A stretch of DNA of 64,000 nt from Candidatus Woesearchaeota archaeon (GCA_018655015.1 JABIKK010000009.1:751-64750), one strand, 5' to 3'. Counted from the stretch's first letter, positions 1 to 64,000 are shown. Program-made: numbers and translations. Notes: generated by a model from the sequence alone, not told the origin.

Positions 1-1206
1 AGGAACGTACCGAATTTAGAGAGAGTTGTTGGTGGTGACTTTCAAGGAATAAGACCAGTTACTGCAGAATTTGTTACAACTTTAAATTGTAACTTCAGAT
101 GTAGTCAATGTTCTTATACTGTGCCAAAAGAGATGGAAGAAGTTTGGATGGATCAATCTACAGGTTCAGATTCTTTAGTCTTTCAACATAGGAATTCTGA
201 TAGAACGCATATGTCTCATAAAACTATGGAAATTGCATTGGATAGACTTGCAGAAGGAGGTGTCAAAAATATATTGTTTACTGGAGGGGGCGAACCTTTG
301 AGAAACAAAAGAGTTACACTTGAAGGAATGAAGAGGGCAAAAAGAAATGGGAATATTGTCGCATTATATACTAATGGTAGGTTGATGGGGGAAGACACTG
401 CTAAAGAACTTGCAGAAATAGACCCACTTTTTGTAAGGGTGAGTATCTATGGTGGAGACCAGGAGTCTTTTCAAGCTTATACGCGTGCTGAAAGGGACAA
501 AGAGGGTTTTGAGTCTGTATTAAGAAACATAAATAATTTAGCAAAGTTAAAACTTCAGGGTGAGAGGGAGATGGTTGTAGGCTTATCATTTCTTGTTCAC
601 CCCCTTACTGCGGATAGTGCAACTAGTTTTGCAAGGGAAATTTCTGAACTAGATTCTATCGAAGGTATAGATTATGTTAGATTTACTCCTGCTGTAGAAT
701 ACTTCGGGGAGACACAACATAACCAAAGATTCATGGAAGATGCATTTAAAAAAATTCGTGAAGAAGGGTCGCCTTATCTTGAGGCTGTAGGTGTTGAATC
801 TAAGTTATACAATCACAGGTTGAGGGATTTAAATTCTCAAAAATCTTACGATAGTTGTCTTGCATCAGGTTGGTTTATTGAGGTTGGCCCATCTGGAGAA
901 GTATTTCTATGTTGTGAAAAACACTTTTTAGAAGATTATAAGATTGGAGATCTTAGAACTCAAACTGTTGATGAGATCTGGCAAGGAGATCTTAGAAATA
1001 GAATAATCGGAAATGTAAATTCTTCTGGATGTGTTGAATGTCCTACATTATGTAAGCCCCATGAACTAAATAAACTTTTTTACCGTGTTAGTCAAATGAC
1101 TGATGAAGAACGACAAAAAATCTTTATCCCTTGGATGAGAGACTTATCAAATTTAGAACCAACAGGAGATTACTGTCCGGGCAAGTTGGATGATTTTCAA
1201 AGCTAA
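1..1206 (+). CDS. Radical SAM protein with C-terminal SPASM/twitch domain (5' truncated by window)
   Basis: Frame is open from base 1 (RNVPNLERVV...LNCNFRCSQCSY), so the CxxxCxxC motif at ~88-111 lies upstream of the listed start; GGGEP motif; C-terminal CLAS...FLCC...CVECPTLC. Confidence 0.9.
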   Translation, partial: RNVPNLERVVGGDFQGIRPVTAEFVTTLNCNFRCSQCSYTVPKEMEEVWMDQSTGSDSLVFQHRNSDRTHMSHKTMEIALDRLAEGGVKNILFTGGGEPLRNKRVTLEGMKRAKRNGNIVALYTNGRLMGEDTAKELAEIDPLFVRVSIYGGDQESFQAYTRAERDKEGFESVLRNINNLAKLKLQGEREMVVGLSFLVHPLTADSATSFAREISELDSIEGIDYVRFTPAVEYFGETQHNQRFMEDAFKKIREEGSPYLEAVGVESKLYNHRLRDLNSQKSYDSCLASGWFIEVGPSGEVFLCCEKHFLEDYKIGDLRTQTVDEIWQGDLRNRIIGNVNSSGCVECPTLCKPHELNKLFYRVSQMTDEERQKIFIPWMRDLSNLEPTGDYCPGKLDDFQS

Positions 1207-1978
1207 AATGGTAGATAAATCAAAGCAAGGAATTTCGATTTTGGGAGATAGGGCCCTCAAAAAACACGCTTCTATTGAAGATGTTGAGATGGAGCTTTCT
1301 GTTGCGAAGGCTTTTAGGAACAATGGACTTATTCAAATTAGAATACCCGAATATGGGGTTCCGTTACTTGTGGATGGAACATTTGTCCTTCCTCAAAAAA
1401 GGATAAGGGGGAAAACTCTTCTTGGTCTCGAGGATGAACTACAAATAACTAGACTTGTGCGCGATCTTGCTTTGTTCCATGAACTTTTTTCCAGAGGAAA
1501 CTCAACACCTAGTCCAGTCGTGTTGTACAGAGATGCAATAGCCTCAAATTATGTTGTTGAAGAGGCCTCAGATAAAATGTTCCATATTGACTTCTCATCA
1601 TGCAATCGTTTTGTACATTGTTTGGACGACTTAGCATTGCTTTTGCATCCTTCGTGGATTAAAACTGATGAATCTATGCGAAAAACAATGCTTGAAAAAT
1701 ATGTTACCCTTAGAAAAATATTTTTTCGGGAGGGTTTAACTTCAAAAGGTTTTGTTGATATAGATAGTCCCCCTGCACACGACATAGGTTTAATGATAGA
1801 AGGTTATGCTAAAAGTTCTGATAAAATGGAAAGAAGTGGTGTAGTTACTAATGGCTTTGATAGGTTATTTGGTAGTGTTGATTTTGATAAAATCTCACCC
1901 AATGATTATGGGGTTTTCCATGAGTTTAGATCTGCTAGAAGCGATTATTATCATAAAGTTATTTGGAGATCTAAATGA
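1190..1978 (+). CDS. Kinase-like (APH/choline kinase fold) phosphotransferase
   Basis: YRDAIASN catalytic-loop-like motif, HIDFS, DDLALLL; overlaps the radical SAM stop. Confidence 0.6.
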   Translation: MIFKAKMVDKSKQGISILGDRALKKHASIEDVEMELSVAKAFRNNGLIQIRIPEYGVPLLVDGTFVLPQKRIRGKTLLGLEDELQITRLVRDLALFHELFSRGNSTPSPVVLYRDAIASNYVVEEASDKMFHIDFSSCNRFVHCLDDLALLLHPSWIKTDESMRKTMLEKYVTLRKIFFREGLTSKGFVDIDSPPAHDIGLMIEGYAKSSDKMERSGVVTNGFDRLFGSVDFDKISPNDYGVFHEFRSARSDYYHKVIWRSK

Positions 1979-2463
1979 AAATCCAAACATACAGGCAGGT
2001 AGATAACTGGGATAAAGGCACAGAATTATATGAAGGAGATGTTTTAGAAAAAGCTTTAGTGCACAATGAAGGGCTACTACATAAGTCTGCACATCTTTTG
2101 ATTGTAAATTCCCAGGGAGAGATATTATGCAGAAAACGTTCAAACTCTGAGAAAAGATATTCCTCTTTATGGACTACTACAATTGGGACCCATGTAGAGC
2201 TTGGATTGAATTACTTAGAAACCCTCAGGAGAAATATGCCTTCTGAGATGGTGACTAAATTTCTTGGCGAGTTTCGTGTAAAGGATCTATTTGAAAATGA
2301 AATTTGTGGCCTCCATGTTACTCTATTTGAATCTAAGACAATTCCAGATGATTTTTTAAAGGATAGGTGTTTTTTTAATAGGGATGACTTGGAGGAAAGT
2401 ATATCTGAGGGTAGGACCACACCTCATTTAACAGAAGCCACCAGGTTACTAGGTGAAAAATGA
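1975..2463 (+). CDS. NUDIX-fold hydrolase (IPP isomerase-like)
   Basis: HNEGLLHKSAHLLIVNSQGEILCRKRS...W...GTHV resembles IDI-like NUDIX proteins; Nudix box degenerate. Confidence 0.7.
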   Translation: MKIQTYRQVDNWDKGTELYEGDVLEKALVHNEGLLHKSAHLLIVNSQGEILCRKRSNSEKRYSSLWTTTIGTHVELGLNYLETLRRNMPSEMVTKFLGEFRVKDLFENEICGLHVTLFESKTIPDDFLKDRCFFNRDDLEESISEGRTTPHLTEATRLLGEK

Positions 2464-3140
2464 ACGAAGAAAATTATAATTTGGTTGTAGGGGTTGTTGA
2501 AAAACAATTAGATAGTCAGGAATATTCTAATGCTTATAGTTCTACTGAACAAGGAAAGACGGATAGAAATCATTTTTACATGGTTGTGGAAGTAGTAACT
2601 AGTTTTTGGAAAGAAAATGAAAAGGGCGATGCTCCCGAAGCTCTAAAAATTGCAGCATTGTGTCATGATTTAGACAGAATATATCCTCATTTGGAAGTTG
2701 ATACTAAAAATTGTTCTAAAAAAGATTACCCTCTTAGAAAGATGATTCATTCAGGAAATTCTGCTTTAATTTTTTCTATAGAAAATAATAGTCTGCCCAT
2801 AGACTTAATTCATGATGCTTCTTATCTTATTATTAGGCACGAAGTTGGAGGAGATAGAGATAAAAAAGGAAATCTTTTCAAGAAAATAGATAAGTTTTCA
2901 AAAAATTATGATCTGAACAATGCAGCAGATTATCTATTCTGGGCAGATAAATTTTGCTTTTTTAAGACAAGTATTTTTGAGTACAGTAAGAGGGGAGAGG
3001 ATCGTTTAAAGTTTAAAATAAATTTTACATTAGAAGGGTTGCCACAGTGGCTGATTCACCAAATTAGCAATATTGATTTTAATGATGAATTAATCAATAA
3101 ATGCGTTACAGAATCTGTTAAAAAAGTTATTGAACCATAA
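2460..3140 (+). CDS. HD-domain protein
   Basis: NH...IAALCHDLDR...HS...RHE...WADK pattern of HD phosphohydrolases. Confidence 0.7.
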   Translation: MNEENYNLVVGVVEKQLDSQEYSNAYSSTEQGKTDRNHFYMVVEVVTSFWKENEKGDAPEALKIAALCHDLDRIYPHLEVDTKNCSKKDYPLRKMIHSGNSALIFSIENNSLPIDLIHDASYLIIRHEVGGDRDKKGNLFKKIDKFSKNYDLNNAADYLFWADKFCFFKTSIFEYSKRGEDRLKFKINFTLEGLPQWLIHQISNIDFNDELINKCVTESVKKVIEP

Positions 3141-3148
3141 AGAGTTTC

Positions 3149-3212
3149 GCCCGACATTAACTTCAATATTCACTCAAGGCAGAACCTAGTCGTATTGACC
3201 ACACTGCCGGGC
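3149..3212. other. Long imperfect GC-closed hairpin between convergent genes (structured RNA or bidirectional terminator)
   Basis: GCCCGACA...TGCCGGGC outer stem (8 bp with one G-U on the minus strand), TCAATA/TATTGA, ACT/AGT and AGG/CCT inner stems. Confidence 0.45.
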
Positions 3213-3242
3213 TTGAAAAATTTGTTTTTTTGTTATAAAAGT

Positions 3243-4460
3243 CTATTCATATCTTAATGCATCAACGGGTTTCATTTTTGATGCTCTATATGCAGGGAAC
3301 ATTCCAGAGACAATTCCAATAAACAACGAAAATACTAAACATGCAATGTATAATGATGGAAGTAACGCTGGTTGTAAGAAACCATAACCTGCCGATTCTA
3401 CAACTACTCCCGCATAGAGTGCAATAATTGTTCCTAGACCAACTGCTAATACACCTCCAATTAAAGAAAGTATTCCAGATTCCAATGCGAACATTAAAAG
3501 TATGTTAGAGTTCTTTGCGCCAATTGCTTTCATTACTCCAATGTCTTTTGTTCTTTCTAATACAGAAGCATACATTGTGTTTGCAATATTAACTCCTGCA
3601 ACAATTAAAGAGATAAGTGCGATTAATACAAGGACTACATTAATGGTTACTAAGATTGAAGTGAATGATTCAATAACTTGTTCAAATGTTTGTACATCAA
3701 AATCTTCATTACCTCTAGATTGTCCACGTGACTTTCTTAATTCTTCTTTTATTTTTTCTGCAATTAAAATTGGATTTTGTCCTTCTGTGGATCTAATTAA
3801 AATTGCTTGGTAGCTTTTTGGATTAAATAAATTCTCAAATCCGTCTTTGGTTAAGTAAACATTGTAATCATCTACAGGGTTCCCGATTGCTTCGTAGAAG
3901 CCTTTAACCTTTATAGGAATGCCATTGATTAGTACGTTATCTCTTAATTCTAATGGTTCTGGATAAGCTCCGTCTTCCTCTATTAGGTAGTTGTAACCAA
4001 AGACTGCGTCTTTTTTCTCTTTTCCTGTTAAATCATCTCCAGAGTATATTTCTATATTGTATATTTCATTAAATAATTCCCTATGATCCTTAACATCGGA
4101 ACCCATAACAAAAACGTACTTTTCTTCATCTTCAAATTCTACAGCTGCAATCTCATAATACATTCCAGTTACTTCGTCTACTCCGAAAGTATCTTCTATT
4201 GTGTTAACATCTCTATTCGTGAATACTACATTGGTTTCTATGGGAATCCCTAAACCAAATCCTTTTGGTTGGACTAATAATTTATCATCTCCCATCTTTT
4301 GTGAAAAATCATCAACATATGATACTAACCCCTGGCCAAAACTAATTAATACGAAAATTGCAGTTACACCGATTAAGACGGAAATTATTGTTAATGCACT
4401 TCTTGCTTTTCTTTTTCTTATTGAAGATAATGATGTTTTAATTAATTCTGGATTAATCAT
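3243..4460 (-). CDS. ABC transporter permease, MacB/FtsX family
   Basis: RSALTIISVLIG N-terminus, ERTKDIGVMKAIGA, PAYRASKMKPVDALRYE. Confidence 0.92.
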   Translation of the reverse strand: MINPELIKTSLSSIRKRKARSALTIISVLIGVTAIFVLISFGQGLVSYVDDFSQKMGDDKLLVQPKGFGLGIPIETNVVFTNRDVNTIEDTFGVDEVTGMYYEIAAVEFEDEEKYVFVMGSDVKDHRELFNEIYNIEIYSGDDLTGKEKKDAVFGYNYLIEEDGAYPEPLELRDNVLINGIPIKVKGFYEAIGNPVDDYNVYLTKDGFENLFNPKSYQAILIRSTEGQNPILIAEKIKEELRKSRGQSRGNEDFDVQTFEQVIESFTSILVTINVVLVLIALISLIVAGVNIANTMYASVLERTKDIGVMKAIGAKNSNILLMFALESGILSLIGGVLAVGLGTIIALYAGVVVESAGYGFLQPALLPSLYIACLVFSLFIGIVSGMFPAYRASKMKPVDALRYE

Positions 4461-5677
4461 TTTGTGAACCTCAATGCATCAATGGGTTTTAATTTAGCTG
4501 CCTTCATTGCAGGTGTTATTCCAGATATTACTCCAACTAAGAATGAAAATAAAAGTGTTAACAAAATCATTGTAATTGATATGTTTAATGAGATTAGGCC
4601 ATCGCCCATGAAATTATTTCCTACCCTTGCCAACCCGAATGCTGCAGAGATACCTACAACTAATCCAAGAAAACCTCCAACTAGACCCAATAAACCTGAC
4701 TCTGTTAAAAATAAAAATAATACTTGTGAGTTCTTTGCACCAATTGCCTTCATTATCCCTATTTCTTTTGTTTTCTCTAAGACGGAAGTGTACATGGTGT
4801 TAGAAATACCAATGCCTCCAACGATGATTGAAATGGCTGCAATTAAATAAACAAAAATTTGAACTCCGAATAATGCGCTTTCTAATGATTCCATTGCTTC
4901 TTCAGGAGATTCTATAGAAAAGTCTTCGTCACCTTCATCAACATCTCTTTCCTTACGTAGGTAGTTTTCAACCCTTTCTTTTACGATGTTCATGTCTGCA
5001 CCCTGTTCAACTTTCACTGCTATTGCATCATATCTTTCTCCTGCATCAAACATTTCGCGCATAACCTCTTCATTCATTGTAATTGTTTTATCTACAACGA
5101 AACTTCCTTTTTTCTTCATTATGCCTTTTACTTTGAATTTTTTATCATTAACCTTTATTGCATCTCTCAACTCAACTGGCGTTCCAAATGCGTCTGATTT
5201 TGTAAAGTCGTTGCCAACCATAATTTTAGAAGTATCTGTAGAAGAAATCATTTCTCCCCTTTCTATTTCCACTTGTGCTATTTTTTGGAAGTCGGATAAT
5301 CCAATATTGTCTGGCATACTTCCAATGTATCCAAAGTAACTTCTTCCTTCGAAAATCATTTGGGCTTCCTCTATAATTCTACCCATTGCGAAGTCTACAC
5401 CATTTATACTTTCAATGTCATCAATGTAGTATTTTTCAAGAGGTTTCGTTACACCTGTTCCGGGAGGACCTTGTGAAACTCCGTCTGCATTTACTTGAAG
5501 TACATCGGGGTTTAGTAAATCAAACTGTCCCGTTACTGCAGTTCTTAGACCTTCTCCAAGAGTCATTAAAGATATTACTGCTGCAATTCCAATTAGAATT
5601 CCAATTAAAGTGAGCCAGCTCCTTAATTTCTTCTGTCTAATAGAAGAATATACAACTCTTAGATAATTGTTCTTCAT
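4457..5677 (-). CDS. ABC transporter permease, MacB/FtsX family
   Basis: RSWLTLIGILIG, EKTKEIGIMKAIGA, PIDALR. Confidence 0.92.
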   Translation of the reverse strand: MKNNYLRVVYSSIRQKKLRSWLTLIGILIGIAAVISLMTLGEGLRTAVTGQFDLLNPDVLQVNADGVSQGPPGTGVTKPLEKYYIDDIESINGVDFAMGRIIEEAQMIFEGRSYFGYIGSMPDNIGLSDFQKIAQVEIERGEMISSTDTSKIMVGNDFTKSDAFGTPVELRDAIKVNDKKFKVKGIMKKKGSFVVDKTITMNEEVMREMFDAGERYDAIAVKVEQGADMNIVKERVENYLRKERDVDEGDEDFSIESPEEAMESLESALFGVQIFVYLIAAISIIVGGIGISNTMYTSVLEKTKEIGIMKAIGAKNSQVLFLFLTESGLLGLVGGFLGLVVGISAAFGLARVGNNFMGDGLISLNISITMILLTLLFSFLVGVISGITPAMKAAKLKPIDALRFTK

Positions 5678-6528
5678 CGCTTCCTGTATCTTCTATATAG
5701 GTATAGAAGTGCAAGACCGATTATTATCCCCAAGAAAACGTTTTTTCCTGTGTCGGATTTTATTAATCCAATACTCTTTGCTTCTCCAGAATTAAGTAGT
5801 TGGAGTGTTAATGTTTCTTCTTTAACATATTCGAAATCATTGACTTCATATGAAACCTTTATTGGAATGTTTACCTCTCTTACATCTTTTGGAACATAAA
5901 TCTCAAATTCCTCACTTTCTGTATCGTCGGAATCTATATCTCCAATGTAAACGTAGTTACTTGTGGAAAGTAATTTGTAATCATCTGATGGAAGAAGCCA
6001 TACTTCGAAAAATTCTAGGTCGTAACCACCTGCATTTGCAAACTCTATTGAAACTTTTCCTTTTGATTCAGGAATAATTAAATTACTACTTCTAATATAA
6101 TTTCTTAATCTTATTTCTTCATTTTCAACTTCTATGAAAAAATCATCTTCGTATACCCAAGTTGTTTCTCCAACCTTAACTTTTATGCCTATTTCGTTAT
6201 CTCCATCGACTGCTTTTTCATCAACTTTTAACCTATAATCTACAATTGGAGCTTCAACTCCTGTTTGTCTTCCGTATAGTACTCCAAGATTTCTTACTTT
6301 TTCTCCGGAGTAAAGTGAGAATGGATATTCAGGTAGTATCTCAATAATAACTGGGTCTTTTGTTGTTTCCCATAAATTTTCTATTTTGAATCTAACCTTG
6401 ACTACATCTCCAGCTGTTACTGGATCGGGGTCTTGATTAATCAAACCAATCTGTAAACTTTGTGCAGAGACTAGTGGAACTAAAAGTAAAACAAGTAATA
6501 AAACTAAGAAGCTATTTTTTATTTTTAT
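5674..6528 (-). CDS. Secreted, C-terminally anchored S-layer-domain (COG1361-like) protein; probable ATA start
   Basis: QDPDPVTAGDVVKVRFKIEN Ig-like start and C-terminal TM segment plus basic tail; frame extends upstream of the listed TTG (6444) into a signal peptide IKIKNSFLVLLLVLLLVPLVSA. Confidence 0.75.
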   Translation of the reverse strand: MKIKNSFLVLLLVLLLVPLVSAQSLQIGLINQDPDPVTAGDVVKVRFKIENLWETTKDPVIIEILPEYPFSLYSGEKVRNLGVLYGRQTGVEAPIVDYRLKVDEKAVDGDNEIGIKVKVGETTWVYEDDFFIEVENEEIRLRNYIRSSNLIIPESKGKVSIEFANAGGYDLEFFEVWLLPSDDYKLLSTSNYVYIGDIDSDDTESEEFEIYVPKDVREVNIPIKVSYEVNDFEYVKEETLTLQLLNSGEAKSIGLIKSDTGKNVFLGIIIGLALLYLYRRYRKR

Positions 6529-7240
6529 TGTGCATCACCTTTCTTTTTTTAGATCCGTTCTTAACTTTCTCTATCATTCCATCTTTTAAAAAGATTGTTC
6601 TTTCTGCATGCTTTACTAAATTTAGATCGTGAGTTATTAAAATGACTGTTGCGCCTTCTTCATGTATTTTATTCAACATGGCCATAACTTCTTGTCCTGT
6701 TTTTGAGTCTAAATTTCCTGTTGGTTCGTCTGCTAAAATAACACTTGGAGAGTTTGCCATTGATCTAGCTATTGCCACTCTTTGTCTTTCTCCACCAGAT
6801 AATTCTGAAGGTTTGTGATGGGACCTGTTTCCTAATCCAACCATTTTTAGAAGTTTTTCTGCCTTAACCATTCCATCTTTTCGTTCAACATCTTGAAATG
6901 ACATTGGAAGGTAAACATTTTCTGCCGCAGTTAAAGTTGGAATTAAATTAAATTGTTGGAATATGAATCCTATTTTTTGTCCACGAATTCTACTTAATTC
7001 TGATTCGTGCATTAGGGATACATCTTTTCCATCCAAGTAAATATGTCCTTTTGTGGGCTCATCTAAACAACCAACTAAATTCATAATTGTACTTTTACCT
7101 GCACCACTTGGACCTAGAATTACTACAAATTCACCTTTTTTTATATCGATGTTAATGTTTTTAGCTGCGTCTAATTTTGTTTCTCCCATTTGGTATGTTT
7201 TCCATACATTCTTCAGAGAAATCACTTCACCTTTTTTCAT
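6512..7240 (-). CDS. ABC transporter ATP-binding protein (LolD/MacB-like)
   Basis: GPSGAGKS Walker A, LSGGERQRVAIARS, ILADEPTGNLD, ITHD. Confidence 0.95.
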   Translation of the reverse strand: MKKGEVISLKNVWKTYQMGETKLDAAKNINIDIKKGEFVVILGPSGAGKSTIMNLVGCLDEPTKGHIYLDGKDVSLMHESELSRIRGQKIGFIFQQFNLIPTLTAAENVYLPMSFQDVERKDGMVKAEKLLKMVGLGNRSHHKPSELSGGERQRVAIARSMANSPSVILADEPTGNLDSKTGQEVMAMLNKIHEEGATVILITHDLNLVKHAERTIFLKDGMIEKVKNGSKKRKVMHNKNKK

Positions 7241-7262
7241 AGTTTTGTTTAGAGATTATGAT

Positions 7263-8426
7263 TTATAAATCTTGGTTAATTGTTACTTTTTCTGTGTTCT
7301 TTAGAGCCTCTTTGATTAATGATTCTACATCCAATTTGGACTCTTCTTGTTCAACAGTTTTAAGGTCTGATTTTGTTGCAGGATGTTTTGGTAAAAACAA
7401 GGAACAGCAGTCGTCGTGTGGTTCTATTGATGTTTCAAAAGTTCCTATTTTTTCTGCTAAATTGATTATTTCTTGTTTATCATAAGTTATTAGTGGTTGG
7501 ATTACTGGAAGATTAACTATTGTGTGTATCGAATGAATATTTTCAATTGTTTGGGATGCAACTTGTCCTAAATTTTCTCCTGTGACTAATGCTTTTGCTT
7601 TGTTTTTCCATGCTAATGCTTCTGCTAATCTGAACATGAATCTTCTGTAAAGAATTATTCTGTATTTTTTATCTGTCTTAAGCATAATTTCTTTTTGAAT
7701 GTTAATTAATGGCACCATGTAAACTCTAGTTTGTCCTTGATATTCTGCAATTATGTTTGCTAACTTTTCTACTTTCTTTCTAGATGACTCTTTTGTATAA
7801 GGTTCTGAGTGAAAGTGAACGTAGATATTTCTACAACCACGTTTTAATGTTAAGAAAGATGCAACAGGTGAATCTATTCCGCCAGACAATAATACCATAA
7901 CTTTTCCAGATACACTTACTGGAAGTCCGCCAATTCCTGCGTTTTTTTCTGTGTAAATGTATGCTCCACTTTCAATTACTTCTATTGTAATTACTGTTTC
8001 GGGTTCAACAAAGTCTACAGGGATATTTTTTTCCAAAGAAACAATTGTTCCCACTTCTTTTGCAATTTCTAGTGATTTTAATGGGTGTTGTTTGAAAGAC
8101 CTCTTAACTTTGATGTATAATGATTTTGGTTTGTTTAGTAATGCCAGTGCTTTTTCTGCCATATCTTTTGTTTCATGTGTACTTTTTAGTGCGGGAGAAT
8201 ATGAAGAAATTCCTGGAACCTTTGATAACTTTTCTTTGATTTCTTCTATTTTTGAGTCTTCTTTTAGGTTAACTATTATTCTTCCATATTTTCTTTTTAC
8301 CCCGTTTGCCTTTAGACCCTTTATGGATTTAGAAATATTTTCAATTAGAATTCTCTCAAATAATGGCCTATTCTTGCCTTTTATGGCTACTTCTGCATAG
8401 TGTACTACGAAATATTCAGGTTTCAT
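7263..8426 (-). CDS. thiI: tRNA 4-thiouridine synthase ThiI
   Basis: HYAEVAIKGKNR, THUMP region, LLSGGIDSPVA PP-loop, GENLGQVASQT, DCC. Confidence 0.95.
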   Translation of the reverse strand: MKPEYFVVHYAEVAIKGKNRPLFERILIENISKSIKGLKANGVKRKYGRIIVNLKEDSKIEEIKEKLSKVPGISSYSPALKSTHETKDMAEKALALLNKPKSLYIKVKRSFKQHPLKSLEIAKEVGTIVSLEKNIPVDFVEPETVITIEVIESGAYIYTEKNAGIGGLPVSVSGKVMVLLSGGIDSPVASFLTLKRGCRNIYVHFHSEPYTKESSRKKVEKLANIIAEYQGQTRVYMVPLINIQKEIMLKTDKKYRIILYRRFMFRLAEALAWKNKAKALVTGENLGQVASQTIENIHSIHTIVNLPVIQPLITYDKQEIINLAEKIGTFETSIEPHDDCCSLFLPKHPATKSDLKTVEQEESKLDVESLIKEALKNTEKVTINQDL

Positions 8427-8597
8427 TTTTATTTGAGGGGTCCTTTTTGGTTATATTAGCCCTCTGAGAATGTGTAATTTGTGGTATTTATAAATACTAT
8501 TATCTTTAGAAGTTGTTACTTCTTAGTGACGTCAAATAGAAAGGTTTAAATATGAGCTATATCACCTATATGTATCCTAATTATGGGGTGAACAACT

Positions 8598-9077
8598 ATG
8601 ACTGAAACAATAACATCGCCGAAACTACAAAAAGTAGACGCTGCATATCAATCCTTTAGTGGTTTGATGGAAAGCGCTATTGCTGGAAAAGACATCAATA
8701 AACTTGATGGAAAGCTGTTAGACATCTATGTAGACCTTGCTGGTGCAAGTGATCGTGGAGGTCTTGAATCTGCTTCAATGGGAAACAGAGGAGCTTTTAT
8801 GGAAGCTACTATGGAACTTCAGAGAGGAATCCAGAGGCAAGCAGGTTTGCCAAGAGCTTTTCAAAACATAGGTCAATTGATTGTTGATTTTGAAGATAGT
8901 GTTAAACCTCTACATCAAGGCTTCCTAAGTGAGACTTCAGTTGGAGATCTTTTAGGAGAAGGTGTTAAACCTGTTAAAGGACTTGCTAATGCTGGTAAAC
9001 ATCAAGGATACCAAGAAGGCATCTTGCATCTTTTAAAAAGTCAAGATAGTCGTAAAGAATACGGCCTTGCAGCGTAA
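8598..9077 (+). CDS. Hypothetical protein
   Basis: 159 aa ORF with GGGGTGA RBS and an upstream TTTAAATA box. Confidence 0.7.
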   Translation: MTETITSPKLQKVDAAYQSFSGLMESAIAGKDINKLDGKLLDIYVDLAGASDRGGLESASMGNRGAFMEATMELQRGIQRQAGLPRAFQNIGQLIVDFEDSVKPLHQGFLSETSVGDLLGEGVKPVKGLANAGKHQGYQEGILHLLKSQDSRKEYGLAA

Positions 9078-9091
9078 GTAAAACTTACGCA

Positions 9092-9919
9092 CTAAATTTT
9101 ATGACCATGTTTATGTTGGTCTTCTATAAAGAATTTCATTTCTTTTAGAAAGTCTTCTGCTTTCTTTTTGTAAACATCATAATCTTTTCCTGAAACTGAT
9201 TTAATATCTCTGTGGACTATTCCTTTGAATAGAGCATATAATTCCCTCATCGTTTTGAGAGATTTTCTTGATACTTGGTGAGGAGCATTTATTTTATCTT
9301 GTAACATTTCTGCAACGTGATCCGGGGATGGAGGAATTTCTCCAACTGACATTAGTGCTGCATGTGCTGCATCAACTGCACACCAATAAAGATCTATTGA
9401 AGCTGAAAGTAAATGTTGTTTTGATCTGTCTAAAGATGCAGGTGCTAGAGTGTAGTAAGTCCAAATCGATTCTTGTGTAGGCCTTATTCTTCCTTGATCT
9501 AATAATGCTTGTAATGGATCAAAGACGTTTGTATCAATTAATGCTACTCCTGATCTTAAAATATTAATTGCTACTGGGTCTCCTGCACGAACATACTCCC
9601 AGAAAGATGTTAGTTTCATTGATTGAATGTGTAGTCTTTTTGGATCTGTTTTTGCAATTATTTTTTCTAATAAAATTCTATATGTTTGAACTAACTCTTG
9701 TGTAAATTGTATTCTGGTATCATCTAGAATTATCAGTATATCTATGTCTCTCTTTGGGTTTGAAACATGTTTTGCTGCTGAACCGAATAGAACCATGGAT
9801 GAAATAAATTTACCAAATTCTTGATACATAGATTTAGCAAACTTTCTAGAAATTTGTAGATCTCCTGTAAGGTATTTTGAAAGATTTTTATTTTCTTTTC
9901 TTTTAATTGGAAATTTCAT
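9092..9919 (-). CDS. Minimal nucleotidyltransferase-HEPN fusion protein
   Basis: LFGSAA...DIDILIILDD MNT motif; C-terminal HEPN-like DLYWCAVDAAHAALM...PPSPDH. Confidence 0.8.
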   Translation of the reverse strand: MKFPIKRKENKNLSKYLTGDLQISRKFAKSMYQEFGKFISSMVLFGSAAKHVSNPKRDIDILIILDDTRIQFTQELVQTYRILLEKIIAKTDPKRLHIQSMKLTSFWEYVRAGDPVAINILRSGVALIDTNVFDPLQALLDQGRIRPTQESIWTYYTLAPASLDRSKQHLLSASIDLYWCAVDAAHAALMSVGEIPPSPDHVAEMLQDKINAPHQVSRKSLKTMRELYALFKGIVHRDIKSVSGKDYDVYKKKAEDFLKEMKFFIEDQHKHGHKI

Positions 9920-9920
9920 T

Positions 9921-11393
9921 CTAATTGTTCCTCAAATAGTCTATCAATAATCTAACGCCAAATCCAGTACCGCCTGGTTGATAGTATCCCCTTTCTTCTT
10001 CTAACCAAGAAGTTCCTGCTATGTCTATATGAGTCCAAGGGGTTTTTTCCACAAATTTTGAAAGGAATGCTGCGCCCATTATAGATCCAGCCCTTCTGCT
10101 ATAGTTAATGTTGTTGATGTCTGCTGTGTTACTCTTTACCTCGTCAATGTAATCTTGATGAAGTGGAAGTTTCCAGACTCTTTCGTAAGTTTTTTCACCT
10201 GAATTGAATAATGATGCCATTGCTTTATCATCTGTTCCAAACATACCTGCAACATAATCTCCAAGTGCTACAACTACTGCACCTGTTAGTGTTGCTAGGT
10301 CTATCATTCTTGTAGGTTTGTAGTTTTTTTCAGTATATGTTAGTGCATCTGCCAAAACTAATCTTCCTTCTGCATCAGTATTTCCAATTTCAACGGTTTT
10401 TCCAGATAATGACTTGAAAATATCTCCTGGTTTGTATGCTGCTGTTCCAATTGCATTTTCAGCTGAAGAAACAACTCCAATTATATTTCTCTTTAATTTT
10501 AATTCTGCCGCTGCCTTAATTGTACCTAGGACTACGGCTGCTCCAGACATATCTTCCCGCATTGTTTCAATGCCCTTTGTAGGTTTTAGGTTTAATCCAC
10601 CTGAATCAAATGTAATCCCTTTTCCAAGTATTGCTGTTTTGTCTTTTGATTTGGGATTTCCATTGTATTCTAAGAATATCATTCTCGGAGGATATTTACT
10701 CCCCCTTGCTACAGCTAATATTAAGCCCGCGCCTAATTTAGTTAGTTCTTTTTCTCCAAGAACCTTAATTTTTAATTTATGTTTCTTTGCTATAGCTCTT
10801 GCTTGCTTTTCTAAGTATAATGGGTTGGCTACGTCTGCATTTTCCATTTGTAAGTCCCTTACATAATTTGCAGATTCACATGTGATTTGTGAATTCTTTA
10901 TTGAAGAAGCAATATTTTTATCTTTTGAGTTTGTTAAAATTGTTAAAGTTTTTAGTTTGATTGATTCTTTGTCTTCAGTTTTGTATTTATCAAATCTATA
11001 TGAACTAAGGAATACTCCATCTGTGATTGCTCCTGCTGAAGTTGTAGAATCCATTCCATGAATATCTGAACAGATGATTGGATCTGAGATTTTTAGAATT
11101 AATGAATAGTTAGCGATAGCTCCACTTGTTTTTCTAACTTTTTCTGTAGATAGTTTCTTTTCTTTACCCAAACCGAATAAGTGGATCCTTAAATTTTTAA
11201 TGTGAATGCTTGTTTGTTGTTCGAATTTTCCTGAGAATTGTGATTTTACTATTTTTGAAGAAATTTCTTTTTCATAGTCTGTTTTTGGTGAAGCGTTTAT
11301 CTTTTTGTACTGTTCTTCTGTTATTGGGAGAAATAAGTCGCCACTCTTTACCGAAGTTGTTGAACCTTCCTTTAATATAACTTTAATAGACAT
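9921..11393 (-). CDS. pepA: Leucyl aminopeptidase (M17)
   Basis: GKGITFDSGG, DMSGAA, NTDAEGRLVLADAL, DLATLTGA, HIDIAG. Confidence 0.96.
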   Translation of the reverse strand: MSIKVILKEGSTTSVKSGDLFLPITEEQYKKINASPKTDYEKEISSKIVKSQFSGKFEQQTSIHIKNLRIHLFGLGKEKKLSTEKVRKTSGAIANYSLILKISDPIICSDIHGMDSTTSAGAITDGVFLSSYRFDKYKTEDKESIKLKTLTILTNSKDKNIASSIKNSQITCESANYVRDLQMENADVANPLYLEKQARAIAKKHKLKIKVLGEKELTKLGAGLILAVARGSKYPPRMIFLEYNGNPKSKDKTAILGKGITFDSGGLNLKPTKGIETMREDMSGAAVVLGTIKAAAELKLKRNIIGVVSSAENAIGTAAYKPGDIFKSLSGKTVEIGNTDAEGRLVLADALTYTEKNYKPTRMIDLATLTGAVVVALGDYVAGMFGTDDKAMASLFNSGEKTYERVWKLPLHQDYIDEVKSNTADINNINYSRRAGSIMGAAFLSKFVEKTPWTHIDIAGTSWLEEERGYYQPGGTGFGVRLLIDYLRNN

Positions 11394-11459
11394 ACTTTCA
11401 CCTCTTTAATTTTAACTAGAATTGTATTTATATAAGTATTGTGTTTGGGGCCATTATAT

Positions 11460-13655
11460 CTATAATTTCTTGCCTTTGAGCGTTAATGAATTTGTAATTA
11501 CACTTACTGAACTAAGGGCCATAGCCCCTCCTGCAATCATTGGGTTGAGTAGCCAACCTGTAAAAGGATAAATTACTCCTGCTGCGATAGGTATTCCCAC
11601 TATATTATAAATTAGTGCCCAGAACATGTTTTGCCTTATTTTAGACATGGTTATTTTACTAAGTTTAATTGCCTTTGGAACATCTAGAAGGCTGTCTTTC
11701 ATTAAGACTATGTCTCCCGTTTCCATTGCTACATCTGTTCCAGATCCCATTGCAACCCCTATATCTGCTTGTGCGATTGCTGGAGCATCATTAATTCCAT
11801 CTCCAATCATAGCAACAGTTTTTCCTAGAGATTGTAGGTTTTTGACATGTTTTGCTTTTTCTTCGGGTAATACATCTGCAAAGAATTTGTCGATTCCAAC
11901 AGTACTTGCAATTGCTGAGGCAGTTTTGGCATTGTCTCCAGATATCATGTAAGTTTCTATGCCTAATTGATGTATTTGTTTTATTGCTTCTGCAGAATCT
12001 TCTTTTATTTCATCTGAGACTGCAATTAATCCGAGGACCTTCTTTTCTTCGGAAAGAATCATCACAGTTTTTCCTTCTTCAGATAATGAATTAATTTTAT
12101 TAATGAAACTAGAAATATCAATATGTTTATCTTCCATTAGTTTTTGGTTTCCAAAATGATACTCCCTTAACATAATCTTTGCAACTATTCCCTTTCCAGG
12201 AATTGCTTTGAAATTTGAGACTTTTTTATGTTTGATTTTTCTAGACTTGGCTTTTTCTATAATTGCTTCTGCCAATGGATGCTCAGAATTATTTTCTATA
12301 CTTGCAGCAAAAGTTAGTAATTTATCTTTAGTTGTTATCTCTGAAGGAACTATGTCTGTTACTTCAGGTTTTCCTTTTGTTATAGTTCCAGTTTTGTCAA
12401 ACACAATGCAATCTATTTTGTGGGCTGCTTCCAATGAATCTCCGCCTTTGATCAATATCCCTTTTTTTGCGCCTTTTCCAGTACTAACCATTATTGCTGT
12501 AGGTGTTGCTAAACCTAGGGCACAGGGGCATGCAATCACTAAAACTGCAACTGTGGCTATTAAAGCGAAGCTTGTTCCCATACTTGTGAAAAAGTACCAA
12601 AAAATAAAAGTTAAAATTGCAATGATAATCACTATTGGCACGAAATAGGAAGAAATTTTATCTGCGAACCTTTGGATCGGGGCTTTTTTAGTTTGTGCTT
12701 CTTCTATTAGTTTGATTATTCTTGATAGTGTTGTTTCCTTACCAACTTTTGTTGCTTTGAATATGAAACTTCCATGCTTATTTATAGTAGAACCAATTAC
12801 TGAGTCATCAACTGTTTTTTCGATAGGTATGCTTTCCCCAGTGACCATACTTTCATCAATTGATGAATGACCGGAAGTAATTATTCCATCTACAGGAATT
12901 TTCTCCCCAGGTTTAACTAGAATTCTGTCTCCCTCTTTAACCTCTTCAATAGGAATTTTTATTTCTTTGCCATTTCTTATCACTGTGGCATTTTTTGCCC
13001 CTAGCTCCATTAGCTTAGTTATTGCTTCGCTTGTTTTTCCAGTTGCAATTGCTTCAAGGTACTTTCCTAAAATAACTAGTGTAATTAATACGGCACTTGC
13101 TTCTAAATATTGGTGTCCTTCTTTTGCAATTAGAATAACGTAAACAGAAAAGAGATATGCTGCACTTGTACCTAATGCTATAAGTGTGTCCATATTAGAG
13201 GTCTTATTTTTTAAGGCATTCCATGCCCCTTTGTAAAATTGTGATCCAATGTAAAATTGAACTGGCGTTGCCAAGATAAGCATGATGTAATCTTGATATG
13301 GAATTGGGTTCTTTGAGAAAAACATTCCAAGAATAAATACTGGAACTGATAGAACTATTCCGAGGATTAATTTTGTTTTAAGTTTTTTTAGTGATTTGTT
13401 TTCTGAATGTGTTTCCGTAGGTTGGTTTTCATCAATAACTTCTCCAGAATATCCTAGTTTTTTTATTATATTAAGAAACTTCTCTTCATTTGTTTTATCT
13501 GAGTCAAATTCAACTTTGGCTTTTTTTGTGGAGAAATTAACTGTAGCGTTAAATATTCCTTTTTCTTTACTTAGAGCACCCTCTATTTTTGCAACACAAG
13601 ATGCGCAGCTCATTCCTTCTATGTGGATTAAAACATTTTTTTCCATTTTGGACAT
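11460..13655 (-). CDS. copA: Cu(+)-translocating P1B-type ATPase
   Basis: GMSCASC HMA domain, [31 protein letters not shown] and MALSS motifs. Confidence 0.95.
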
Positions 13656-13683
13656 TGATTATTCGGGAACGTGTCTAAAACAC

Positions 13684-13839
13684 TTAATGACAACAGGAAG
13701 GTTTGTTTGGTTTATCCTTCTCAAATTTATCCTTGCAATTATCTGAACAAAACCAGTTTCCTCCAAAATAAATACCTTTGCCTTTTTCTTCTTTCATACC
13801 ACAAACGGGATCTTTTTTCTTAAAAATTCCAAATACCAT
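13684..13839 (-). CDS. Small YHS/TRASH-domain metal-binding protein (51 aa, not in ORF track)
   Basis: Own translation: MVFGIFKKKDPVCGMKEEKGKGIYFGGNWFCSDNCKDKFEKDKPNKPSCCH; DPVCGM...FCS..C motif. Confidence 0.85.
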   Translation of the reverse strand: MVFGIFKKKDPVCGMKEEKGKGIYFGGNWFCSDNCKDKFEKDKPNKPSCCH

Positions 13840-13844
13840 TTTGT

Positions 13845-14225
13845 TTAAATTGAGTCTACTACCTCTTTTAGTTCATTTTCTACTATTTTTGCAATTTCTC
13901 CTAGTTCTGGATTTTCGATCATACTCATTGCTATTGAAGGAAGTATTGCTGAAACAAACACATTGTTTTCTTGTTCGTAGATAATAACATTACAAGGCAA
14001 CATTAAACCAATATCTCTTTCTACCGATAAGGCTTTATGTGCTAATTTAGGCTTACATGCACCAAGAATTATGTACTTATCAAAATCAACATCTAACTTT
14101 TTCTTTAATGTTGCTTTTACATCAATCTCTGTTAAAACTCCAAAACCATGCTCTTTTAATGATTCTTTGGTTTTTTCAATTGTGTCTTCATAAGATAATT
14201 CTACTTGTTTCTTGTATCCATACAT
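13845..14225 (-). CDS. DUF302-family protein
   Basis: GFGVLTEIDVKATLKKKL, ILGAC.P, IGLMLPCNV. Confidence 0.9.
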   Translation of the reverse strand: MYGYKKQVELSYEDTIEKTKESLKEHGFGVLTEIDVKATLKKKLDVDFDKYIILGACKPKLAHKALSVERDIGLMLPCNVIIYEQENNVFVSAILPSIAMSMIENPELGEIAKIVENELKEVVDSI

Positions 14226-14239
14226 TTTATTCTCCTTTT

Positions 14240-14503
14240 TTATTTTAGTCTATTGTAAAATACAGCAAATAAATACACAATCACATAACTAATTATCGCT
14301 GCTTCAATCATTCCACCAATTATTCCAATAACACTTAGTGTGAAAAACATGTGCCATTGTTGCATCATACTTACTGCCCCAGTATACATGCCTAAGTTTC
14401 CAAAGATACCTAAGACAAGCATGGAAATAGCTCCAACTAATGCAGCAGAGTACCCCATTGCCATTTCATTAAATTTATTTTTCATTTTACTCCCCCTTAC
14501 CAA
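14240..14503 (-). CDS. Small Met-rich membrane protein
   Basis: Two hydrophobic helices with an MMQQWHMFF loop; true start may be the later MKNKF. Confidence 0.7.
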   Translation of the reverse strand: MVRGSKMKNKFNEMAMGYSAALVGAISMLVLGIFGNLGMYTGAVSMMQQWHMFFTLSVIGIIGGMIEAAIISYVIVYLFAVFYNRLK

Positions 14504-14940
14504 CTGAATATCCTTTCATTAACTAAAGGTATTTCTTTAATTATTATTGTAAACTCTTCCTGGTTGAAATCTCCTTCAAAGATTAATTCTCCAGCTGCGT
14601 GATGTCCACTCAATTGTGGTGCAGAAACTGGGTTAAATTCTTTTCCATTTGAAGCTAATGTGATAATTTCTTTAAGATTAAACGGGCTTAAATCTACAGA
14701 ATGAGTATTTGCTGAGACTTCCATCTTAATGAGACTTTTTGATACTTCTAGTGGTTTTAACTCAATAGCAACATCGCCATCTTCAGTAGTTCCCGTTAAG
14801 ATTGGTGGGAAGCCACTAATCTGGTTGTGTTCTTCTTCTAACTGTCTTGTTGGAAGATATGACTTAAATGTGAAAAATAAAAAAAACACTAAAATTGCAC
14901 CCACCGAATAAATTAAAATATTATTTTTTCCTTTTGTCAT
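14497..14940 (-). CDS. Membrane-anchored putative metal-binding protein
   Basis: N-terminal TM segment, NTHSVDL and SGHH motifs. Confidence 0.65.
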   Translation of the reverse strand: MTKGKNNILIYSVGAILVFFLFFTFKSYLPTRQLEEEHNQISGFPPILTGTTEDGDVAIELKPLEVSKSLIKMEVSANTHSVDLSPFNLKEIITLASNGKEFNPVSAPQLSGHHAAGELIFEGDFNQEEFTIIIKEIPLVNERIFSW

Positions 14941-15352
14941 TTTTTAATCTCCTTTTTTCTATTTTTTCCTTAATGAACAAAGATATTCCTATAAATGCAG
15001 TTATTCCACCAATTGTCCAAAAATATATTGAAAATTCTTGTACGGCTTGGAAAGGTGTACCTGCTATAATTAATCCAGTGTTTAGGATTAACAAATTTCT
15101 AGAAATGCATTTCTTCTTTTGGTAGATATACAATGTTATTAAAAGTATTATGACAGCGGCACTCCAAAGAGGTACAGCAATTTTAGTTAGAAATGCAAGC
15201 GGCATACCAATCACGGTTATTCCCATTAAACTTAACAAAGCTATTAGCCCTAAACAAACATTATGACATACTTGCCAAGATCCCAAAATACTTGCAGTTC
15301 CAGAAATGCTCCCGCTGGCACCAATTAACTTTTCTTTAATGTTCCTAATCAT
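14921..15352 (-). CDS. Membrane protein with CxxxC motif
   Basis: VCHNVC followed by four hydrophobic segments. Confidence 0.7.
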   Translation of the reverse strand: MIRNIKEKLIGASGSISGTASILGSWQVCHNVCLGLIALLSLMGITVIGMPLAFLTKIAVPLWSAAVIILLITLYIYQKKKCISRNLLILNTGLIIAGTPFQAVQEFSIYFWTIGGITAFIGISLFIKEKIEKRRLKNDKRKK

Positions 15353-15714
15353 TGTTCAAACTCTGCAACGTATGCATTTCTTCCCCCTTCTAAGTTGAAT
15401 ACATTTTTGTAACCCAAATCTATTAACTTCTGTGAAGATTCAGCACTCATACTTCCACTACGACAGTAAACTGCAATTTTTGTGTTTTTGTCTTTAGGAA
15501 GACTTGTTGCATAATTTTCAATTTCGTTATAAGGAATAATTGCATCGGTCCCTTCTATGTGCTCTTGCTCTGGAATGTGAACATCAATAACAAAAACTTC
15601 TTCATCAGATAAAAGTTCATTGAACTCTCTAGAATTAATATTTTGATAGGTGTTTGTTGTGCAGCCTACCATGAATATAAGCAGCATACTTAAAATTAAA
15701 ATTATTTTCTTCAT
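15349..15714 (-). CDS. Rhodanese-domain lipoprotein
   Basis: Lipobox MVGC; VIDVH..HIEG, VYCRSGSMS, NLEGG. Confidence 0.9.
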   Translation of the reverse strand: MKKIILILSMLLIFMVGCTTNTYQNINSREFNELLSDEEVFVIDVHIPEQEHIEGTDAIIPYNEIENYATSLPKDKNTKIAVYCRSGSMSAESSQKLIDLGYKNVFNLEGGRNAYVAEFEQ

Positions 15715-16151
15715 ATTTGGTCCCCCACAGATATACCGTATTTTTCACTTATTATTTCTTTTATTGTGCCTGTATGTTCTTCACCAAGCTTTTCCGCAAT
15801 TGCTTTTGCAAAATATTTAGAGAGGAATTTATTTCCGTGCCCCTCGAGTATCTGGCCCATACATTCTCCACAAGGATGAACTCCATTCATAATGTCACTG
15901 AGACAGTCGCATTCTGCTTCTTCCCCATGCCCAGGAGTTTTTTCAATACAAAGAGTGCATGGCTTCTCTAAACAACATTTGTATCTATGTTGGGATCTCA
16001 TTCCATCTTGGATTGACTCTCTTAAAGAGATAAAGCTCTCTGTTTGTTCACTCATGCTCATTTCAGACATATCATGCATTTGAGGGTATGTTAAAAATAT
16101 ACCTGCAATGATAATCAGACTAATCATTGAATATGCTATTTTTTCTTTCAT
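15711..16151 (-). CDS. Cys-rich membrane-anchored protein
   Basis: CCLEKPCTLC...CDC...HPCGEC; Met/His-rich linker. Confidence 0.75.
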   Translation of the reverse strand: MKEKIAYSMISLIIIAGIFLTYPQMHDMSEMSMSEQTESFISLRESIQDGMRSQHRYKCCLEKPCTLCIEKTPGHGEEAECDCLSDIMNGVHPCGECMGQILEGHGNKFLSKYFAKAIAEKLGEEHTGTIKEIISEKYGISVGDQI

Positions 16152-16152
16152 T

Positions 16153-16593
16153 TTACCACCTCTTACAACACTCTATAATTTTTTTAGCTAATGTTTTTGC
16201 TTTTGGACTTTTTCTATAGACAAAAATGAACATAAACAAAATCCAAATTGCGATTGTTAACTTAATTGCTGATATTACTTCGGATGAATAACTCAATATG
16301 GAATAGATAATTATTGTTAATGTCAAAAGGAAAGGAAGTCTAAAAATATGAAATCTTTTTCTCAGTTTAATCTCTAACAAATAATAGATGCCAATACTTG
16401 TTTGCCCCATAAAGATTCCAAGTAAAACTTTATCCTCAAATGAATTATTGAAAAGCATACATAGAAGATAAGCCCATGTTAGAACAAAGCTTAAACAAAT
16501 TACGCAAAAATTCTTCTTTGTGAGAGATTTTACTATTAATAAAATAAAAAATAAAGAGATTATTATAGTGAATACTGTTGATATACTTATCAT
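16153..16593 (-). CDS. Membrane protein with CxxC
   Basis: FCVICL, several TM helices, C-terminal ECCKRW. Confidence 0.7.
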   Translation of the reverse strand: MISISTVFTIIISLFFILLIVKSLTKKNFCVICLSFVLTWAYLLCMLFNNSFEDKVLLGIFMGQTSIGIYYLLEIKLRKRFHIFRLPFLLTLTIIIYSILSYSSEVISAIKLTIAIWILFMFIFVYRKSPKAKTLAKKIIECCKRW

Positions 16594-17114
16594 AATATTA
16601 CCTCAGACAATAATGCTACAACTACTAAAATTGAGAATGTTAATATTATCCCTTGAAATGGTATGAACTTTCCAGACCTAAGTTTTGTTAATTTCTTACT
16701 GAGATAAGGAGTTGCTGATAAAATTAGTGCACCAAAAATACTTCCAATAAGAAAGAGGTTGATCAAATAAGTCTTATTTAGTAATGAACCGTAATCTCCA
16801 AACCATGAAATGTATATTGATGAATAGCTTTGAATTAAAGGGAGAACTGGAATTGTTATTGAAAGGAATATAATTAATGCTATAATTGCACTTTGAAATG
16901 GAATATATTTCTTTTTTATTAGTTTTGAAGTCCACAATCCTAATGCAAGTCCTGCCGCCCCAATAAATAATCCAATTATGAATCCGCTAACTCCTAGATA
17001 TGCTGCCCCTGCGGCCGCTGCTCCCGCCCCAATAGTACATAGGGGACAATGAGCGGAGACTGCTTTGGGCAAAGCTAAAAATGCCAATAGCAATCCAGGA
17101 GATAGTTTTTTCAT
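16590..17114 (-). CDS. Membrane protein with HCPLC motif
   Basis: Signal-like N-terminus, AHCPLCT, several TM helices. Confidence 0.75.
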   Translation of the reverse strand: MKKLSPGLLLAFLALPKAVSAHCPLCTIGAGAAAAGAAYLGVSGFIIGLFIGAAGLALGLWTSKLIKKKYIPFQSAIIALIIFLSITIPVLPLIQSYSSIYISWFGDYGSLLNKTYLINLFLIGSIFGALILSATPYLSKKLTKLRSGKFIPFQGIILTFSILVVVALLSEVIL

Positions 17115-17119
17115 CTTAA

Positions 17120-17590
17120 TTAAATTGTCATATATGGTGACATTTCTCCATCTGTTACTGCATAAATTTCAAAAGGAGCTAGTTTTGCCCCGGGCATTCC
17201 CGGTGATCCAGAAGGCATTCCTGGCATTGCAATTCCATCTATGTCTGGCCTTTCTGTAAGTAATTTGATAACTGCTTCATAAGGAATGTGTCCTTCAATA
17301 AAGTAATCTCCTATTACTGCAGTATGGCAACTTTGCATACTTAATGGAACGTTATACTTGCTCTTAATTGTATTCATGTTTTCTGCATTGATGACTTCAA
17401 CATCAAATCCTTCCCTGGTTAATCCTGCAACGTAGTTTCCACAACAGCCACAATTTTTGTCTTTGTAGACCGTTATTTTTTCTCCATTGGTGATCGTATT
17501 GTCAACTTTGGGTGCCGAACTACATCCAGCTATGATTACCATCAAAGAAAGAAGAAGAGAGATGATGATTACTTTTTTCATCATCAACAT
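17120..17590 (-). CDS. DUF411 (CopG-like copper resistance) lipoprotein
   Basis: CGCC, SCHTA, IEGHIP, GIAMPGMPSGSPGM; lipobox IAGC. Confidence 0.9.
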   Translation of the reverse strand: MLMMKKVIIISLLLSLMVIIAGCSSAPKVDNTITNGEKITVYKDKNCGCCGNYVAGLTREGFDVEVINAENMNTIKSKYNVPLSMQSCHTAVIGDYFIEGHIPYEAVIKLLTERPDIDGIAMPGMPSGSPGMPGAKLAPFEIYAVTDGEMSPYMTI

Positions 17591-17823
17591 CCCCCTACCA
17601 TTGTAGGTGCGGACTGAGGTGCTTTTGTAGCCCCTTGTGCGCCAGTGTTTGTTCTACTTGAAGCTGAGCTTACTCCGCCAAGAGCATTATTCAGTTCAAT
17701 TTCATCTTTTATATCATCAATTTGAAATGCCTGAAGTGTTGAAAACACTATCAAGACAATTGCCAAACCAATAAGTATATTGTTTGTATTTTCTACTTGT
17801 TTCTTTTTTGCCATTCTTAACAA
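17584..17823 (-). CDS. Small membrane-anchored protein ending in MVGGC
   Basis: TM helix, low-complexity linker, C-terminal PTMVGGC. Confidence 0.75.
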   Translation of the reverse strand: MLRMAKKKQVENTNNILIGLAIVLIVFSTLQAFQIDDIKDEIELNNALGGVSSASSRTNTGAQGATKAPQSAPTMVGGC

Positions 17824-18536
17824 CCTCCTACCATTGAACCACCAGAAGTTTGACCTTTCTCAATGCCTCTGTTTTCATTTGTGGTTAATGCAATTATGTT
17901 CACATCGATTCCCTTTGCTTCCATTGCTGCCGCCTTGGACTCATGGATTCCTGGGAAGAATAGGACTTTTAACTTTCCAACATCTGTTAGAATGTCTTCG
18001 TCACTCATGTCTGGGTGATTGATTAACAAATACTTTGTTATACCTCTCATTGCAAAACTGTGTGCGCATCCGCATGCAGGACTACCGTTTTCAAATATAA
18101 TTGATTTGGCTCCACAACAGAACTCACAAGACATTCCACCATTACTTTTGAAAAGTATTTGAACATATCTTTCAACTAAGTCACTTGGAAGTGTGATTGT
18201 TCTATCTAAGTTTCCTAGCATTGAAATAGCTGCATTTGCACTTGCAGGATCATAAGGATCTATGTCATCATAACTAAAATCTAGTTCCTTACCCCAAACT
18301 TTTGGGACCCCTGTAGGGATTATATCGCTTTTAGCTTGTTTTGCTATTGTGCTAGAACCAGAACTACTTGTTCCCATGCTCATTGAACCCATATCTTTCA
18401 TAGCACTTATTTGAAATGCATTAAAAGACATAAGAAGCATTGCAACAACCAATAATACTCTAGCTGCATTATTCTTATTTATTTTTATTTCTTTAATTCT
18501 GGGTTTTGTCCCAGATTTACTAACTTTAGTTTTCAT
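17817..18536 (-). CDS. Membrane-anchored Cys-rich protein ending in MVGGC
   Basis: CEFCCG, ACGCAHS, C-terminal SMVGGC. Confidence 0.8.
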   Translation of the reverse strand: MKTKVSKSGTKPRIKEIKINKNNAARVLLVVAMLLMSFNAFQISAMKDMGSMSMGTSSSGSSTIAKQAKSDIIPTGVPKVWGKELDFSYDDIDPYDPASANAAISMLGNLDRTITLPSDLVERYVQILFKSNGGMSCEFCCGAKSIIFENGSPACGCAHSFAMRGITKYLLINHPDMSDEDILTDVGKLKVLFFPGIHESKAAAMEAKGIDVNIIALTTNENRGIEKGQTSGGSMVGGC

Positions 18537-18602
18537 ATTAACACCACCTTGGTGAAATTAGTGTAGATGAAACTGCTTAACTATATAACTGTGAAACTAG
18601 TT

Positions 18603-19076
18603 TCACTTAAGAACTACTAGATTGGCCATTCCTCTTCGTTTTCTTTCAATGACTTTTTTGTTTTCTAATTTGTCTAATATTCTTGTTAATTGAACTTTCG
18701 AAATATCTAATTCTTTGATTAGGTCACTTTGGTACATTGAACCTTCATTTTCTTTAATTAGGCCTATCAGTTTTTGTTCATCTTCATTAAGATTTGAAAG
18801 GTCCACCTTTTTTTTGCTCTTTTTTTGAACTGTTGTCAGGTATATTCCGGATGCGAATATTAAGAAAGATATACCAAATGCGATCATAATCAACCAAGAG
18901 GGGCTATTGTTTTTATGTGCTGGACACTCTTCCATATCTAATGTTGGATCAGATTCTACAATTTCACATAAGAATGCTCCTTGCTCATCAAGATTTACTT
19001 TAAGTGATGAAACAATGATAATAAGAAATATTGCGAAAACAATTAGAATGATTCCTAAGCTTTTTTGATCGTTCAT
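18603..19076 (-). CDS. Membrane-anchored winged-HTH (MarR-like) regulator
   Basis: Two TM helices flanking C...CPAH; LNEDEQKLI...YQSDL...SKVQLTRILDKLENKKVIERKRRGMAN. Confidence 0.8.
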   Translation of the reverse strand: MNDQKSLGIILIVFAIFLIIIVSSLKVNLDEQGAFLCEIVESDPTLDMEECPAHKNNSPSWLIMIAFGISFLIFASGIYLTTVQKKSKKKVDLSNLNEDEQKLIGLIKENEGSMYQSDLIKELDISKVQLTRILDKLENKKVIERKRRGMANLVVLK

Positions 19077-19642
19077 CTTTTTTTACTAAGATTTACATTA
19101 TTTAAGTTTGCCTGACAGGAAGAACATTCTTTTATGCTTGATCCAAGTGTAATTATCGCATAGGACAAAAGAATAATGCTTAGAATTCCTAACTCTATAC
19201 CTTGGAAAGGTAGAAACGCTACAACGCTTCCCAACCCGAGAACTGATAGTAAACCAATGCCACAAGGCACACATACTGGTGCAGCAACACCAATAACTGC
19301 CCCAACTGTTCCAGATTTACTTATATTGCCTTTGACTACTCCATTGGACTTAATCTTGAAAATTATCAATGAAATTGTTACCCCCAAAAGGATGCTTATT
19401 AAGATTAAGATTGCGGTTGCATGTAAAAGGCCCCCAGTAATACCTTCTTTGTATAAACCTAAAATTAAACTAAAGTATTCAGGGGGACTTGTTTTTGTTA
19501 ATAATGTTAACATTAATTTGAAGTTCTTTGATAGAATACTTAATGAAAAGAATATGAATGCTATACTTATAGTTATTAAGAAATACTTTTTTCTGGAAAG
19601 TATACTCTTTACTGAAGTCCAAGCTTGATTAATTTTTTTCAT
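19073..19642 (-). CDS. Membrane protein with CxxC motifs
   Basis: PVCVPCGIGLL and C-terminal CSSC; four TM segments. Confidence 0.7.
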   Translation of the reverse strand: MKKINQAWTSVKSILSRKKYFLITISIAFIFFSLSILSKNFKLMLTLLTKTSPPEYFSLILGLYKEGITGGLLHATAILILISILLGVTISLIIFKIKSNGVVKGNISKSGTVGAVIGVAAPVCVPCGIGLLSVLGLGSVVAFLPFQGIELGILSIILLSYAIITLGSSIKECSSCQANLNNVNLSKKR

Positions 19643-19653
19643 AAAAAAGAGAA

Positions 19654-19670
19654 AGGGGGATTTCTCCCCT
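19654..19670 (-). terminator. Probable hairpin terminator after dsbA
   Basis: AGGGGGA-TTT-CTCCCCT inverted repeat followed on the minus strand by a T-rich run; boundaries approximate. Confidence 0.45.
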
Positions 19671-20398
19671 TAATTTAAAGCTGCATCGATGGTTGTTTTG
19701 AACACACTAAATGGTTGCGCTCCAACAACTTTAACACCATTCACAAAGAACGAGGGTGTTCCACTTGCACCTAACTTAGCTGCTTCTGCTGCATGTGATT
19801 GAACCTTGCTAGCCATATCTCCGTTGTCGAGACATGAATCAAATTCACCTTGGTCAAGTCCAATATTTCCAGCCAAGACTTTTAAGTTTGGTACTGCAAT
19901 TCCTGCTTGGATTGCCATGTTGTCAAAGATTGCATCATGCATATCCCAGAATCCGTCATTGCCGCCAACTTCTCCTGCACACTCTGCAGCCTCTGCAGCT
20001 TTTTGTGCATTCTGATGGAACGGTAATGGCAAGTGCTTGTATGCTAACTTAGCTTTACCTGTATCAATGTACTCTTTTTGGATTTGCCCTAATGTTTGTG
20101 TGTAGAATCTACCACAGAAAGGACATTCAAAATCAGAATATTCTATGATTGTAACTTTTGCATTCTTATCACCTTTAACATAAGCATCGCCAACATCTAC
20201 ATCTGCTACTGGAGATGGTGCTGAAGGAGCTGCCTGTGGTGCTGAAGGAGCTACTGCTTGAGAATCATCTGAAACAGAACCACCGTTACCACCAAAATAT
20301 GTTAAAACAAAAAGAATACCGAAAACTAGTGTACCTAATTTCCATAAGGTTAATTCGTTAAATTCGATCTTAACGTTCTTACCTCTGTTTTTTTTCAT
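19670..20398 (-). CDS. DsbA-family thiol:disulfide oxidoreductase
   Basis: EYSDFECPFC, PLPFH, GTPSFFVNG, GAQP. Confidence 0.92.
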   Translation of the reverse strand: MKKNRGKNVKIEFNELTLWKLGTLVFGILFVLTYFGGNGGSVSDDSQAVAPSAPQAAPSAPSPVADVDVGDAYVKGDKNAKVTIIEYSDFECPFCGRFYTQTLGQIQKEYIDTGKAKLAYKHLPLPFHQNAQKAAEAAECAGEVGGNDGFWDMHDAIFDNMAIQAGIAVPNLKVLAGNIGLDQGEFDSCLDNGDMASKVQSHAAEAAKLGASGTPSFFVNGVKVVGAQPFSVFKTTIDAALN

Positions 20399-20540
20399 GT
20401 TTATTTCTCCTATCTCTCTTGAGATTAATGTAAAATTTGTTAGTTTTTGTTTATTAATACTTATGTGTTAGAACTGTTGCCGTATATGTGGTTGTTTTTG
20501 TTAAAAAAGGATGATTTAAGTTTCTTTCCGTTCTTAGAGA

Positions 20541-21044
20541 TTAAATTGCACTCTTTAGGTATACTGAAAGGGTTTTTCCCTTCGCTCTTCTTTCAACAAT
20601 TCCTTTCTTTTCAAATCTTGAAAGAATGTCACTTAACTTAGATTTAGATAAATCTGTTCTTAATCTTAGTGTGAATTGAGTTATTCCTGGCTGATCTTTT
20701 ACTGCTTTGATTACTTTTAATTCATTCTCATCTAACATTAGTTCGACTATCTTCCATCTTTCATCGCTGGAAAGATCTTGTTTTTGTTGTTCTAGTTTTT
20801 TTAACCAGAATTCTTCTCCCCTGCTAAATATTAGTAAGTAGAATGCTAATGAGAACATTGCGAAAATTAATCCTATTCCTAAATGTGAAGAGTTTAGTAC
20901 AAATGATGCTTGAGAACACTCTTCTGTTTGGAAACACCCTTCTGAATTAGAAGAATCTTTTGTTTCTACTATGAAATTTATTAGAACTAAACCAATAATT
21001 ATTGAAAATACAAGAATGGTAGCACCTAGTTTTTTTTGATTCAT
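20541..21044 (-). CDS. Membrane-anchored winged-HTH regulator (same architecture as 18603-19076)
   Basis: Two TM helices around CFQTEEC; LDENELKVI...GITQFTLRLRTDLSKSKLSDILSRFEKKGIVERR. Confidence 0.8.
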   Translation of the reverse strand: MNQKKLGATILVFSIIIGLVLINFIVETKDSSNSEGCFQTEECSQASFVLNSSHLGIGLIFAMFSLAFYLLIFSRGEEFWLKKLEQQKQDLSSDERWKIVELMLDENELKVIKAVKDQPGITQFTLRLRTDLSKSKLSDILSRFEKKGIVERRAKGKTLSVYLKSAI

Positions 21045-21092
21045 CTAGTATTTTTTGTTGTTTTTGCTATTTAAAACTAACCTTAAACAAAA

Positions 21093-21914
21093 ATGTTTAT
21101 AAATAATGGTGAATTTGACTTTTTAGAGGGGTGTACTGTGACATTTGTAGATTATGTGATATTTGCTAAGGATTATTTCCTGAGTGAGATATTTCCTCGT
21201 TTTCTAGAAATGATCTTTGTTACAATTCAAAAGAAAGAAACCCTAGAGATTTTGATCCCATTATTGATTACATTGTTTTTAATTCAGCTTTATTTTGGAA
21301 GGAATAAGGATGAACAAATTGGATGGAATACGGCCTATGCTAATTGTATTGTATTACTTTTCGTTACTGCCCACTTAGGCACTTATGTTTATGAACAGTA
21401 TGGATTAGATGCATTTTACAATCTTGGAAGCACAGCTTATTACAAAACTTTGTTTGTTTTAATATTGGGACTAGTTGCATTAAGTTTGATGTTTATAGAT
21501 TACTTCCATTCAATTGATGAAAGGTTCTCTTTTTTGATGAGTAGTTCTATATTCATAGATGTAATTTCATTTATTGGTATTGTTTTAGTTTATAGTAGTA
21601 TAGAATTTGATTGGATTACACTTTACGCTTCAATTTTTATATTTTTATTAGTTATTGTATTTTTTAAGATATTGAGGGCATTAGTTCCCCCTTCTGAATC
21701 AGCTGAAAAATATTTAGAAGAAAAAGAAGAAGAAAAAGAAGAGAGACTTAGATTAGTTAGACATAATATACTTGTTAAACAAAACAGATTTAGAAGGAAG
21801 TTTGAATGGGTTATGATTGCTGATAGGAAACTCGTTAACTGGGTTAGAAGAAGAAAGAATAAACTTAAAGAAAGTTGGGAAACTATCTTCGGCAGTAAAA
21901 AAGGTTTTAATTAA
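21093..21914 (+). CDS. Hypothetical multi-pass membrane protein
   Basis: About six hydrophobic helices, GWNTAYAN motif, charged C-terminal tail. Confidence 0.75.
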   Translation: MFINNGEFDFLEGCTVTFVDYVIFAKDYFLSEIFPRFLEMIFVTIQKKETLEILIPLLITLFLIQLYFGRNKDEQIGWNTAYANCIVLLFVTAHLGTYVYEQYGLDAFYNLGSTAYYKTLFVLILGLVALSLMFIDYFHSIDERFSFLMSSSIFIDVISFIGIVLVYSSIEFDWITLYASIFIFLLVIVFFKILRALVPPSESAEKYLEEKEEEKEERLRLVRHNILVKQNRFRRKFEWVMIADRKLVNWVRRRKNKLKESWETIFGSKKGFN

Positions 21915-23789
21915 TTATTCTAATGGTACTTCGGACCAGAGAGTCCAATCATCTTTTGATGGAGCATAACTTCCTACAATAAAGCTTGGTGACTGTGTTC
22001 TTCCGAAGTAAGAGCCGGCTACATCTGTCCAAGTTTTAGAAGTTCCATCAACTCTGTAAATTGGTGATCTTCCCGCCATTAATGCTGAGGACCATGCTCT
22101 GTGTAATTGTTTTTCTCTTTGCCCTCCTGGCTCTGCGATCATCTTTCCTTTGTAATCTTCTTCCTTTAGTATCTTGAAGAATTCTTGAATTGGAGTGTTA
22201 CCTTCACCGATTTCAATGTGTTCGTCATGGTAACCAAAATTATCCGATAAGTGAACATGGCCAATTATTTTATCTTTTACTAATCCCCTAACGTTTTTAT
22301 CCATCCATTTTGCAAAGCCTTTATCTTTGTCTTCGCCAGGCTTAGCCTTGTAGTATTTCTTCCACATGTTTAAGTGACCGATATCAAATGTCCCTTTGAT
22401 GTGTTCTTCTGCAATTTTTGCAGCTTGGTGATTGCTTAAACTTGTATTTTGCCTTTGAAGATATTCCTGCATCCTATCTCTAGATTTAGAAATTACTTTT
22501 CTGTATTCTTTTGGATGTGAACCATACATTTCAACTGCCCAATTTTCTGGGGCAACGTATAAAGGTTTTTTTAATTTCTTTTTCTTTTCAATTTCAAACG
22601 CATTCATTGCGGCTTGTGCAATTGTATCTGCTTCTTTATCAACACCATAATTGCTAATTTCTTCATATGCGGCAATATCTTCTTCTTCTTTTTCAATCTG
22701 CCTTGTGTATCCGATTACACCTGTTTCAAATATTTTCTTTTGTTGTTTGTAATATTCTACCTTTTCCTTAAGAAATTTTTCTGGATTTTCATTCATATCC
22801 TTCATTTCCTCTAAAGAAATTGCTTCTCCCCTTCTTGCTGATTCGGCTTGACCCTGTTTTAATATATCATGAATCATTGATTGTGAGGCTTTACCATCCT
22901 TTGCTTCTTGGAATTCTTTTAACATCTTGCCATATTCTTTTTCTCTTTTGCCTAATCTTTTTGTAGAATCCATATATTCTTCTCTTCTTGCATAGGATTC
23001 TTCGCTTTGGGGTTTCTTTATTTCACTGAAGAAAAAGTTAAAGTGATTTTTGTATTTCTTTTGATCTTTATCTGTTAATTTCTTGAATTCATCTTCCATA
23101 TCATCAATCGTTTTTGCTTCAACTTTGTAGTATCTCTCATCATCATCCAATTCATATTCTCCTGTTCTCTTTCCCTTGTCATCTAGAACTGGAACTGGGA
23201 GAAATACGCTGTCTTCTCTACTAATTTGTTGTATTCTTCCTGTTTTTTTATCAACGAAAAATAATGGTGCTTTTTGTTTTTCTTCTTTGTAACTTTCAAA
23301 TTCTCCTTCTTTAGCTCCCTCTTTTACACCAGCATCATAAACAGGTCTTTGGAATCCATCTATATGAAATACAACAGGTCCACCACCTGCGACATCTGCT
23401 GCAAACTCTGAAGTTCTAGACATTTCATCAATTGCTTTTTGTCTTGCTTCGTCTGAAAAGTTTTGTCCTGTAAAACCTGAGAAAGATCCTCCGCCACCAC
23501 CCATATTTGGCGTTGCGTGAATTGTAACATCTACTTCGTTAACTCTTGCCAACTCCTTCATTTCTTGTCTTTCGGTTTTAGTCCATGCTTCGGGAGATCC
23601 TTTTTGTTGACTTTTTCCTGGAGAATTAAAGAAGGTTAGCTCCATGTCGTTGGTTCCCATAAAAATTCCCGCTTTTAAATTCTTTAATGGGTCTCCGCCT
23701 AGAGAGTAACCTAGTTGAGAAGGATTTAGTTTAACTGTTTCCCTCTCTTTCTTGTTTAGTGAATTCCAATAATCTGTGTTGAAAATCAT
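21915..23789 (-). CDS. Xylose isomerase-like/AP endonuclease 2 TIM barrel with large helical insertion
   Basis: TIHA, VVFH, PENW, TFDIGH, HVHLSDNFG..DEH...GEG, IAE; ~270 aa charged insert between FH and EN. Confidence 0.75.
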   Translation of the reverse strand: MIFNTDYWNSLNKKERETVKLNPSQLGYSLGGDPLKNLKAGIFMGTNDMELTFFNSPGKSQQKGSPEAWTKTERQEMKELARVNEVDVTIHATPNMGGGGGSFSGFTGQNFSDEARQKAIDEMSRTSEFAADVAGGGPVVFHIDGFQRPVYDAGVKEGAKEGEFESYKEEKQKAPLFFVDKKTGRIQQISREDSVFLPVPVLDDKGKRTGEYELDDDERYYKVEAKTIDDMEDEFKKLTDKDQKKYKNHFNFFFSEIKKPQSEESYARREEYMDSTKRLGKREKEYGKMLKEFQEAKDGKASQSMIHDILKQGQAESARRGEAISLEEMKDMNENPEKFLKEKVEYYKQQKKIFETGVIGYTRQIEKEEEDIAAYEEISNYGVDKEADTIAQAAMNAFEIEKKKKLKKPLYVAPENWAVEMYGSHPKEYRKVISKSRDRMQEYLQRQNTSLSNHQAAKIAEEHIKGTFDIGHLNMWKKYYKAKPGEDKDKGFAKWMDKNVRGLVKDKIIGHVHLSDNFGYHDEHIEIGEGNTPIQEFFKILKEEDYKGKMIAEPGGQREKQLHRAWSSALMAGRSPIYRVDGTSKTWTDVAGSYFGRTQSPSFIVGSYAPSKDDWTLWSEVPLE

Positions 23790-23826
23790 GTGATTATTAT
23801 AATTTTAAAACTAATAATTGTTTTGG

Positions 23827-25281
23827 TTACTCTGTTAGGAGTTTGTTTTGTTTTTTGAATATGTAATAAGCTAAGTAAGAGTCAACTTCTGCCATTTTTT
23901 TAGCTGCGCCCTTTTCTGATTCGTTTACTTTTTTACCTTTAAAAGTAAGATCGACACCGGATATTTCCTTGAAGAAATCTCCTAGGGCTACAAACGGTTC
24001 TAGGAAGCCCTTTCTCAAATTCATTCTTTCTTTCTTTTCTTTAGGTTTCTTCTTTTTATGGATTTCAAAGGCACCACCAGCTTTTTCTAAGTAGTATGAC
24101 AACTCTTCTCTTAGTGCTTCTATTGATGAGTCTACCACTGAAAGTAATTCAAGATCTGATTCATATAATTGTTTTTGATACTCTTCGAGTTGGTCTTTGC
24201 TAAGAGCAATTCCATCAATTAATATTTCTGTCTGGCCTCTGTGGATTGCCCCTTTTTGGTAATCTGATTGGAAGGACATATCTGGCATTGCTACAAAGTT
24301 AACTCTAACTCTTGTTATAGGGAAAAAATCTTTGAAATCCTTAGTTATTTTTCCTCTTGGAGTTGATTTTTCATATTTGCTTCTTACTGCTAAGAATTCT
24401 ATTTCAACCTTTGAAGTCTCAAATGCTGCAAGGACATCTTTGTCAGTTGCAATACCATCTGTTTTCATCTGAAGACGTTTAATATTTTTTAAGTAAGGCC
24501 TTAACCAGTTTAGGTATAATCTAATTACTGAATAATGTTGTCTTAAGTATCCTAGTTTGAATTTTTGTCCAACTAAAAGTTCTTTGTAGGTTTTCTTTCT
24601 CCAAATTAAATATTGTTTTAATTTTCTTCCTAAAACCTCTCTTACTTTTTTATTTATTCCATGTGAATCTTTTAGTTTTTTTACTTCTCTTTCTACATCT
24701 GAATCTGTTTTTGGATGTATTGTGAAGAATAAATCTGCTAAAGCTGCAAATCCAACCTCTGAGGTTAAACCTAAAACTGAAGTTACATTTTTTATTCCAC
24801 CTTCAACTTGATCAATCCAAACTGATTTTAAGTGCACTTCCGAACTGGTTCCACCTTTGTTTGCGTCTTCATAGAATTCTAATCGTTCTTCCATTATTCT
24901 TAAATCTCTAAGTAATTGGAACATTGCTTTTATCATTCCACCAACACTTTGCATTATTTGTTGGAACTTATCGATCTGTGCACCCTTTCTTTGTTCAACC
25001 GCACCCCAGTATGATGAAGTTTCTCCTGCAGTGTAGATATCTTTTGTTTTGATTATTTTCCCCTCTGGTTCAACTAATCCTCTTCCGAAAGGTATCGGAT
25101 CTGTTAAAGCTCTTAGGACAGAAAAGTACTTTGCTTCTACACCTGTTTGTGCAGAGTCCATAACAATTCGATATTTAGCCTTTCCACCGAACTTGCCTTT
25201 TACAAGATTTTCAGTTGCAAACAAATCTTCTTCCTCTTCTGTTTCTTCTTCCTGTTTTTCCTCTTCTTTTAATTCTGGCAT
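23827..25281 (-). CDS. Hypothetical protein, 484 aa
   Basis: Long ORF with coiled-coil-like stretches; no motif recognised. Confidence 0.8.
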   Translation of the reverse strand: MPELKEEEKQEEETEEEEDLFATENLVKGKFGGKAKYRIVMDSAQTGVEAKYFSVLRALTDPIPFGRGLVEPEGKIIKTKDIYTAGETSSYWGAVEQRKGAQIDKFQQIMQSVGGMIKAMFQLLRDLRIMEERLEFYEDANKGGTSSEVHLKSVWIDQVEGGIKNVTSVLGLTSEVGFAALADLFFTIHPKTDSDVEREVKKLKDSHGINKKVREVLGRKLKQYLIWRKKTYKELLVGQKFKLGYLRQHYSVIRLYLNWLRPYLKNIKRLQMKTDGIATDKDVLAAFETSKVEIEFLAVRSKYEKSTPRGKITKDFKDFFPITRVRVNFVAMPDMSFQSDYQKGAIHRGQTEILIDGIALSKDQLEEYQKQLYESDLELLSVVDSSIEALREELSYYLEKAGGAFEIHKKKKPKEKKERMNLRKGFLEPFVALGDFFKEISGVDLTFKGKKVNESEKGAAKKMAEVDSYLAYYIFKKQNKLLTE

Positions 25282-25360
25282 AAAAATTTTCCTTCAATGG
25301 TTGTTACAAAAATCTTTTATATACTGAAACTTATAAATGTTGTCGTAAAGAGGTGTTAAA

Positions 25361-25741
25361 ATGGGGATATTTGGTAAATTATTTGGTCGAGGCCATGATG
25401 AAGTTAGTTCTGAATTACCTATGCTACCCGAAGGTGATCCTTGGGCTGCTGAACAAGGTTCTTGGGATAATCCAGGTTTAGCTGCAGAATCTAATCCTAA
25501 CTTAGGACAAAATAATCCAAATTTGGGACAGAATTGGGGTTCGAGAGCAAATGAAATGGAAAAGTATGATGTTCCTGATATGAATCCTCAGGTTAGTGGT
25601 GAAAGATTTTCTGGGAGTATTTCTCCTAAAGATATTCAATTAATAATGAGTAAGTTAGATTTGATTAGTAGCAGACTTGATAATTTAAGTAGAAGGCTGG
25701 AAGCATCTGAAATGGGAAAAAGAGAGAAAAATCTTTGGTAG
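25361..25741 (+). CDS. Hypothetical protein with N-terminal amphipathic helix and C-terminal coiled coil
   Basis: MGIFGKLFG; NPNLGQN twice; DIQLIMSKLDLISSRLDNLSRRLE; GAGGTG RBS. Confidence 0.75.
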   Translation: MGIFGKLFGRGHDEVSSELPMLPEGDPWAAEQGSWDNPGLAAESNPNLGQNNPNLGQNWGSRANEMEKYDVPDMNPQVSGERFSGSISPKDIQLIMSKLDLISSRLDNLSRRLEASEMGKREKNLW

Positions 25742-26125
25742 TTATTTCTTTTTGAGGATTATTAAGAATATTGCAAGTACTATTGCAATGTCCGCTATAT
25801 TGAATAAAGGGTAGTTGAATAGTTTGATGTCTATGAAGTCTATTACATGTCCTCGGAATATTCTGTCGAATAAATTTCCTAAAACACCTCCAAGTAGAAT
25901 GGATAATGCTAGTGGGTGTGATAAGAAGTATCTGTTGATGTAGAATATTACAACAAATGAAAAGATTATTAATAAAAAATTAGATCCTTGTAATAAGCCC
26001 CAGGCCGCACCAGTGTTGGTTATGTAATTATTATTGCTTATGAATGATAATTTTAGTAATTGATCTACTAGTAAAATTATTAATGCTAAGATATAACCTT
26101 GTTTCTTCTTAGTGATGTGAATCAT
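25742..26125 (-). CDS. lspA: Signal peptidase II (lipoprotein signal peptidase)
   Basis: DQLLK, NTGAAWG, GNLFDR..G.VIDFI, FNIADIAI. Confidence 0.9.
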   Translation of the reverse strand: MIHITKKKQGYILALIILLVDQLLKLSFISNNNYITNTGAAWGLLQGSNFLLIIFSFVVIFYINRYFLSHPLALSILLGGVLGNLFDRIFRGHVIDFIDIKLFNYPLFNIADIAIVLAIFLIILKKK

Positions 26126-26126
26126 T

Positions 26127-26627
26127 CTAGAATTTATGCATGCTTAAGTAACTCTTGATTTCATCCATTAGTAAATGTAGTTCTTCATACAAATGTCCCT
26201 CGTAATCTTCCATTTTGTGTCTAATTACAAATTTTTCATATAAGTTTCTTCCCGTTTCACCCACTGATTTTGCCATCTTTCCACTTGGATCTTTTTCAAA
26301 ATATGCAGTTAATCTCATCTCAATTGTTCCCTTGTCAGTTTTTATTTTTAATCCGTCTCTTTCTATTTCTACTTTTTTCATTCCGATTAAGAAGAAGTTT
26401 AGATCTATTACAAACTTAGCATAATTATCGACCATCTTCGAGCTTGTCCAATAAATCTTTAGATTATCTGCACCACCCATATCATACTTTTCATAGCCTT
26501 TTTCAGAGAAATCATAATCCATTACTTCAAACCATGAGAAAAGACGTTTGTAGAACTCTCCAAAGTCAAATAAAGAAACCTGTTTAATCTTTAGATTCTC
26601 ACAGAGATAAATTTTAGCACCACCCAT
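26127..26627 (-). CDS. Hypothetical protein (166 aa; start at MGGAKIY)
   Basis: The upstream part of the listed 261 aa ORF overlaps a divergent gene and an AT-rich intergenic region; ATG at 26625-26627. Confidence 0.7.
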   Translation of the reverse strand: MGGAKIYLCENLKIKQVSLFDFGEFYKRLFSWFEVMDYDFSEKGYEKYDMGGADNLKIYWTSSKMVDNYAKFVIDLNFFLIGMKKVEIERDGLKIKTDKGTIEMRLTAYFEKDPSGKMAKSVGETGRNLYEKFVIRHKMEDYEGHLYEELHLLMDEIKSYLSMHKF

Positions 26628-26721
26628 CTTGTAGAAATTGTTGGTTGGTTGATATATATAGGTTTTGGAAGTATTTTGAATAAGAATTAATCTTAAATAA
26701 TGTGAAAATTTTATTTTAATT

Positions 26722-27339
26722 ATGTCAGAAGACGTTGCTACTTTGGATTTATATTTTGGGCGTTTTAGTAATAGGGGTGTTGGAGAAGGCGATTTTGGAG
26801 ATCCAAACACATGGAAAAAGGGTCTTAGTGAAGCTTCAGTTAAATATGAAGGTAAAAGACGTCTTAAAGCAATGAGCAGAGTTTGGGAAGGATTAGAGTG
26901 GAGCTTATACAATGAACAGTTGGCACAGCCGCAAGACCATTCTCTCGATTTAAGTATCCTTGGAGGCCCTATTAAACGTTTGGTTACAGGTGAAAAAAGT
27001 GCTAGAGAATTTATTGCCCATGCTAGAGATAATTCATTTAAAACCTCAGATATAATAGTCTTAGATCATTGTATGCACGGATCCCTGTATTTCAAAAGAG
27101 GGATTAAATTTCCAGAAGTTACATCTGATAATGTGGGAGAGTTGCTTAATGTTTTAAGCGAATTTGAAGTTGAGATTGCTGACTGGTATTCAGGTTTCAC
27201 CCTACCAGTGCCGCCAAAAGTATTAGAAATTCAAAGAAATGCTACTCTGAATCGTGATAATCCAAATTTTGAAATTAGTGATGAGGATCTTCGATCTCTA
27301 AGAAAAGAAACTCTTAAACTTGCCTTAGAATATCGCTAA
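26722..27339 (+). CDS. Hypothetical protein
   Basis: 205 aa ORF convergent with cca. Confidence 0.65.
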   Translation: MSEDVATLDLYFGRFSNRGVGEGDFGDPNTWKKGLSEASVKYEGKRRLKAMSRVWEGLEWSLYNEQLAQPQDHSLDLSILGGPIKRLVTGEKSAREFIAHARDNSFKTSDIIVLDHCMHGSLYFKRGIKFPEVTSDNVGELLNVLSEFEVEIADWYSGFTLPVPPKVLEIQRNATLNRDNPNFEISDEDLRSLRKETLKLALEYR

Positions 27340-28577
27340 TTTAGAAGTACAATGCTCTTTACTCTAGAGGTTACTTCTTCCATTTGAAGTAGGTCTTTGA
27401 TATGGTTGCGGATATCGTTTGTTTTTCTCTTTTTTATTACATAATACTTCTTTAGTTTTCTATCTGTTTTAATTGGAGATTTATTTGATTTTTTGAATTG
27501 AATTAGGGCTTTTTTGTTGTCTGTTGGAGGACCATAGTGTTTGTAATCTATAGGTATTTTGTTTTTCTTAGTTACTATGTAATAAGTTGTTAATATTTCA
27601 TTGTAGTCGAAGATTGAGTCTATTACCTCATACTCATTGGAATGTTTGTTTATGAATTCAAATGCCTTTAATGCTTTAGCTCCAGATACATCTCTTTTTC
27701 CTTTAACTGGTTGAACTTCAATAATAGTTAGCTTGCCTTTTTTCTTTAATTTGTTAATGTTAATTGGTTGTTCTTCAAATAATGCTTCTGAAGGAGATTT
27801 TAAGAATCTCTTTGAGGATTTTATTATGTTGTTATATTGTTCTCTGCTCAATGCTGCAGCTGTGTTTCTATCTGGTTGAACGGGATCTATTACTATTAAT
27901 GGTGAAAGTTTTTTGGCCCAGTTTAATTTTTCTGCATCTTTTATTTTTCCAATAGTAGTTGTTGATTTCCACTTTGAAGCATTTTCTATGAATTTTTGGA
28001 ATGATCCGTACTTTGAAACAAGTATTTCTAAGACATACCCTGATGTTCCCTTAATGTAGGATTCAGCACCATAGAATTTATTTGCTTTAGCAAATACTTT
28101 TGCAAGTCTTATTTCATTTGCAAGTTTTGGTTTCTTCTTTGTTTGTGCGTTAACATATTTTACATGATGGAATGAAAAGTCTGTAATGTTCTTTGCTTGT
28201 TTTGCATTTGTTATTGCTAGAATTGGAACTATTTCTATAGTGTTTCCTTGAAAGTTTATTTGGAAATAATCTCTTGATCCGTGTACTCTGGATATTCTTG
28301 GAAATGATTTCTTAAGATGTTTATGTAGAATGTTTGAGAGTTCATCTGATTTTTTTGAGTATATGCTGTGATTAAATTTAACATAAATATCAATATCGTG
28401 TGTGTTTTTTAGCCAAGTGTTTTTTGCTCCTGAACCGCCCACTACTGCTTTGGCGTTAGGTATTTTTATTTTTGAAAGTATTTGTTTTTGTATTTCTTTA
28501 AGTCTTGAAATATCTTTTTTTGTTGGAGATACATCTAATAGAATGTTATTTAATACCTCTTTGTGTTTTTTAGTCAT
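27336..28577 (-). CDS. cca: CCA-adding tRNA nucleotidyltransferase, archaeal class I
   Basis: GGSGAKNTWL...DIDIYV, YGAESYIKG.SGY..EIL, IDPVQPDRNTAAALS. Confidence 0.9.
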   Translation of the reverse strand: MTKKHKEVLNNILLDVSPTKKDISRLKEIQKQILSKIKIPNAKAVVGGSGAKNTWLKNTHDIDIYVKFNHSIYSKKSDELSNILHKHLKKSFPRISRVHGSRDYFQINFQGNTIEIVPILAITNAKQAKNITDFSFHHVKYVNAQTKKKPKLANEIRLAKVFAKANKFYGAESYIKGTSGYVLEILVSKYGSFQKFIENASKWKSTTTIGKIKDAEKLNWAKKLSPLIVIDPVQPDRNTAAALSREQYNNIIKSSKRFLKSPSEALFEEQPININKLKKKGKLTIIEVQPVKGKRDVSGAKALKAFEFINKHSNEYEVIDSIFDYNEILTTYYIVTKKNKIPIDYKHYGPPTDNKKALIQFKKSNKSPIKTDRKLKKYYVIKKRKTNDIRNHIKDLLQMEEVTSRVKSIVLLN

Positions 28578-28628
28578 GGGTTGATTGGGGTGCGAATCTA
28601 TTTATAAATTGTTATTTCGGAAGAGATC

Positions 28629-28880
28629 TTAATTCTTATAAATATTTCTTCTGTGACCTATAATTGTTACTTGGATAGTCATTTCATTACTATTTATCTC
28701 TGCAATTACCCTATAATCTCCAACCCTTAATTTGTAATCTTCTCTTTTGGACAGTCTTTCAAAGAAATGTAATGGGTGCCCCTTGGTAGACATTATTTTG
28801 TTCCAAATTCTTCTTGATAAGGAGTATTCAAGTTTTTCTAAAAAATCTAATGCTTTAGTATCAAAGATAATGTTATACAT
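28629..28880 (-). CDS. RelE/ParE-family toxin
   Basis: YKLRVGDYRVI...IGHRRNIYK. Confidence 0.9.
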   Translation of the reverse strand: MYNIIFDTKALDFLEKLEYSLSRRIWNKIMSTKGHPLHFFERLSKREDYKLRVGDYRVIAEINSNEMTIQVTIIGHRRNIYKN

Positions 28881-29129
28881 CTAGAAGCCTAATCTTTCCC
28901 TTGCTTCTTTTTCCGTAAGAAAATTGCCTTTTTTTATTCGTTTTCTTGATTCCTCAATAGCAATTACTGCTTTTTTACTTAGTTCTGGATGCGTCTTAGC
29001 TTTTTTTAAAACATATAACATTTTTTTAATTACCTCATCATAACTTTCATTTTTATATTCCCTAAATCTATCTAACTGAGATTTAGTGCCTTCATGGAGT
29101 TTTATTGTGGTGATTTCTTTATTTACCAT
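28881..29129 (-). CDS. Cognate antitoxin (RHH-like N-terminus)
   Basis: TTIKLHEGTKSQLD...ESYDEVI; C-terminal KKGNFLTEKEARERLG; directly upstream of the toxin. Confidence 0.8.
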   Translation of the reverse strand: MVNKEITTIKLHEGTKSQLDRFREYKNESYDEVIKKMLYVLKKAKTHPELSKKAVIAIEESRKRIKKGNFLTEKEARERLGF

Positions 29130-29136
29130 AGTATAC

Positions 29137-29150
29137 TTAGGTATACCTAA
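29137..29150. promoter_or_regulatory. Palindromic operator upstream of the TA operon
   Basis: Perfect palindrome TTAGGTATACCTAA 7 nt upstream of the antitoxin ATG; GTATAC also at 29131-29136. Confidence 0.6.
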
Positions 29151-29270
29151 TATATTTAACTCTTTTCTTTTTGAAAATATTGCGAAATTGGCCTCCCAAG
29201 ATAATAGATTTCATAAAATTTACAGAAAAAATATAACAAGTCACTTTAAAGTTAGATCTAGAAAGCTAGT

Positions 29271-29687
29271 ATGACATTTTTGGGTGATTATTCACTTTCG
29301 AGAGGAAAGTGGTTTGGAGGTTTTGGCTTAACCGCTCTTCTGGCAACTGGATTGATTAAGAGCAGTTACTTTGATCCTGTGATTTCCCCTGAAGAAAAAC
29401 CTCCTGTAATTGTTAAAGAGAATGAAAAGGTGAGGGCCCTTATTGAACTAAGTGAAATTTACAATAGAGGCTTTGGATTTGAAGGAGGAGATTTAATTGA
29501 ATATACCGGACTTGAAGATGTTGACTCATTTGTTTCTAGCTGGAAAAATTTGCCAAGAGGAGAACGATATGATGTACTAAGTTCTTTGGTTAAATCACAA
29601 TTAAGAGATACTGGTTATGATATGAGAGATTTTACAAGGGAAAATCTTGGAGACGCTATGTTCTTTATGTTGGGGGGTGGGCCTTAA
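29271..29687 (+). CDS. Hypothetical membrane-anchored protein
   Basis: N-terminal hydrophobic segment; first gene of a stop/start-coupled run. Confidence 0.65.
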   Translation: MTFLGDYSLSRGKWFGGFGLTALLATGLIKSSYFDPVISPEEKPPVIVKENEKVRALIELSEIYNRGFGFEGGDLIEYTGLEDVDSFVSSWKNLPRGERYDVLSSLVKSQLRDTGYDMRDFTRENLGDAMFFMLGGGP

Positions 29688-29974
29688 TGGGATTCTTTGA
29701 AGGTTTTGGTAGAGCCATGTTTTATGGAGGAATTTTTATTTCCGGTTATGCTGTTAGTGGATGCATTAGGGAAGATCCACGTTATGACATAGTAAGATAT
29801 GAAGAAAAACCTTTTTTGATTGATAAAAAATTAAGTGAAAGGGTTGAAATTAAGAATGAAAATGGAAAGTTGCAACTTGGCGATTTAGAGTATAGGATTG
29901 AAGGTGTTCTTGAAGATGACAGGATGGTGGATTGTGTTAATTCCTTGAAGGGTAAATGGGGTGTTAAAGAATGA
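29687..29974 (+). CDS. Hypothetical protein, possible lipoprotein
   Basis: GYAVSGC lipobox-like; TAATG coupling. Confidence 0.6.
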   Translation: MGFFEGFGRAMFYGGIFISGYAVSGCIREDPRYDIVRYEEKPFLIDKKLSERVEIKNENGKLQLGDLEYRIEGVLEDDRMVDCVNSLKGKWGVKE

Positions 29975-30957
29975 ATGATCCGGTTCGCTCTGTTTTTGGT
30001 ATTGATGGATATGGTGGTGGGAGTGTAGCCCTAATGACTCCCGAGCTTGAAGAGTTAGTTAAGAGTGATTTTAACCTGGAAAAATTTAGAAGTTCCTTGC
30101 AAGAACATCAATCACATGAAGCAGAATTGCATAAGGAGATGGTTGCATCTGTTGAGTCCATTGAGGGATTTAATGAAGTTATTAAACGGGTTAAGAATAG
30201 GGCGGGTGGATTAAAGCCATTAAATCGTGGCCTCGTTAGGGCCTTGAAGTTCGGGCAAGGAAGGTTTTTTGGATTATTAAATGTGGGGGGAATTTTTACT
30301 AGAAGTTTAAACAGCTATAGCACGGAAGGTTTAGTTGCAAAGTATTGTGATTTCTTTGGAGAACATGCAAGAGACTTTGGTCAACTTTTTTTCCATGTTG
30401 TTGAGAGAGAAGGCAGACTTACAGATTATTCAAATGAATTAATCAGAAGAAATCAGTTTTATCTTGGATCTCAAGAAGCTTTGGATCAAGTAGTTGAAAA
30501 AAGATTAAGTGAAAAAGAAATATTATATGACGGTGTTGAAAGTTCTTCTGAAATATCTAGAGTTGCAAAGAAGGCACTGATTGATAGAGCAAAGTTACAA
30601 TGTAGTAGTGCAGCAGATTCTAGAAAAATTGCAGGCATGTTAATTACTGAAAATGAAAGGGCAGTTGAAGAAGTTGGTGGTTTGATTGAATGGTGTGGCG
30701 GAATGAAAAATGTTTTGGCACTTGGTAAGGAAAGAATGGATAATTATTGCAGGCATTTAGAAGAAACGATGGTTGCCTACTTGCAAGCAATTAGCATGAA
30801 TAGGTGTTTTAGGGATACAAACAATGCAGTTAGCGGGATGGCAAGTGTGATGCTTAGTGCTCAAGCTAGTGCAGATGAAGGGATAGATAATATTGTAGAT
30901 TTTGTTAAGCATAATGGGCTTTATGGTAAACCAATTAACTTCAAAGGATCATTGTAA
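29971..30957 (+). CDS. Hypothetical helical/coiled-coil protein
   Basis: 328 aa, heptad-like charged segments; ATGA overlap. Confidence 0.7.
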   Translation: MNDPVRSVFGIDGYGGGSVALMTPELEELVKSDFNLEKFRSSLQEHQSHEAELHKEMVASVESIEGFNEVIKRVKNRAGGLKPLNRGLVRALKFGQGRFFGLLNVGGIFTRSLNSYSTEGLVAKYCDFFGEHARDFGQLFFHVVEREGRLTDYSNELIRRNQFYLGSQEALDQVVEKRLSEKEILYDGVESSSEISRVAKKALIDRAKLQCSSAADSRKIAGMLITENERAVEEVGGLIEWCGGMKNVLALGKERMDNYCRHLEETMVAYLQAISMNRCFRDTNNAVSGMASVMLSAQASADEGIDNIVDFVKHNGLYGKPINFKGSL

Positions 30958-31547
30958 TGAACTTGGAAAAAATCGTTAGTGATTTAAACTTTATTTCTGG
31001 ACGTGAAAAAACTAAAACAGAGAATGTAACCTTGGATGTTGGGGCGGTTGAAGGTGTAAGGGGAGATGAATATGAAATAGCATTAATTGATAGAGGATTT
31101 GATTTGAAAATGCCTTTTGTTTTAAATAATGAAATTTCTCAGGTAGTTAGAAGTTTGTTTAATCCCGAGTTGGGCAAAGGTAAAAATGCTGTTTGTATTT
31201 TTGACTGGGTTGTAAAAAATATAAAATATGGTGAAAGGAGACGAGGACGTCAAGGTTATAGGAACAGTGTTGAAGTTTTTAGAGATCGTGAAGGGGTTTG
31301 TGGTGAAATGGCCACACTTTATTTGGTGATGATTAGAACTATAGGACTTAGAGGAAGTTTTGTTAATGTGGATGTAGACTACACTGGTAAAAGAGTTAAT
31401 CATGCCTGTGCTATGATTGATCTTTCTGGAAGATACGGAGGTTCTACTCTTGTCGATCCAGCGTATAGATCCTATGATGTTGCCCACAATAGAGTTAAGC
31501 CGTTGACTGATTTTGAAATATTTAAGATGTTTAACAAGTGGAATTGA
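30957..31547 (+). CDS. Transglutaminase-like domain protein
   Basis: IFDWVVKNIKY, GVCGEMA (Cys), NHAC (His), LVDPAY (Asp). Confidence 0.85.
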   Translation: MNLEKIVSDLNFISGREKTKTENVTLDVGAVEGVRGDEYEIALIDRGFDLKMPFVLNNEISQVVRSLFNPELGKGKNAVCIFDWVVKNIKYGERRRGRQGYRNSVEVFRDREGVCGEMATLYLVMIRTIGLRGSFVNVDVDYTGKRVNHACAMIDLSGRYGGSTLVDPAYRSYDVAHNRVKPLTDFEIFKMFNKWN

Positions 31548-31554
31548 GGAGTAT

Positions 31555-31959
31555 ATGTCTATCACAATAATCTATAAAAACTTTCCAGTACTAGATATTG
31601 AGATGATAGATGAATACACATATGGCTGTTTTGTTGTAGAAGGAAAGCAGTTCTTAGGGGATCTAAAAATACAAGGTAATAGGGCTAGATACTGGCAAGA
31701 CCTTGAAGATAGAGACCTTAAAGTAGCACATATTTCTGAGTTGTTGAAGGAAAACCCCGATGTCTTTGTGATAGGCACTGGTGCAGGTGGCTTGTTAAGG
31801 GTTAGTCAGGAAGTTCAAGATTATGTTCTTAGTTGGAAGTTGAATACTGGAATGAACCCCATAACTCACACTGTAAAAAATACTGAAGCAATTGGAATAA
31901 TCAATAATGCTGTTAAGACTGGTAAGAAAGTTTGTGCCGTATTGCCTAGTGGATGTTAA
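31555..31959 (+). CDS. Mth938-like (DUF498) protein
   Basis: PDVFVIGTGAGG.L, T.EA....N; GAGGAG RBS before ATG at 31555. Confidence 0.75.
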   Translation: MSITIIYKNFPVLDIEMIDEYTYGCFVVEGKQFLGDLKIQGNRARYWQDLEDRDLKVAHISELLKENPDVFVIGTGAGGLLRVSQEVQDYVLSWKLNTGMNPITHTVKNTEAIGIINNAVKTGKKVCAVLPSGC

Positions 31960-32000
31960 TCTTTTGTTTTTAAACTAATATTGGTGATAGGAATTAAATT

Positions 32001-32369
32001 ATGGAAGAAACTATTGAACTAAGAGCAATTCTAAGAAAGACTTTAGTTGATGCCATACCTGAATTGGATAGTGATGTTGATGAAAGTTTTATTCCCCCAA
32101 TTACTTTGAATTCTCTGGGATTTGTAATTAAATATTTAGATGAAAGGGATGGATCAATTCAAGATGCCCTGCCTATAAGACATATTCATTCGGCTGTTGT
32201 CCAAGGTGCTAAAGATATTACCCACGCATATCCTTTTGTTAGAAAAACTCCAGAAAAATTGAGTGAAAGTGAAAGAGAATTATATCCCTCATTAATAAAG
32301 GCTAGAGATGGGCTGAAAAAGGCTGGAAGAATTATTGAAGGTGTGTTTGGAAACAAATATAAAGCTTAA
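32001..32369 (+). CDS. Hypothetical protein
   Basis: 122 aa ORF with upstream GGTGA/AGGA. Confidence 0.6.
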   Translation: MEETIELRAILRKTLVDAIPELDSDVDESFIPPITLNSLGFVIKYLDERDGSIQDALPIRHIHSAVVQGAKDITHAYPFVRKTPEKLSESERELYPSLIKARDGLKKAGRIIEGVFGNKYKA

Positions 32370-32375
32370 TTCTGG

Positions 32376-32672
32376 TTGTTTGATATGGCAAGATTAATAT
32401 TTTTTGGAGATGAAAGATGTCCTTACTGTAAGAAGGCTTTGGATTCTTTAAGGGGTAAAGATTTTGAACATGTTTTAGTTCCTGTTGATATTCCAAGAGA
32501 AGAAAGAGCTGAAGTTCGTTATCTTGGTGGGGCTCCAGAAGCTAGAGGTAAAAGTTTTGGAGAACTTTTTGGCGGAGATTTGGGCATTCCTAAAGCTGTT
32601 CTAATTGTTGATGGAAAAGCTACAGTGCTAATGAGTTCTGATGAAGTAATAGAATACGCTTCTAAGTTATAA
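32376..32672 (+). CDS. Glutaredoxin-like protein
   Basis: CPYC motif, cis-Pro-like GIPK. Confidence 0.7.
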   Translation: MFDMARLIFFGDERCPYCKKALDSLRGKDFEHVLVPVDIPREERAEVRYLGGAPEARGKSFGELFGGDLGIPKAVLIVDGKATVLMSSDEVIEYASKL

Positions 32673-33048
32673 TTTTGTCTTCTGGGCATTCGCCTTCGGT
32701 CCAATGTGAAACAGTTTCGTCCTTACATGCATTACAACTATTAGAATATGTGTTTGCACAAGGGTAAACTAAACAATTTGTTGTTTCTTTAAACCATCCA
32801 CAAACTGGTTGATAAATTTCAATACATGCATCAACATTTCTTTGGTCGTTTGTACATTCTCCTTCTTCATATATTATTTCATCAAAAGGGGGACATTGTT
32901 CAAATTCGCAATTAGGCCCTGTTCTTCCAACCACACTTCCATCGGAACAAATCTTTCCTTCAGACGTACATGCTTGTTCAGATGGTTGAATTGTTGTACA
33001 ACTTGTTAAGATGAATGCTAATGTGAAAAGTAGGATTAAGTATTTCAT
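32662..33048 (-). CDS. Cys-rich lipoprotein with Kazal-like domain
   Basis: Lipobox LTSC; CTSEGKICSDGSVVGRTGPNCEFEQCP; CIEIYQPVCG...TYSNSCNAC...GEC. Confidence 0.8.
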   Translation of the reverse strand: MKYLILLFTLAFILTSCTTIQPSEQACTSEGKICSDGSVVGRTGPNCEFEQCPPFDEIIYEEGECTNDQRNVDACIEIYQPVCGWFKETTNCLVYPCANTYSNSCNACKDETVSHWTEGECPEDKIIT

Positions 33049-33079
33049 GTTTTTTTAGAGGTGTTAGTTGTTATTAAAT

Positions 33080-34252
33080 CTATAGTCCTAAAGCCTTAAT
33101 TAGGATTGTAGCGTATGAGCCTTTCTCTAGGTCGAATTTAATAGCTAACTTTGTTTTTCTTTCATTTAGATCGTCTTTTTCCTCGGGAATTAGTTCTAGA
33201 TTTTTAGGAACGATGATTAACTTTCTGTTTCTTGTTTTGAAGAATAGTGTCCCTATTTTTTTTACCTTTAATTCTTCTTGCTTAATTCCTTCTTTTGAGA
33301 GAATCTTTTCTATTACTGCCCTCGTGTAATCATCTTTTATTACCGTATTTGGTGCGATCATTGGGAGTTCTAGTTCTAAAATTTCATTAAGTTGTTCTTT
33401 CTTTATTTCTTTATAAAAATGTAATTTTCCTGCAGCATAATCCAGAGGTATTAGTTCTTCTGTTTTTTCTTTTAGAATTAAACTTAAGCATTTATTCCAA
33501 ATGTAACTTTGGTATGCTGAAACCAATATTTCTTGTTTTAGTTTGTTTATTTTTCTAAACGCTTGTAAGTAATTATTTGGGTTTCTTGTTAAATAGTAAA
33601 CTATTTTCTTTTCTTCATCTAATTTTTGGAAAGGCTGTAAATGTCCAAGACATTTCATCCATTTATTCCAACTTTTGTAAATCAACTTATGTGCTTCGTT
33701 CTTTTCTGAAGATCTGTTATTTTCTGATGTTAGATATAACTTCAGTGCAGTTTCATAATCATCTTTCATTAATCTTTTTGCAATGAACCCTTCTCTACTT
33801 AGGTCTTCTCCAAACCTCTGAGAGTCGAAGTAATTAGGAATTCCAGAAATTTTTATTTTTTTTACGTTTGATTTTATTTTTTCTACATCTTTTTTTGATA
33901 AATCTCTTAATGTTACTGTAAATTTATTGCCCTTTAGGTCTCCACTTTTTAATGGTTTTAGAGAACATCCTATTTTTTTTAATGCAATAGACGGGGTTTG
34001 GAAGTCTGTCCTATCTGTTCTGTTTGTTTTTATTGAAATTAGTTGGGTTGTTACTGCGATTTTATCTTTTATTCCTGCGTGGTCTATCTCTCTATAGGAA
34101 ACTTTTAGCTTTCTTGCAATTGTTTTTTTAGCCTGGACTAAGTCTATATCTCTTTTCTTTAGTTCGAAGATAGTGTAAGGCCCATTCTTCTTCAACTTAA
34201 CTAATGGGATTTCCTCTACTTCAAAGTCCTCTGGGATCTGCTTTATTCTCAT
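33080..34252 (-). CDS. truD: tRNA pseudouridine(13) synthase TruD
   Basis: IKQIPEDFEVEE, AGIKDKIAVTTQ, GNKF, PNYFDSQRFG, KGSYAT. Confidence 0.93.
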   Translation of the reverse strand: MRIKQIPEDFEVEEIPLVKLKKNGPYTIFELKKRDIDLVQAKKTIARKLKVSYREIDHAGIKDKIAVTTQLISIKTNRTDRTDFQTPSIALKKIGCSLKPLKSGDLKGNKFTVTLRDLSKKDVEKIKSNVKKIKISGIPNYFDSQRFGEDLSREGFIAKRLMKDDYETALKLYLTSENNRSSEKNEAHKLIYKSWNKWMKCLGHLQPFQKLDEEKKIVYYLTRNPNNYLQAFRKINKLKQEILVSAYQSYIWNKCLSLILKEKTEELIPLDYAAGKLHFYKEIKKEQLNEILELELPMIAPNTVIKDDYTRAVIEKILSKEGIKQEELKVKKIGTLFFKTRNRKLIIVPKNLELIPEEKDDLNERKTKLAIKFDLEKGSYATILIKALGL

Positions 34253-34336
34253 TTTTTAGAGGGAAATTTAGTAGTTTATAAATTGTTATAAGGCATCAAA
34301 CTAGGATTTATATACCTCTATAAGTGTCTAAGAGGT

Positions 34337-35104
34337 GTGAAGGACCTAATCTATATTGCTGGACCGTGTGCTGTTGAAAGCTTAGATCAAATAATGAGTA
34401 TAGGTAGGGCTGTGAAAGATGTGGGAGCTACGCATCTTAGATTTATGTTATACAAACCAAGGACCAATCCTGGGAGTTTTCAGGGAGTGGGTGATGAAGG
34501 CCTTGGTTGGACAGGGGAAGTTAGAGAGAATGTGGGTTTACCACTTGTTACAGAGGTTTTAGATACAAGGGACGTTAGAAAACTTGCAGATTATTTTGAT
34601 ATTTTGCAAATAGGTAGTAGGAATTCTCAGAACTTTGCACTCATTAAAGAAGTTGGGAATGTTGCAAGAGAACTTGGCGTAGGAGTTATTCTAAAAAGAG
34701 GAGCAAGTAACACTGTTGATGAATGGTGGGGTGCATATAATTATCTTGAAATGGATCCTGTGAATCCTGGAGAAGTTTATATGTGTGAAAGGGGTGTTAG
34801 GTCTGCAACAAATCCTGGCCCAAAAGGAAATATTTTGGATTTGAGTGCTGTCCCTCTTCTCAATACAGTTTGTCACAATGTAATTGTTGATCCAAGTCAT
34901 GGTACTGGAAAAAGCTCTTTAGTTGAACGCATGTCTCTTGCTGCAGTTGCTGCTGGTGCCGATGGTTTGGAAATTGAAGTCCATACTAACCCATTAAAAT
35001 CAAAAAGTGATCCTTACCAAGCTATAACTCCTGATGAATTTGGTGAAGTTGTAAGGAAATGCAACATATTTAGACGAGCTTTTGAAGAAGCCTACAGGGA
35101 ATAA
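34337..35104 (+). CDS. aroF: DAHP synthase, class I-beta (catalytic domain only)
   Basis: IAGPCAVES, KPRT.P.SFQG, QIGSRNSQNF, LKRG, CERG, DPSHGTG, EVH, SD. Confidence 0.85.
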   Translation: MKDLIYIAGPCAVESLDQIMSIGRAVKDVGATHLRFMLYKPRTNPGSFQGVGDEGLGWTGEVRENVGLPLVTEVLDTRDVRKLADYFDILQIGSRNSQNFALIKEVGNVARELGVGVILKRGASNTVDEWWGAYNYLEMDPVNPGEVYMCERGVRSATNPGPKGNILDLSAVPLLNTVCHNVIVDPSHGTGKSSLVERMSLAAVAAGADGLEIEVHTNPLKSKSDPYQAITPDEFGEVVRKCNIFRRAFEEAYRE

Positions 35105-35183
35105 TATTAATACTCTTTTGAGACAAGCAAAGCAAAGTATATTTTGCATTGGATAAACATTTAATAGTTTCTTTTGTTCTTGG

Positions 35184-36776
35184 ATGTTTATGAGTCCTGG
35201 TTGCAAGTTTATTATTGTTACTGGGGGAGTTTTATCTGGGCTGGGCAAAGGTGTTGCTGCTGCCTCTATTGGACATTTGTTAGCAGATGGTAGAAAGATT
35301 GTTCCAATTAAGTTAGATGGTTATTTGAATGTTGATCCTGGAACAATGAATCCTATTGAACATGGTGAAGTTTTTGTTTTAGATGATGGTTCTGAAGTTG
35401 ATATGGACTTTGGGCATTATGAAAGATTCTTAGGTATTAAATGTAAATCTGAATGGAATTTAACTATGGGGAAAGTGTTTGATGAGATTAGGAAAAAGGA
35501 AAGAAGGGGAGATTTTCTTGGAAAAACTGTGCAGTACATACCACATGTAACTGGATTTATTAAAAATAAATTTCATGAAATCAGTGGAAAAGAAAATGCA
35601 GATGTTATGTTAATTGAAGTTGGTGGGACAGTTGGAGATATTGAGAATGAACTTTATATTGAAGCCTGTAGACAATTGAAGAAGGACGTTGGAAAAGATA
35701 ATGTTTTGTATGTGCATTTGACATATGTTCCTATTCCTTCTGGGGTCTGTGAGCAAAAATCTAAACCTACACAACAATCTGTTAACCAGTTAAGAAGTAG
35801 GGGGATTAATCCAGATATTATTATTGGAAGATGTAGTCAACATTTAACACCAAATGTAAAAGAGAAAATTGCAACATTCTGTGATATTGATAAGAATGCT
35901 GTTATTACTGGGCTAGATGTGAATAATATTTATGACATTCCTAAAGTATTTCACTCTGAGGGTGTTGGTAAAATAGTTGGTGAACACTTTGGTTTTGGTG
36001 AATTGCCGTATAATTCTTTTTGGAAAGAAACTCTTGAGAAAGAAGCTGATAAGAAAATCAAGGTTGCAATTTGTGGAAAATATACGAGTTTAGGGGATTC
36101 CTATGCATCTGTTATTGAGGCTTTAGATCATGCTGGGGCTAATTTAGGCACTAAGATTGAGCCTGTTTGGATTGAAACAACTGATGTTGAGAATGGGGAA
36201 GTTAACCATAAGATGATGGGGATTGATGGAGTAATTGTTCCTGGAGGATTTGGTTCAAGAGGTTCTGAGGGTAAAATTAATGTGATTAAACATTGTAGGG
36301 AAAATAATATTCCATTCTTAGGTCTTTGTTATGGTATGCAGTTGGCTGTTGTTGATTATGCAAGGAATGTTGCAGGTTTAAGTGGAGCAAATAGTTCTGA
36401 AGTTGAACCCAAGACACCTAATCCTGTAATTGATTTATTGCCTGAACAAAAAGATGTTTCTGAAAAAGGTGCTACAATGAGACTTGGCGGATATGATATT
36501 AATGTTAAAGAAGGAAGTTTAGCTGAAGGAATTTATGGAAAACTTGCAAGATTAAGATTTAGACATAGGTGGGAAATTAATCCAGATTATGTAGAGAAAC
36601 TAAAAAATGCAGGACTTGTTTTTTCTGGTTATTCGCCCGATGAAAGAATAATGCAAATATTAGAATTGCCTGAACATAAATTCTTTATGGCAACGCAAGC
36701 TCATCCAGAATTAACTTCCAAATTAGAAAAGCCAGATGGATTGTTTTTTAATTTTGTTAAAAGTTGTTTGAATTAA
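35184..36776 (+). CDS. pyrG: CTP synthase
   Basis: VTGGVLSGLGKG, NVDPGTMNP.EHGEV, KSKPTQQSV, GLCYGMQ, RHRWE, HPE. Confidence 0.97.
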   Translation: MFMSPGCKFIIVTGGVLSGLGKGVAAASIGHLLADGRKIVPIKLDGYLNVDPGTMNPIEHGEVFVLDDGSEVDMDFGHYERFLGIKCKSEWNLTMGKVFDEIRKKERRGDFLGKTVQYIPHVTGFIKNKFHEISGKENADVMLIEVGGTVGDIENELYIEACRQLKKDVGKDNVLYVHLTYVPIPSGVCEQKSKPTQQSVNQLRSRGINPDIIIGRCSQHLTPNVKEKIATFCDIDKNAVITGLDVNNIYDIPKVFHSEGVGKIVGEHFGFGELPYNSFWKETLEKEADKKIKVAICGKYTSLGDSYASVIEALDHAGANLGTKIEPVWIETTDVENGEVNHKMMGIDGVIVPGGFGSRGSEGKINVIKHCRENNIPFLGLCYGMQLAVVDYARNVAGLSGANSSEVEPKTPNPVIDLLPEQKDVSEKGATMRLGGYDINVKEGSLAEGIYGKLARLRFRHRWEINPDYVEKLKNAGLVFSGYSPDERIMQILELPEHKFFMATQAHPELTSKLEKPDGLFFNFVKSCLN

Positions 36777-37175
36777 TTATCTTTTTGTGTAGTGTTTATC
36801 TCTTGGAGGAGAAACGCAAAAATATCCAAATTCTTTAAAAGCTCTTGGAGGTTCTTCCCTTGTATTAAATGCCCTAGAATCTTTTGCTGAATAGGTGTAT
36901 CTGTTTCCGCCAACTTCTATACTGGTGGGGGCACACCCATGTTCGATAATTATTCTGGGGTTGATTCCTTTAATTTTTAAACCTGGTTGCATTGATTCCC
37001 AATCTGATACAGAATCTAACCTTTGTAATGAAGCAGATAGAACAAGATCAGTCAGGTCTTTTTGTCCGTTAGGAAGAAAAAATCTAAATTTAACACTTCT
37101 TGGGACCGAAGGACTATTTGTTGCCTTTTCAGCTCCATGACCATTTCCATTCCTAAATAAATTCATATCAAACAC
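36777..37175 (-). CDS. Hypothetical protein
   Basis: ~130 aa ORF abutting the pyrG stop. Confidence 0.55.
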   Translation of the reverse strand: MFDMNLFRNGNGHGAEKATNSPSVPRSVKFRFFLPNGQKDLTDLVLSASLQRLDSVSDWESMQPGLKIKGINPRIIIEHGCAPTSIEVGGNRYTYSAKDSRAFNTREEPPRAFKEFGYFCVSPPRDKHYTKR

Positions 37176-37240
37176 TTCATGTAATTACTAGAACCATTCT
37201 GTAGTTGTAACTGGTATATAAATTTTATGAAGAAAAAATG

Positions 37241-37256
37241 TGGCGGTTGGACCGCC
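37241..37256 (-). terminator. Hairpin terminator after doxX
   Basis: GGCGGT-TGG-ACCGCC inverted repeat, followed by a T-run on the minus strand. Confidence 0.55.
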
Positions 37257-37263
37257 GGTTTGT

Positions 37264-37650
37264 TTATTCTTTACTGACTGCGAAACTTCCATTACCGGTG
37301 TATCTTAATAAATTAAGTCCTGCAATAGCTCCAAGTCTGAATAGAATATCTATCATTCTCATTGGATTTTCAACGTCTTTAATGTGGACTGTTAAAATCG
37401 CAACTGCTAGAATGATTATTAATGGCCATACTGCATATTTAACCTTGAATCCTACGACAAGTGCGATTCCGAAAACAATTTCTGAAAGGATTAAAATCCA
37501 TCCAAATAAAGCTGCACTTGGGAAACCGAGGCCACCTAGCATGCCAATGATCATATCTGGATTCATTAGTTTAGAAATTCCTGGAATTAGGAATAATAAA
37601 CCGAGTAGTACTCTCATGAATGTTATTGAATTGTCATTTCCATTACTCAT
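37264..37650 (-). CDS. DoxX-family membrane protein
   Basis: RVLLGLLFL.PG.SKL, E...G.AL..GF....A, G.G.F.V. Confidence 0.88.
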   Translation of the reverse strand: MSNGNDNSITFMRVLLGLLFLIPGISKLMNPDMIIGMLGGLGFPSAALFGWILILSEIVFGIALVVGFKVKYAVWPLIIILAVAILTVHIKDVENPMRMIDILFRLGAIAGLNLLRYTGNGSFAVSKE

Positions 37651-37782
37651 AGCTCTCCCCCCTTAATTGATACTTATCATTAGTTATCTCCCTTTAAAAA
37701 TGTTATATTTAACTTAACAATGGTTTTATAATTTGTTTATAAATGGACAAAATTTATATATCTTAATTGCTTAAATAAATAA

Positions 37783-39267
37783 ATGGGGGTTGAAAAGATT
37801 AGGGCAAGATGGCCATCTAGATTTGTATTTATTTTAGCTGCTGTTGGTTCTGCAGTTGGTTTAGGTAATTTATGGCGTTTTCCATATTTAACGTATAAGT
37901 ATGGTGGTGGTGCTTTCTTAATTCCTTATTTGATTGCTTTGTTTGTTATTGGTTTTCCCTTATTGATATTAGAATTTGCTTTAGGTCAGAAGATTCAAAG
38001 AGCTGCAGTTGATGCATTTGCAAGTGTTAAGAAACAGTTTGCTGGTGTTGCATGGTGGGCTTTATTTTCTGGATTTTTAGTTATAACTTATTATGCAGTT
38101 GTTATGGCTTGGGCGTTGAAGTATTTAGCTTCTTCATTAAGCGTTGCTTGGTCTGGAAATAGTGAAGGATTTTTCTTTAATAATGTTTTAGGCTTAAGTG
38201 AGTCTGCGGCAGTACTTGGTGGAATACAATGGCCGTTGTTTTTTGCTTTAATTTTAGTTTGGTTAATGATTTATTTCTCTGTGTTTAAAGGTGTGAAGAG
38301 TGTTGGTAAGGTTGTTTTAATTACAATGCCTGTGCCAATTATATTATTATTTGTTTTATTGTTTAGGGCTTTGACTTTGGAAGGTGCTGGAACTGGACTT
38401 TATTATTTTTTAATCCCAAACTTTGCTGCATTGCTTGATCCACAAGTATGGGTTGCTGCATTTTCACAAATATTCTTTACGTTAACTTTAGCCTTTGGTG
38501 TGATGGTGGCGTATGCTAGTTTTAATGATAGACATCAAGATGTTTCTGGAAACGCTTTATGGACTGCAGTAATTAATTCATTAGTTAGTATTGTTTCTGG
38601 ATTTGTTGTGTTTGCAACATTAGGATTTATGTCTATGTCTAAAGGTGTGGGTGTGCCTGATGTTGTTGCTAGTGGTCCTAGTTTAGCTTTTGTTGTATTT
38701 CCTGAAGCATTATCTTTGATGCCATGGGCTCCTTTTTTCTCGGTGTTGTTTTTCTTGACATTGTTAATGTTAGGAATTGATAGTGCATTTTCAATTGTTG
38801 AAGCTATTGCTGCTGCGTTGAAAGATAAGTTTGGAAAAATTAGGCGTGAAAGGTTGACATTCTATATTTGTTCTATTGGATTTTTACTTGGTATAATTTA
38901 TACGACTGGTGCCGGATTGTATTTCTTAGATATTGTAGATCATTTTGTTACTAATATTGCGATATTAACTGTTGGAATTTTACAATGTATTATGATTGGA
39001 TGGGTTTATGGTACTGCAAGGTTAAGAAGATACATTAATAGGGTTTCCAAATTTCAGATAGGTAAATGGTGGGATGTTTGTATTAAATATGTAACTCCAT
39101 TGATATTATTAACATTATTAATATTCCAATTGTATACTGAGTTTACAACCCCTTACGAAGGATATCCAACTTGGGCATTATTGGTTGGATGGGGAGCTGT
39201 ATTGATACCATTAGTAATTGCTTTCTTGATTCCTCAAGCAGAAGTTCTTATTGACGATGAGGATTAA
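37783..39267 (+). CDS. Sodium-dependent transporter (NSS/SNF family)
   Basis: GSAVGLGNLWRFPY..Y.YGGGAFLIPY, QIFFTL, GPSLAFVVFP, LGIDS. Confidence 0.95.
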   Translation: MGVEKIRARWPSRFVFILAAVGSAVGLGNLWRFPYLTYKYGGGAFLIPYLIALFVIGFPLLILEFALGQKIQRAAVDAFASVKKQFAGVAWWALFSGFLVITYYAVVMAWALKYLASSLSVAWSGNSEGFFFNNVLGLSESAAVLGGIQWPLFFALILVWLMIYFSVFKGVKSVGKVVLITMPVPIILLFVLLFRALTLEGAGTGLYYFLIPNFAALLDPQVWVAAFSQIFFTLTLAFGVMVAYASFNDRHQDVSGNALWTAVINSLVSIVSGFVVFATLGFMSMSKGVGVPDVVASGPSLAFVVFPEALSLMPWAPFFSVLFFLTLLMLGIDSAFSIVEAIAAALKDKFGKIRRERLTFYICSIGFLLGIIYTTGAGLYFLDIVDHFVTNIAILTVGILQCIMIGWVYGTARLRRYINRVSKFQIGKWWDVCIKYVTPLILLTLLIFQLYTEFTTPYEGYPTWALLVGWGAVLIPLVIAFLIPQAEVLIDDED

Positions 39268-39355
39268 TTTGAGTTATTTCTTTTCTCTTACATTTATGTG
39301 ATGTTTCACCTTAGAATCTTGCTATTAATTCTCTTTAAATATATTTAGTTTAGAA

Positions 39356-39673
39356 TTAAGCGGCGCGTTCTTTTATTTCGTATAGGTGATTTAGAACCCC
39401 TTGCCTATTTGAGAATGTGTTTCCATCATCGTGTTTAAATGCATGAGTCATTTGTCTGTGATATGATGCTAATTCCATATAGACTGTAGAATTTGGTATT
39501 TCTCTTTTTTTATCGGGTTGTAATGTTCTTCTGAACACTTCTGCAATACCACTTAAATTCAATTCTGGTTGTTCCTCTATGAAAGAAATTAAAGTGTCTA
39601 CCTTGATAAGATCTCTTTCTTTCCTAACTTTTTTTGGATCTACGCCAGGGTTTAGTCTTGGATTTAAAGTCAT
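39356..39673 (-). CDS. Hypothetical protein
   Basis: 105 aa ORF with upstream TTTATAAATA box. Confidence 0.55.
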   Translation of the reverse strand: MTLNPRLNPGVDPKKVRKERDLIKVDTLISFIEEQPELNLSGIAEVFRRTLQPDKKREIPNSTVYMELASYHRQMTHAFKHDDGNTFSNRQGVLNHLYEIKERAA

Positions 39674-39757
39674 CTTAAATAAGTTAAGAACTTAAACTAT
39701 TTATAAATTTAGTTTATTTTTCAATAGAGACGAAAATATATCTCCGAAGTATCTGAA

Positions 39758-40252
39758 TTAAAAAACCGGCCGTCCTAATAAATACCCCATCACTTCCATG
39801 GTTCCATTGAATGAACTTCCGCCTGATCTGAACCCTAATTTTTCGTAGAGTCTACGGGCTTCAATGTTCTTTTTTGAAACCGATAATGCAACCATATCTT
39901 TATTTTCTACTTTTGCACGAGCGATACAATCTTTGATTAGACGTGTCCCAATTCCTCTACTTTTTACTTCTGCAATAACCCAATCAATTGTTGTTCTTTC
40001 TCCGTTTAAACTGTCAAACCCCTCTATTAGTAACCCATCTAATGATTCATCTGTGAAATGTGCTACGAATCTGTTTTTGGAATTAGTGCCTAGGTTTCTT
40101 TCGATATATTCTTCAGTGTATTTGTTTTTAGATCTCTCTAGTGGAGACTCATCATACAAATGTCTTACATCCCTTAGTGCTTTATGGAACATAGCTACGT
40201 AGTCAGGAACTAATACTGCATCATCTGAGACTAATATTCTACAAGTTTGCAT
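39758..40252 (-). CDS. GNAT-family acetyltransferase
   Basis: SRGIGTRLI acetyl-CoA motif, N.EARRLYEKLGF. Confidence 0.88.
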   Translation of the reverse strand: MQTCRILVSDDAVLVPDYVAMFHKALRDVRHLYDESPLERSKNKYTEEYIERNLGTNSKNRFVAHFTDESLDGLLIEGFDSLNGERTTIDWVIAEVKSRGIGTRLIKDCIARAKVENKDMVALSVSKKNIEARRLYEKLGFRSGGSSFNGTMEVMGYLLGRPVF

Positions 40253-40404
40253 AAATTTGTTGTTTAAAGTTAGAATAAAAGGCTTTGGATGTTGTGGGTG
40301 GCAGAGTTAAGACTTAACAAGTCTTAAGGTGGGATTCATTTCACAGGAATATTTATAATCTTTCAGTAATTGTTCATATTATTGAATATTAAAAAAGGTG
40401 ATGA

Positions 40405-41259
40405 ATGAAATTTTCAGAAGAAAAAATTAAAAAATTAGTTTGGGATAATTTAAAATGTAATGTTGATCAAATTGTAGATAGTTCTAAGGGTGAAGATCAA
40501 TTAGTAAAAATTGTTAATACTGATAAGGGTAAATTTGTTGTAAAATTTCCAAAAGATAAAGAAATGGTTAATAGGCAGATCTTTGCAAATAATAAACTGG
40601 AAGGGAAAATACCAATTGCTAAGATAATGTATCATACTGAAGACTGTATTCTTGAAACATTTCTTCCTGGAAAGGAATTATCAAGAGTTAAGCTGAATAA
40701 AGTTGAATCATCTAAAATATTTTTGCAGTTGGGAGAAATCTTAGCAAAAGTACACCAAATTAATCTTAAAGGGGTGGGCTTTATTGAAAACCAACAAGGG
40801 AAATATAATTCTATGAAAGAGTTTATCGATGAATATTGGCTTAAAGATAGGCTTAAAGATCTTTTAAAATATAAAACTGTTACAAAAAAAGAGATGATTT
40901 TAATTGAAGAGTATTTGTGTAAACATGAATATCTTCAAAAAACCGAAGAATTTTGCTTGTTACACTTTGACTACATAGATAGTAACATCAAGGTGGATAA
41001 AGGGAATGTTTCGGGAATATTTGATTTTGCAGATATAATCTCTGGACCAAGAGAATTTGATTTTTCTAGATTATATATTGCCCATCATGGTGACATGTTT
41101 GATCTTATTCTAAAAGGATATTCTCAAAAATTAGATATAAACAAAATAAGATATTATTCTGCATTAACTTTAATGAGGCTGTTACCTTATCTTGAGGACT
41201 TAGATTTGAAACAGTACAAAAAAGGGTTAAAACTTATGTGGGACATTGTAGGGAATTAA
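40405..41259 (+). CDS. Aminoglycoside phosphotransferase-family protein
   Basis: KFVVKF, LAKVH, LLHFDYIDSNI, IFDFAD...GPREFD; GGTGA RBS. Confidence 0.85.
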   Translation: MKFSEEKIKKLVWDNLKCNVDQIVDSSKGEDQLVKIVNTDKGKFVVKFPKDKEMVNRQIFANNKLEGKIPIAKIMYHTEDCILETFLPGKELSRVKLNKVESSKIFLQLGEILAKVHQINLKGVGFIENQQGKYNSMKEFIDEYWLKDRLKDLLKYKTVTKKEMILIEEYLCKHEYLQKTEEFCLLHFDYIDSNIKVDKGNVSGIFDFADIISGPREFDFSRLYIAHHGDMFDLILKGYSQKLDINKIRYYSALTLMRLLPYLEDLDLKQYKKGLKLMWDIVGN

Positions 41260-41263
41260 AGAG

Positions 41264-41298
41264 TGCGGCGGCCGTGAAGGCTTAGTTAGTTCTAATGC
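41264..41298. repeat. Left attachment-like site
   Basis: TGCGGCGGCCG-tgaaggc-TTAGTTAGTTCTAATGC; 30/35 identical to 53505-53539. Confidence 0.85.
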
Positions 41299-41343
41299 GC
41301 TAGTGCCTATTTGTTAGTTGGTAAAAGAAGTATTTAATTCTTT

Positions 41344-42171
41344 TTAATTGGTCTTTACGGCATAATCTGTGTTCCACCAATCTGTATTGTAATTTAACGG
41401 AATAATCTTTGCTTCTTTATGCTTATACTGTTCTGGTACCTCTCCAATTTTCCAATTCTTGCCAGTCGTTTCTACATAAAAATATGTTGAACCATTATAT
41501 TCAAATTTCAAAGGGTTTTGTGCAAAAATAGCCTCTGTCCCTGTCTGCTCAAACCAACTTTCAGGTAACCCTAAGTCTGTTAATTTTATTGGGTCAACGG
41601 CAATAGCTATATGGTCGTCATATCGAAGTAATATTGTTTTAAAGCCCAGTGTACCTAACAAACTTGCCATCAGGTAGCTTGTATCTTCACAATCTCCGTT
41701 TTGCTCCACCAACGTCTCTACGGGATATTTGGGATAGTCATCAAAGTTTAGTTTGGCATCTTCTATGTAACTAACCTGTTCAACGAACCTCATAACTTTT
41801 TTTACTTCTCTTGCATCATATGTTCTTACAAAAAACATGTCTTCTAATATAACCTGCATTGACGGGTCCGATATGGTGACATATTCTCCTCCATGCTCTA
41901 CCCTTGGTTTATTTCTATAATAATCATATATATCTAAATCGATAGGTATTTCTTTTTCATTAAATATCTTGATTATTTTTCTGCCATCTCCAAAGGGATG
42001 CTCATCTAATTTGTCTGGGATGGTGTCATTATCTGAGTCCATATCTTGTAGTTTTGAATTAAAAATATTTTCTATAACATCCCCATTATTAATATACACA
42101 AAAGATATTATAATTATTAAACCTATTGTAATCAATAACCAATTTCCAACATTATTAGTTTCTTTTTTCAT
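41344..42171 (-). CDS. Membrane-anchored transglutaminase-like Cys protease-fold protein
   Basis: TM segment; DSDNDTIPDKLD Ca-binding-like repeat; YPKYPVETL..GDCEDTS, HIAIAV, YVETT. Confidence 0.8.
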   Translation of the reverse strand: MKKETNNVGNWLLITIGLIIIISFVYINNGDVIENIFNSKLQDMDSDNDTIPDKLDEHPFGDGRKIIKIFNEKEIPIDLDIYDYYRNKPRVEHGGEYVTISDPSMQVILEDMFFVRTYDAREVKKVMRFVEQVSYIEDAKLNFDDYPKYPVETLVEQNGDCEDTSYLMASLLGTLGFKTILLRYDDHIAIAVDPIKLTDLGLPESWFEQTGTEAIFAQNPLKFEYNGSTYFYVETTGKNWKIGEVPEQYKHKEAKIIPLNYNTDWWNTDYAVKTN

Positions 42172-43193
42172 TATTCACAGTATGGGTCTTCAGAACAATC
42201 AGAGTCTTCACAGTCCATTAGTTTATCTCCATCATTATCTTTGTAATCATTACAAATTTCTTGAAGCTCTTTGCACCACTCTTTTCTCGAGTATACTTGC
42301 TCGTCTCCTTCATCATAGAATACTTCACAAGTATACTCGTATACATCTATGCTTTTGAAGTTATAAATTTCAAATTGAATCGGTTTTGTTTTAACTTGCC
42401 AAGTTTGGTCGCATTCATCTGTCCTAGGAGGACAGCTAGGTATCAAATCTGTCCCTTCGTACATCTTTTCAAAATTTTCCGGAAGGTCTCCGCGAGATTT
42501 GTAAATTTCTATTTTAATATTAATATCTTCATTGAAATAAACTCCTTTTCTTAATAATGGATTTCCATATACTGGAATTTTCCATACAAATAATCCTTGG
42601 CCTTTTAGTAAAGGGTTGTATCCCAAACATTTTCCTTCAGTAATATAAAAAATTTCTTTTCCAATCTTTGTTTCTTTTGTACTAATATTTTCTTCACAAG
42701 AATCCACAAAATAATCTTCTAACCATAAATCCTCGATGTACTCTGGATAGAATGCTCCTCCCATGCCCATTCTTGGACCATAGTTTAGTAAATCTGCACC
42801 ATATTCCTTAAGATATTTTAATTGAATTGTTCTAAATTTTTCTTGCATTATATTAGCAGTGTAGTAATTATCTGCAGATATTTTGATTCTTACAAAAGGA
42901 TATTCTTCATTAATTCCTAATTTATCAAATTCTAAATAAATTCTATCTTCTACATCTTCAAAGCCATAATAATAAGAATTAAGATTTTTATTTTGTGCTG
43001 GAGTGACGTACTTAAGAATCATAGTTTCATTATAAACTAATATTTCTTCATCAGAAGTTTCTTTAGTTTCAATTTCTACATCCTCTGTTTCAACAATTAA
43101 TGGTTTTTCTTCTATTTTTGAAACCTCTTGAGAATTACATCCTACAAGTGTTAAAGATAGAATTATTAAAACTAAAACAGCTATTTTTCCCAT
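42171..43193 (-). CDS. Lipoprotein with C-terminal Cys/Asp-rich Ca-binding-like motif
   Basis: Lipobox LVGC; EICNDYKDNDGDKLMDCEDSDC. Confidence 0.75.
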   Translation of the reverse strand: MGKIAVLVLIILSLTLVGCNSQEVSKIEEKPLIVETEDVEIETKETSDEEILVYNETMILKYVTPAQNKNLNSYYYGFEDVEDRIYLEFDKLGINEEYPFVRIKISADNYYTANIMQEKFRTIQLKYLKEYGADLLNYGPRMGMGGAFYPEYIEDLWLEDYFVDSCEENISTKETKIGKEIFYITEGKCLGYNPLLKGQGLFVWKIPVYGNPLLRKGVYFNEDINIKIEIYKSRGDLPENFEKMYEGTDLIPSCPPRTDECDQTWQVKTKPIQFEIYNFKSIDVYEYTCEVFYDEGDEQVYSRKEWCKELQEICNDYKDNDGDKLMDCEDSDCSEDPYCE

Positions 43194-43290
43194 AGTTCTG
43201 CATCATTTTTGAGATATTTAATCTTTTCTAAAAAACCGACCCCCCTAAGAATTAAGAAAGGATTAAATATTCATTTTATCTCAGATATCT

Positions 43291-43776
43291 GTGAAATTAA
43301 TATGTTTTAATAAGTATTTTATCTTAATTGGCCTACTAACATTGGTTTTAGTTAATAATTCTTTAGCTAATGAAGAGATTTCACCAGATGACAATTTGTT
43401 CGAAAAAGAGAACAATTTTTTTCAAAGTATTTTTCATTGGTTTTTAGATTTATTTGAAAGTGAAACTGCCGTTGTTGATTCTGTTGAAAGTACGGATTCT
43501 CCAAAATTAGATGCTTTACATGTTATTGAAGAACAATCAAAAGAGGGAAAACCTAAACATGTTACTAATGAGACTTGTGATGGTTGCAAGATATTTGATA
43601 TAAACTGGACTAGACAAGAATGTTTTTCCGAGAATTTTATTTGTCCTGCAGATGTAAAAGGGAAGTCTCTTGGATGTATGCCTGCATTTCCCAATAGAGA
43701 TTATGCCAAGTTTTGTGTTGAACCCTGTCTGAGTTGGATTATAGAAACTTGCGGTTTTGAAGGTTATAATTCATAA
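43291..43776 (+). CDS. Secreted protein with C-terminal six-Cys domain
   Basis: Signal-like N-terminus; WTRQECF...CP...CMP...KFCVEPCLSWIIETC. Confidence 0.7.
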   Translation: MKLICFNKYFILIGLLTLVLVNNSLANEEISPDDNLFEKENNFFQSIFHWFLDLFESETAVVDSVESTDSPKLDALHVIEEQSKEGKPKHVTNETCDGCKIFDINWTRQECFSENFICPADVKGKSLGCMPAFPNRDYAKFCVEPCLSWIIETCGFEGYNS

Positions 43777-43807
43777 TGAAATTTAAAAGTACTGTTAAAT
43801 TATTGTT

Positions 43808-44263
43808 TTATTCTTGCCATTTCTTCCCATAGTATAATTCTTCACAAGGAATATTATCTCCGTCCCTATCTAAATGGTGCACGTCGTTTGTTACACCTCC
43901 GCACCCATCATATGTTTTTTTTGCTTCAGAATATGTACTAAAATCAGCACAATTGTATTTATTGTAGCTGCAAATAAGGCTGTCACTTTTAGGTTGTTCT
44001 ACTTCTCCCCCATATAATTCATTTCCTATTTCAGATTCTTTACTATATTCATAGGTAGGTGTGCTCTCACTCTTTTGTTGTTCTAATTCTTCTATCTTTT
44101 CCATTATCAATTTATTTTGTATTTCATGGTCCTCGCCATATTTTTCCTCAAGATACTTATCACTAAGAGAGGTGTAAAAATAACCAAATATCAATATTAC
44201 TATAAAAATTGCTATGTATGGATGTCTCTCAATGAAGTTGTTGTCTTTCATTGTTTCTTCCAA
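43808..44263 (-). CDS. Membrane-anchored excalibur-like Ca-binding protein
   Basis: YNCADFSTYSEAK...DVHHLDRDGDNIPCE. Confidence 0.8.
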   Translation of the reverse strand: MEETMKDNNFIERHPYIAIFIVILIFGYFYTSLSDKYLEEKYGEDHEIQNKLIMEKIEELEQQKSESTPTYEYSKESEIGNELYGGEVEQPKSDSLICSYNKYNCADFSTYSEAKKTYDGCGGVTNDVHHLDRDGDNIPCEELYYGKKWQE

Positions 44264-44547
44264 TAATCTTTAAAGATTAAAACTCCAAACACTAATTGCA
44301 TTACGCCATAAATATTCCAACTGCCGGACCCAAAAGCTGTATTTGATAATCCTACAACAAACATCATTGCACCCAATAAGAGATACATTCTTCTCTCTCT
44401 AATGTAAAGTGCCAAAGCACCAATAAATATTAGTAAATAGCCCCAGCTAGAACTTAAAAATCCACTAAGAAGTTGGTGAAGCAAGCCCATGATGATTAGT
44501 ATTGTTCCCCATAACTTCAAATCGTAACTTATTTCATCTTTTTTCAT
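44248..44547 (-). CDS. Small multi-pass membrane protein
   Basis: Four short hydrophobic helices. Confidence 0.65.
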   Translation of the reverse strand: MKKDEISYDLKLWGTILIIMGLLHQLLSGFLSSSWGYLLIFIGALALYIRERRMYLLLGAMMFVVGLSNTAFGSGSWNIYGVMQLVFGVLIFKDYWKKQ

Positions 44548-44549
44548 TT

Positions 44550-45338
44550 TTAATAAAAAGTTATACTATTTAATAAATCATCAAATTCGTAAACATAATC
44601 TACTAGTTCCGTTGTTGCTTCAAAAGACAAGAGTAAGGGCTTATCTAAGAATACTACATTTTTTGTATAATATATATCTCCATCTAAATAATATTTTAGT
44701 TCATTAACCACTGCCTCGTATCCGTTTGAAGTTTTAATTATTCTATTTTCTCTTTCTAAAATTTTTACACCTGCAACTTCTTCAATCATATCGAATCCTT
44801 TGTCTAACCCTTCCTGAAATTCTTGGATTCCGTCACGAACAGAATATTCTCCAAACAATTCTTCTGCATCAACAATCCAAATACTAACAGATTCATATCC
44901 TGCATCATCTGTAGCAAGGTAATAATAAGGAACACCGAGACCTCCAAATTTAACATCCTTAACAATATAATATCCTGGAGGTTCTTGGAAACTCATAATA
45001 TCCTCTAAATAAATTATATTATTTTCGCTAATCTCTTCAGTCATTTCAATTTTATGGAAAAATACATCGGCTTCATCTGCACATATATTGGGCATTTCGT
45101 CATCCCTTATACAACACATAACGCCTATTTTCTCTTTAGGCAGTTTACAGTCATTTGTATCAATTAACACATTTTTATCTTCAACAACCTCATATATATT
45201 ATCTACTCCAATAATATCAGATTCATAGGGCCCTCCAAAAAGAAATAGAACGTAAATTATCAAAAGGCCGAATCCTACTGCATAAAGTATATCTTTCAAA
45301 AAATTTCTTTTTTTTGGCATAATCTTATAGGATATCAT
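44550..45338 (-). CDS. Membrane-anchored extracellular protein (possibly PsbP-like C-terminal domain)
   Basis: TM segment, C...CC...C motif, SFQEPPGY...FDDLLNSITF. Confidence 0.6.
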   Translation of the reverse strand: MISYKIMPKKRNFLKDILYAVGFGLLIIYVLFLFGGPYESDIIGVDNIYEVVEDKNVLIDTNDCKLPKEKIGVMCCIRDDEMPNICADEADVFFHKIEMTEEISENNIIYLEDIMSFQEPPGYYIVKDVKFGGLGVPYYYLATDDAGYESVSIWIVDAEELFGEYSVRDGIQEFQEGLDKGFDMIEEVAGVKILERENRIIKTSNGYEAVVNELKYYLDGDIYYTKNVVFLDKPLLLSFEATTELVDYVYEFDDLLNSITFY

Positions 45339-45430
45339 GAATATATAAATCTATCAGAATCAATAAGGCACAATTAAGGTATAAGTTTGTGTTGTCTCAA
45401 AAAATTATTCAAATTACGGTATTGGCCAAG

Positions 45431-46573
45431 TTAAATAAACAAATCGAAATTTCTTTTTTTAGTTAAATCTTGGGGTAATGGCAGCCCTGGACATTCATTA
45501 AATAACTTAGTCATTTCTTTTTTTTCTTGTTCGGACATAGCACTCCATTTTTTTGGAGAAAGGACAAAGTTTTCACAGTACAATACTATTAAATTATTTA
45601 CTACAGTATTTACTTCTGCATCTGAAAATTCAGACATTTGTTTTGTGAATTCTTCCATTTTCGAATCATTACTCAAGTAAGAGAGTAAAATGTACGTTTT
45701 TCCATTTTGTGGGAAGATTGTAAAAATCATTGGCTGTGGAATGGATTTATAATCTTCTAAATTGTTAATCATCTTTCCTTTAAAATCGTATACTGGATAA
45801 AAACAAGAACTTACTGCAACAGAATAATCTCTGTCCAATATTACTAGTTTTGTTTTAATCCCTCCAAATTTGGAATTGATTAAACAATGGTCTAACTTTT
45901 CCTTTATTTTTCCTAAATCATTGAGGCCAACCTCATTACCCATTATCAAGTTATTAATTGAAGGATAATTGTTTCCTTTAATTTTTATGAACTCTTTCAT
46001 TTCAGATATGACACTTTTTTTTGCCATTATCTCTTTAGCTATTGACCTGTATGCGTACAAAAAACATTGTTCTTCATTCTTTGGTTCAAAATCTATTTGT
46101 TCTATAGGTAGGAATAATGCACTATCATGTTTTGAACAAAAACCCTTAAATGTAGTCGCCTTTCCCCTACCTACAAGTTCTGCACCACAGTTATTAATTT
46201 GAATAATATCTCCGTCTTCAGAAATTTTATTTAATATTTTGTTATTTTGTATGGAGTGTGCCTTAATTATTTTTTTATCACATTCATCTTTATTTGGGTG
46301 GAGACATTCTCTTGTATCGGATTTTCTTTTTAATTTTGTTGATAATTTGCTAAATTCAATCTTTCTGCTAATTACTTTTTTTTGCCTTGGAATTTTTACC
46401 TTGCCATTGATTATTTCTAACTTATGGACACTTATTAATTTTTTAACCCTAAATAATACTTTATCACTTAGCACTCCTGTTATTTCTTGCAGTTTTGCAC
46501 TTAATTCTTCAAGAGAAAATGAACTATCTTCTTCTCCTAATAAATTGAATATCTGGGGTTCCAATTTGGACAT
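45431..46573 (-). CDS. Hypothetical protein with N-terminal wHTH-like segment and HNH-like Cys/His domain
   Basis: CLHP...C...IIKAHSIQ...ATTFKGFCSKHDS.LF..IE, a motif set I recall from SEC-C-associated proteins. Confidence 0.65.
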   Translation of the reverse strand: MSKLEPQIFNLLGEEDSSFSLEELSAKLQEITGVLSDKVLFRVKKLISVHKLEIINGKVKIPRQKKVISRKIEFSKLSTKLKRKSDTRECLHPNKDECDKKIIKAHSIQNNKILNKISEDGDIIQINNCGAELVGRGKATTFKGFCSKHDSALFLPIEQIDFEPKNEEQCFLYAYRSIAKEIMAKKSVISEMKEFIKIKGNNYPSINNLIMGNEVGLNDLGKIKEKLDHCLINSKFGGIKTKLVILDRDYSVAVSSCFYPVYDFKGKMINNLEDYKSIPQPMIFTIFPQNGKTYILLSYLSNDSKMEEFTKQMSEFSDAEVNTVVNNLIVLYCENFVLSPKKWSAMSEQEKKEMTKLFNECPGLPLPQDLTKKRNFDLFI

Positions 46574-46617
46574 AATTTAAACCTACAAGTTAGTACTTAA
46601 AAATTAGCACGTAGTAC

Positions 46618-46857
46618 TTAATTCAAACTAATCAATAAGTAAGCTCTGCCATTCTTAGAACCTTCTTTTGTCTTTTCAATCTTAATTATTTTGAAGTATT
46701 CTAATTCTTCAGAGTGACGTTTTAGAGTATTATATCCTATATTCAGCTTTGTTTCTAATTTTCTTAATGAAATTGGACCCTTTTGAAGAGCATTTACTAT
46801 TTTTTTCTTAATTTCTAATCCAGAAGAGTATTTTTTCATGCTAACAATAGATAGCAA
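46618..46857 (-). CDS. Small winged-HTH (ArsR-like) regulator
   Basis: KIVNALQKGPISLRKLETKLNIGYNTLKRHSEELE...NGRAY. Confidence 0.8.
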   Translation of the reverse strand: MLSIVSMKKYSSGLEIKKKIVNALQKGPISLRKLETKLNIGYNTLKRHSEELEYFKIIKIEKTKEGSKNGRAYLLISLN

Positions 46858-46872
46858 GATTTATATATCTGG

Positions 46873-47211
46873 ATGCCAAGAATTGTTAGCATGGGTAAAA
46901 GAACAGGAGAATTCGTTTTAGGTATTTTGGGCGGTTTAATTGGAATCCCTTTTGGAATTTTTGCAATGGTAGTTGGAGGTATTGACTCAGTAATTGGTGG
47001 TGGCTCAACTATTATTGGTTTAGGGTTTGCAGCAATATTATTTTCTGTTTTAGGAATAATTGGCGGTGCTTTTGTTAAGAGTAAAAGAAAACTAGGCGGT
47101 TGGTTTATGACAATTGCTTCAATAGGAGGATTTATTAGTATAAGTTTATTCTATATTGTACCAGGTTTACTGTTGATAAGTGGTGGACTCTTGGCATTGT
47201 TAAGAAAATGA
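46873..47211 (+). CDS. DUF4064-like small membrane protein
   Basis: KRTGEFVLGILGG...SVLGIIG..VK.K.KLGG. Confidence 0.7.
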   Translation: MPRIVSMGKRTGEFVLGILGGLIGIPFGIFAMVVGGIDSVIGGGSTIIGLGFAAILFSVLGIIGGAFVKSKRKLGGWFMTIASIGGFISISLFYIVPGLLLISGGLLALLRK

Positions 47212-48014
47212 AGTTAAAACTAAGTTTAGGAATATTATTAATTAGTTTAATCTTTTTAGTTGGATGCTCTCCTAAGGAGTATGTTTGTTCAGATAGTTCT
47301 GTTGTTTCTTCTCCAGAAGAATGTGGAACTACTGAAGTACTTTCAGAAGACACAGGTTTAGCTAAACACTCTGCAATATTAATTATTGAAGACCCTTCAG
47401 ATTCAGAGTATTACACTCATGAACCTAGCTTATTTATTGAAAATACGGGTGATTCAGTAATTAAGATTTCATTAGATGTTAGTATCCTTGATGGAGATAA
47501 ACTTTTACAAAAGGACAATAATGTTCTGTTTTTGACAGGTAGCATCGATTCGATAGACTTGATTTATCCTGGTGAATCAGTTAGAGGTTACTTGAATTAT
47601 ATGGACGATAGGGAAACAAAGTACAATTGGAAACTCCAAGTAGATTTAAGGGATGGTTCCTCTGCAAAAATAATAACTAGTGACTATGCCTGCTTGAACC
47701 TTGGTTGTGAAGACATTAAGGAAGTTAAGCTTAAAGAGGTTGAAGAAGTTATTCCTTGGGAAGATTACCTTGAAGAGTGTACATCTAAATTAGCAAAAAC
47801 TACCTACCTATCAAATAAAAATTATTATATTGATGAATGTGAATCTGAATACTCTGTAAGGTTTAATTTACCTGAATATTGTGAGTTGGTTGATGATATG
47901 AGTAAAAGTCTTTACTGTTGGAAAAGACTTGCTGTTAACAATGGCAATGAAGACTTTTGTGATAATCTTCATGGTGCGGACAATCTAGAATGCATTAGAA
48001 ATGTTAATTATTAA
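47208..48014 (+). CDS. Cys-rich lipoprotein
   Basis: Lipobox LVGC; YVCSDSSVVSSPEEC; C-terminal C...C repeats. Confidence 0.75.
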   Translation: MKLKLSLGILLISLIFLVGCSPKEYVCSDSSVVSSPEECGTTEVLSEDTGLAKHSAILIIEDPSDSEYYTHEPSLFIENTGDSVIKISLDVSILDGDKLLQKDNNVLFLTGSIDSIDLIYPGESVRGYLNYMDDRETKYNWKLQVDLRDGSSAKIITSDYACLNLGCEDIKEVKLKEVEEVIPWEDYLEECTSKLAKTTYLSNKNYYIDECESEYSVRFNLPEYCELVDDMSKSLYCWKRLAVNNGNEDFCDNLHGADNLECIRNVNY

Positions 48015-48067
48015 GAAGATATTTCTTTCGTTACCTTAATAAGTAATAACGACGTAAGTTAAAATAT

Positions 48068-48313
48068 ATGGCGTCTTCAAGAAACCTAGTAAAGAAAGAG
48101 AAACTATTAATGCTCGAGCATGAATTCAGTAAAAGCCTTACATTTTTATTAATTGGCTTTGCATTTACCTTCGGATTAGCCACATTTGCATTAGAAGAAG
48201 GAATTATAAAATTCTTCACTGGCTTGATTTGTTTACTACTTGCATTCTCGGCAATCAAACCAAGTAGGAAAGTAATTTCTTCTGTCAATGAGCTAAAAAT
48301 GATGTATAAATGA
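48068..48313 (+). CDS. Small two-TM membrane protein
   Basis: 81 aa with two hydrophobic helices. Confidence 0.55.
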   Translation: MASSRNLVKKEKLLMLEHEFSKSLTFLLIGFAFTFGLATFALEEGIIKFFTGLICLLLAFSAIKPSRKVISSVNELKMMYK

Positions 48314-48360
48314 TATTTCAATAAAATGCCCATTAAGCAAGGATTAATGCACATTAAATC

Positions 48361-48424
48361 CTTTTTTTGTCTTAAACTATCTTACTTTTTGTGTTAGTAT
48401 GTGTTACTTTTTGTCTTACTTTTT
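48361..48424. repeat. Iteron-like imperfect direct repeats
   Basis: TTTTTGT(C/G)TTA three times at ~22 bp spacing; TTACTTTTT at 48382, 48404 and 48416; just downstream of the Rep-like gene. Confidence 0.6.
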
Positions 48425-48454
48425 ACCCATGCAAACTCTCTGAATTATACTAAC

Positions 48455-49276
48455 TTATTTCTTAGGGGATTCATACTTATTTACTTCATCTTTAAAGCGT
48501 TTTTTCTCCTTTTCTAGGTCTTCATACCCTACAAGGACCTCTATGTCTTCAAGAGAATTTTTAGGGGATTCAGCTTCAAGCTCGTATCTACCATGAGATT
48601 TATCTACAGCAATACCCCTATTTGAGTAATTATGTTTGTGCTTTACAATGTAAGACTCTGCTATTATTGAATCTAATATAGCAACATGCATGCAGGAATA
48701 CCTTGCAGGTTTGTAACTGTCTACCTTTAGTCCATTAAATTCAGATTTTAAAACTTGAATTATCTGTGTTATAAATTCAGTTATGGCCATCATGATTTCT
48801 TCATCATCGTTTCCATACACATCAGGTATTTTCACCACTGCCTTTTTCCCCCCATAAAACATAACTTTGCTTCCAAGTACTTCTGTTTTTAATCCGGAAT
48901 ACCTATTATTAGAAAAAGGAGTAAACATATAACCTTGAATGTCTTCAAAATTCTTTGGAAGTTTAGATAAATAAATTACAATTTGAATCTTGTGTGCTCT
49001 TAGTTTTACCCCTAAATCTTTATCCCATTGTTTCCAATATCGTAATATCCTCTTACATTTGTCTGTTAACTTGTTTTGTTTATCTATTAATCCCCATTCT
49101 CTTAATTTAGTAAAATGGTAGTTTAATGTAGTATTAGGCACTCCTAACTTATCTGATATGTCTGTTTGTTTGATTAATAATGATTCATCCATTGAATGGA
49201 TAGTCAATATAATCTTTAGTTTTGTTCCTTTGAGTGGAACCGTATAGTTACTAATAAATTTACTAATTTTTTTCAT
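48455..49276 (-). CDS. wHTH-containing putative replication/maintenance protein
   Basis: N-terminal wHTH (QTDISDKLGVPNTTLNYHFTKLREWGLID); LRAHKIQ, HVAI.D, VDKSHG..ELE; sits between an RHH gene and repeats. Confidence 0.5.
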   Translation of the reverse strand: MKKISKFISNYTVPLKGTKLKIILTIHSMDESLLIKQTDISDKLGVPNTTLNYHFTKLREWGLIDKQNKLTDKCKRILRYWKQWDKDLGVKLRAHKIQIVIYLSKLPKNFEDIQGYMFTPFSNNRYSGLKTEVLGSKVMFYGGKKAVVKIPDVYGNDDEEIMMAITEFITQIIQVLKSEFNGLKVDSYKPARYSCMHVAILDSIIAESYIVKHKHNYSNRGIAVDKSHGRYELEAESPKNSLEDIEVLVGYEDLEKEKKRFKDEVNKYESPKK

Positions 49277-49286
49277 CTTATTTAGT

Positions 49287-49430
49287 TCACCTATTCAAAA
49301 AATTCCTAATTATTTTTGAACGGCTTACTCCTTCACTTTTTGCTATCTCACCAACTTCGGAATAGAATGTCCTGTCAAGGAACACTACAACTCGTACTTT
49401 GTTTTTATTTGGCATAGCTCCAGCTATCAT
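49287..49430 (-). CDS. CopG-like ribbon-helix-helix protein (47 aa, not in ORF track)
   Basis: Own translation: MIAGAMPNKNKVRVVVFLDRTFYSEVGEIAKSEGVSRSKIIRNFLNR; alternative start at 49415. Confidence 0.8.
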   Translation of the reverse strand: MIAGAMPNKNKVRVVVFLDRTFYSEVGEIAKSEGVSRSKIIRNFLNR

Positions 49431-49468
49431 TGTTGGTACACTAAATCATTTAAAGAAAAAAAATTCAA

Positions 49469-49678
49469 CTAGTTGTTACACTTGTTTCCTTTTTCTTTAT
49501 TTTTTATTGTCTTTAGTTCCTCCTTCAAATTATTCCAAAATTGTGATAGTGATGGGTTAGGTTGTTCGATGGTTTGTTTTTCCTTCTTTACAGAGTCAGA
49601 TAATGTCATAGAAACTCTAAATCGAAAGGATTTTAAGTTAATTACTTCCCACATATTTTGTGACATTTTTAACTCCAA
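49469..49678 (-). CDS. Small hypothetical protein
   Basis: 69 aa ORF co-oriented with the RHH/Rep-like genes; start uncertain. Confidence 0.4.
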   Translation of the reverse strand: MELKMSQNMWEVINLKSFRFRVSMTLSDSVKKEKQTIEQPNPSLSQFWNNLKEELKTIKNKEKGNKCNN

Positions 49679-50268
49679 AAGAGATACAATACCTCCAAAA
49701 GAAGCATAAGAAGGGAGAATACAGAAGAAGGATTGCTGCCAAGTGGATGAAGCTTTGTTCTAGTAAAAATGCCTTTTTGGATTTTTCATGGTTTTTATCC
49801 AGTTATTCTGTTTTGAAAATAGGTGAAAAACTAAAAGTTAGAAAGATGGTTTATGATTTATTTCACGAACCTTATTTTTATTCTCAACTATGGAACGATA
49901 TGCCTCTTAATGATAAATCCCACATCACTAAAATGTTGTATTGGAGTTGTAATGAGGGATGTAGAAAATCTATCATGGAGTCATTACAATCATCTACTTC
50001 TAAACCTGAAATTTCAAAAGGAGATTTGAAGAAAAGAAATATTTATCTTAAGAACGTTGATAAGATTACTGATTACTTAATTGACAATAGAATTGATGAA
50101 TATGTTATTGCAGATAATATCTTGGAAGAAATGGTTAATAACCTCTGTAAGAACAATTACAAATTTATTAAAATTTGTGATATAAGGAATGAATTCCTCA
50201 AGATAAAACAAAAATGTGTAGCAAAAGGAAAGTTTAAGAAAAATATTGGAAGGCCTGCTAAAAAATAA
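49660..50268 (+). CDS. Hypothetical basic protein (possible regulator)
   Basis: 202 aa, divergent from the RHH/Rep-like module, C-terminal GRPAKK. Confidence 0.6.
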   Translation: MTFLTPKEIQYLQKKHKKGEYRRRIAAKWMKLCSSKNAFLDFSWFLSSYSVLKIGEKLKVRKMVYDLFHEPYFYSQLWNDMPLNDKSHITKMLYWSCNEGCRKSIMESLQSSTSKPEISKGDLKKRNIYLKNVDKITDYLIDNRIDEYVIADNILEEMVNNLCKNNYKFIKICDIRNEFLKIKQKCVAKGKFKKNIGRPAKK

Positions 50269-50271
50269 ATT

Positions 50272-51048
50272 CTAACAATGTGGCCCTGTAGAATTGCCCA
50301 TGTAGTTGTTGTCTCGGCCATTCACACAATAATTGTTGTTTAGTTCATCCCAAACATTAGATACATCCCAAACCTCATTTAACCATATATTATTTGGACC
50401 TTTCCAAGTGTTAACAATATTGAAACCGAGATTATTTCCGCTAAAAAGATTTTTAGTTATGTTTATTCCTCCAACATCATCTGTTTCTAACCCTCTTGTG
50501 TTATTTATTACTCTGTTAAATGCAAAAGTATTATTTTCAGTTTGTTCGAATCTGATACCATTACTGTTGTTAGTCAAATTATTATATAAAAAGTAATTAT
50601 TGCTGCTTTGTAATGCTGCATAAATTCCATAATAACTGTCGTAAAGAGAATTATTTATCACTGTATTGTTTTTAGGCCATAAAAGATATAATGCTATATT
50701 GTAATTAGTTATTGTACAATCTTTAATTACTATGTTTTCACTTACATAAGATTCTATCCCTTTAACCCCATGAGTATAATTATTATGTGGGCCCACTAAT
50801 TTTGCACCATTGCAGTCAAAAGTCATATTTTCCCCGCGATGAATTTTTAATCCATTAGGCAAATAGTATGTTCCGGAACAAAGAATAGTATCTTCAGAAA
50901 ACACTTGACCATCTTGAGGTACAACACACTTAGGGGAAGGACTAATTATTTGTGAGTTACCTGCAGGAGTTATAGAAACTGTTTGAGCTAAAACAGATAT
51001 ACTAAATGCTATTAAAAATACTGATATAATAAATATTGATTTTTTCAT
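50272..51048 (-). CDS. Secreted parallel beta-helix (NosD/CASH-like) protein
   Basis: Signal peptide; DCNGAKL; repeated NN....N.....GI turns. Confidence 0.85.
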   Translation of the reverse strand: MKKSIFIISVFLIAFSISVLAQTVSITPAGNSQIISPSPKCVVPQDGQVFSEDTILCSGTYYLPNGLKIHRGENMTFDCNGAKLVGPHNNYTHGVKGIESYVSENIVIKDCTITNYNIALYLLWPKNNTVINNSLYDSYYGIYAALQSSNNYFLYNNLTNNSNGIRFEQTENNTFAFNRVINNTRGLETDDVGGINITKNLFSGNNLGFNIVNTWKGPNNIWLNEVWDVSNVWDELNNNYCVNGRDNNYMGNSTGPHC

Positions 51049-51117
51049 GTTCCTAACCTATAGTCTAGAGTATATAAGTTTTTCTAGGAAACAGCTAAAT
51101 CAGGAAAATTTAATTAT

Positions 51118-51513
51118 TTAGGATACCATTCCTTCAAGATTACATGTCTCTATTAGCCATGTTCTGCAAGGATTTGCACAAAATTTAGCTAGGTTGTTAT
51201 AGGTCTCCTCATCCCAATTTTCTGGAATTAGGCAGTCAAGATATTCCATTTTTGGACACACAAAATATTCTGCAAAACATTCTTGTGTAGTCCAAGTTGC
51301 ATTGGGACCATAAGTTTGATTCGCCCCTTTTACCAATTTTTCATACTTTTCTGTTAAGTTTTCTACAACAACAATTTCTATTTCTTCCACTATAAGAATT
51401 GAGATATTGGTCTCGTTGATAATTGGAATTACTTCTAAGCTTGGTTCTTGATTGTTAAGGAAGATTGTTAAAATTACTACAATGCTTAAAGTTATAATTA
51501 ATGTTTTTTTCAT
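51118..51513 (-). CDS. Secreted protein with six-Cys domain (paralog of 43291-43776)
   Basis: WTTQECF...CP...CLIP...KFCANPCRTWLIETC. Confidence 0.7.
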   Translation of the reverse strand: MKKTLIITLSIVVILTIFLNNQEPSLEVIPIINETNISILIVEEIEIVVVENLTEKYEKLVKGANQTYGPNATWTTQECFAEYFVCPKMEYLDCLIPENWDEETYNNLAKFCANPCRTWLIETCNLEGMVS

Positions 51514-51516
51514 TTT

Positions 51517-52167
51517 TTAATCTTTAGACATAGTGTCCAATATTTTGCCACCAATTATCAACAATACAAAGAATACTGTAAAGAACCCTATCGCTCCAGC
51601 AACCATTGAATTGTCAGCAAATGCCTTTTCGTAAACTGTGGTTGCCCAGTAAGTAATTCCTACAATCGCACTGAATTTGGCAGAAATTTTCATTCTTTTT
51701 TTTGAGAATGTTTTTTTTAGCCAGTTATTTTCTAACTCTAAGTCTTTAATTGTGATTTTTTGTGATTTTTTTACTAAATCTGTTTCTTTTTTGAAACAAT
51801 TAATTACCTCTCCATATAGTAAATTATTTACCTCCCCTTTTATCAAACAATCTTTTAGTCTGTAACATTTTTTTAATGCCTTCATTTTCCTTTCTGCATG
51901 ACTGTCAGAATATAGATTAATACTTGCGAGTGATATAAGCACCAAAATTACTCCAATAATCATTGAAAGTTTGGAATAAGGAAAGTCTTTCTTAACATAA
52001 TCTATCATTAAATAAAGCATATTAAAACAAATTAAAACCATAAATAATGCAAATGGGATAACCTTTCCAGAAATATTGCTCCAAGAATGTTTGTGAGAAG
52101 TTTCATAGTAACAGATTATGTTATCTATGATTTTCAATTTTTTGCTAATTATATTTGCACTATCCAT
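51517..52167 (-). CDS. Hypothetical membrane protein (two TM pairs)
   Basis: Two pairs of hydrophobic helices separated by a charged linker. Confidence 0.6.
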   Translation of the reverse strand: MDSANIISKKLKIIDNIICYYETSHKHSWSNISGKVIPFALFMVLICFNMLYLMIDYVKKDFPYSKLSMIIGVILVLISLASINLYSDSHAERKMKALKKCYRLKDCLIKGEVNNLLYGEVINCFKKETDLVKKSQKITIKDLELENNWLKKTFSKKRMKISAKFSAIVGITYWATTVYEKAFADNSMVAGAIGFFTVFFVLLIIGGKILDTMSKD

Positions 52168-52191
52168 GGGAAATATTAAATTTATAAGTTA

Positions 52192-53463
52192 TTAACTCTT
52201 CCTAAACTCGTCCATAATGTCAATAAAGCTCTTTTCTGGGTGCTTCACGGCATAAGAGAATACTTCCATGATTTCTTTTTCAGCAGCCCTGTTACTCTTT
52301 ATTACTTCTCTATCAGTCAATCTATTACAATGGATACATATTTTTTCAGAGAACCCAATTGTTTTTCCGCAGATACATGTTTTTGTAGAAGGTGATAAAT
52401 CCTCGAACTCTTTTTTATCTATCATGCCCCTTTTAGCAAGTTCTCTTTTGAAAGTATCTTCTGCCCCAGACATATCATAAGTTTGTAATTGTTTTGTTGA
52501 AGTCCAACCTGCTCTATGTTGAATGTCTACATCAGAATCACCTCTCAGTCTACTAAACGTTACACCATTTCTTTTTAGCGAATATGGAGTTATTTTTTTA
52601 TCAATGTTTAATTTTTTACAAGCCAACTTTAATTTTTTATTCATGTTGTCAGGAGTTATTGGCCTATCCTTGCTTCCATTGGAAAAAAATAGGTATGCAT
52701 CTTTATCTCCTTTGAAAGGATGTTTTGAATACCACTTAATGAAATAAGGGAATGAATCTATACACTGTAAAAACTTAACTCCTTCCTTGCCATGCGAACT
52801 AATCCAAATCTTTGCATATTCTTCATTAATTTCTACATCTGATATTTTGGTGTAGCATAACTCTTGTGGCCTTGTTAGGGATTCTACAGATAGAGTGATG
52901 TATGCTTGAATCTGAGGATTATCACTAAAGTATTCTATTATTCTTTCATACTCAAAAAGAGTTAACTTATCATTTCTTCTTACTTCCCTACTTTTGTCAA
53001 TCTTTGGAGATAAGTGCCTTACAGGATAAGGAGTAATCATTTCGTCAATTCTACCACGTTCATCCCTCTCGGGAAATAATTGTTTCCACATGAACTTAAT
53101 ATCCCTAATAAAATCAGATTTAGTCTTTGGACTTTTGTTCATTGTATGACTAAAAGCAACAATTTCATTGATATCCTCTCTTTCACAATCTTTCAAATCT
53201 TTTGTTGTTGCAAAACTTAACATCCTTAAAGTTCCAAGAAGTCTTAGTCTTCGAATATAACTTGTGTCCCTGCTATCAAAGATTTTGCCAAACTGTCTAA
53301 AATATTGCAGATTAACTTTGTTCTTACAGTAGTACTTAGCAACCTTAGATGTTAACTTTGTTAGGTCATCAATGTTCGACATGAACTTTTCGTACCGTTT
53401 TTTACTTCCGTATATGTCTTCTTCTGGCATTTTGTGCTCCCAGGACAGATATATTTTGTCCAT
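52192..53463 (-). CDS. Tyrosine recombinase/integrase with C-terminal zinc ribbon
   Basis: LTRPQEL (R), HGKEG (K), PYSLKRNG, HRAGWT, QTY (Y); CICG...CIHC. Confidence 0.9.
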   Translation of the reverse strand: MDKIYLSWEHKMPEEDIYGSKKRYEKFMSNIDDLTKLTSKVAKYYCKNKVNLQYFRQFGKIFDSRDTSYIRRLRLLGTLRMLSFATTKDLKDCEREDINEIVAFSHTMNKSPKTKSDFIRDIKFMWKQLFPERDERGRIDEMITPYPVRHLSPKIDKSREVRRNDKLTLFEYERIIEYFSDNPQIQAYITLSVESLTRPQELCYTKISDVEINEEYAKIWISSHGKEGVKFLQCIDSFPYFIKWYSKHPFKGDKDAYLFFSNGSKDRPITPDNMNKKLKLACKKLNIDKKITPYSLKRNGVTFSRLRGDSDVDIQHRAGWTSTKQLQTYDMSGAEDTFKRELAKRGMIDKKEFEDLSPSTKTCICGKTIGFSEKICIHCNRLTDREVIKSNRAAEKEIMEVFSYAVKHPEKSFIDIMDEFRKS

Positions 53464-53504
53464 TTAAACCATTTAGTGCACTGTGCATAAGAAAGAACAT
53501 AATC

Positions 53505-53539
53505 TGCGGCGGCCGAGATAAATTAGTTAGTTCTAATGC
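53505..53539. repeat. Right attachment-like site
   Basis: TGCGGCGGCCG-agataaa-TTAGTTAGTTCTAATGC, 41 nt upstream of the integrase start; minus strand ends ATCTCGGCCGCCGCA, like a tRNA 3' end. Confidence 0.85.
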
Positions 53540-53624
53540 TATGGAACCCATTCTATAAATGGCATTTGTCACACTTACCTTCTTTCCAGATAAGTTAATT
53601 TAAGTATTTAGTCAATTAAAACTT

Positions 53625-54341
53625 ATGAATTGTTTAGACAATAAATTAAATCAACTAAATGTAAAGACTAGTAAAAAAAGGTATTATAATTCAGAATATG
53701 CTAAAGTAACAATTCCTGATAAATCTTCTTTTGAGCTAGGAGAATTTGTAGGAGCATTTTCAGGAGACAGGAATTACTGTTTTAATGAAAAAACTGGACA
53801 CCATAGAATAAGAATATATCTTCATAAAAATGACGATATTGATTATGCATATATCTTAAAAAGTCTGATAAAAAAACTTTTTAATAAAACTGCTTGCACA
53901 TATTCTAAAGAAAATTGCTTAATAATTAGTATGTCAAGTAGAAAAATCTATGATGTTTTAAAATTAATCTTGTTTTTTGGAAACTATAAAACCTTGAACG
54001 TCTCATTAAATGGAGAGGTAAATGATTATGATTGTTCTTTTTTGAGAGGTTTTGTTCGGGGATTAATGGATACTGACGGATATGTTAGTACTAATGGAAA
54101 TATTTGCATAGGATTAATATCTGAACTTGCAATAAACCAATTAAGTGAAATCTTTGTAAAAGAAAATTTAATCTTTACTAGAAGTAAAAGAAAAGTTAGA
54201 GGTAAAATGAAATACCCCCTTCATATGTTAAGTATCTCTCGCAAATCTACTAAAAAATATCTTGAGATTATAGGATTTTCAAATCCAAGAAAAAGAAAAT
54301 TTGCAGTTGAAAGAAATTTAAGTGCGGTAGGAGGGATTTGA
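53625..54341 (+). CDS. Free-standing LAGLIDADG homing-endonuclease-family protein
   Basis: ELGEFVGAFSGDRN and LRGFVRGLMDTDGYV motifs; C-terminal IGFSNPRK. Confidence 0.85.
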   Translation: MNCLDNKLNQLNVKTSKKRYYNSEYAKVTIPDKSSFELGEFVGAFSGDRNYCFNEKTGHHRIRIYLHKNDDIDYAYILKSLIKKLFNKTACTYSKENCLIISMSSRKIYDVLKLILFFGNYKTLNVSLNGEVNDYDCSFLRGFVRGLMDTDGYVSTNGNICIGLISELAINQLSEIFVKENLIFTRSKRKVRGKMKYPLHMLSISRKSTKKYLEIIGFSNPRKRKFAVERNLSAVGGI

Positions 54342-54396
54342 ACCCTCATTAGAGCGTTGGCAACGCTCCGTAATAACCAGGTTATACTACTACCGC
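54323..54396 (-). tRNA. tRNA-Gly (GCC)
   Basis: GCGGTAG/CTACCGC acceptor stem, GAGCG-TTGCCAA-CGCTC anticodon arm, GAGGG-TTCAAAT-CCCTC T arm; CCA not encoded. Confidence 0.95.
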
Positions 54397-54477
54397 ATTG
54401 GTTCAATAATTTTCTAAATAGTATATAAATATTTTGTGGATGGAAATGTATATAAGTCCCTCTTAAATGGGAAAGAT

Positions 54478-54897
54478 ATGACCTATGATTTTGTTATATG
54501 TTCTGGATACTTTAATCCATTACATAAGGGACATGTTGAGTATTTACAACTAGCTAGGAAACTTGGAAAAGAATTGTGGGTTATAATGAATAATGATGAA
54601 CAAGTTAAGATTAAGGGTTCTAAGCCTTTCATGGATCTAGATGAAAGATGTGTGATTGTTAAAGAGTTGAAGTCTGTTGATAATATTTTTATTAGTGTTG
54701 ATACTGATCCAAGTGTTTGTGAATCAATTAAAGAGTTAGGTAAGAAATTAGGTGGTACGAAGTGTTTTGCTAAAGGTGGAGATAGGTTTGTTAATGAAAT
54801 ACCTGAAGCAAAGATTTGTATGGAATTAGGAATTGATATTGTTGATGGGCTTGGTAAAAAGATACAGAATAGTAGTGACTTGTTGAAGGACTATTGA
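54478..54897 (+). CDS. Cytidylyltransferase-family protein (TagD/FAD synthetase-like)
   Basis: SGYFNPLHKGH HxGH motif, KGGDR, NSS; ATG at 54478 preferred over GTG at 54436. Confidence 0.88.
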   Translation: MTYDFVICSGYFNPLHKGHVEYLQLARKLGKELWVIMNNDEQVKIKGSKPFMDLDERCVIVKELKSVDNIFISVDTDPSVCESIKELGKKLGGTKCFAKGGDRFVNEIPEAKICMELGIDIVDGLGKKIQNSSDLLKDY

Positions 54898-56507
54898 CTA
54901 GTTTCTGGATAAGTCCCCATAGTTATATGTGCTTTGAATGCTCTTAGTTGTGCTGGTTTGAATGAAGTGGGATATGCTTCATGGATTTCTTTTAGAGGTA
55001 TTCCTTCACTAAGTAAATTAATTGCATCTTCTTTTGTAATTGTTTCTATATCTCCATTTGTTTCAATTGTTTCTTCTAATGTTGGTTCTTTTGTTCCATT
55101 GGCCCTCATAGTTTGCCATGCTTTCCAAGCTGCTAAAGATTTAAGTTTTGGACCCCTATACTTTTCTCTAATTTGATCTGTTGTTAAACCATCATCTAAT
55201 TCTTCTAGTGCTTTTGCTTTTGTTAATACTGGCTTTGCTGAACTCCCGAGAAATTCTCTCTCAGCATATTCTTTTTTCAATTTACTTAACGTCTTTTTTC
55301 CTCTGAACTTTCCTGATGCCTTAACATACTTTCTGATTAACCCGCTTAATGCAGACCTATTTCTTACTCTTAGATTCTTTGGGAAACCTGTTGCTTGAGC
55401 AATATTCCTAGCAGCCTTTACTACCTCTCTTGGATGTGCAAGAAAATAAACATCGCCAACCATGGGGGCACCAGATTCAGAAATATAAGAATAGGTCCGT
55501 GCATCTATTTCCTTGAAAAATTTATACGCTTTGTTAGCCTCAGTTATTGCATTCAAAACAACCATATGCTCACTTACATCGCGTATGCTATTTCTTAAAC
55601 AAGCTCTTTGAATTGCGTTCCAAGTGATGCCTTGGAGACTATAACTTAATTTTGCACCAACTCCTTGTGAGGACATCCTAGACAATAAAAATAAATTCCT
55701 TGCGTCAAATTGTTCTTCGGAAGTTACTTCTCCGAATGCTGACTCTTCTAGTTTTCTTGCTTCTTCAATTGCAGTTTTATCTGCAAAAAAATTGAATATA
55801 TCAACTACTCCAGTCTCTAAATCTCCCGCAGCAACAGTACTTCTTAATAACAATGAATAACTTTTCTTTTTATCTTCCGAAAGATTTGATTTAGCTCTCG
55901 CACGCTGATCAAAATCATCAACTGCTTGACCATAAGAACTACTTGGTCCAAAAATTCTTTCTGTTACTTCTGGGGCATTTGTAAGGGTTACACTTGTAGG
56001 ATTGGATCTCTGATCTTCTTCGCAAATTCTAGAAAAACCAGACACACCATGGTAAATGTCTCTAGCTTGAGGATCCCTTTTAATTAAGTTCGCAACATGT
56101 AATACAAAATTATCTCTTCCTTGCTTCTTAACAAGACTAGTTAAACAATCAATCTGGTCAAAACTTAACCCACCAGTATAATCTAAACTAATGACTCCAA
56201 AATTGTGACCCCCTAATCCTGCAATATAATCATCTAAACTTTGATTAACAACTTGTATTCCTGGGCAGTTTGCTTCTATTTGTTCTGCAATTTCCGGATC
56301 TCTTTCTAAGCCAACAATATTTTCTCTTGGAATTCCTAAAGGATCATAAACTTCTGTAACTTCTGCAGCATCAATTCCTGGAAAACATAGGACTGAAATG
56401 TCTTGAGGTTTACGGAAAGTTAGTAAAGTTCTTTCTACCATTCCCCTTACTAAATCTCTTGATTTAGCTTTTGCCCAATCTCCTGCATAATGTTTTTCGG
56501 TGCTCAT
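54891..56507 (-). CDS. SAM-dependent methyltransferase-like protein with two C-terminal HTH-like repeats
   Basis: VLCFPG...IVGLERD...FGVISLDYTG Rossmann-like motifs; YSYISESGAPM; repeats ending AWKAWQTM and AFKAHITMGTY. Confidence 0.6.
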   Translation of the reverse strand: MSTEKHYAGDWAKAKSRDLVRGMVERTLLTFRKPQDISVLCFPGIDAAEVTEVYDPLGIPRENIVGLERDPEIAEQIEANCPGIQVVNQSLDDYIAGLGGHNFGVISLDYTGGLSFDQIDCLTSLVKKQGRDNFVLHVANLIKRDPQARDIYHGVSGFSRICEEDQRSNPTSVTLTNAPEVTERIFGPSSSYGQAVDDFDQRARAKSNLSEDKKKSYSLLLRSTVAAGDLETGVVDIFNFFADKTAIEEARKLEESAFGEVTSEEQFDARNLFLLSRMSSQGVGAKLSYSLQGITWNAIQRACLRNSIRDVSEHMVVLNAITEANKAYKFFKEIDARTYSYISESGAPMVGDVYFLAHPREVVKAARNIAQATGFPKNLRVRNRSALSGLIRKYVKASGKFRGKKTLSKLKKEYAEREFLGSSAKPVLTKAKALEELDDGLTTDQIREKYRGPKLKSLAAWKAWQTMRANGTKEPTLEETIETNGDIETITKEDAINLLSEGIPLKEIHEAYPTSFKPAQLRAFKAHITMGTYPETSQ

Positions 56508-56992
56508 TTTTTTAGTGGGAAAACTTCAGTTATTTCATCCCCAAGATGGTAGTCTAGTTGTCTTCCAAAAATTTCAATAGGTTTACGGCCAGGGAGAATT
56601 ATTCTTCCAGAGTTTTCATCAAAAGAAGGTTGTCTCCGTTCACGAGGAAATCCAAAAGGAGATAAAATTGCTCTCGCTATACTTTCAAAATTAGATTTAT
56701 CTGCTGGATCAAAAAATATGCCTAATGGATGATTTCCCTTTTCAAAAGAAAGTGTGAATCCTGAAACAATTCCTGAAAGAACTTCATGATCAAGATCTGT
56801 TGAGAATCTATTTCTTGAAGGATCTCTACTTGAAGGTCCATACACATCACTTTCTAAAGGGTTTATAGACCCAAGATATATTGTCTTGAAATGATTAGAA
56901 TCGTCGTACTTTTTTCTAGCCCATGTGCCATCTGGGTATTGGAGGTATTGTGAGCCCTTACTTGTTATAAACCTTAAATCTGGATGAATCAT
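56504..56992 (-). CDS. Hypothetical protein
   Basis: FITSKGSQY...DGTWARKK; ATGA overlap with the downstream gene. Confidence 0.65.
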   Translation of the reverse strand: MIHPDLRFITSKGSQYLQYPDGTWARKKYDDSNHFKTIYLGSINPLESDVYGPSSRDPSRNRFSTDLDHEVLSGIVSGFTLSFEKGNHPLGIFFDPADKSNFESIARAILSPFGFPRERRQPSFDENSGRIILPGRKPIEIFGRQLDYHLGDEITEVFPLKK

Positions 56993-57123
56993 GAAGAAAA
57001 TGGTCTAAATTGCTTTAAAAAGGTTTCTTTTTGTTACTACTTTATAGGGAGAATATATTGGGTGTGTGGAGGCAATTTATAAATCTCACACCTAAATCAC
57101 CTAAAATTTTTTAATAACTTAAT

Positions 57124-58143
57124 ATGGGTTCTAGTTGGGGAACAATTATGACTAGAAATAAATTATCTATGAATTATCCAAAATTTCTTCATATGTTGAG
57201 AGTTGTTGAAAAGGCAGTTCATGAAGGAAGGGGATTTTTTCAAGGAGATTGGAGAAGAAGATTTTTACCCCAGTGGAATTTGCCTTCATCTTTGGAATAT
57301 GAACCTCGAAGAAAAGAAGTTGCAAAACCTGAAGCAGCTGCAAGATGGATTTTTACGCGTGTTGCACTCGATAGGCTTTCTTTGTCAACCCAATTAGGAG
57401 AGTATGCAATAAATGCCTGGGAAGATGATAGCACTAGGTGGTTGTTTAATCCTGGGGAAGTTGTTGATCGTTCTATTGGTGAAGTTGAAGATGCATTAAA
57501 AGATTGTTTTAACCATGCATTACCTGTTACACCTGGCATGAGTGGAGGTGAAGGATATAGGAATAATGCGGGAGCACTTATTGGTCAATATGGTGGAGAT
57601 GTTAGAAATGTTATTAGTGGTATATCTGTTGCACAGGGAATTAATAGACTGAAAAAATTTGATGGTTGGGGGCCCGGACTTTCCAGATTGTTGATGATGG
57701 AGTTACATGATCGAAGAATTGTTTCCCCAATTAATCCAGGTGATTTAGAAAATAAAATTGATAGGCATAAGGCCGCTATACCTCTTAACACTGAATGTGT
57801 AACTGCATCTAGCGAAAATGTTCATATGAGTAGCATTTCAAAATTCTTACAGGAATCTTATAGGTTGGCCTTTGAATCTCTTGAACTTCCGCCAGAAGAT
57901 GTTGATGCTGCGATTTGGGTTATCGGCTCAAAGGGTTGTGTTAAACAGAGAATTTATCATTGTAATTCTCATTGTCCTTTGTCTCCTATTGCAAGCGGAC
58001 TTTGTGTTAGAGCTTCAAGTTTGGGGCATAGTAGTGGATCTTTTTCTTTGATTAAAAATGGAGATATAGTCGATAGTAGAAGACCCAACTCTCAAATACC
58101 CTTAGATTTTACAGGTATTCAAGGTTTAGAGTATGAAGTTTAA
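57124..58143 (+). CDS. HhH-GPD superfamily DNA glycosylase-like protein with Fe-S Cys motif
   Basis: QYGGDVRN, LKKFDGWGPGLSRL (HhH), KIDRH (catalytic Asp), DAAIWVIGSKGC...HCNSHCPL...LC. Confidence 0.7.
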   Translation: MGSSWGTIMTRNKLSMNYPKFLHMLRVVEKAVHEGRGFFQGDWRRRFLPQWNLPSSLEYEPRRKEVAKPEAAARWIFTRVALDRLSLSTQLGEYAINAWEDDSTRWLFNPGEVVDRSIGEVEDALKDCFNHALPVTPGMSGGEGYRNNAGALIGQYGGDVRNVISGISVAQGINRLKKFDGWGPGLSRLLMMELHDRRIVSPINPGDLENKIDRHKAAIPLNTECVTASSENVHMSSISKFLQESYRLAFESLELPPEDVDAAIWVIGSKGCVKQRIYHCNSHCPLSPIASGLCVRASSLGHSSGSFSLIKNGDIVDSRRPNSQIPLDFTGIQGLEYEV

Positions 58144-58201
58144 AGTTTTATGTATTTTCTAAACACAATTAATTAATAAACTTGTGAGATTCTGGAGATT
58201 T

Positions 58202-60001
58202 ATGTGTGGAATAATTGGTTATATTGGAGAAGAGAATGCAAAATCTATTTTGATAAATGGTTTGAAAAAGTTAGAGTATAGGGGATATGATAGTGCAGGT
58301 ATTAGTGTTGTAAATAATAAATCTTTGATTACATTAAGAAAAAAAGGTAGAATTTCTGAATTAGAAAAATGTGAAGATATTAATGATCTTGAAGGAAATA
58401 GGGGTATTGCTCATACAAGATGGGCAACGCATGGTGCACCGAATGAACTAAATGCTCACCCACATGTGGATTGCAGTGGTAAAATATCTGTAGTTCATAA
58501 TGGAATTATAGAAAATCATAGTGCTTTGAAAAAAGTTTTAGAACAAGAAGGACATAAAATAAAATCAGACACTGATTCCGAAATAATTGTTCACTTAATT
58601 GAAAAGTTCTATTCTGGAAGTTTGGAAGATGCTATGGCTAAAACTGTTAAATGTTTAACAGGAGCATTTGGAATTGCCGCGATTCATTCCGATGAAGATA
58701 ATATAGTTATAGCAAAAAAAGGATCCCCATTAGTTATTGGTATTTCTAATAAAGGTATGTTCGTTGCATCTGATGTTGCAGCAATTCTTGATTATACAAA
58801 AAAAGTAATTTATCTAAATGATAATGAGTTAGCAGTAATAATGAAAGACCATTATGTTGTTAGTGATATTAATGGAGAACAAGTTGATAAAATTGTAGAT
58901 GAAATAACTTGGAGCGTTCAAGAAATAGAAAAAGGCGGATTTGACCATTTTATGTTAAAAGAAATTTATGATCAACCTAAGGCATTGGAAAATTGTTTGA
59001 GAGGTAGAGTAAAAGATGGAAAAATAAAATTAAGTATAGATTTCCCACCTAATGACATAGAGAGAATTGTAATTGTTGCATGTGGGACAAGTTGGCATGC
59101 TGCTTTGGTTGGAAAATATTTATTGGAAAACATAACAAATATCCCTGTTGAAGTGGACTATGCCTCGGAATTTAGGTACAGGAACCCATTAGTTAATGAA
59201 AGAGACGTAGTAATAGTAATATCTCAATCTGGAGAAACTGCGGATAGTTTAGCTGCGATAAAAGAAGCTAAGAAGAAGGGGGCAAAAACTATTGGCATTG
59301 TTAATGTTGTGGGCTCAACAATTACAAGAGAAGTTGATTCTGGAATATATATTCATGCTGGACCAGAAATAGGTGTTGCAAGTACTAAGGCGTTTACATG
59401 TCAAATTGTTGCTCTTGCACTACTTGGCCTTTATCTTAAACAAGAAAGAGGATTGTCTGTCGATCAAAAAATAATTGAAGCACTCTATGAATTACCTGAA
59501 AAAAGTAAAAAAATATTAGAAAGTTCTAAGGAGATTGAAATGATTGCAAAAGAGTTTGTTAATTCAAAGAATTTCTTATTTCTTGGGAGAGGAATTAATT
59601 TCCCAACAGCATTAGAAGGTGCTTTGAAGTTAAAGGAAATATCATACATTCATGCAGAAGGTTATCCTGCTGCTGAAATGAAGCATGGACCAATTGCATT
59701 AATTGATGAAGAAATGCCGGTTTTCTTTGTTGCTACAGATTCTGAGAATTTCAAAAAAATTGTTGGTAATATGGAGGAAGTTAAAACTCGGGGCGGGAAA
59801 ATAATAACATTAACTGATCAGAAAGATGATACGGTTGAAAGTTTATCTGAACATGTGATTTATGTTCCAAAAACTATTGAAATTCTATCTCCCATATTGA
59901 ACACTATACCAACCCAGTTGTTTGCATATCATGTGTCTAACTTAATGGGATTGGATGTGGATAAGCCCAGAAACCTTGCTAAGTCAGTAACTGTCGAGTA
60001 A
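58202..60001 (+). CDS. glmS: Glutamine--fructose-6-phosphate transaminase
   Basis: MCGIIG start, LEYRGYDSAG, HTRWATHG, SQSGETAD, PRNLAKSVTVE. Confidence 0.97.
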   Translation: MCGIIGYIGEENAKSILINGLKKLEYRGYDSAGISVVNNKSLITLRKKGRISELEKCEDINDLEGNRGIAHTRWATHGAPNELNAHPHVDCSGKISVVHNGIIENHSALKKVLEQEGHKIKSDTDSEIIVHLIEKFYSGSLEDAMAKTVKCLTGAFGIAAIHSDEDNIVIAKKGSPLVIGISNKGMFVASDVAAILDYTKKVIYLNDNELAVIMKDHYVVSDINGEQVDKIVDEITWSVQEIEKGGFDHFMLKEIYDQPKALENCLRGRVKDGKIKLSIDFPPNDIERIVIVACGTSWHAALVGKYLLENITNIPVEVDYASEFRYRNPLVNERDVVIVISQSGETADSLAAIKEAKKKGAKTIGIVNVVGSTITREVDSGIYIHAGPEIGVASTKAFTCQIVALALLGLYLKQERGLSVDQKIIEALYELPEKSKKILESSKEIEMIAKEFVNSKNFLFLGRGINFPTALEGALKLKEISYIHAEGYPAAEMKHGPIALIDEEMPVFFVATDSENFKKIVGNMEEVKTRGGKIITLTDQKDDTVESLSEHVIYVPKTIEILSPILNTIPTQLFAYHVSNLMGLDVDKPRNLAKSVTVE

Positions 60002-60056
60002 TAGTGTTTAGCTAAACATATAAAGGGAAAGATCTTTTTGAAGTCTAGGTGAATTT

Positions 60057-61127
60057 ATGAAGAAATTATTAATATTACTTACTTTAACATTATTTGTTGT
60101 GGGTTGTGGAAAAGTGGAAATTGAAAATAGAGAAATTATAGCAGAAGAATATCAGCTAGCTACCTTCGCAGGAGGATGCTTTTGGTGCACGGAATCTGAT
60201 TTTGAGAAAAAAGAAGGAGTTCTAGATGTAGTATCAGGTTTTAGTGGCGGTATTGAAGAAAATCCAACCTATAAGGAAGTTTCATCTGGAACAACTGGAC
60301 ACACCGAAGTAATACAACTTAAGTTTGATCCAACTATTGTATCTTATAGTGAATTATTGGATGTTTTTTGGACTCATGTTGATCCAACTGACTCTGAGGG
60401 TCAATTTGTAGACAGAGGTAAACAGTACAGACCAGCAATATTTTATCACAGTGATGAACAGAAAACATTAGCTGAAGAATCAAAGAAAAAACTAAATGAA
60501 TCTGGAATATTTAAGAACCACATAACTGTTGAGATAACTAAATTTGATAGTTTTTATCCTGCAGAGGAATATCATCAAAATTATTACAAGAAAAATCCAT
60601 TAAGGTATAAGTTTTATAGGGGTAATTCTGGAAGAGACAAATTCTTGAATAATGTTTGGGAAAATAATACTTTTTATGTCTCAGAAACAAAATATGTTAA
60701 ACCCAGTAATGAAGAACTTAAGAATATTTTAACCCCATTACAATATAAAGTTGTAAGGGAAGATGGAACAGAAAGAGCTTTTGAAAATGAGTATTGGGAT
60801 AATAAAGAAGAAGGAATTTATGTGGACATTGTTTCTGGCGAACCTTTGTTCAGCTCAAAAGATAAATTTGTTAGTGGGACTGGATGGCCAAGTTTTACTA
60901 AACCATTAGTGCATGAAAATGTAGTTGAGTTGAAGGATTATAAATGGTTCATACCTAGAACAGAAGTTAGGAGCAAGTATGGGGATTCGCACCTAGGCCA
61001 TATTTTTATGGACGGGCCCGAACCAACTAAACTAAGATATTGTCTAAATTCAGCAGCATTAAGATTTGTTCCAAAGGATATGCTAATAGAAGAAGGCTAT
61101 GAAGAGTACTCAGATTTATTTAACTGA
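60057..61127 (+). CDS. msrAB: Fused methionine sulfoxide reductase MsrA/MsrB, lipoprotein
   Basis: Lipobox VVGC; GGCFWC, AEEYHQ, GWPSF, HLGHIF, RYCLNS. Confidence 0.95.
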
Positions 61128-61166
61128 ATTATAGAAAGATTAATAATCATAGATCTGAAGGGTTAA

Positions 61167-61895
61167 GTGATGAGATTTAGCGTAATATTACTATTGTTGT
61201 TAATACCTATTGTTTCTGCTGTTGATTTTCCAGTATTGAATGACTTCGTTACAGATCAAGCAGATATAATAAGTCCTGAATATGAGCAACAAATAACTTC
61301 CTTGGCTAAACAAATAGAGCAAGAAACAACTGTTGAAATTGCAGTTGTAACGGTGCAGTCATTGGAAGGACTTTCTAAAGAAGATTATTCTATGCAGTTA
61401 TTTGAGAAATATGGTATTGGTAAAAAAGATGTAGATAATGGTTTGTTAGTATTAGTCTCAATGGATGAAAGAGAATATAGAGTTGAAGTTGGCTATGGTT
61501 TGGAAGGTTTGATCCCAGACGCTTCTAAGGTTACATTAGGAACTAGAATATTAGAACCGAATTTTAAAGAAGGTGAATTTGGTAAAGGGATTTATGAAAT
61601 GTTAATAGCTGTACAAGGGATACTAAATGGTGAGGAAGAAGTTCTTTCTCAATACCGGTCAAGTTATTTACAACAATCTAGAAGTTTCTTCTCATCGTGG
61701 ATTTATTGGTTATTTTTAATAAGTATAATTTCAAGTATATTTAATAAGAAAGGACAAAAAAATAGATTTATGTTTATTCCATTGTTTTTGCCAGGATCTA
61801 GATGGAACGGTGGAAGTGGTGGATTTGGATCTAGTGGATTTGGTGGTTTCGGTGGAGGTCTCGGCGGTGGAGGCGGATTTGGAGGAAACTTTTAA
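61167..61895 (+). CDS. TPM-domain protein
   Basis: VTDQADII, EIAVVTV, GIGKKDVDNGLL, EVGYGLEG; Gly-rich tail. Confidence 0.92.
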   Translation: MMRFSVILLLLLIPIVSAVDFPVLNDFVTDQADIISPEYEQQITSLAKQIEQETTVEIAVVTVQSLEGLSKEDYSMQLFEKYGIGKKDVDNGLLVLVSMDEREYRVEVGYGLEGLIPDASKVTLGTRILEPNFKEGEFGKGIYEMLIAVQGILNGEEEVLSQYRSSYLQQSRSFFSSWIYWLFLISIISSIFNKKGQKNRFMFIPLFLPGSRWNGGSGGFGSSGFGGFGGGLGGGGGFGGNF

Positions 61896-61915
61896 ATTAA
61901 GAGGAGTTAATTAAA

Positions 61916-62551
61916 ATGGAAATGACAAAAGAAATTCAAGAAATATTTGGAGAAAACTTAGTATGTGTTGCTGATTATGGCAAGGGTGATATGCAAGAGG
62001 TTATTGTTTTGAATAAATTAGACTCTCAAGTTTTAAATGATTCTAAAATTCCATTACAAAATTATTTTAAAAAAACTAAGAAGTTTCCATTGTTGTTAAC
62101 TAAAGAAGAATTGACGGATGGGATGGATGTTTTTCCATTGGATTTTTTAAATATTAAATTAAACCATAAAATCTTATTTGGTGAAGATGTTTTTAGTGAT
62201 TTGAAATTTGATAAAAAACATATTAGAAGGCAGTTGGAATTTGAATTTAGATCGAAGTTAATTAATTTGAGACAGAGCTATATGGTTGTTAAATCAAATA
62301 AAGAATTAAAGTTAATTGTTGAGAACTCAATTCCCACATTATTACCTATGTTAAATGGGTTATTGTTCTTGAAAGGAAAAAGTGTTCCAGAAGATATAGA
62401 AGAAATACTGAATATTACTGAAAAAGAGTATGGTATTAATATATCTGCATTAAAGAGAATAAAGGAATCTTCTGATAGGGAAGGGGCTGTAAGAGAGCTA
62501 GTTGATTTATTATCTCAACTTGGTCAAATCTTAGATGGAATGAAAGTATAA
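61916..62551 (+). CDS. Nucleotidyltransferase-like protein associated with LemA/TPM
   Basis: FGENLVCV..YG, DVFPLDF......LFGED, LR.QLE.E-like motif. Confidence 0.7.
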   Translation: MEMTKEIQEIFGENLVCVADYGKGDMQEVIVLNKLDSQVLNDSKIPLQNYFKKTKKFPLLLTKEELTDGMDVFPLDFLNIKLNHKILFGEDVFSDLKFDKKHIRRQLEFEFRSKLINLRQSYMVVKSNKELKLIVENSIPTLLPMLNGLLFLKGKSVPEDIEEILNITEKEYGINISALKRIKESSDREGAVRELVDLLSQLGQILDGMKV

Positions 62552-62585
62552 GAACATTTAAAAATAGCTTAGGGAACAGATTACT

Positions 62586-63185
62586 ATGGCAAAAAAGGGA
62601 ATGAAAACCAGCACTAAGTGGCTGATTGGAATCGGCATTGTTGTTCTAGTTCTAATTCTTTGGTGGGTTGGAATTTACAATAGTTTGATTAGATTAGATG
62701 AAAGTGTTGATACTCAATGGGCTCAAGTAGAAAATCAATTTCAAAGAAGAGCCGATTTAATTCCTAACTTAATTGCAACAGTAGAAGGTGCAAGAGACTT
62801 TGAAGCTGATACTCATGCAGATATTGCAGAATTAAGAACTCAAGCAACTCAAATAAAACAATCTTTAGGTAGTGGATTAAATCCTACTGCGTTAAACGAA
62901 GTTGGTGGACAAATGGACTCGGTTTTAAGCGGATTGAATATTGTTGTTGAGGCATATCCTGATTTGAAAGCAACTGAAAACTTCCTAGCAATGCAATCAC
63001 AATTAGAAGGAACAGAAAATAGAATATCAACCGAAAGGGGAAGATATAATGATGCTGTTAAATCCTTTAATATTAAGATTAAAAGAATACCTAGTAAATG
63101 GGTTGCTAACTCTTTAGGTTATACTGAAAAAGAATTCTTTGAAGCAGATGAAGGTTCAGAAATAGTACCAACTGTTGAATTTTAA
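62586..63185 (+). CDS. lemA: LemA-family protein
   Basis: YNSL...QRRADLIPNL, EAYPDLKA, LEGTENRI..ER.RYN. Confidence 0.93.
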   Translation: MAKKGMKTSTKWLIGIGIVVLVLILWWVGIYNSLIRLDESVDTQWAQVENQFQRRADLIPNLIATVEGARDFEADTHADIAELRTQATQIKQSLGSGLNPTALNEVGGQMDSVLSGLNIVVEAYPDLKATENFLAMQSQLEGTENRISTERGRYNDAVKSFNIKIKRIPSKWVANSLGYTEKEFFEADEGSEIVPTVEF

Positions 63186-64000
63186 CGCCTTCTTCTAGAA
63201 TCAAATCTTCTTGGTCCACGTTGGTGAGTTGCTTGTCTTCTTCTTGGAGCAGAGTGAATAAACTCAACCATATCAAATTCAGGTAATTCTTGTCTTATAA
63301 TTTTTAGACTTGGATTACGTAAAACTTCTTGGAATGCTCTATGATCTTTTTCAGATACTAATGTAATAGCTATACCATCTTCACCAGCACGTGCTGTACG
63401 ACCTATACGATGAGTGTAGTCTTCAGATGTTTTTGGGACATCGTAATTGTATACATGAGTTAGTAATTTAACATCAATACCTCTTGCAGCAATATCACTT
63501 GCAACTAAGACTTTTGTATCCTTACCTTGGAAAGAAGTCATAACTTTTTTTCTCATAGCTTGTGTTAAACCGCCATGAAGTGCTGCTGCATTTACACCGT
63601 TTCTTTTTAGATTACGAGAAACTAAGTCCACTACTCTTCTTGTTGCGCAAAAAACAATTGCATGTGGAGATTTTTCATTTTTTAATAAATGAACTAGTAA
63701 ATGGAAACGTTGACTTGTTGGCAAGTCATAGTAATATTGTTTTAATAATTTAGTATCTACTTGATCTTTTATCTTAACTACCTTAGGTTTGTGCATATGC
63801 CTTTCAATTAATCTTTCAATCATTCTTGGAATAGTTGCACTAAACATTAATGTTTGTCTATTCTTTGGAGTTTTCTTTAAAATGTATCCTACATCTTTTA
63901 TGAACCCCATGTCTAACATACGATCGGCTTCATCTAAAACTGCTGTTTTAACTGTGCTTAAATCTATAACTCTTCTATCCATTAAGTCACAAAGTCTACC
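63182..64000 (-). CDS. DEAD-box RNA helicase (5' part outside window)
   Basis: Frame open to the window end (GRLCDL); DEADRM, SAT, ARGID, HRIGRTARAG. Confidence 0.95.
   Translation of the reverse strand, partial: GRLCDLMDRRVIDLSTVKTAVLDEADRMLDMGFIKDVGYILKKTPKNRQTLMFSATIPRMIERLIERHMHKPKVVKIKDQVDTKLLKQYYYDLPTSQRFHLLVHLLKNEKSPHAIVFCATRRVVDLVSRNLKRNGVNAAALHGGLTQAMRKKVMTSFQGKDTKVLVASDIAARGIDVKLLTHVYNYDVPKTSEDYTHRIGRTARAGEDGIAITLVSEKDHRAFQEVLRNPSLKIIRQELPEFDMVEFIHSAPRRRQATHQRGPRRFDSRRRR

Follow-up and report, generated by a model that had tools for sequence, protein, structure and literature searches.

A probable integrative element in the presumed att scar of an earlier relative, close to tRNA-Gly(GCC) of a marine DPANN archaeon

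Classical archaeal tyrosine integrases, such as those of the SNJ2 and pNOB8 types, target the 3' ends of tRNA genes and keep their own gene intact after integration, as described in the pertinent part of a review of archaeal tyrosine recombinases that covers 17 families (PMC8371274). The review also cites Redder et al. 2009 for tandem integration at one archaeal att locus, and bacterial counterparts are treated in work on phage-ICE tandems (PMC13651849) and on ICE/IME accretion (PMC5704250). Further, fragments of tRNA genes left behind by element integration are dealt with in a section of PMC9897764. Little has been written on the mobile elements that DPANN archaea carry, and the biology considered here is in itself unlikely to surprise specialists.

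The locus under study lies in a window of 64,000 nucleotides, the whole stretch of DNA that was analysed, from Candidatus Woesearchaeota archaeon (GCA_018655015.1 JABIKK010000009.1:751-64750). The host (G000) is a tiny, marine, Woesearchaeota-like DPANN archaeon with an assembly of 700 kb in 16 contigs, 92% complete. We consider it likely that positions 41264-53515 constitute an integrative element of ~12.2 kb, equipped with a classical tyrosine integrase and sitting in the att scar left by an earlier relative. As in the SNJ2- and pNOB8-type systems, in so far as the review describes them (PMC8371274), the att core corresponds to the very 3' terminus of a tRNA and the integrase gene adjoins the core; unlike them, the G000 element rebuilds no tRNA, its target would be a scar and its integrase family is uncharacterised. 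In tandem accretion, recombination between a newcomer and a resident's attL or attR yields a hybrid P-core-P' junction, which is the type of junction seen here, and the congener G002 holds a true two-unit array; the G000 resident, in contrast, appears to have shrunk to 24-37 nt, so that the array mimics a single element with two-part repeats. The 11-mers at the ends resemble the tRNA fragments treated in the cited section of PMC9897764 in being incomplete tRNA 3' ends that integration has copied, but they differ from the fragments described there in matching the tRNA-Gly of sister species and not that of their own genome.

End repeats and the segment between them

The 11-mer TGCGGCGGCCG, seven variable nucleotides and the 17-mer TTAGTTAGTTCTAATGC follow one another at 41264-41298 and at 53505-53539 on the + strand, all 28 specified bases matching in both copies. 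The window was scanned for this 35-mer pattern (TGCGGCGGCCG-N7-TTAGTTAGTTCTAATGC) with up to 3 mismatches allowed, and two or more matches occurred in 0 of the 100 shuffles that served as control. The central 7-mers, TGAAGGC on the left and AGATAAA on the right, are unlike at 5 of 7 positions. The sequence-only reading had thus described the two ends exactly, and had correctly read the minus strand of both copies as TC(A/T)CGGCCGCCGCA. Each of the two blocks occurs in exactly two copies in the whole 16-contig assembly, both at the element ends, and a search for additional 35-mers found none beyond these two. The repeat extends to 48 nt at 77% identity, 7 of the 13 positions beyond the 17-mer being still the same. 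Both junctions were assembled independently, given that one contig of run X1 covers 39745-41713 with 0 differences, another covers 53411-55240, and the metagenome contig L073 (1128 nt) matches 53266-54393 at 99.8%.

The repeats enclose a 12.2-kb segment of low GC with the tyrosine integrase at its right end. GC is low over 40-54 kb, amounting to 0.29-0.33 in the element body and 0.297 in 40001-41000, vs ~0.34 in the flanks. The features of the locus are as follows.

39758-40252, - strand: GNAT acetyltransferase (Pfam), in the accessory left flank 39758..41259
40405-41259, + strand: APH-type kinase (Pfam), in the same flank; stop codon 4 nt before the left core
41264..41274, + strand: left att core (O), TGCGGCGGCCG, reverse complement of the 3' end CGGCCGCCGCA of congener tRNA-Gly(GCC)
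41275..41311, + strand: predicted P' arm of the element; spacer TGAAGGC, then the inverted-repeat arm (17-mer, onward ...GCGCTAGTGCCTA)
41312..52191, no strand: element body, ~16 ORFs, most of them ORFans for secreted or membrane proteins
43808-44263, - strand: Excalibur domain, element body
46873-47211, + strand: DUF4064, element body
48455-49276, - strand: winged-HTH protein, element body
50272-51048, - strand: NosD-like beta-helix protein, element body
52192..53463, - strand: tyrosine integrase, longest ORF 423 aa (PF00589, phrog_1, XerA 5hxy)
53445..53504, + strand: predicted P arm, the region upstream of the integrase; stops 2 nt short of the core, and within it lies GTGCACTGTGCATAAGAAAGAACATAA, which pairs with the 17-mer as an inverted repeat
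53505..53515, + strand: right att core (O), TGCGGCGGCCG
53516..53552, + strand: putative P'-arm remnant of an earlier relative; spacer AGATAAA, 17-mer, then 13 nt 7/13 identical to the live P'
53572..54341, + strand: resident DNA in common with G003; upstream region and LAGLIDADG_3-domain ORF (53625-54341)
54322..54396, - strand: host tRNA-Gly(GCC) (ARAGORN, Rfam), 3' end CTCCTACCGCA

The element body yielded neither a viral hallmark nor a replication family, and the integrase is the only recognisable mobility gene. The left accessory flank is probably older island DNA. On the right, the LAGLIDADG_3 ORF overlaps the 3' end of the tRNA-Gly by 20 nt, and its region is 51% identical to G003 at the amino-acid level (tblastx), with which local alignment agrees.

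A cargo poor in mobility genes invites the thought that the segment is a dead island, its 35-mers being stable chromosomal repeats that play no part in recombination. It is consistent with such a relic that contigs from four marine runs show, in the parts that they cover, neither a circle joint nor a joint skipping from core to core; these are low-depth contigs, however, and cannot reveal rare forms. Moreover, the integrase ORF is intact, the two cores are identical at 11/11 positions and the element is missing from the syntenic site in G004, all of which make a fixed relic very improbable. In one contig of run X7, position 41315 is joined to 53398, with 30 nt on one side only and undetermined letters between.

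The core, the tRNA-Gly(GCC) end and the integrase family

Among the seven congeners read, three (G002, G007 and G008) have a tRNA-Gly(GCC) whose last 11 nt, ending CGGCCGCCGCA, are the 11-mer. The resemblance to a tRNA 3' end that had been noticed from the sequence alone is therefore exact, and the 11-mer is the true att core, which would contain the crossover. It had also been stated that neither copy is part of a full tRNA and that the nearby tRNA-Gly ends otherwise. Both observations hold: the host tRNA-Gly(GCC) at 54322-54396 is the sole tRNA detected by ARAGORN and Rfam, with no partial tRNA at either of them, and it ends CCCTCCTACCGCA. It agrees with the core at 7 of 11 positions and with CGGCCG at 2 of 6; only TGCGG is common to the two, and the CGGCCG palindrome is missing. 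A tRNA starting GCGGCGG, for which a search had been proposed, has no fitting candidate among the tRNAs of the 92% complete assembly. The sites of CCGCCGCA in the assembly are the two repeats and one non-tRNA site on contig C8, none of which fits such a tRNA.

The integrase matches PF00589 (E=1.2e-11), the phrog_1 integrase and XerA 5hxy (E=3e-07, over residues 169-330, including the region of the catalytic terminal Tyr); the alignment to XerA shows no conservation at the HxxR His. Its true start is likely Met12 at 53430, giving 412 aa; the cluster is represented by a 412-aa form, and homologues open MAE(E/D)D. The ORF is intact (412-423 aa) and unsplit, and the core at 53505-53515 lies upstream of it, by 42 nt from the longest ORF and 74 nt from the likely start, at variance with suicidal integrases of the SSV/pTN3 type, in which attP lies inside a split integrase gene.

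A total of 454 proteins from Woesearchaeota and Nanoarchaeota make up the family at E<=1e-10, the best 120 of the 454 being at least 47% identical. This large, uncharacterised family appears, from the flanks of its genes, to recombine with the final 11-13 nt of a tRNA gene. In these flanks, whose collection the sequence-only reading had advised, six of the eight closest homologues (E<=1e-60) adjoin a tRNA 3' end and two are without a tRNA. The junction beside the integrase carries a rebuilt, full tRNA in six of the eight, as in G008, vs none in G000. The G008 relative has a 92%-identical integrase, the same P arm and the same 11-mer, followed by a complete tRNA-Gly(GCC); a search of the genome contig collection with the integrase returned one contig, which carries this 92% homologue. 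The distal repeat was sought in three relatives. In G050 and G030, inserts of 4.1 kb and 8.6 kb, respectively, are each bounded by one 13-nt repeat of the tRNA 3' end, and the attL of the G052 element was not found within the 15 kb examined.

Arms, spacers and the proposed integration

The sequences beside the core are homologous between related elements. G008, G002 and G052 have kept the P-arm stretch beside the core, a remnant of it survives in G007, and the P' arm is 76% identical over 75 nt to G008:C42:4285-4359. In four arms the motif CTRATGC invariably lies 17 nt past the core, and the 7-mer is unlike in all five related arms (TGAAGGC, AGATAAA, TGTGAAA, GGAGCTA, TGGATTA). When P was aligned to P' as an inverted repeat, shuffles scored as well in 67 of 2000 cases in G000, 39 of 2000 in G008, 3 of 2000 in G050 and 1553 of 2000 in G030. 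The statistics for G000 and G008 are modest (p about 0.02-0.03), and G030 shows no signal. The inverted partner of the 17-mer sits beyond the far side of the 11-mer, and the dyad centre falls inside the 11-mer. Judged on these alignments, the 17-mer would be the start of the element's own P' arm and not a second core arm, and the 7-mer a spacer between core and arm, seen in two element generations, and not an overlap region. The name 'bipartite att site' is misleading.

Two other origins of the 17-mer were considered and rejected. A long local alignment crossed the right-hand copy as if it were native, G003-homologous DNA, but 1335 of 5000 shuffles scored as well for 53516-53571 against the syntenic G003 DNA, which is not significant. 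Nor does the 17-mer form an integrase-linked dispersed family. When up to 2 mismatches are allowed, 25 of 61 genomes contain it, at 45 places in all, vs 16 for the reversed control. G018:C92, the sole exact copy in a genome other than G000, has no core beside it, and neither have the copies with 1 mismatch (G000:C3:8306 and G008:C5:2264). The copy at G000:C3:8306 lies among housekeeping genes.

The sequence-only reading had entertained an integrase that recombines heterologous cores, and the 7-bp stretch unlike between the two ends does recall elements of the Tn916 and CTnDOT type, whose coupling sequences sit between inverted element ends and whose target need not resemble attP. On such a view, the 7-mer would be the overlap, the 11-mer and 17-mer the core-binding arms, and mismatches would be tolerated, each junction keeping its own 7-mer after replication. 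Identical arms around a 7-bp stretch unlike at 5/7 positions, 7 bp being the classic overlap length, agree with this, and the tRNA of G008 reads GGGTTCG where the element has TGTGAAA after the same 11-mer, as one of four segregation outcomes would look. However, variable bases between inverted-repeat binding sites, the hallmark of Tn916 and CTnDOT, are not what is found: the 11-mer and 17-mer are direct repeats between the ends of the G000 element and, read directly, are not inverted repeats of each other. Moreover, the tRNA-Gly target in G008 has only the 11-mer in common with the element and nothing like the 17-mer after it, which argues that attB needs no 17-mer, and the relatives G050 and G030 have one contiguous 13-nt block of identity. 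The 7-mer itself falls outside the block common to the G008 tRNA target, leaving heterologous cores with no positive support. This explanation still demands a target with both arms already present, that is, an att scar. We regard it as very improbable.

Under the preferred reading, integration into an att scar, the integrase would recombine at a core equal to the tRNA 3' end, at an att site outside its own gene. The attP would consist of two inverted-repeat arms around this core, one stretching from the integrase to the core and the other starting 7 nt past it with the 17-mer. Strand exchange could take place at the CGG|CCG palindrome inside the core, where the dyad centre falls; the position of the crossover, the order of events and the binding of the arms by the integrase are what we infer from the sequences. 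The host tRNA-Gly would have diverged at exactly those core bases, so that the element used a leftover core and P' arm 0.8 kb downstream of the tRNA. The outcome would be flank, core and P' on the left (attL-like), and integrase, P, core and the old P' remnant on the right (attP-like). The suggestion of tandem accretion with both junctions attP-like is thereby sustained in part: a scar is supported, and only the right junction is attP-like, the left being of the ordinary attL type.

Some observations speak against the scar. Identity of 17/17 beside 2/7 is more mosaic than plain divergence of two arms predicts, and constraint alone cannot explain the perfect 17-mer, since the G008 arm agrees with it at only 11/17 positions; the reading calls for a further assumption, either gene conversion or a sibling element of recent date. 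The body of the earlier element is gone in G000, with 24-37 nt left, and the next 20-30 nt, up to ~53571, are unassignable. Further, the model leaves unaccounted for the arrival of a core of the sister-clade type in a host lacking a matching tRNA-Gly.

Scars in congeners and the history of the locus

Scars or arrays of a similar kind occur at the tRNA-Gly(GCC) locus in four of the seven congeners examined. In G007, the tRNA-Gly is followed by the core and a P-arm remnant, the integrase being missing. At its other junction, G008 shows chromosomal genes, a 17-nt P-arm remnant (the same as the G000 P arm), the core and P'. G002 presents a tandem array of tRNA end, 3.4-kb unit, P', core, P and integrase, and G004 has flank, TGCGGCGACCG, a 131-aa ORF and tRNA-Gly where G000 holds 14.6 kb. 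Hybrid P-core-P' junctions of the type at the right end in G000 are found at G002:C3:3419 and G008:C42:4285. A second element body beside the first is represented in G002 by the 3.4-kb unit, vs none in G000 apart from the 24-37 nt resembling P'.

It is also conceivable that the array of GNAT-APH, core, element, core and P' formed in a host with a matching tRNA-Gly and entered G000 whole by homologous or illegitimate recombination, with no site-specific integration in the present host. In favour of such a block, the host tRNA-Gly lacks the core, the GNAT-APH segment is missing at the locus in the collinear congener G004, none of the 8 congeners queried with APH gave a match at E<=0.001, the stretch of low GC sets in at 40 kb, and DNA unlike G003 continues past the right boundary until G003-like sequence resumes at ~53572. 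Against this, the donor arrangement was not found: GGCGGCCG-N7-TTAGTTAGTTCTAA gave 0 matches in the genome contig collection and 0 in the viral contigs, and the single metagenome match of GGCCG-N7-17-mer is the window's own right junction. Moreover, G004 bears a core-like scar at the same locus, which suggests that such cores were already in the clade. Transfer as a block is therefore unlikely, and it would alter the history of the locus and not the identity of the att parts. The genome, viral and metagenome contig collections contained no empty site, circle junction or free attP, the viral contigs had no match to the P-arm 29-mer or the integrase, and contig G055:C12, considered as a free circular element, lacks a terminal overlap.

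A bolder and rather doubtful extension of the scar reading is that the integrase recognises a dyad site of ~50 bp, made up of the tRNA-derived core, an inverted arm on either side and a free spacer, so that scars with a core and one arm serve as portable landing pads and a tRNA target is no longer needed. On this view, it would be function and not chance that trimmed the remnants of two genomes to almost arm length (G000, 24 nt; G008, 17 nt). If true, landing pads would open to the family hosts with a tRNA-Gly that has drifted beyond its reach.

Overall, the leftover att scar of an earlier relative would explain the odd repeats of this site in an ordinary way; an exotic-looking, mismatched two-part att site can arise from ordinary integration at a tRNA end and decay of an earlier resident. 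This calls for caution with automated island callers, which count on finding a rebuilt tRNA together with a single contiguous repeat. The tRNA-Gly(GCC) locus emerges as a recurrent integration hotspot in this marine Woesearchaeota-like genus, with cores of 11-13 nt. At the GNAT end of the left flank (39767-39777), a candidate degenerate core with 3 mismatches lies in the opposite orientation.

The two-part repeat and the element it bounds

A pattern search of the window places TGCGGCGGCCG-N7-TTAGTTAGTTCTAATGC, an 11-mer and a 17-mer separated by seven free positions, at two sites, where all 28 of the 28 specified bases are exact in each copy and the central 7-mers differ at five of seven positions. 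The features of the region are as follows.

Repeats, integrase and tRNA in the window
41264-41298, plus strand: left repeat copy, central 7-mer TGAAGGC
52192-53463, minus strand: tyrosine integrase (PF00589, E=1.2e-11; phrog_1; XerA 5hxy alignment)
53505-53539, plus strand: right repeat copy, central 7-mer AGATAAA
54322-54396, minus strand: tRNA-Gly(GCC), the sole tRNA in the window

Shuffling gave a two-match outcome in 0 of 100 trials. Among direct repeats of the region the pair comes first in a repeat search, where it can be lengthened to 48 nt (77% identity), 7 of the 13 bases past the 17-mer still agreeing. Contigs of the marine metagenome run X1 span the left (39745-41713) and right (53411-55240) junctions, and the right one is also covered by a 1128-nt metagenome contig with 99.8% identity to 53266-54393. 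Given the exact pattern, the shuffles and the presence of both junctions in independent assemblies, the repeat with mismatched 7-mers described in the sequence-only reading is confirmed. That reading also held that neither repeat lies in an intact target tRNA, and indeed Rfam finds no partial tRNA at either. Further copies of the arms, which it had thought worth seeking, are absent from the whole assembly (16 contigs, 700,797 bases), where 11-mer and 17-mer are each confined to the two sites; nor does any tRNA of this 92% complete assembly begin with GCGGCGG, as it had envisaged.

The 5' end of the integrase gene points toward the right repeat. Translation probably begins at Met12 (53430), as homologues open with MAE(E/D)D and the protein is 412 aa long in the database. 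The family comprises 454 proteins at E<=1e-10, the best 120 of the 454 at at least 47% identity, and its named sources are Woesearchaeota, Nanoarchaeota or 'archaeon' MAGs. Besides the integrase, the element encodes about 16 ORFs, most of them ORFans of secreted or membrane type and one a winged-HTH protein, and no capsid, terminase or replication families were detected among them. The GC content is 0.29-0.33 across 40-54 kb, as against about 0.34 outside. Within the element, two paralogous small secreted Cys-rich proteins in opposite orientation (43291-43776, plus; 51118-51513, minus) yield a 41-nt inverted repeat of 83% complementarity (43606-43646 / 51254-51294). A motif TAAAAAACCG(G/A)CC..CCTAA, which may be a terminator-like signal, lies directly past gene ends at 39759-39784 and 43229-43254.

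The 11-mer at tRNA 3' ends

Comparison with relatives identifies the 11-mer as a genuine att core of the tRNA-end type. In the congener G008, the gene of a 92%-identical integrase, in which the contig terminates, has next to it the upstream arm and the 11-mer of the window, and then a complete tRNA-Gly(GCC) ending CGGCCGCCGCA. The 3' end of this tRNA was read in seven congeners: it is CGGCCGCCGCA in G002, G007 and G008, so that the likeness of the 11-mer to a tRNA 3' end is borne out, CGGCCACCGCA in G006, and of the CCTACCGCA type in G001, G003 and G004. The host genome G000 likewise carries the CCTACCGCA type, and the nearby tRNA-Gly does end differently, as had been noted. Further, a tRNA 3' end adjoins the integrase in six of the eight closest homologues (E<=1e-60).

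Closest integrase homologues (genome:contig) with an adjoining tRNA 3' end
G008: tRNA-Gly
G050: tRNA-Gly
G052: tRNA-Leu
G030: tRNA-Glu
G055:C1 and G055:C5: intron-containing tRNAs

No tRNA end lies beside the homologue in G051. In G055:C12 (L043/L081, about 10717), an 11-nt tRNA-like end, TGCGCAGGCCG, comes after a 52%-identical integrase and gives way to non-tRNA DNA, making it another integrase junction without a tRNA; the two ends of this 13,959-nt contig do not overlap. A distal repeat was sought in three relatives: the tRNA 3' end recurs as a single unbroken 13-nt block 4.1 kb away in G050 and 8.6 kb away in G030, and there is none in the 15 kb covered for G052. The homologue junctions and these repeats indicate that the normal att identity of the family is a single short block at a tRNA 3' end, in agreement with the 3'-end targeting and very short cores of archaeal tyrosine recombinases described in section 18 of PMC8371274. 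The element operates like the classical archaeal tRNA-3'-end integrative elements, although a rebuilt tRNA, one of the defining features of this class, is absent in G000 and present with the 92% homologue in G008.

The acceptor stem has a U5-G68 wobble in the core-type tRNA-Gly (G008 L038, G002 L060, G007 L061) and U5-A68 in G006 (L058); the 3' end brought in by the element appears to alter a single pair in the stem of the host tRNA.

The arms and the 7-mer spacer

The 17-mer reads as part of the P' arm of the element, that is, the inverted-repeat arm across the core from the integrase. In G008:C42, core-TGTGAAA-ATTATTTTATCTAATGCGATAGTACCTAG... is 76% identical to window 41264-41338, and CTRATGC stands 17 nt past the core in four arms, namely the left and right ones of G000, G008:C42 and G002:C3:3419. 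The P' arm can be aligned as an inverted repeat with the P arm, the stretch between integrase and core; TTATGTTCTTTCTTATGCAC-AGTGCACTA pairs with TTA-GTTAGTTCTAATGCGCTAGTGC-CTA. Shuffles scored as well in 67 of 2000 trials for G000, 39 of 2000 for G008 and 3 of 2000 for G050, where the motif is different; in G030 the repeat is not significant (1553 of 2000). The gap between arm and core is 2 nt on the P side and 7 nt on the P' side, which puts the dyad centre between bases 8 and 9 of the core, in the middle of the palindrome CGGCCG. A 6-8-bp overlap would accordingly sit at this centre, which in tRNA terms is the junction of T stem and acceptor stem, and the 7-mer separates core and arm as a spacer. 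It is different in all five arms (TGAAGGC, AGATAAA, TGTGAAA, GGAGCTA and TGGATTA).

That an archaeal integrase instead recombines heterologous 7-bp cores, as the sequence-only reading had allowed, now seems very improbable. The repeat pattern itself is the one point in its favour. However, the actual tRNA target has only the 11-mer in common, 11-mer and 17-mer are not mutual inverted repeats, both relatives with two identified ends (G050, G030) have a single identity block, and a target already attP-like would still be needed. With the 11-mer as core and the 7-mer as spacer, nothing out of the ordinary is needed to explain the two-part repeat.

A 16/17 copy of the 17-mer lies at G000:C3:8306-8322 (L079), between genes, with a 174-aa ORF and DsbD/thioredoxin housekeeping genes as neighbours and no core or integrase close by; one such near-copy is slightly above chance expectation.

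History of the site

The right junction runs from int through P arm, core, AGATAAA and 17-mer to 13 nt (7/13 identical) and about 20 nt of non-assigned DNA at 53553-53571, before G003-homologous DNA restarts at about 53572 with a LAGLIDADG ORF and the tRNA; this P-core-P' order is attP-like. The left junction runs from the APH stop codon through AGAG to core and P', and its order is attL-like. The proposal of tandem accretion at an att scar, with both junctions attP-like, is supported in its first part and corrected in its second, in that only the right junction is attP-like. A sister-clade-type core sits here in a host whose own tRNA-Gly is without it. The latter agrees with the core at 7 of 11 bases and with CGGCCG at only 2 of 6, and is thus a poor partner for homology-dependent exchange. 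In the simplest history, an earlier related element would have left a core-plus-P' site at the locus, with which the present element would have recombined within the 11-mer. Since 17/17 identity of the 17-mers adjoins 2/7 identity of the 7-mers, and the G008 arm has only 11/17 in common with the 17-mer, one must suppose either gene conversion or a sibling element of very recent date.

Scars of this kind are also present at the tRNA-Gly locus of congeners. At the other junction of G008, chromosomal genes (GATase, DoxX, nitroreductase, Na/Ca exchanger) are followed by a 17-nt P-arm remnant, core and P'. This remnant is identical to the P arm of G000 and unlike that of G008 itself, so that an element with G000-type arms was formerly at the site. 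G007 has tRNA-Gly, core and a P-arm remnant (17 nt identical to G000) without integrase. G002 holds a tandem array, in which a 3.4-kb unit that lacks an integrase comes after the tRNA end and is followed in turn by P', core and P, then by an integrase ORF of 354 aa; host genes begin at 5379. In both G002 and G008 the contigs are interrupted right at the core. The G006 locus looks unoccupied, and G003 has no core-like sequence genome-wide. Gene order in G004 follows that of the window (SNF transporter, 105-aa ORF, tRNA-Gly, cytidylyltransferase), with about 545 bp (TGCGGCGACCG and a SnoaL ORF) between 105-aa ORF and tRNA-Gly as against 14.6 kb in G000. The GNAT and APH genes left of the element are absent from this locus in G004, and the APH query is without a match in eight congeners. 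In a less probable variant, the whole array, these accessory genes included, would have come as a block from another host; such an arrival would alter the history and not the identity of the att parts.

Similar tandem accretion at att sites is known from Sulfolobales (PMC8371274, section 33) and from bacteria (PMC13651849; PMC5704250), and the tRNA fragments in G000 are of a kind described in PMC9897764. The element adds a member to a known class, from a little-studied host group.

Genome, viral and metagenome contig collections and the low-depth contigs of four runs showed neither a circle junction nor an empty site nor a free attP. The marine run X7 contains a more abundant relative, with contigs at depths of 28 and 35, in which a different core, TGCGGAGGACA, comes after the 5' region of the integrase. 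A contig of this relative joins 41315 to 53398 (regions 41271-41315 and 53398-53483), with only 30 nt on one side of the joint, and might represent an internally deleted element. In G002, the 3.4-kb unit (L070, G002:C3 1-3429) is bounded by two core copies and ends in a P'-type arm on one side and a P-like arm (GCAT and 16 nt) on the other; as a possible satellite, it might be moved in trans by the adjoining integrase. Finally, a 238-aa LAGLIDADG_3-domain ORF (53625-54341, plus) reaches 20 nt into the tRNA-Gly 3' end, has a 51%-identical homologue at the same place in G003, and is weakly similar to a V-ATPase A subunit model in its intein region.
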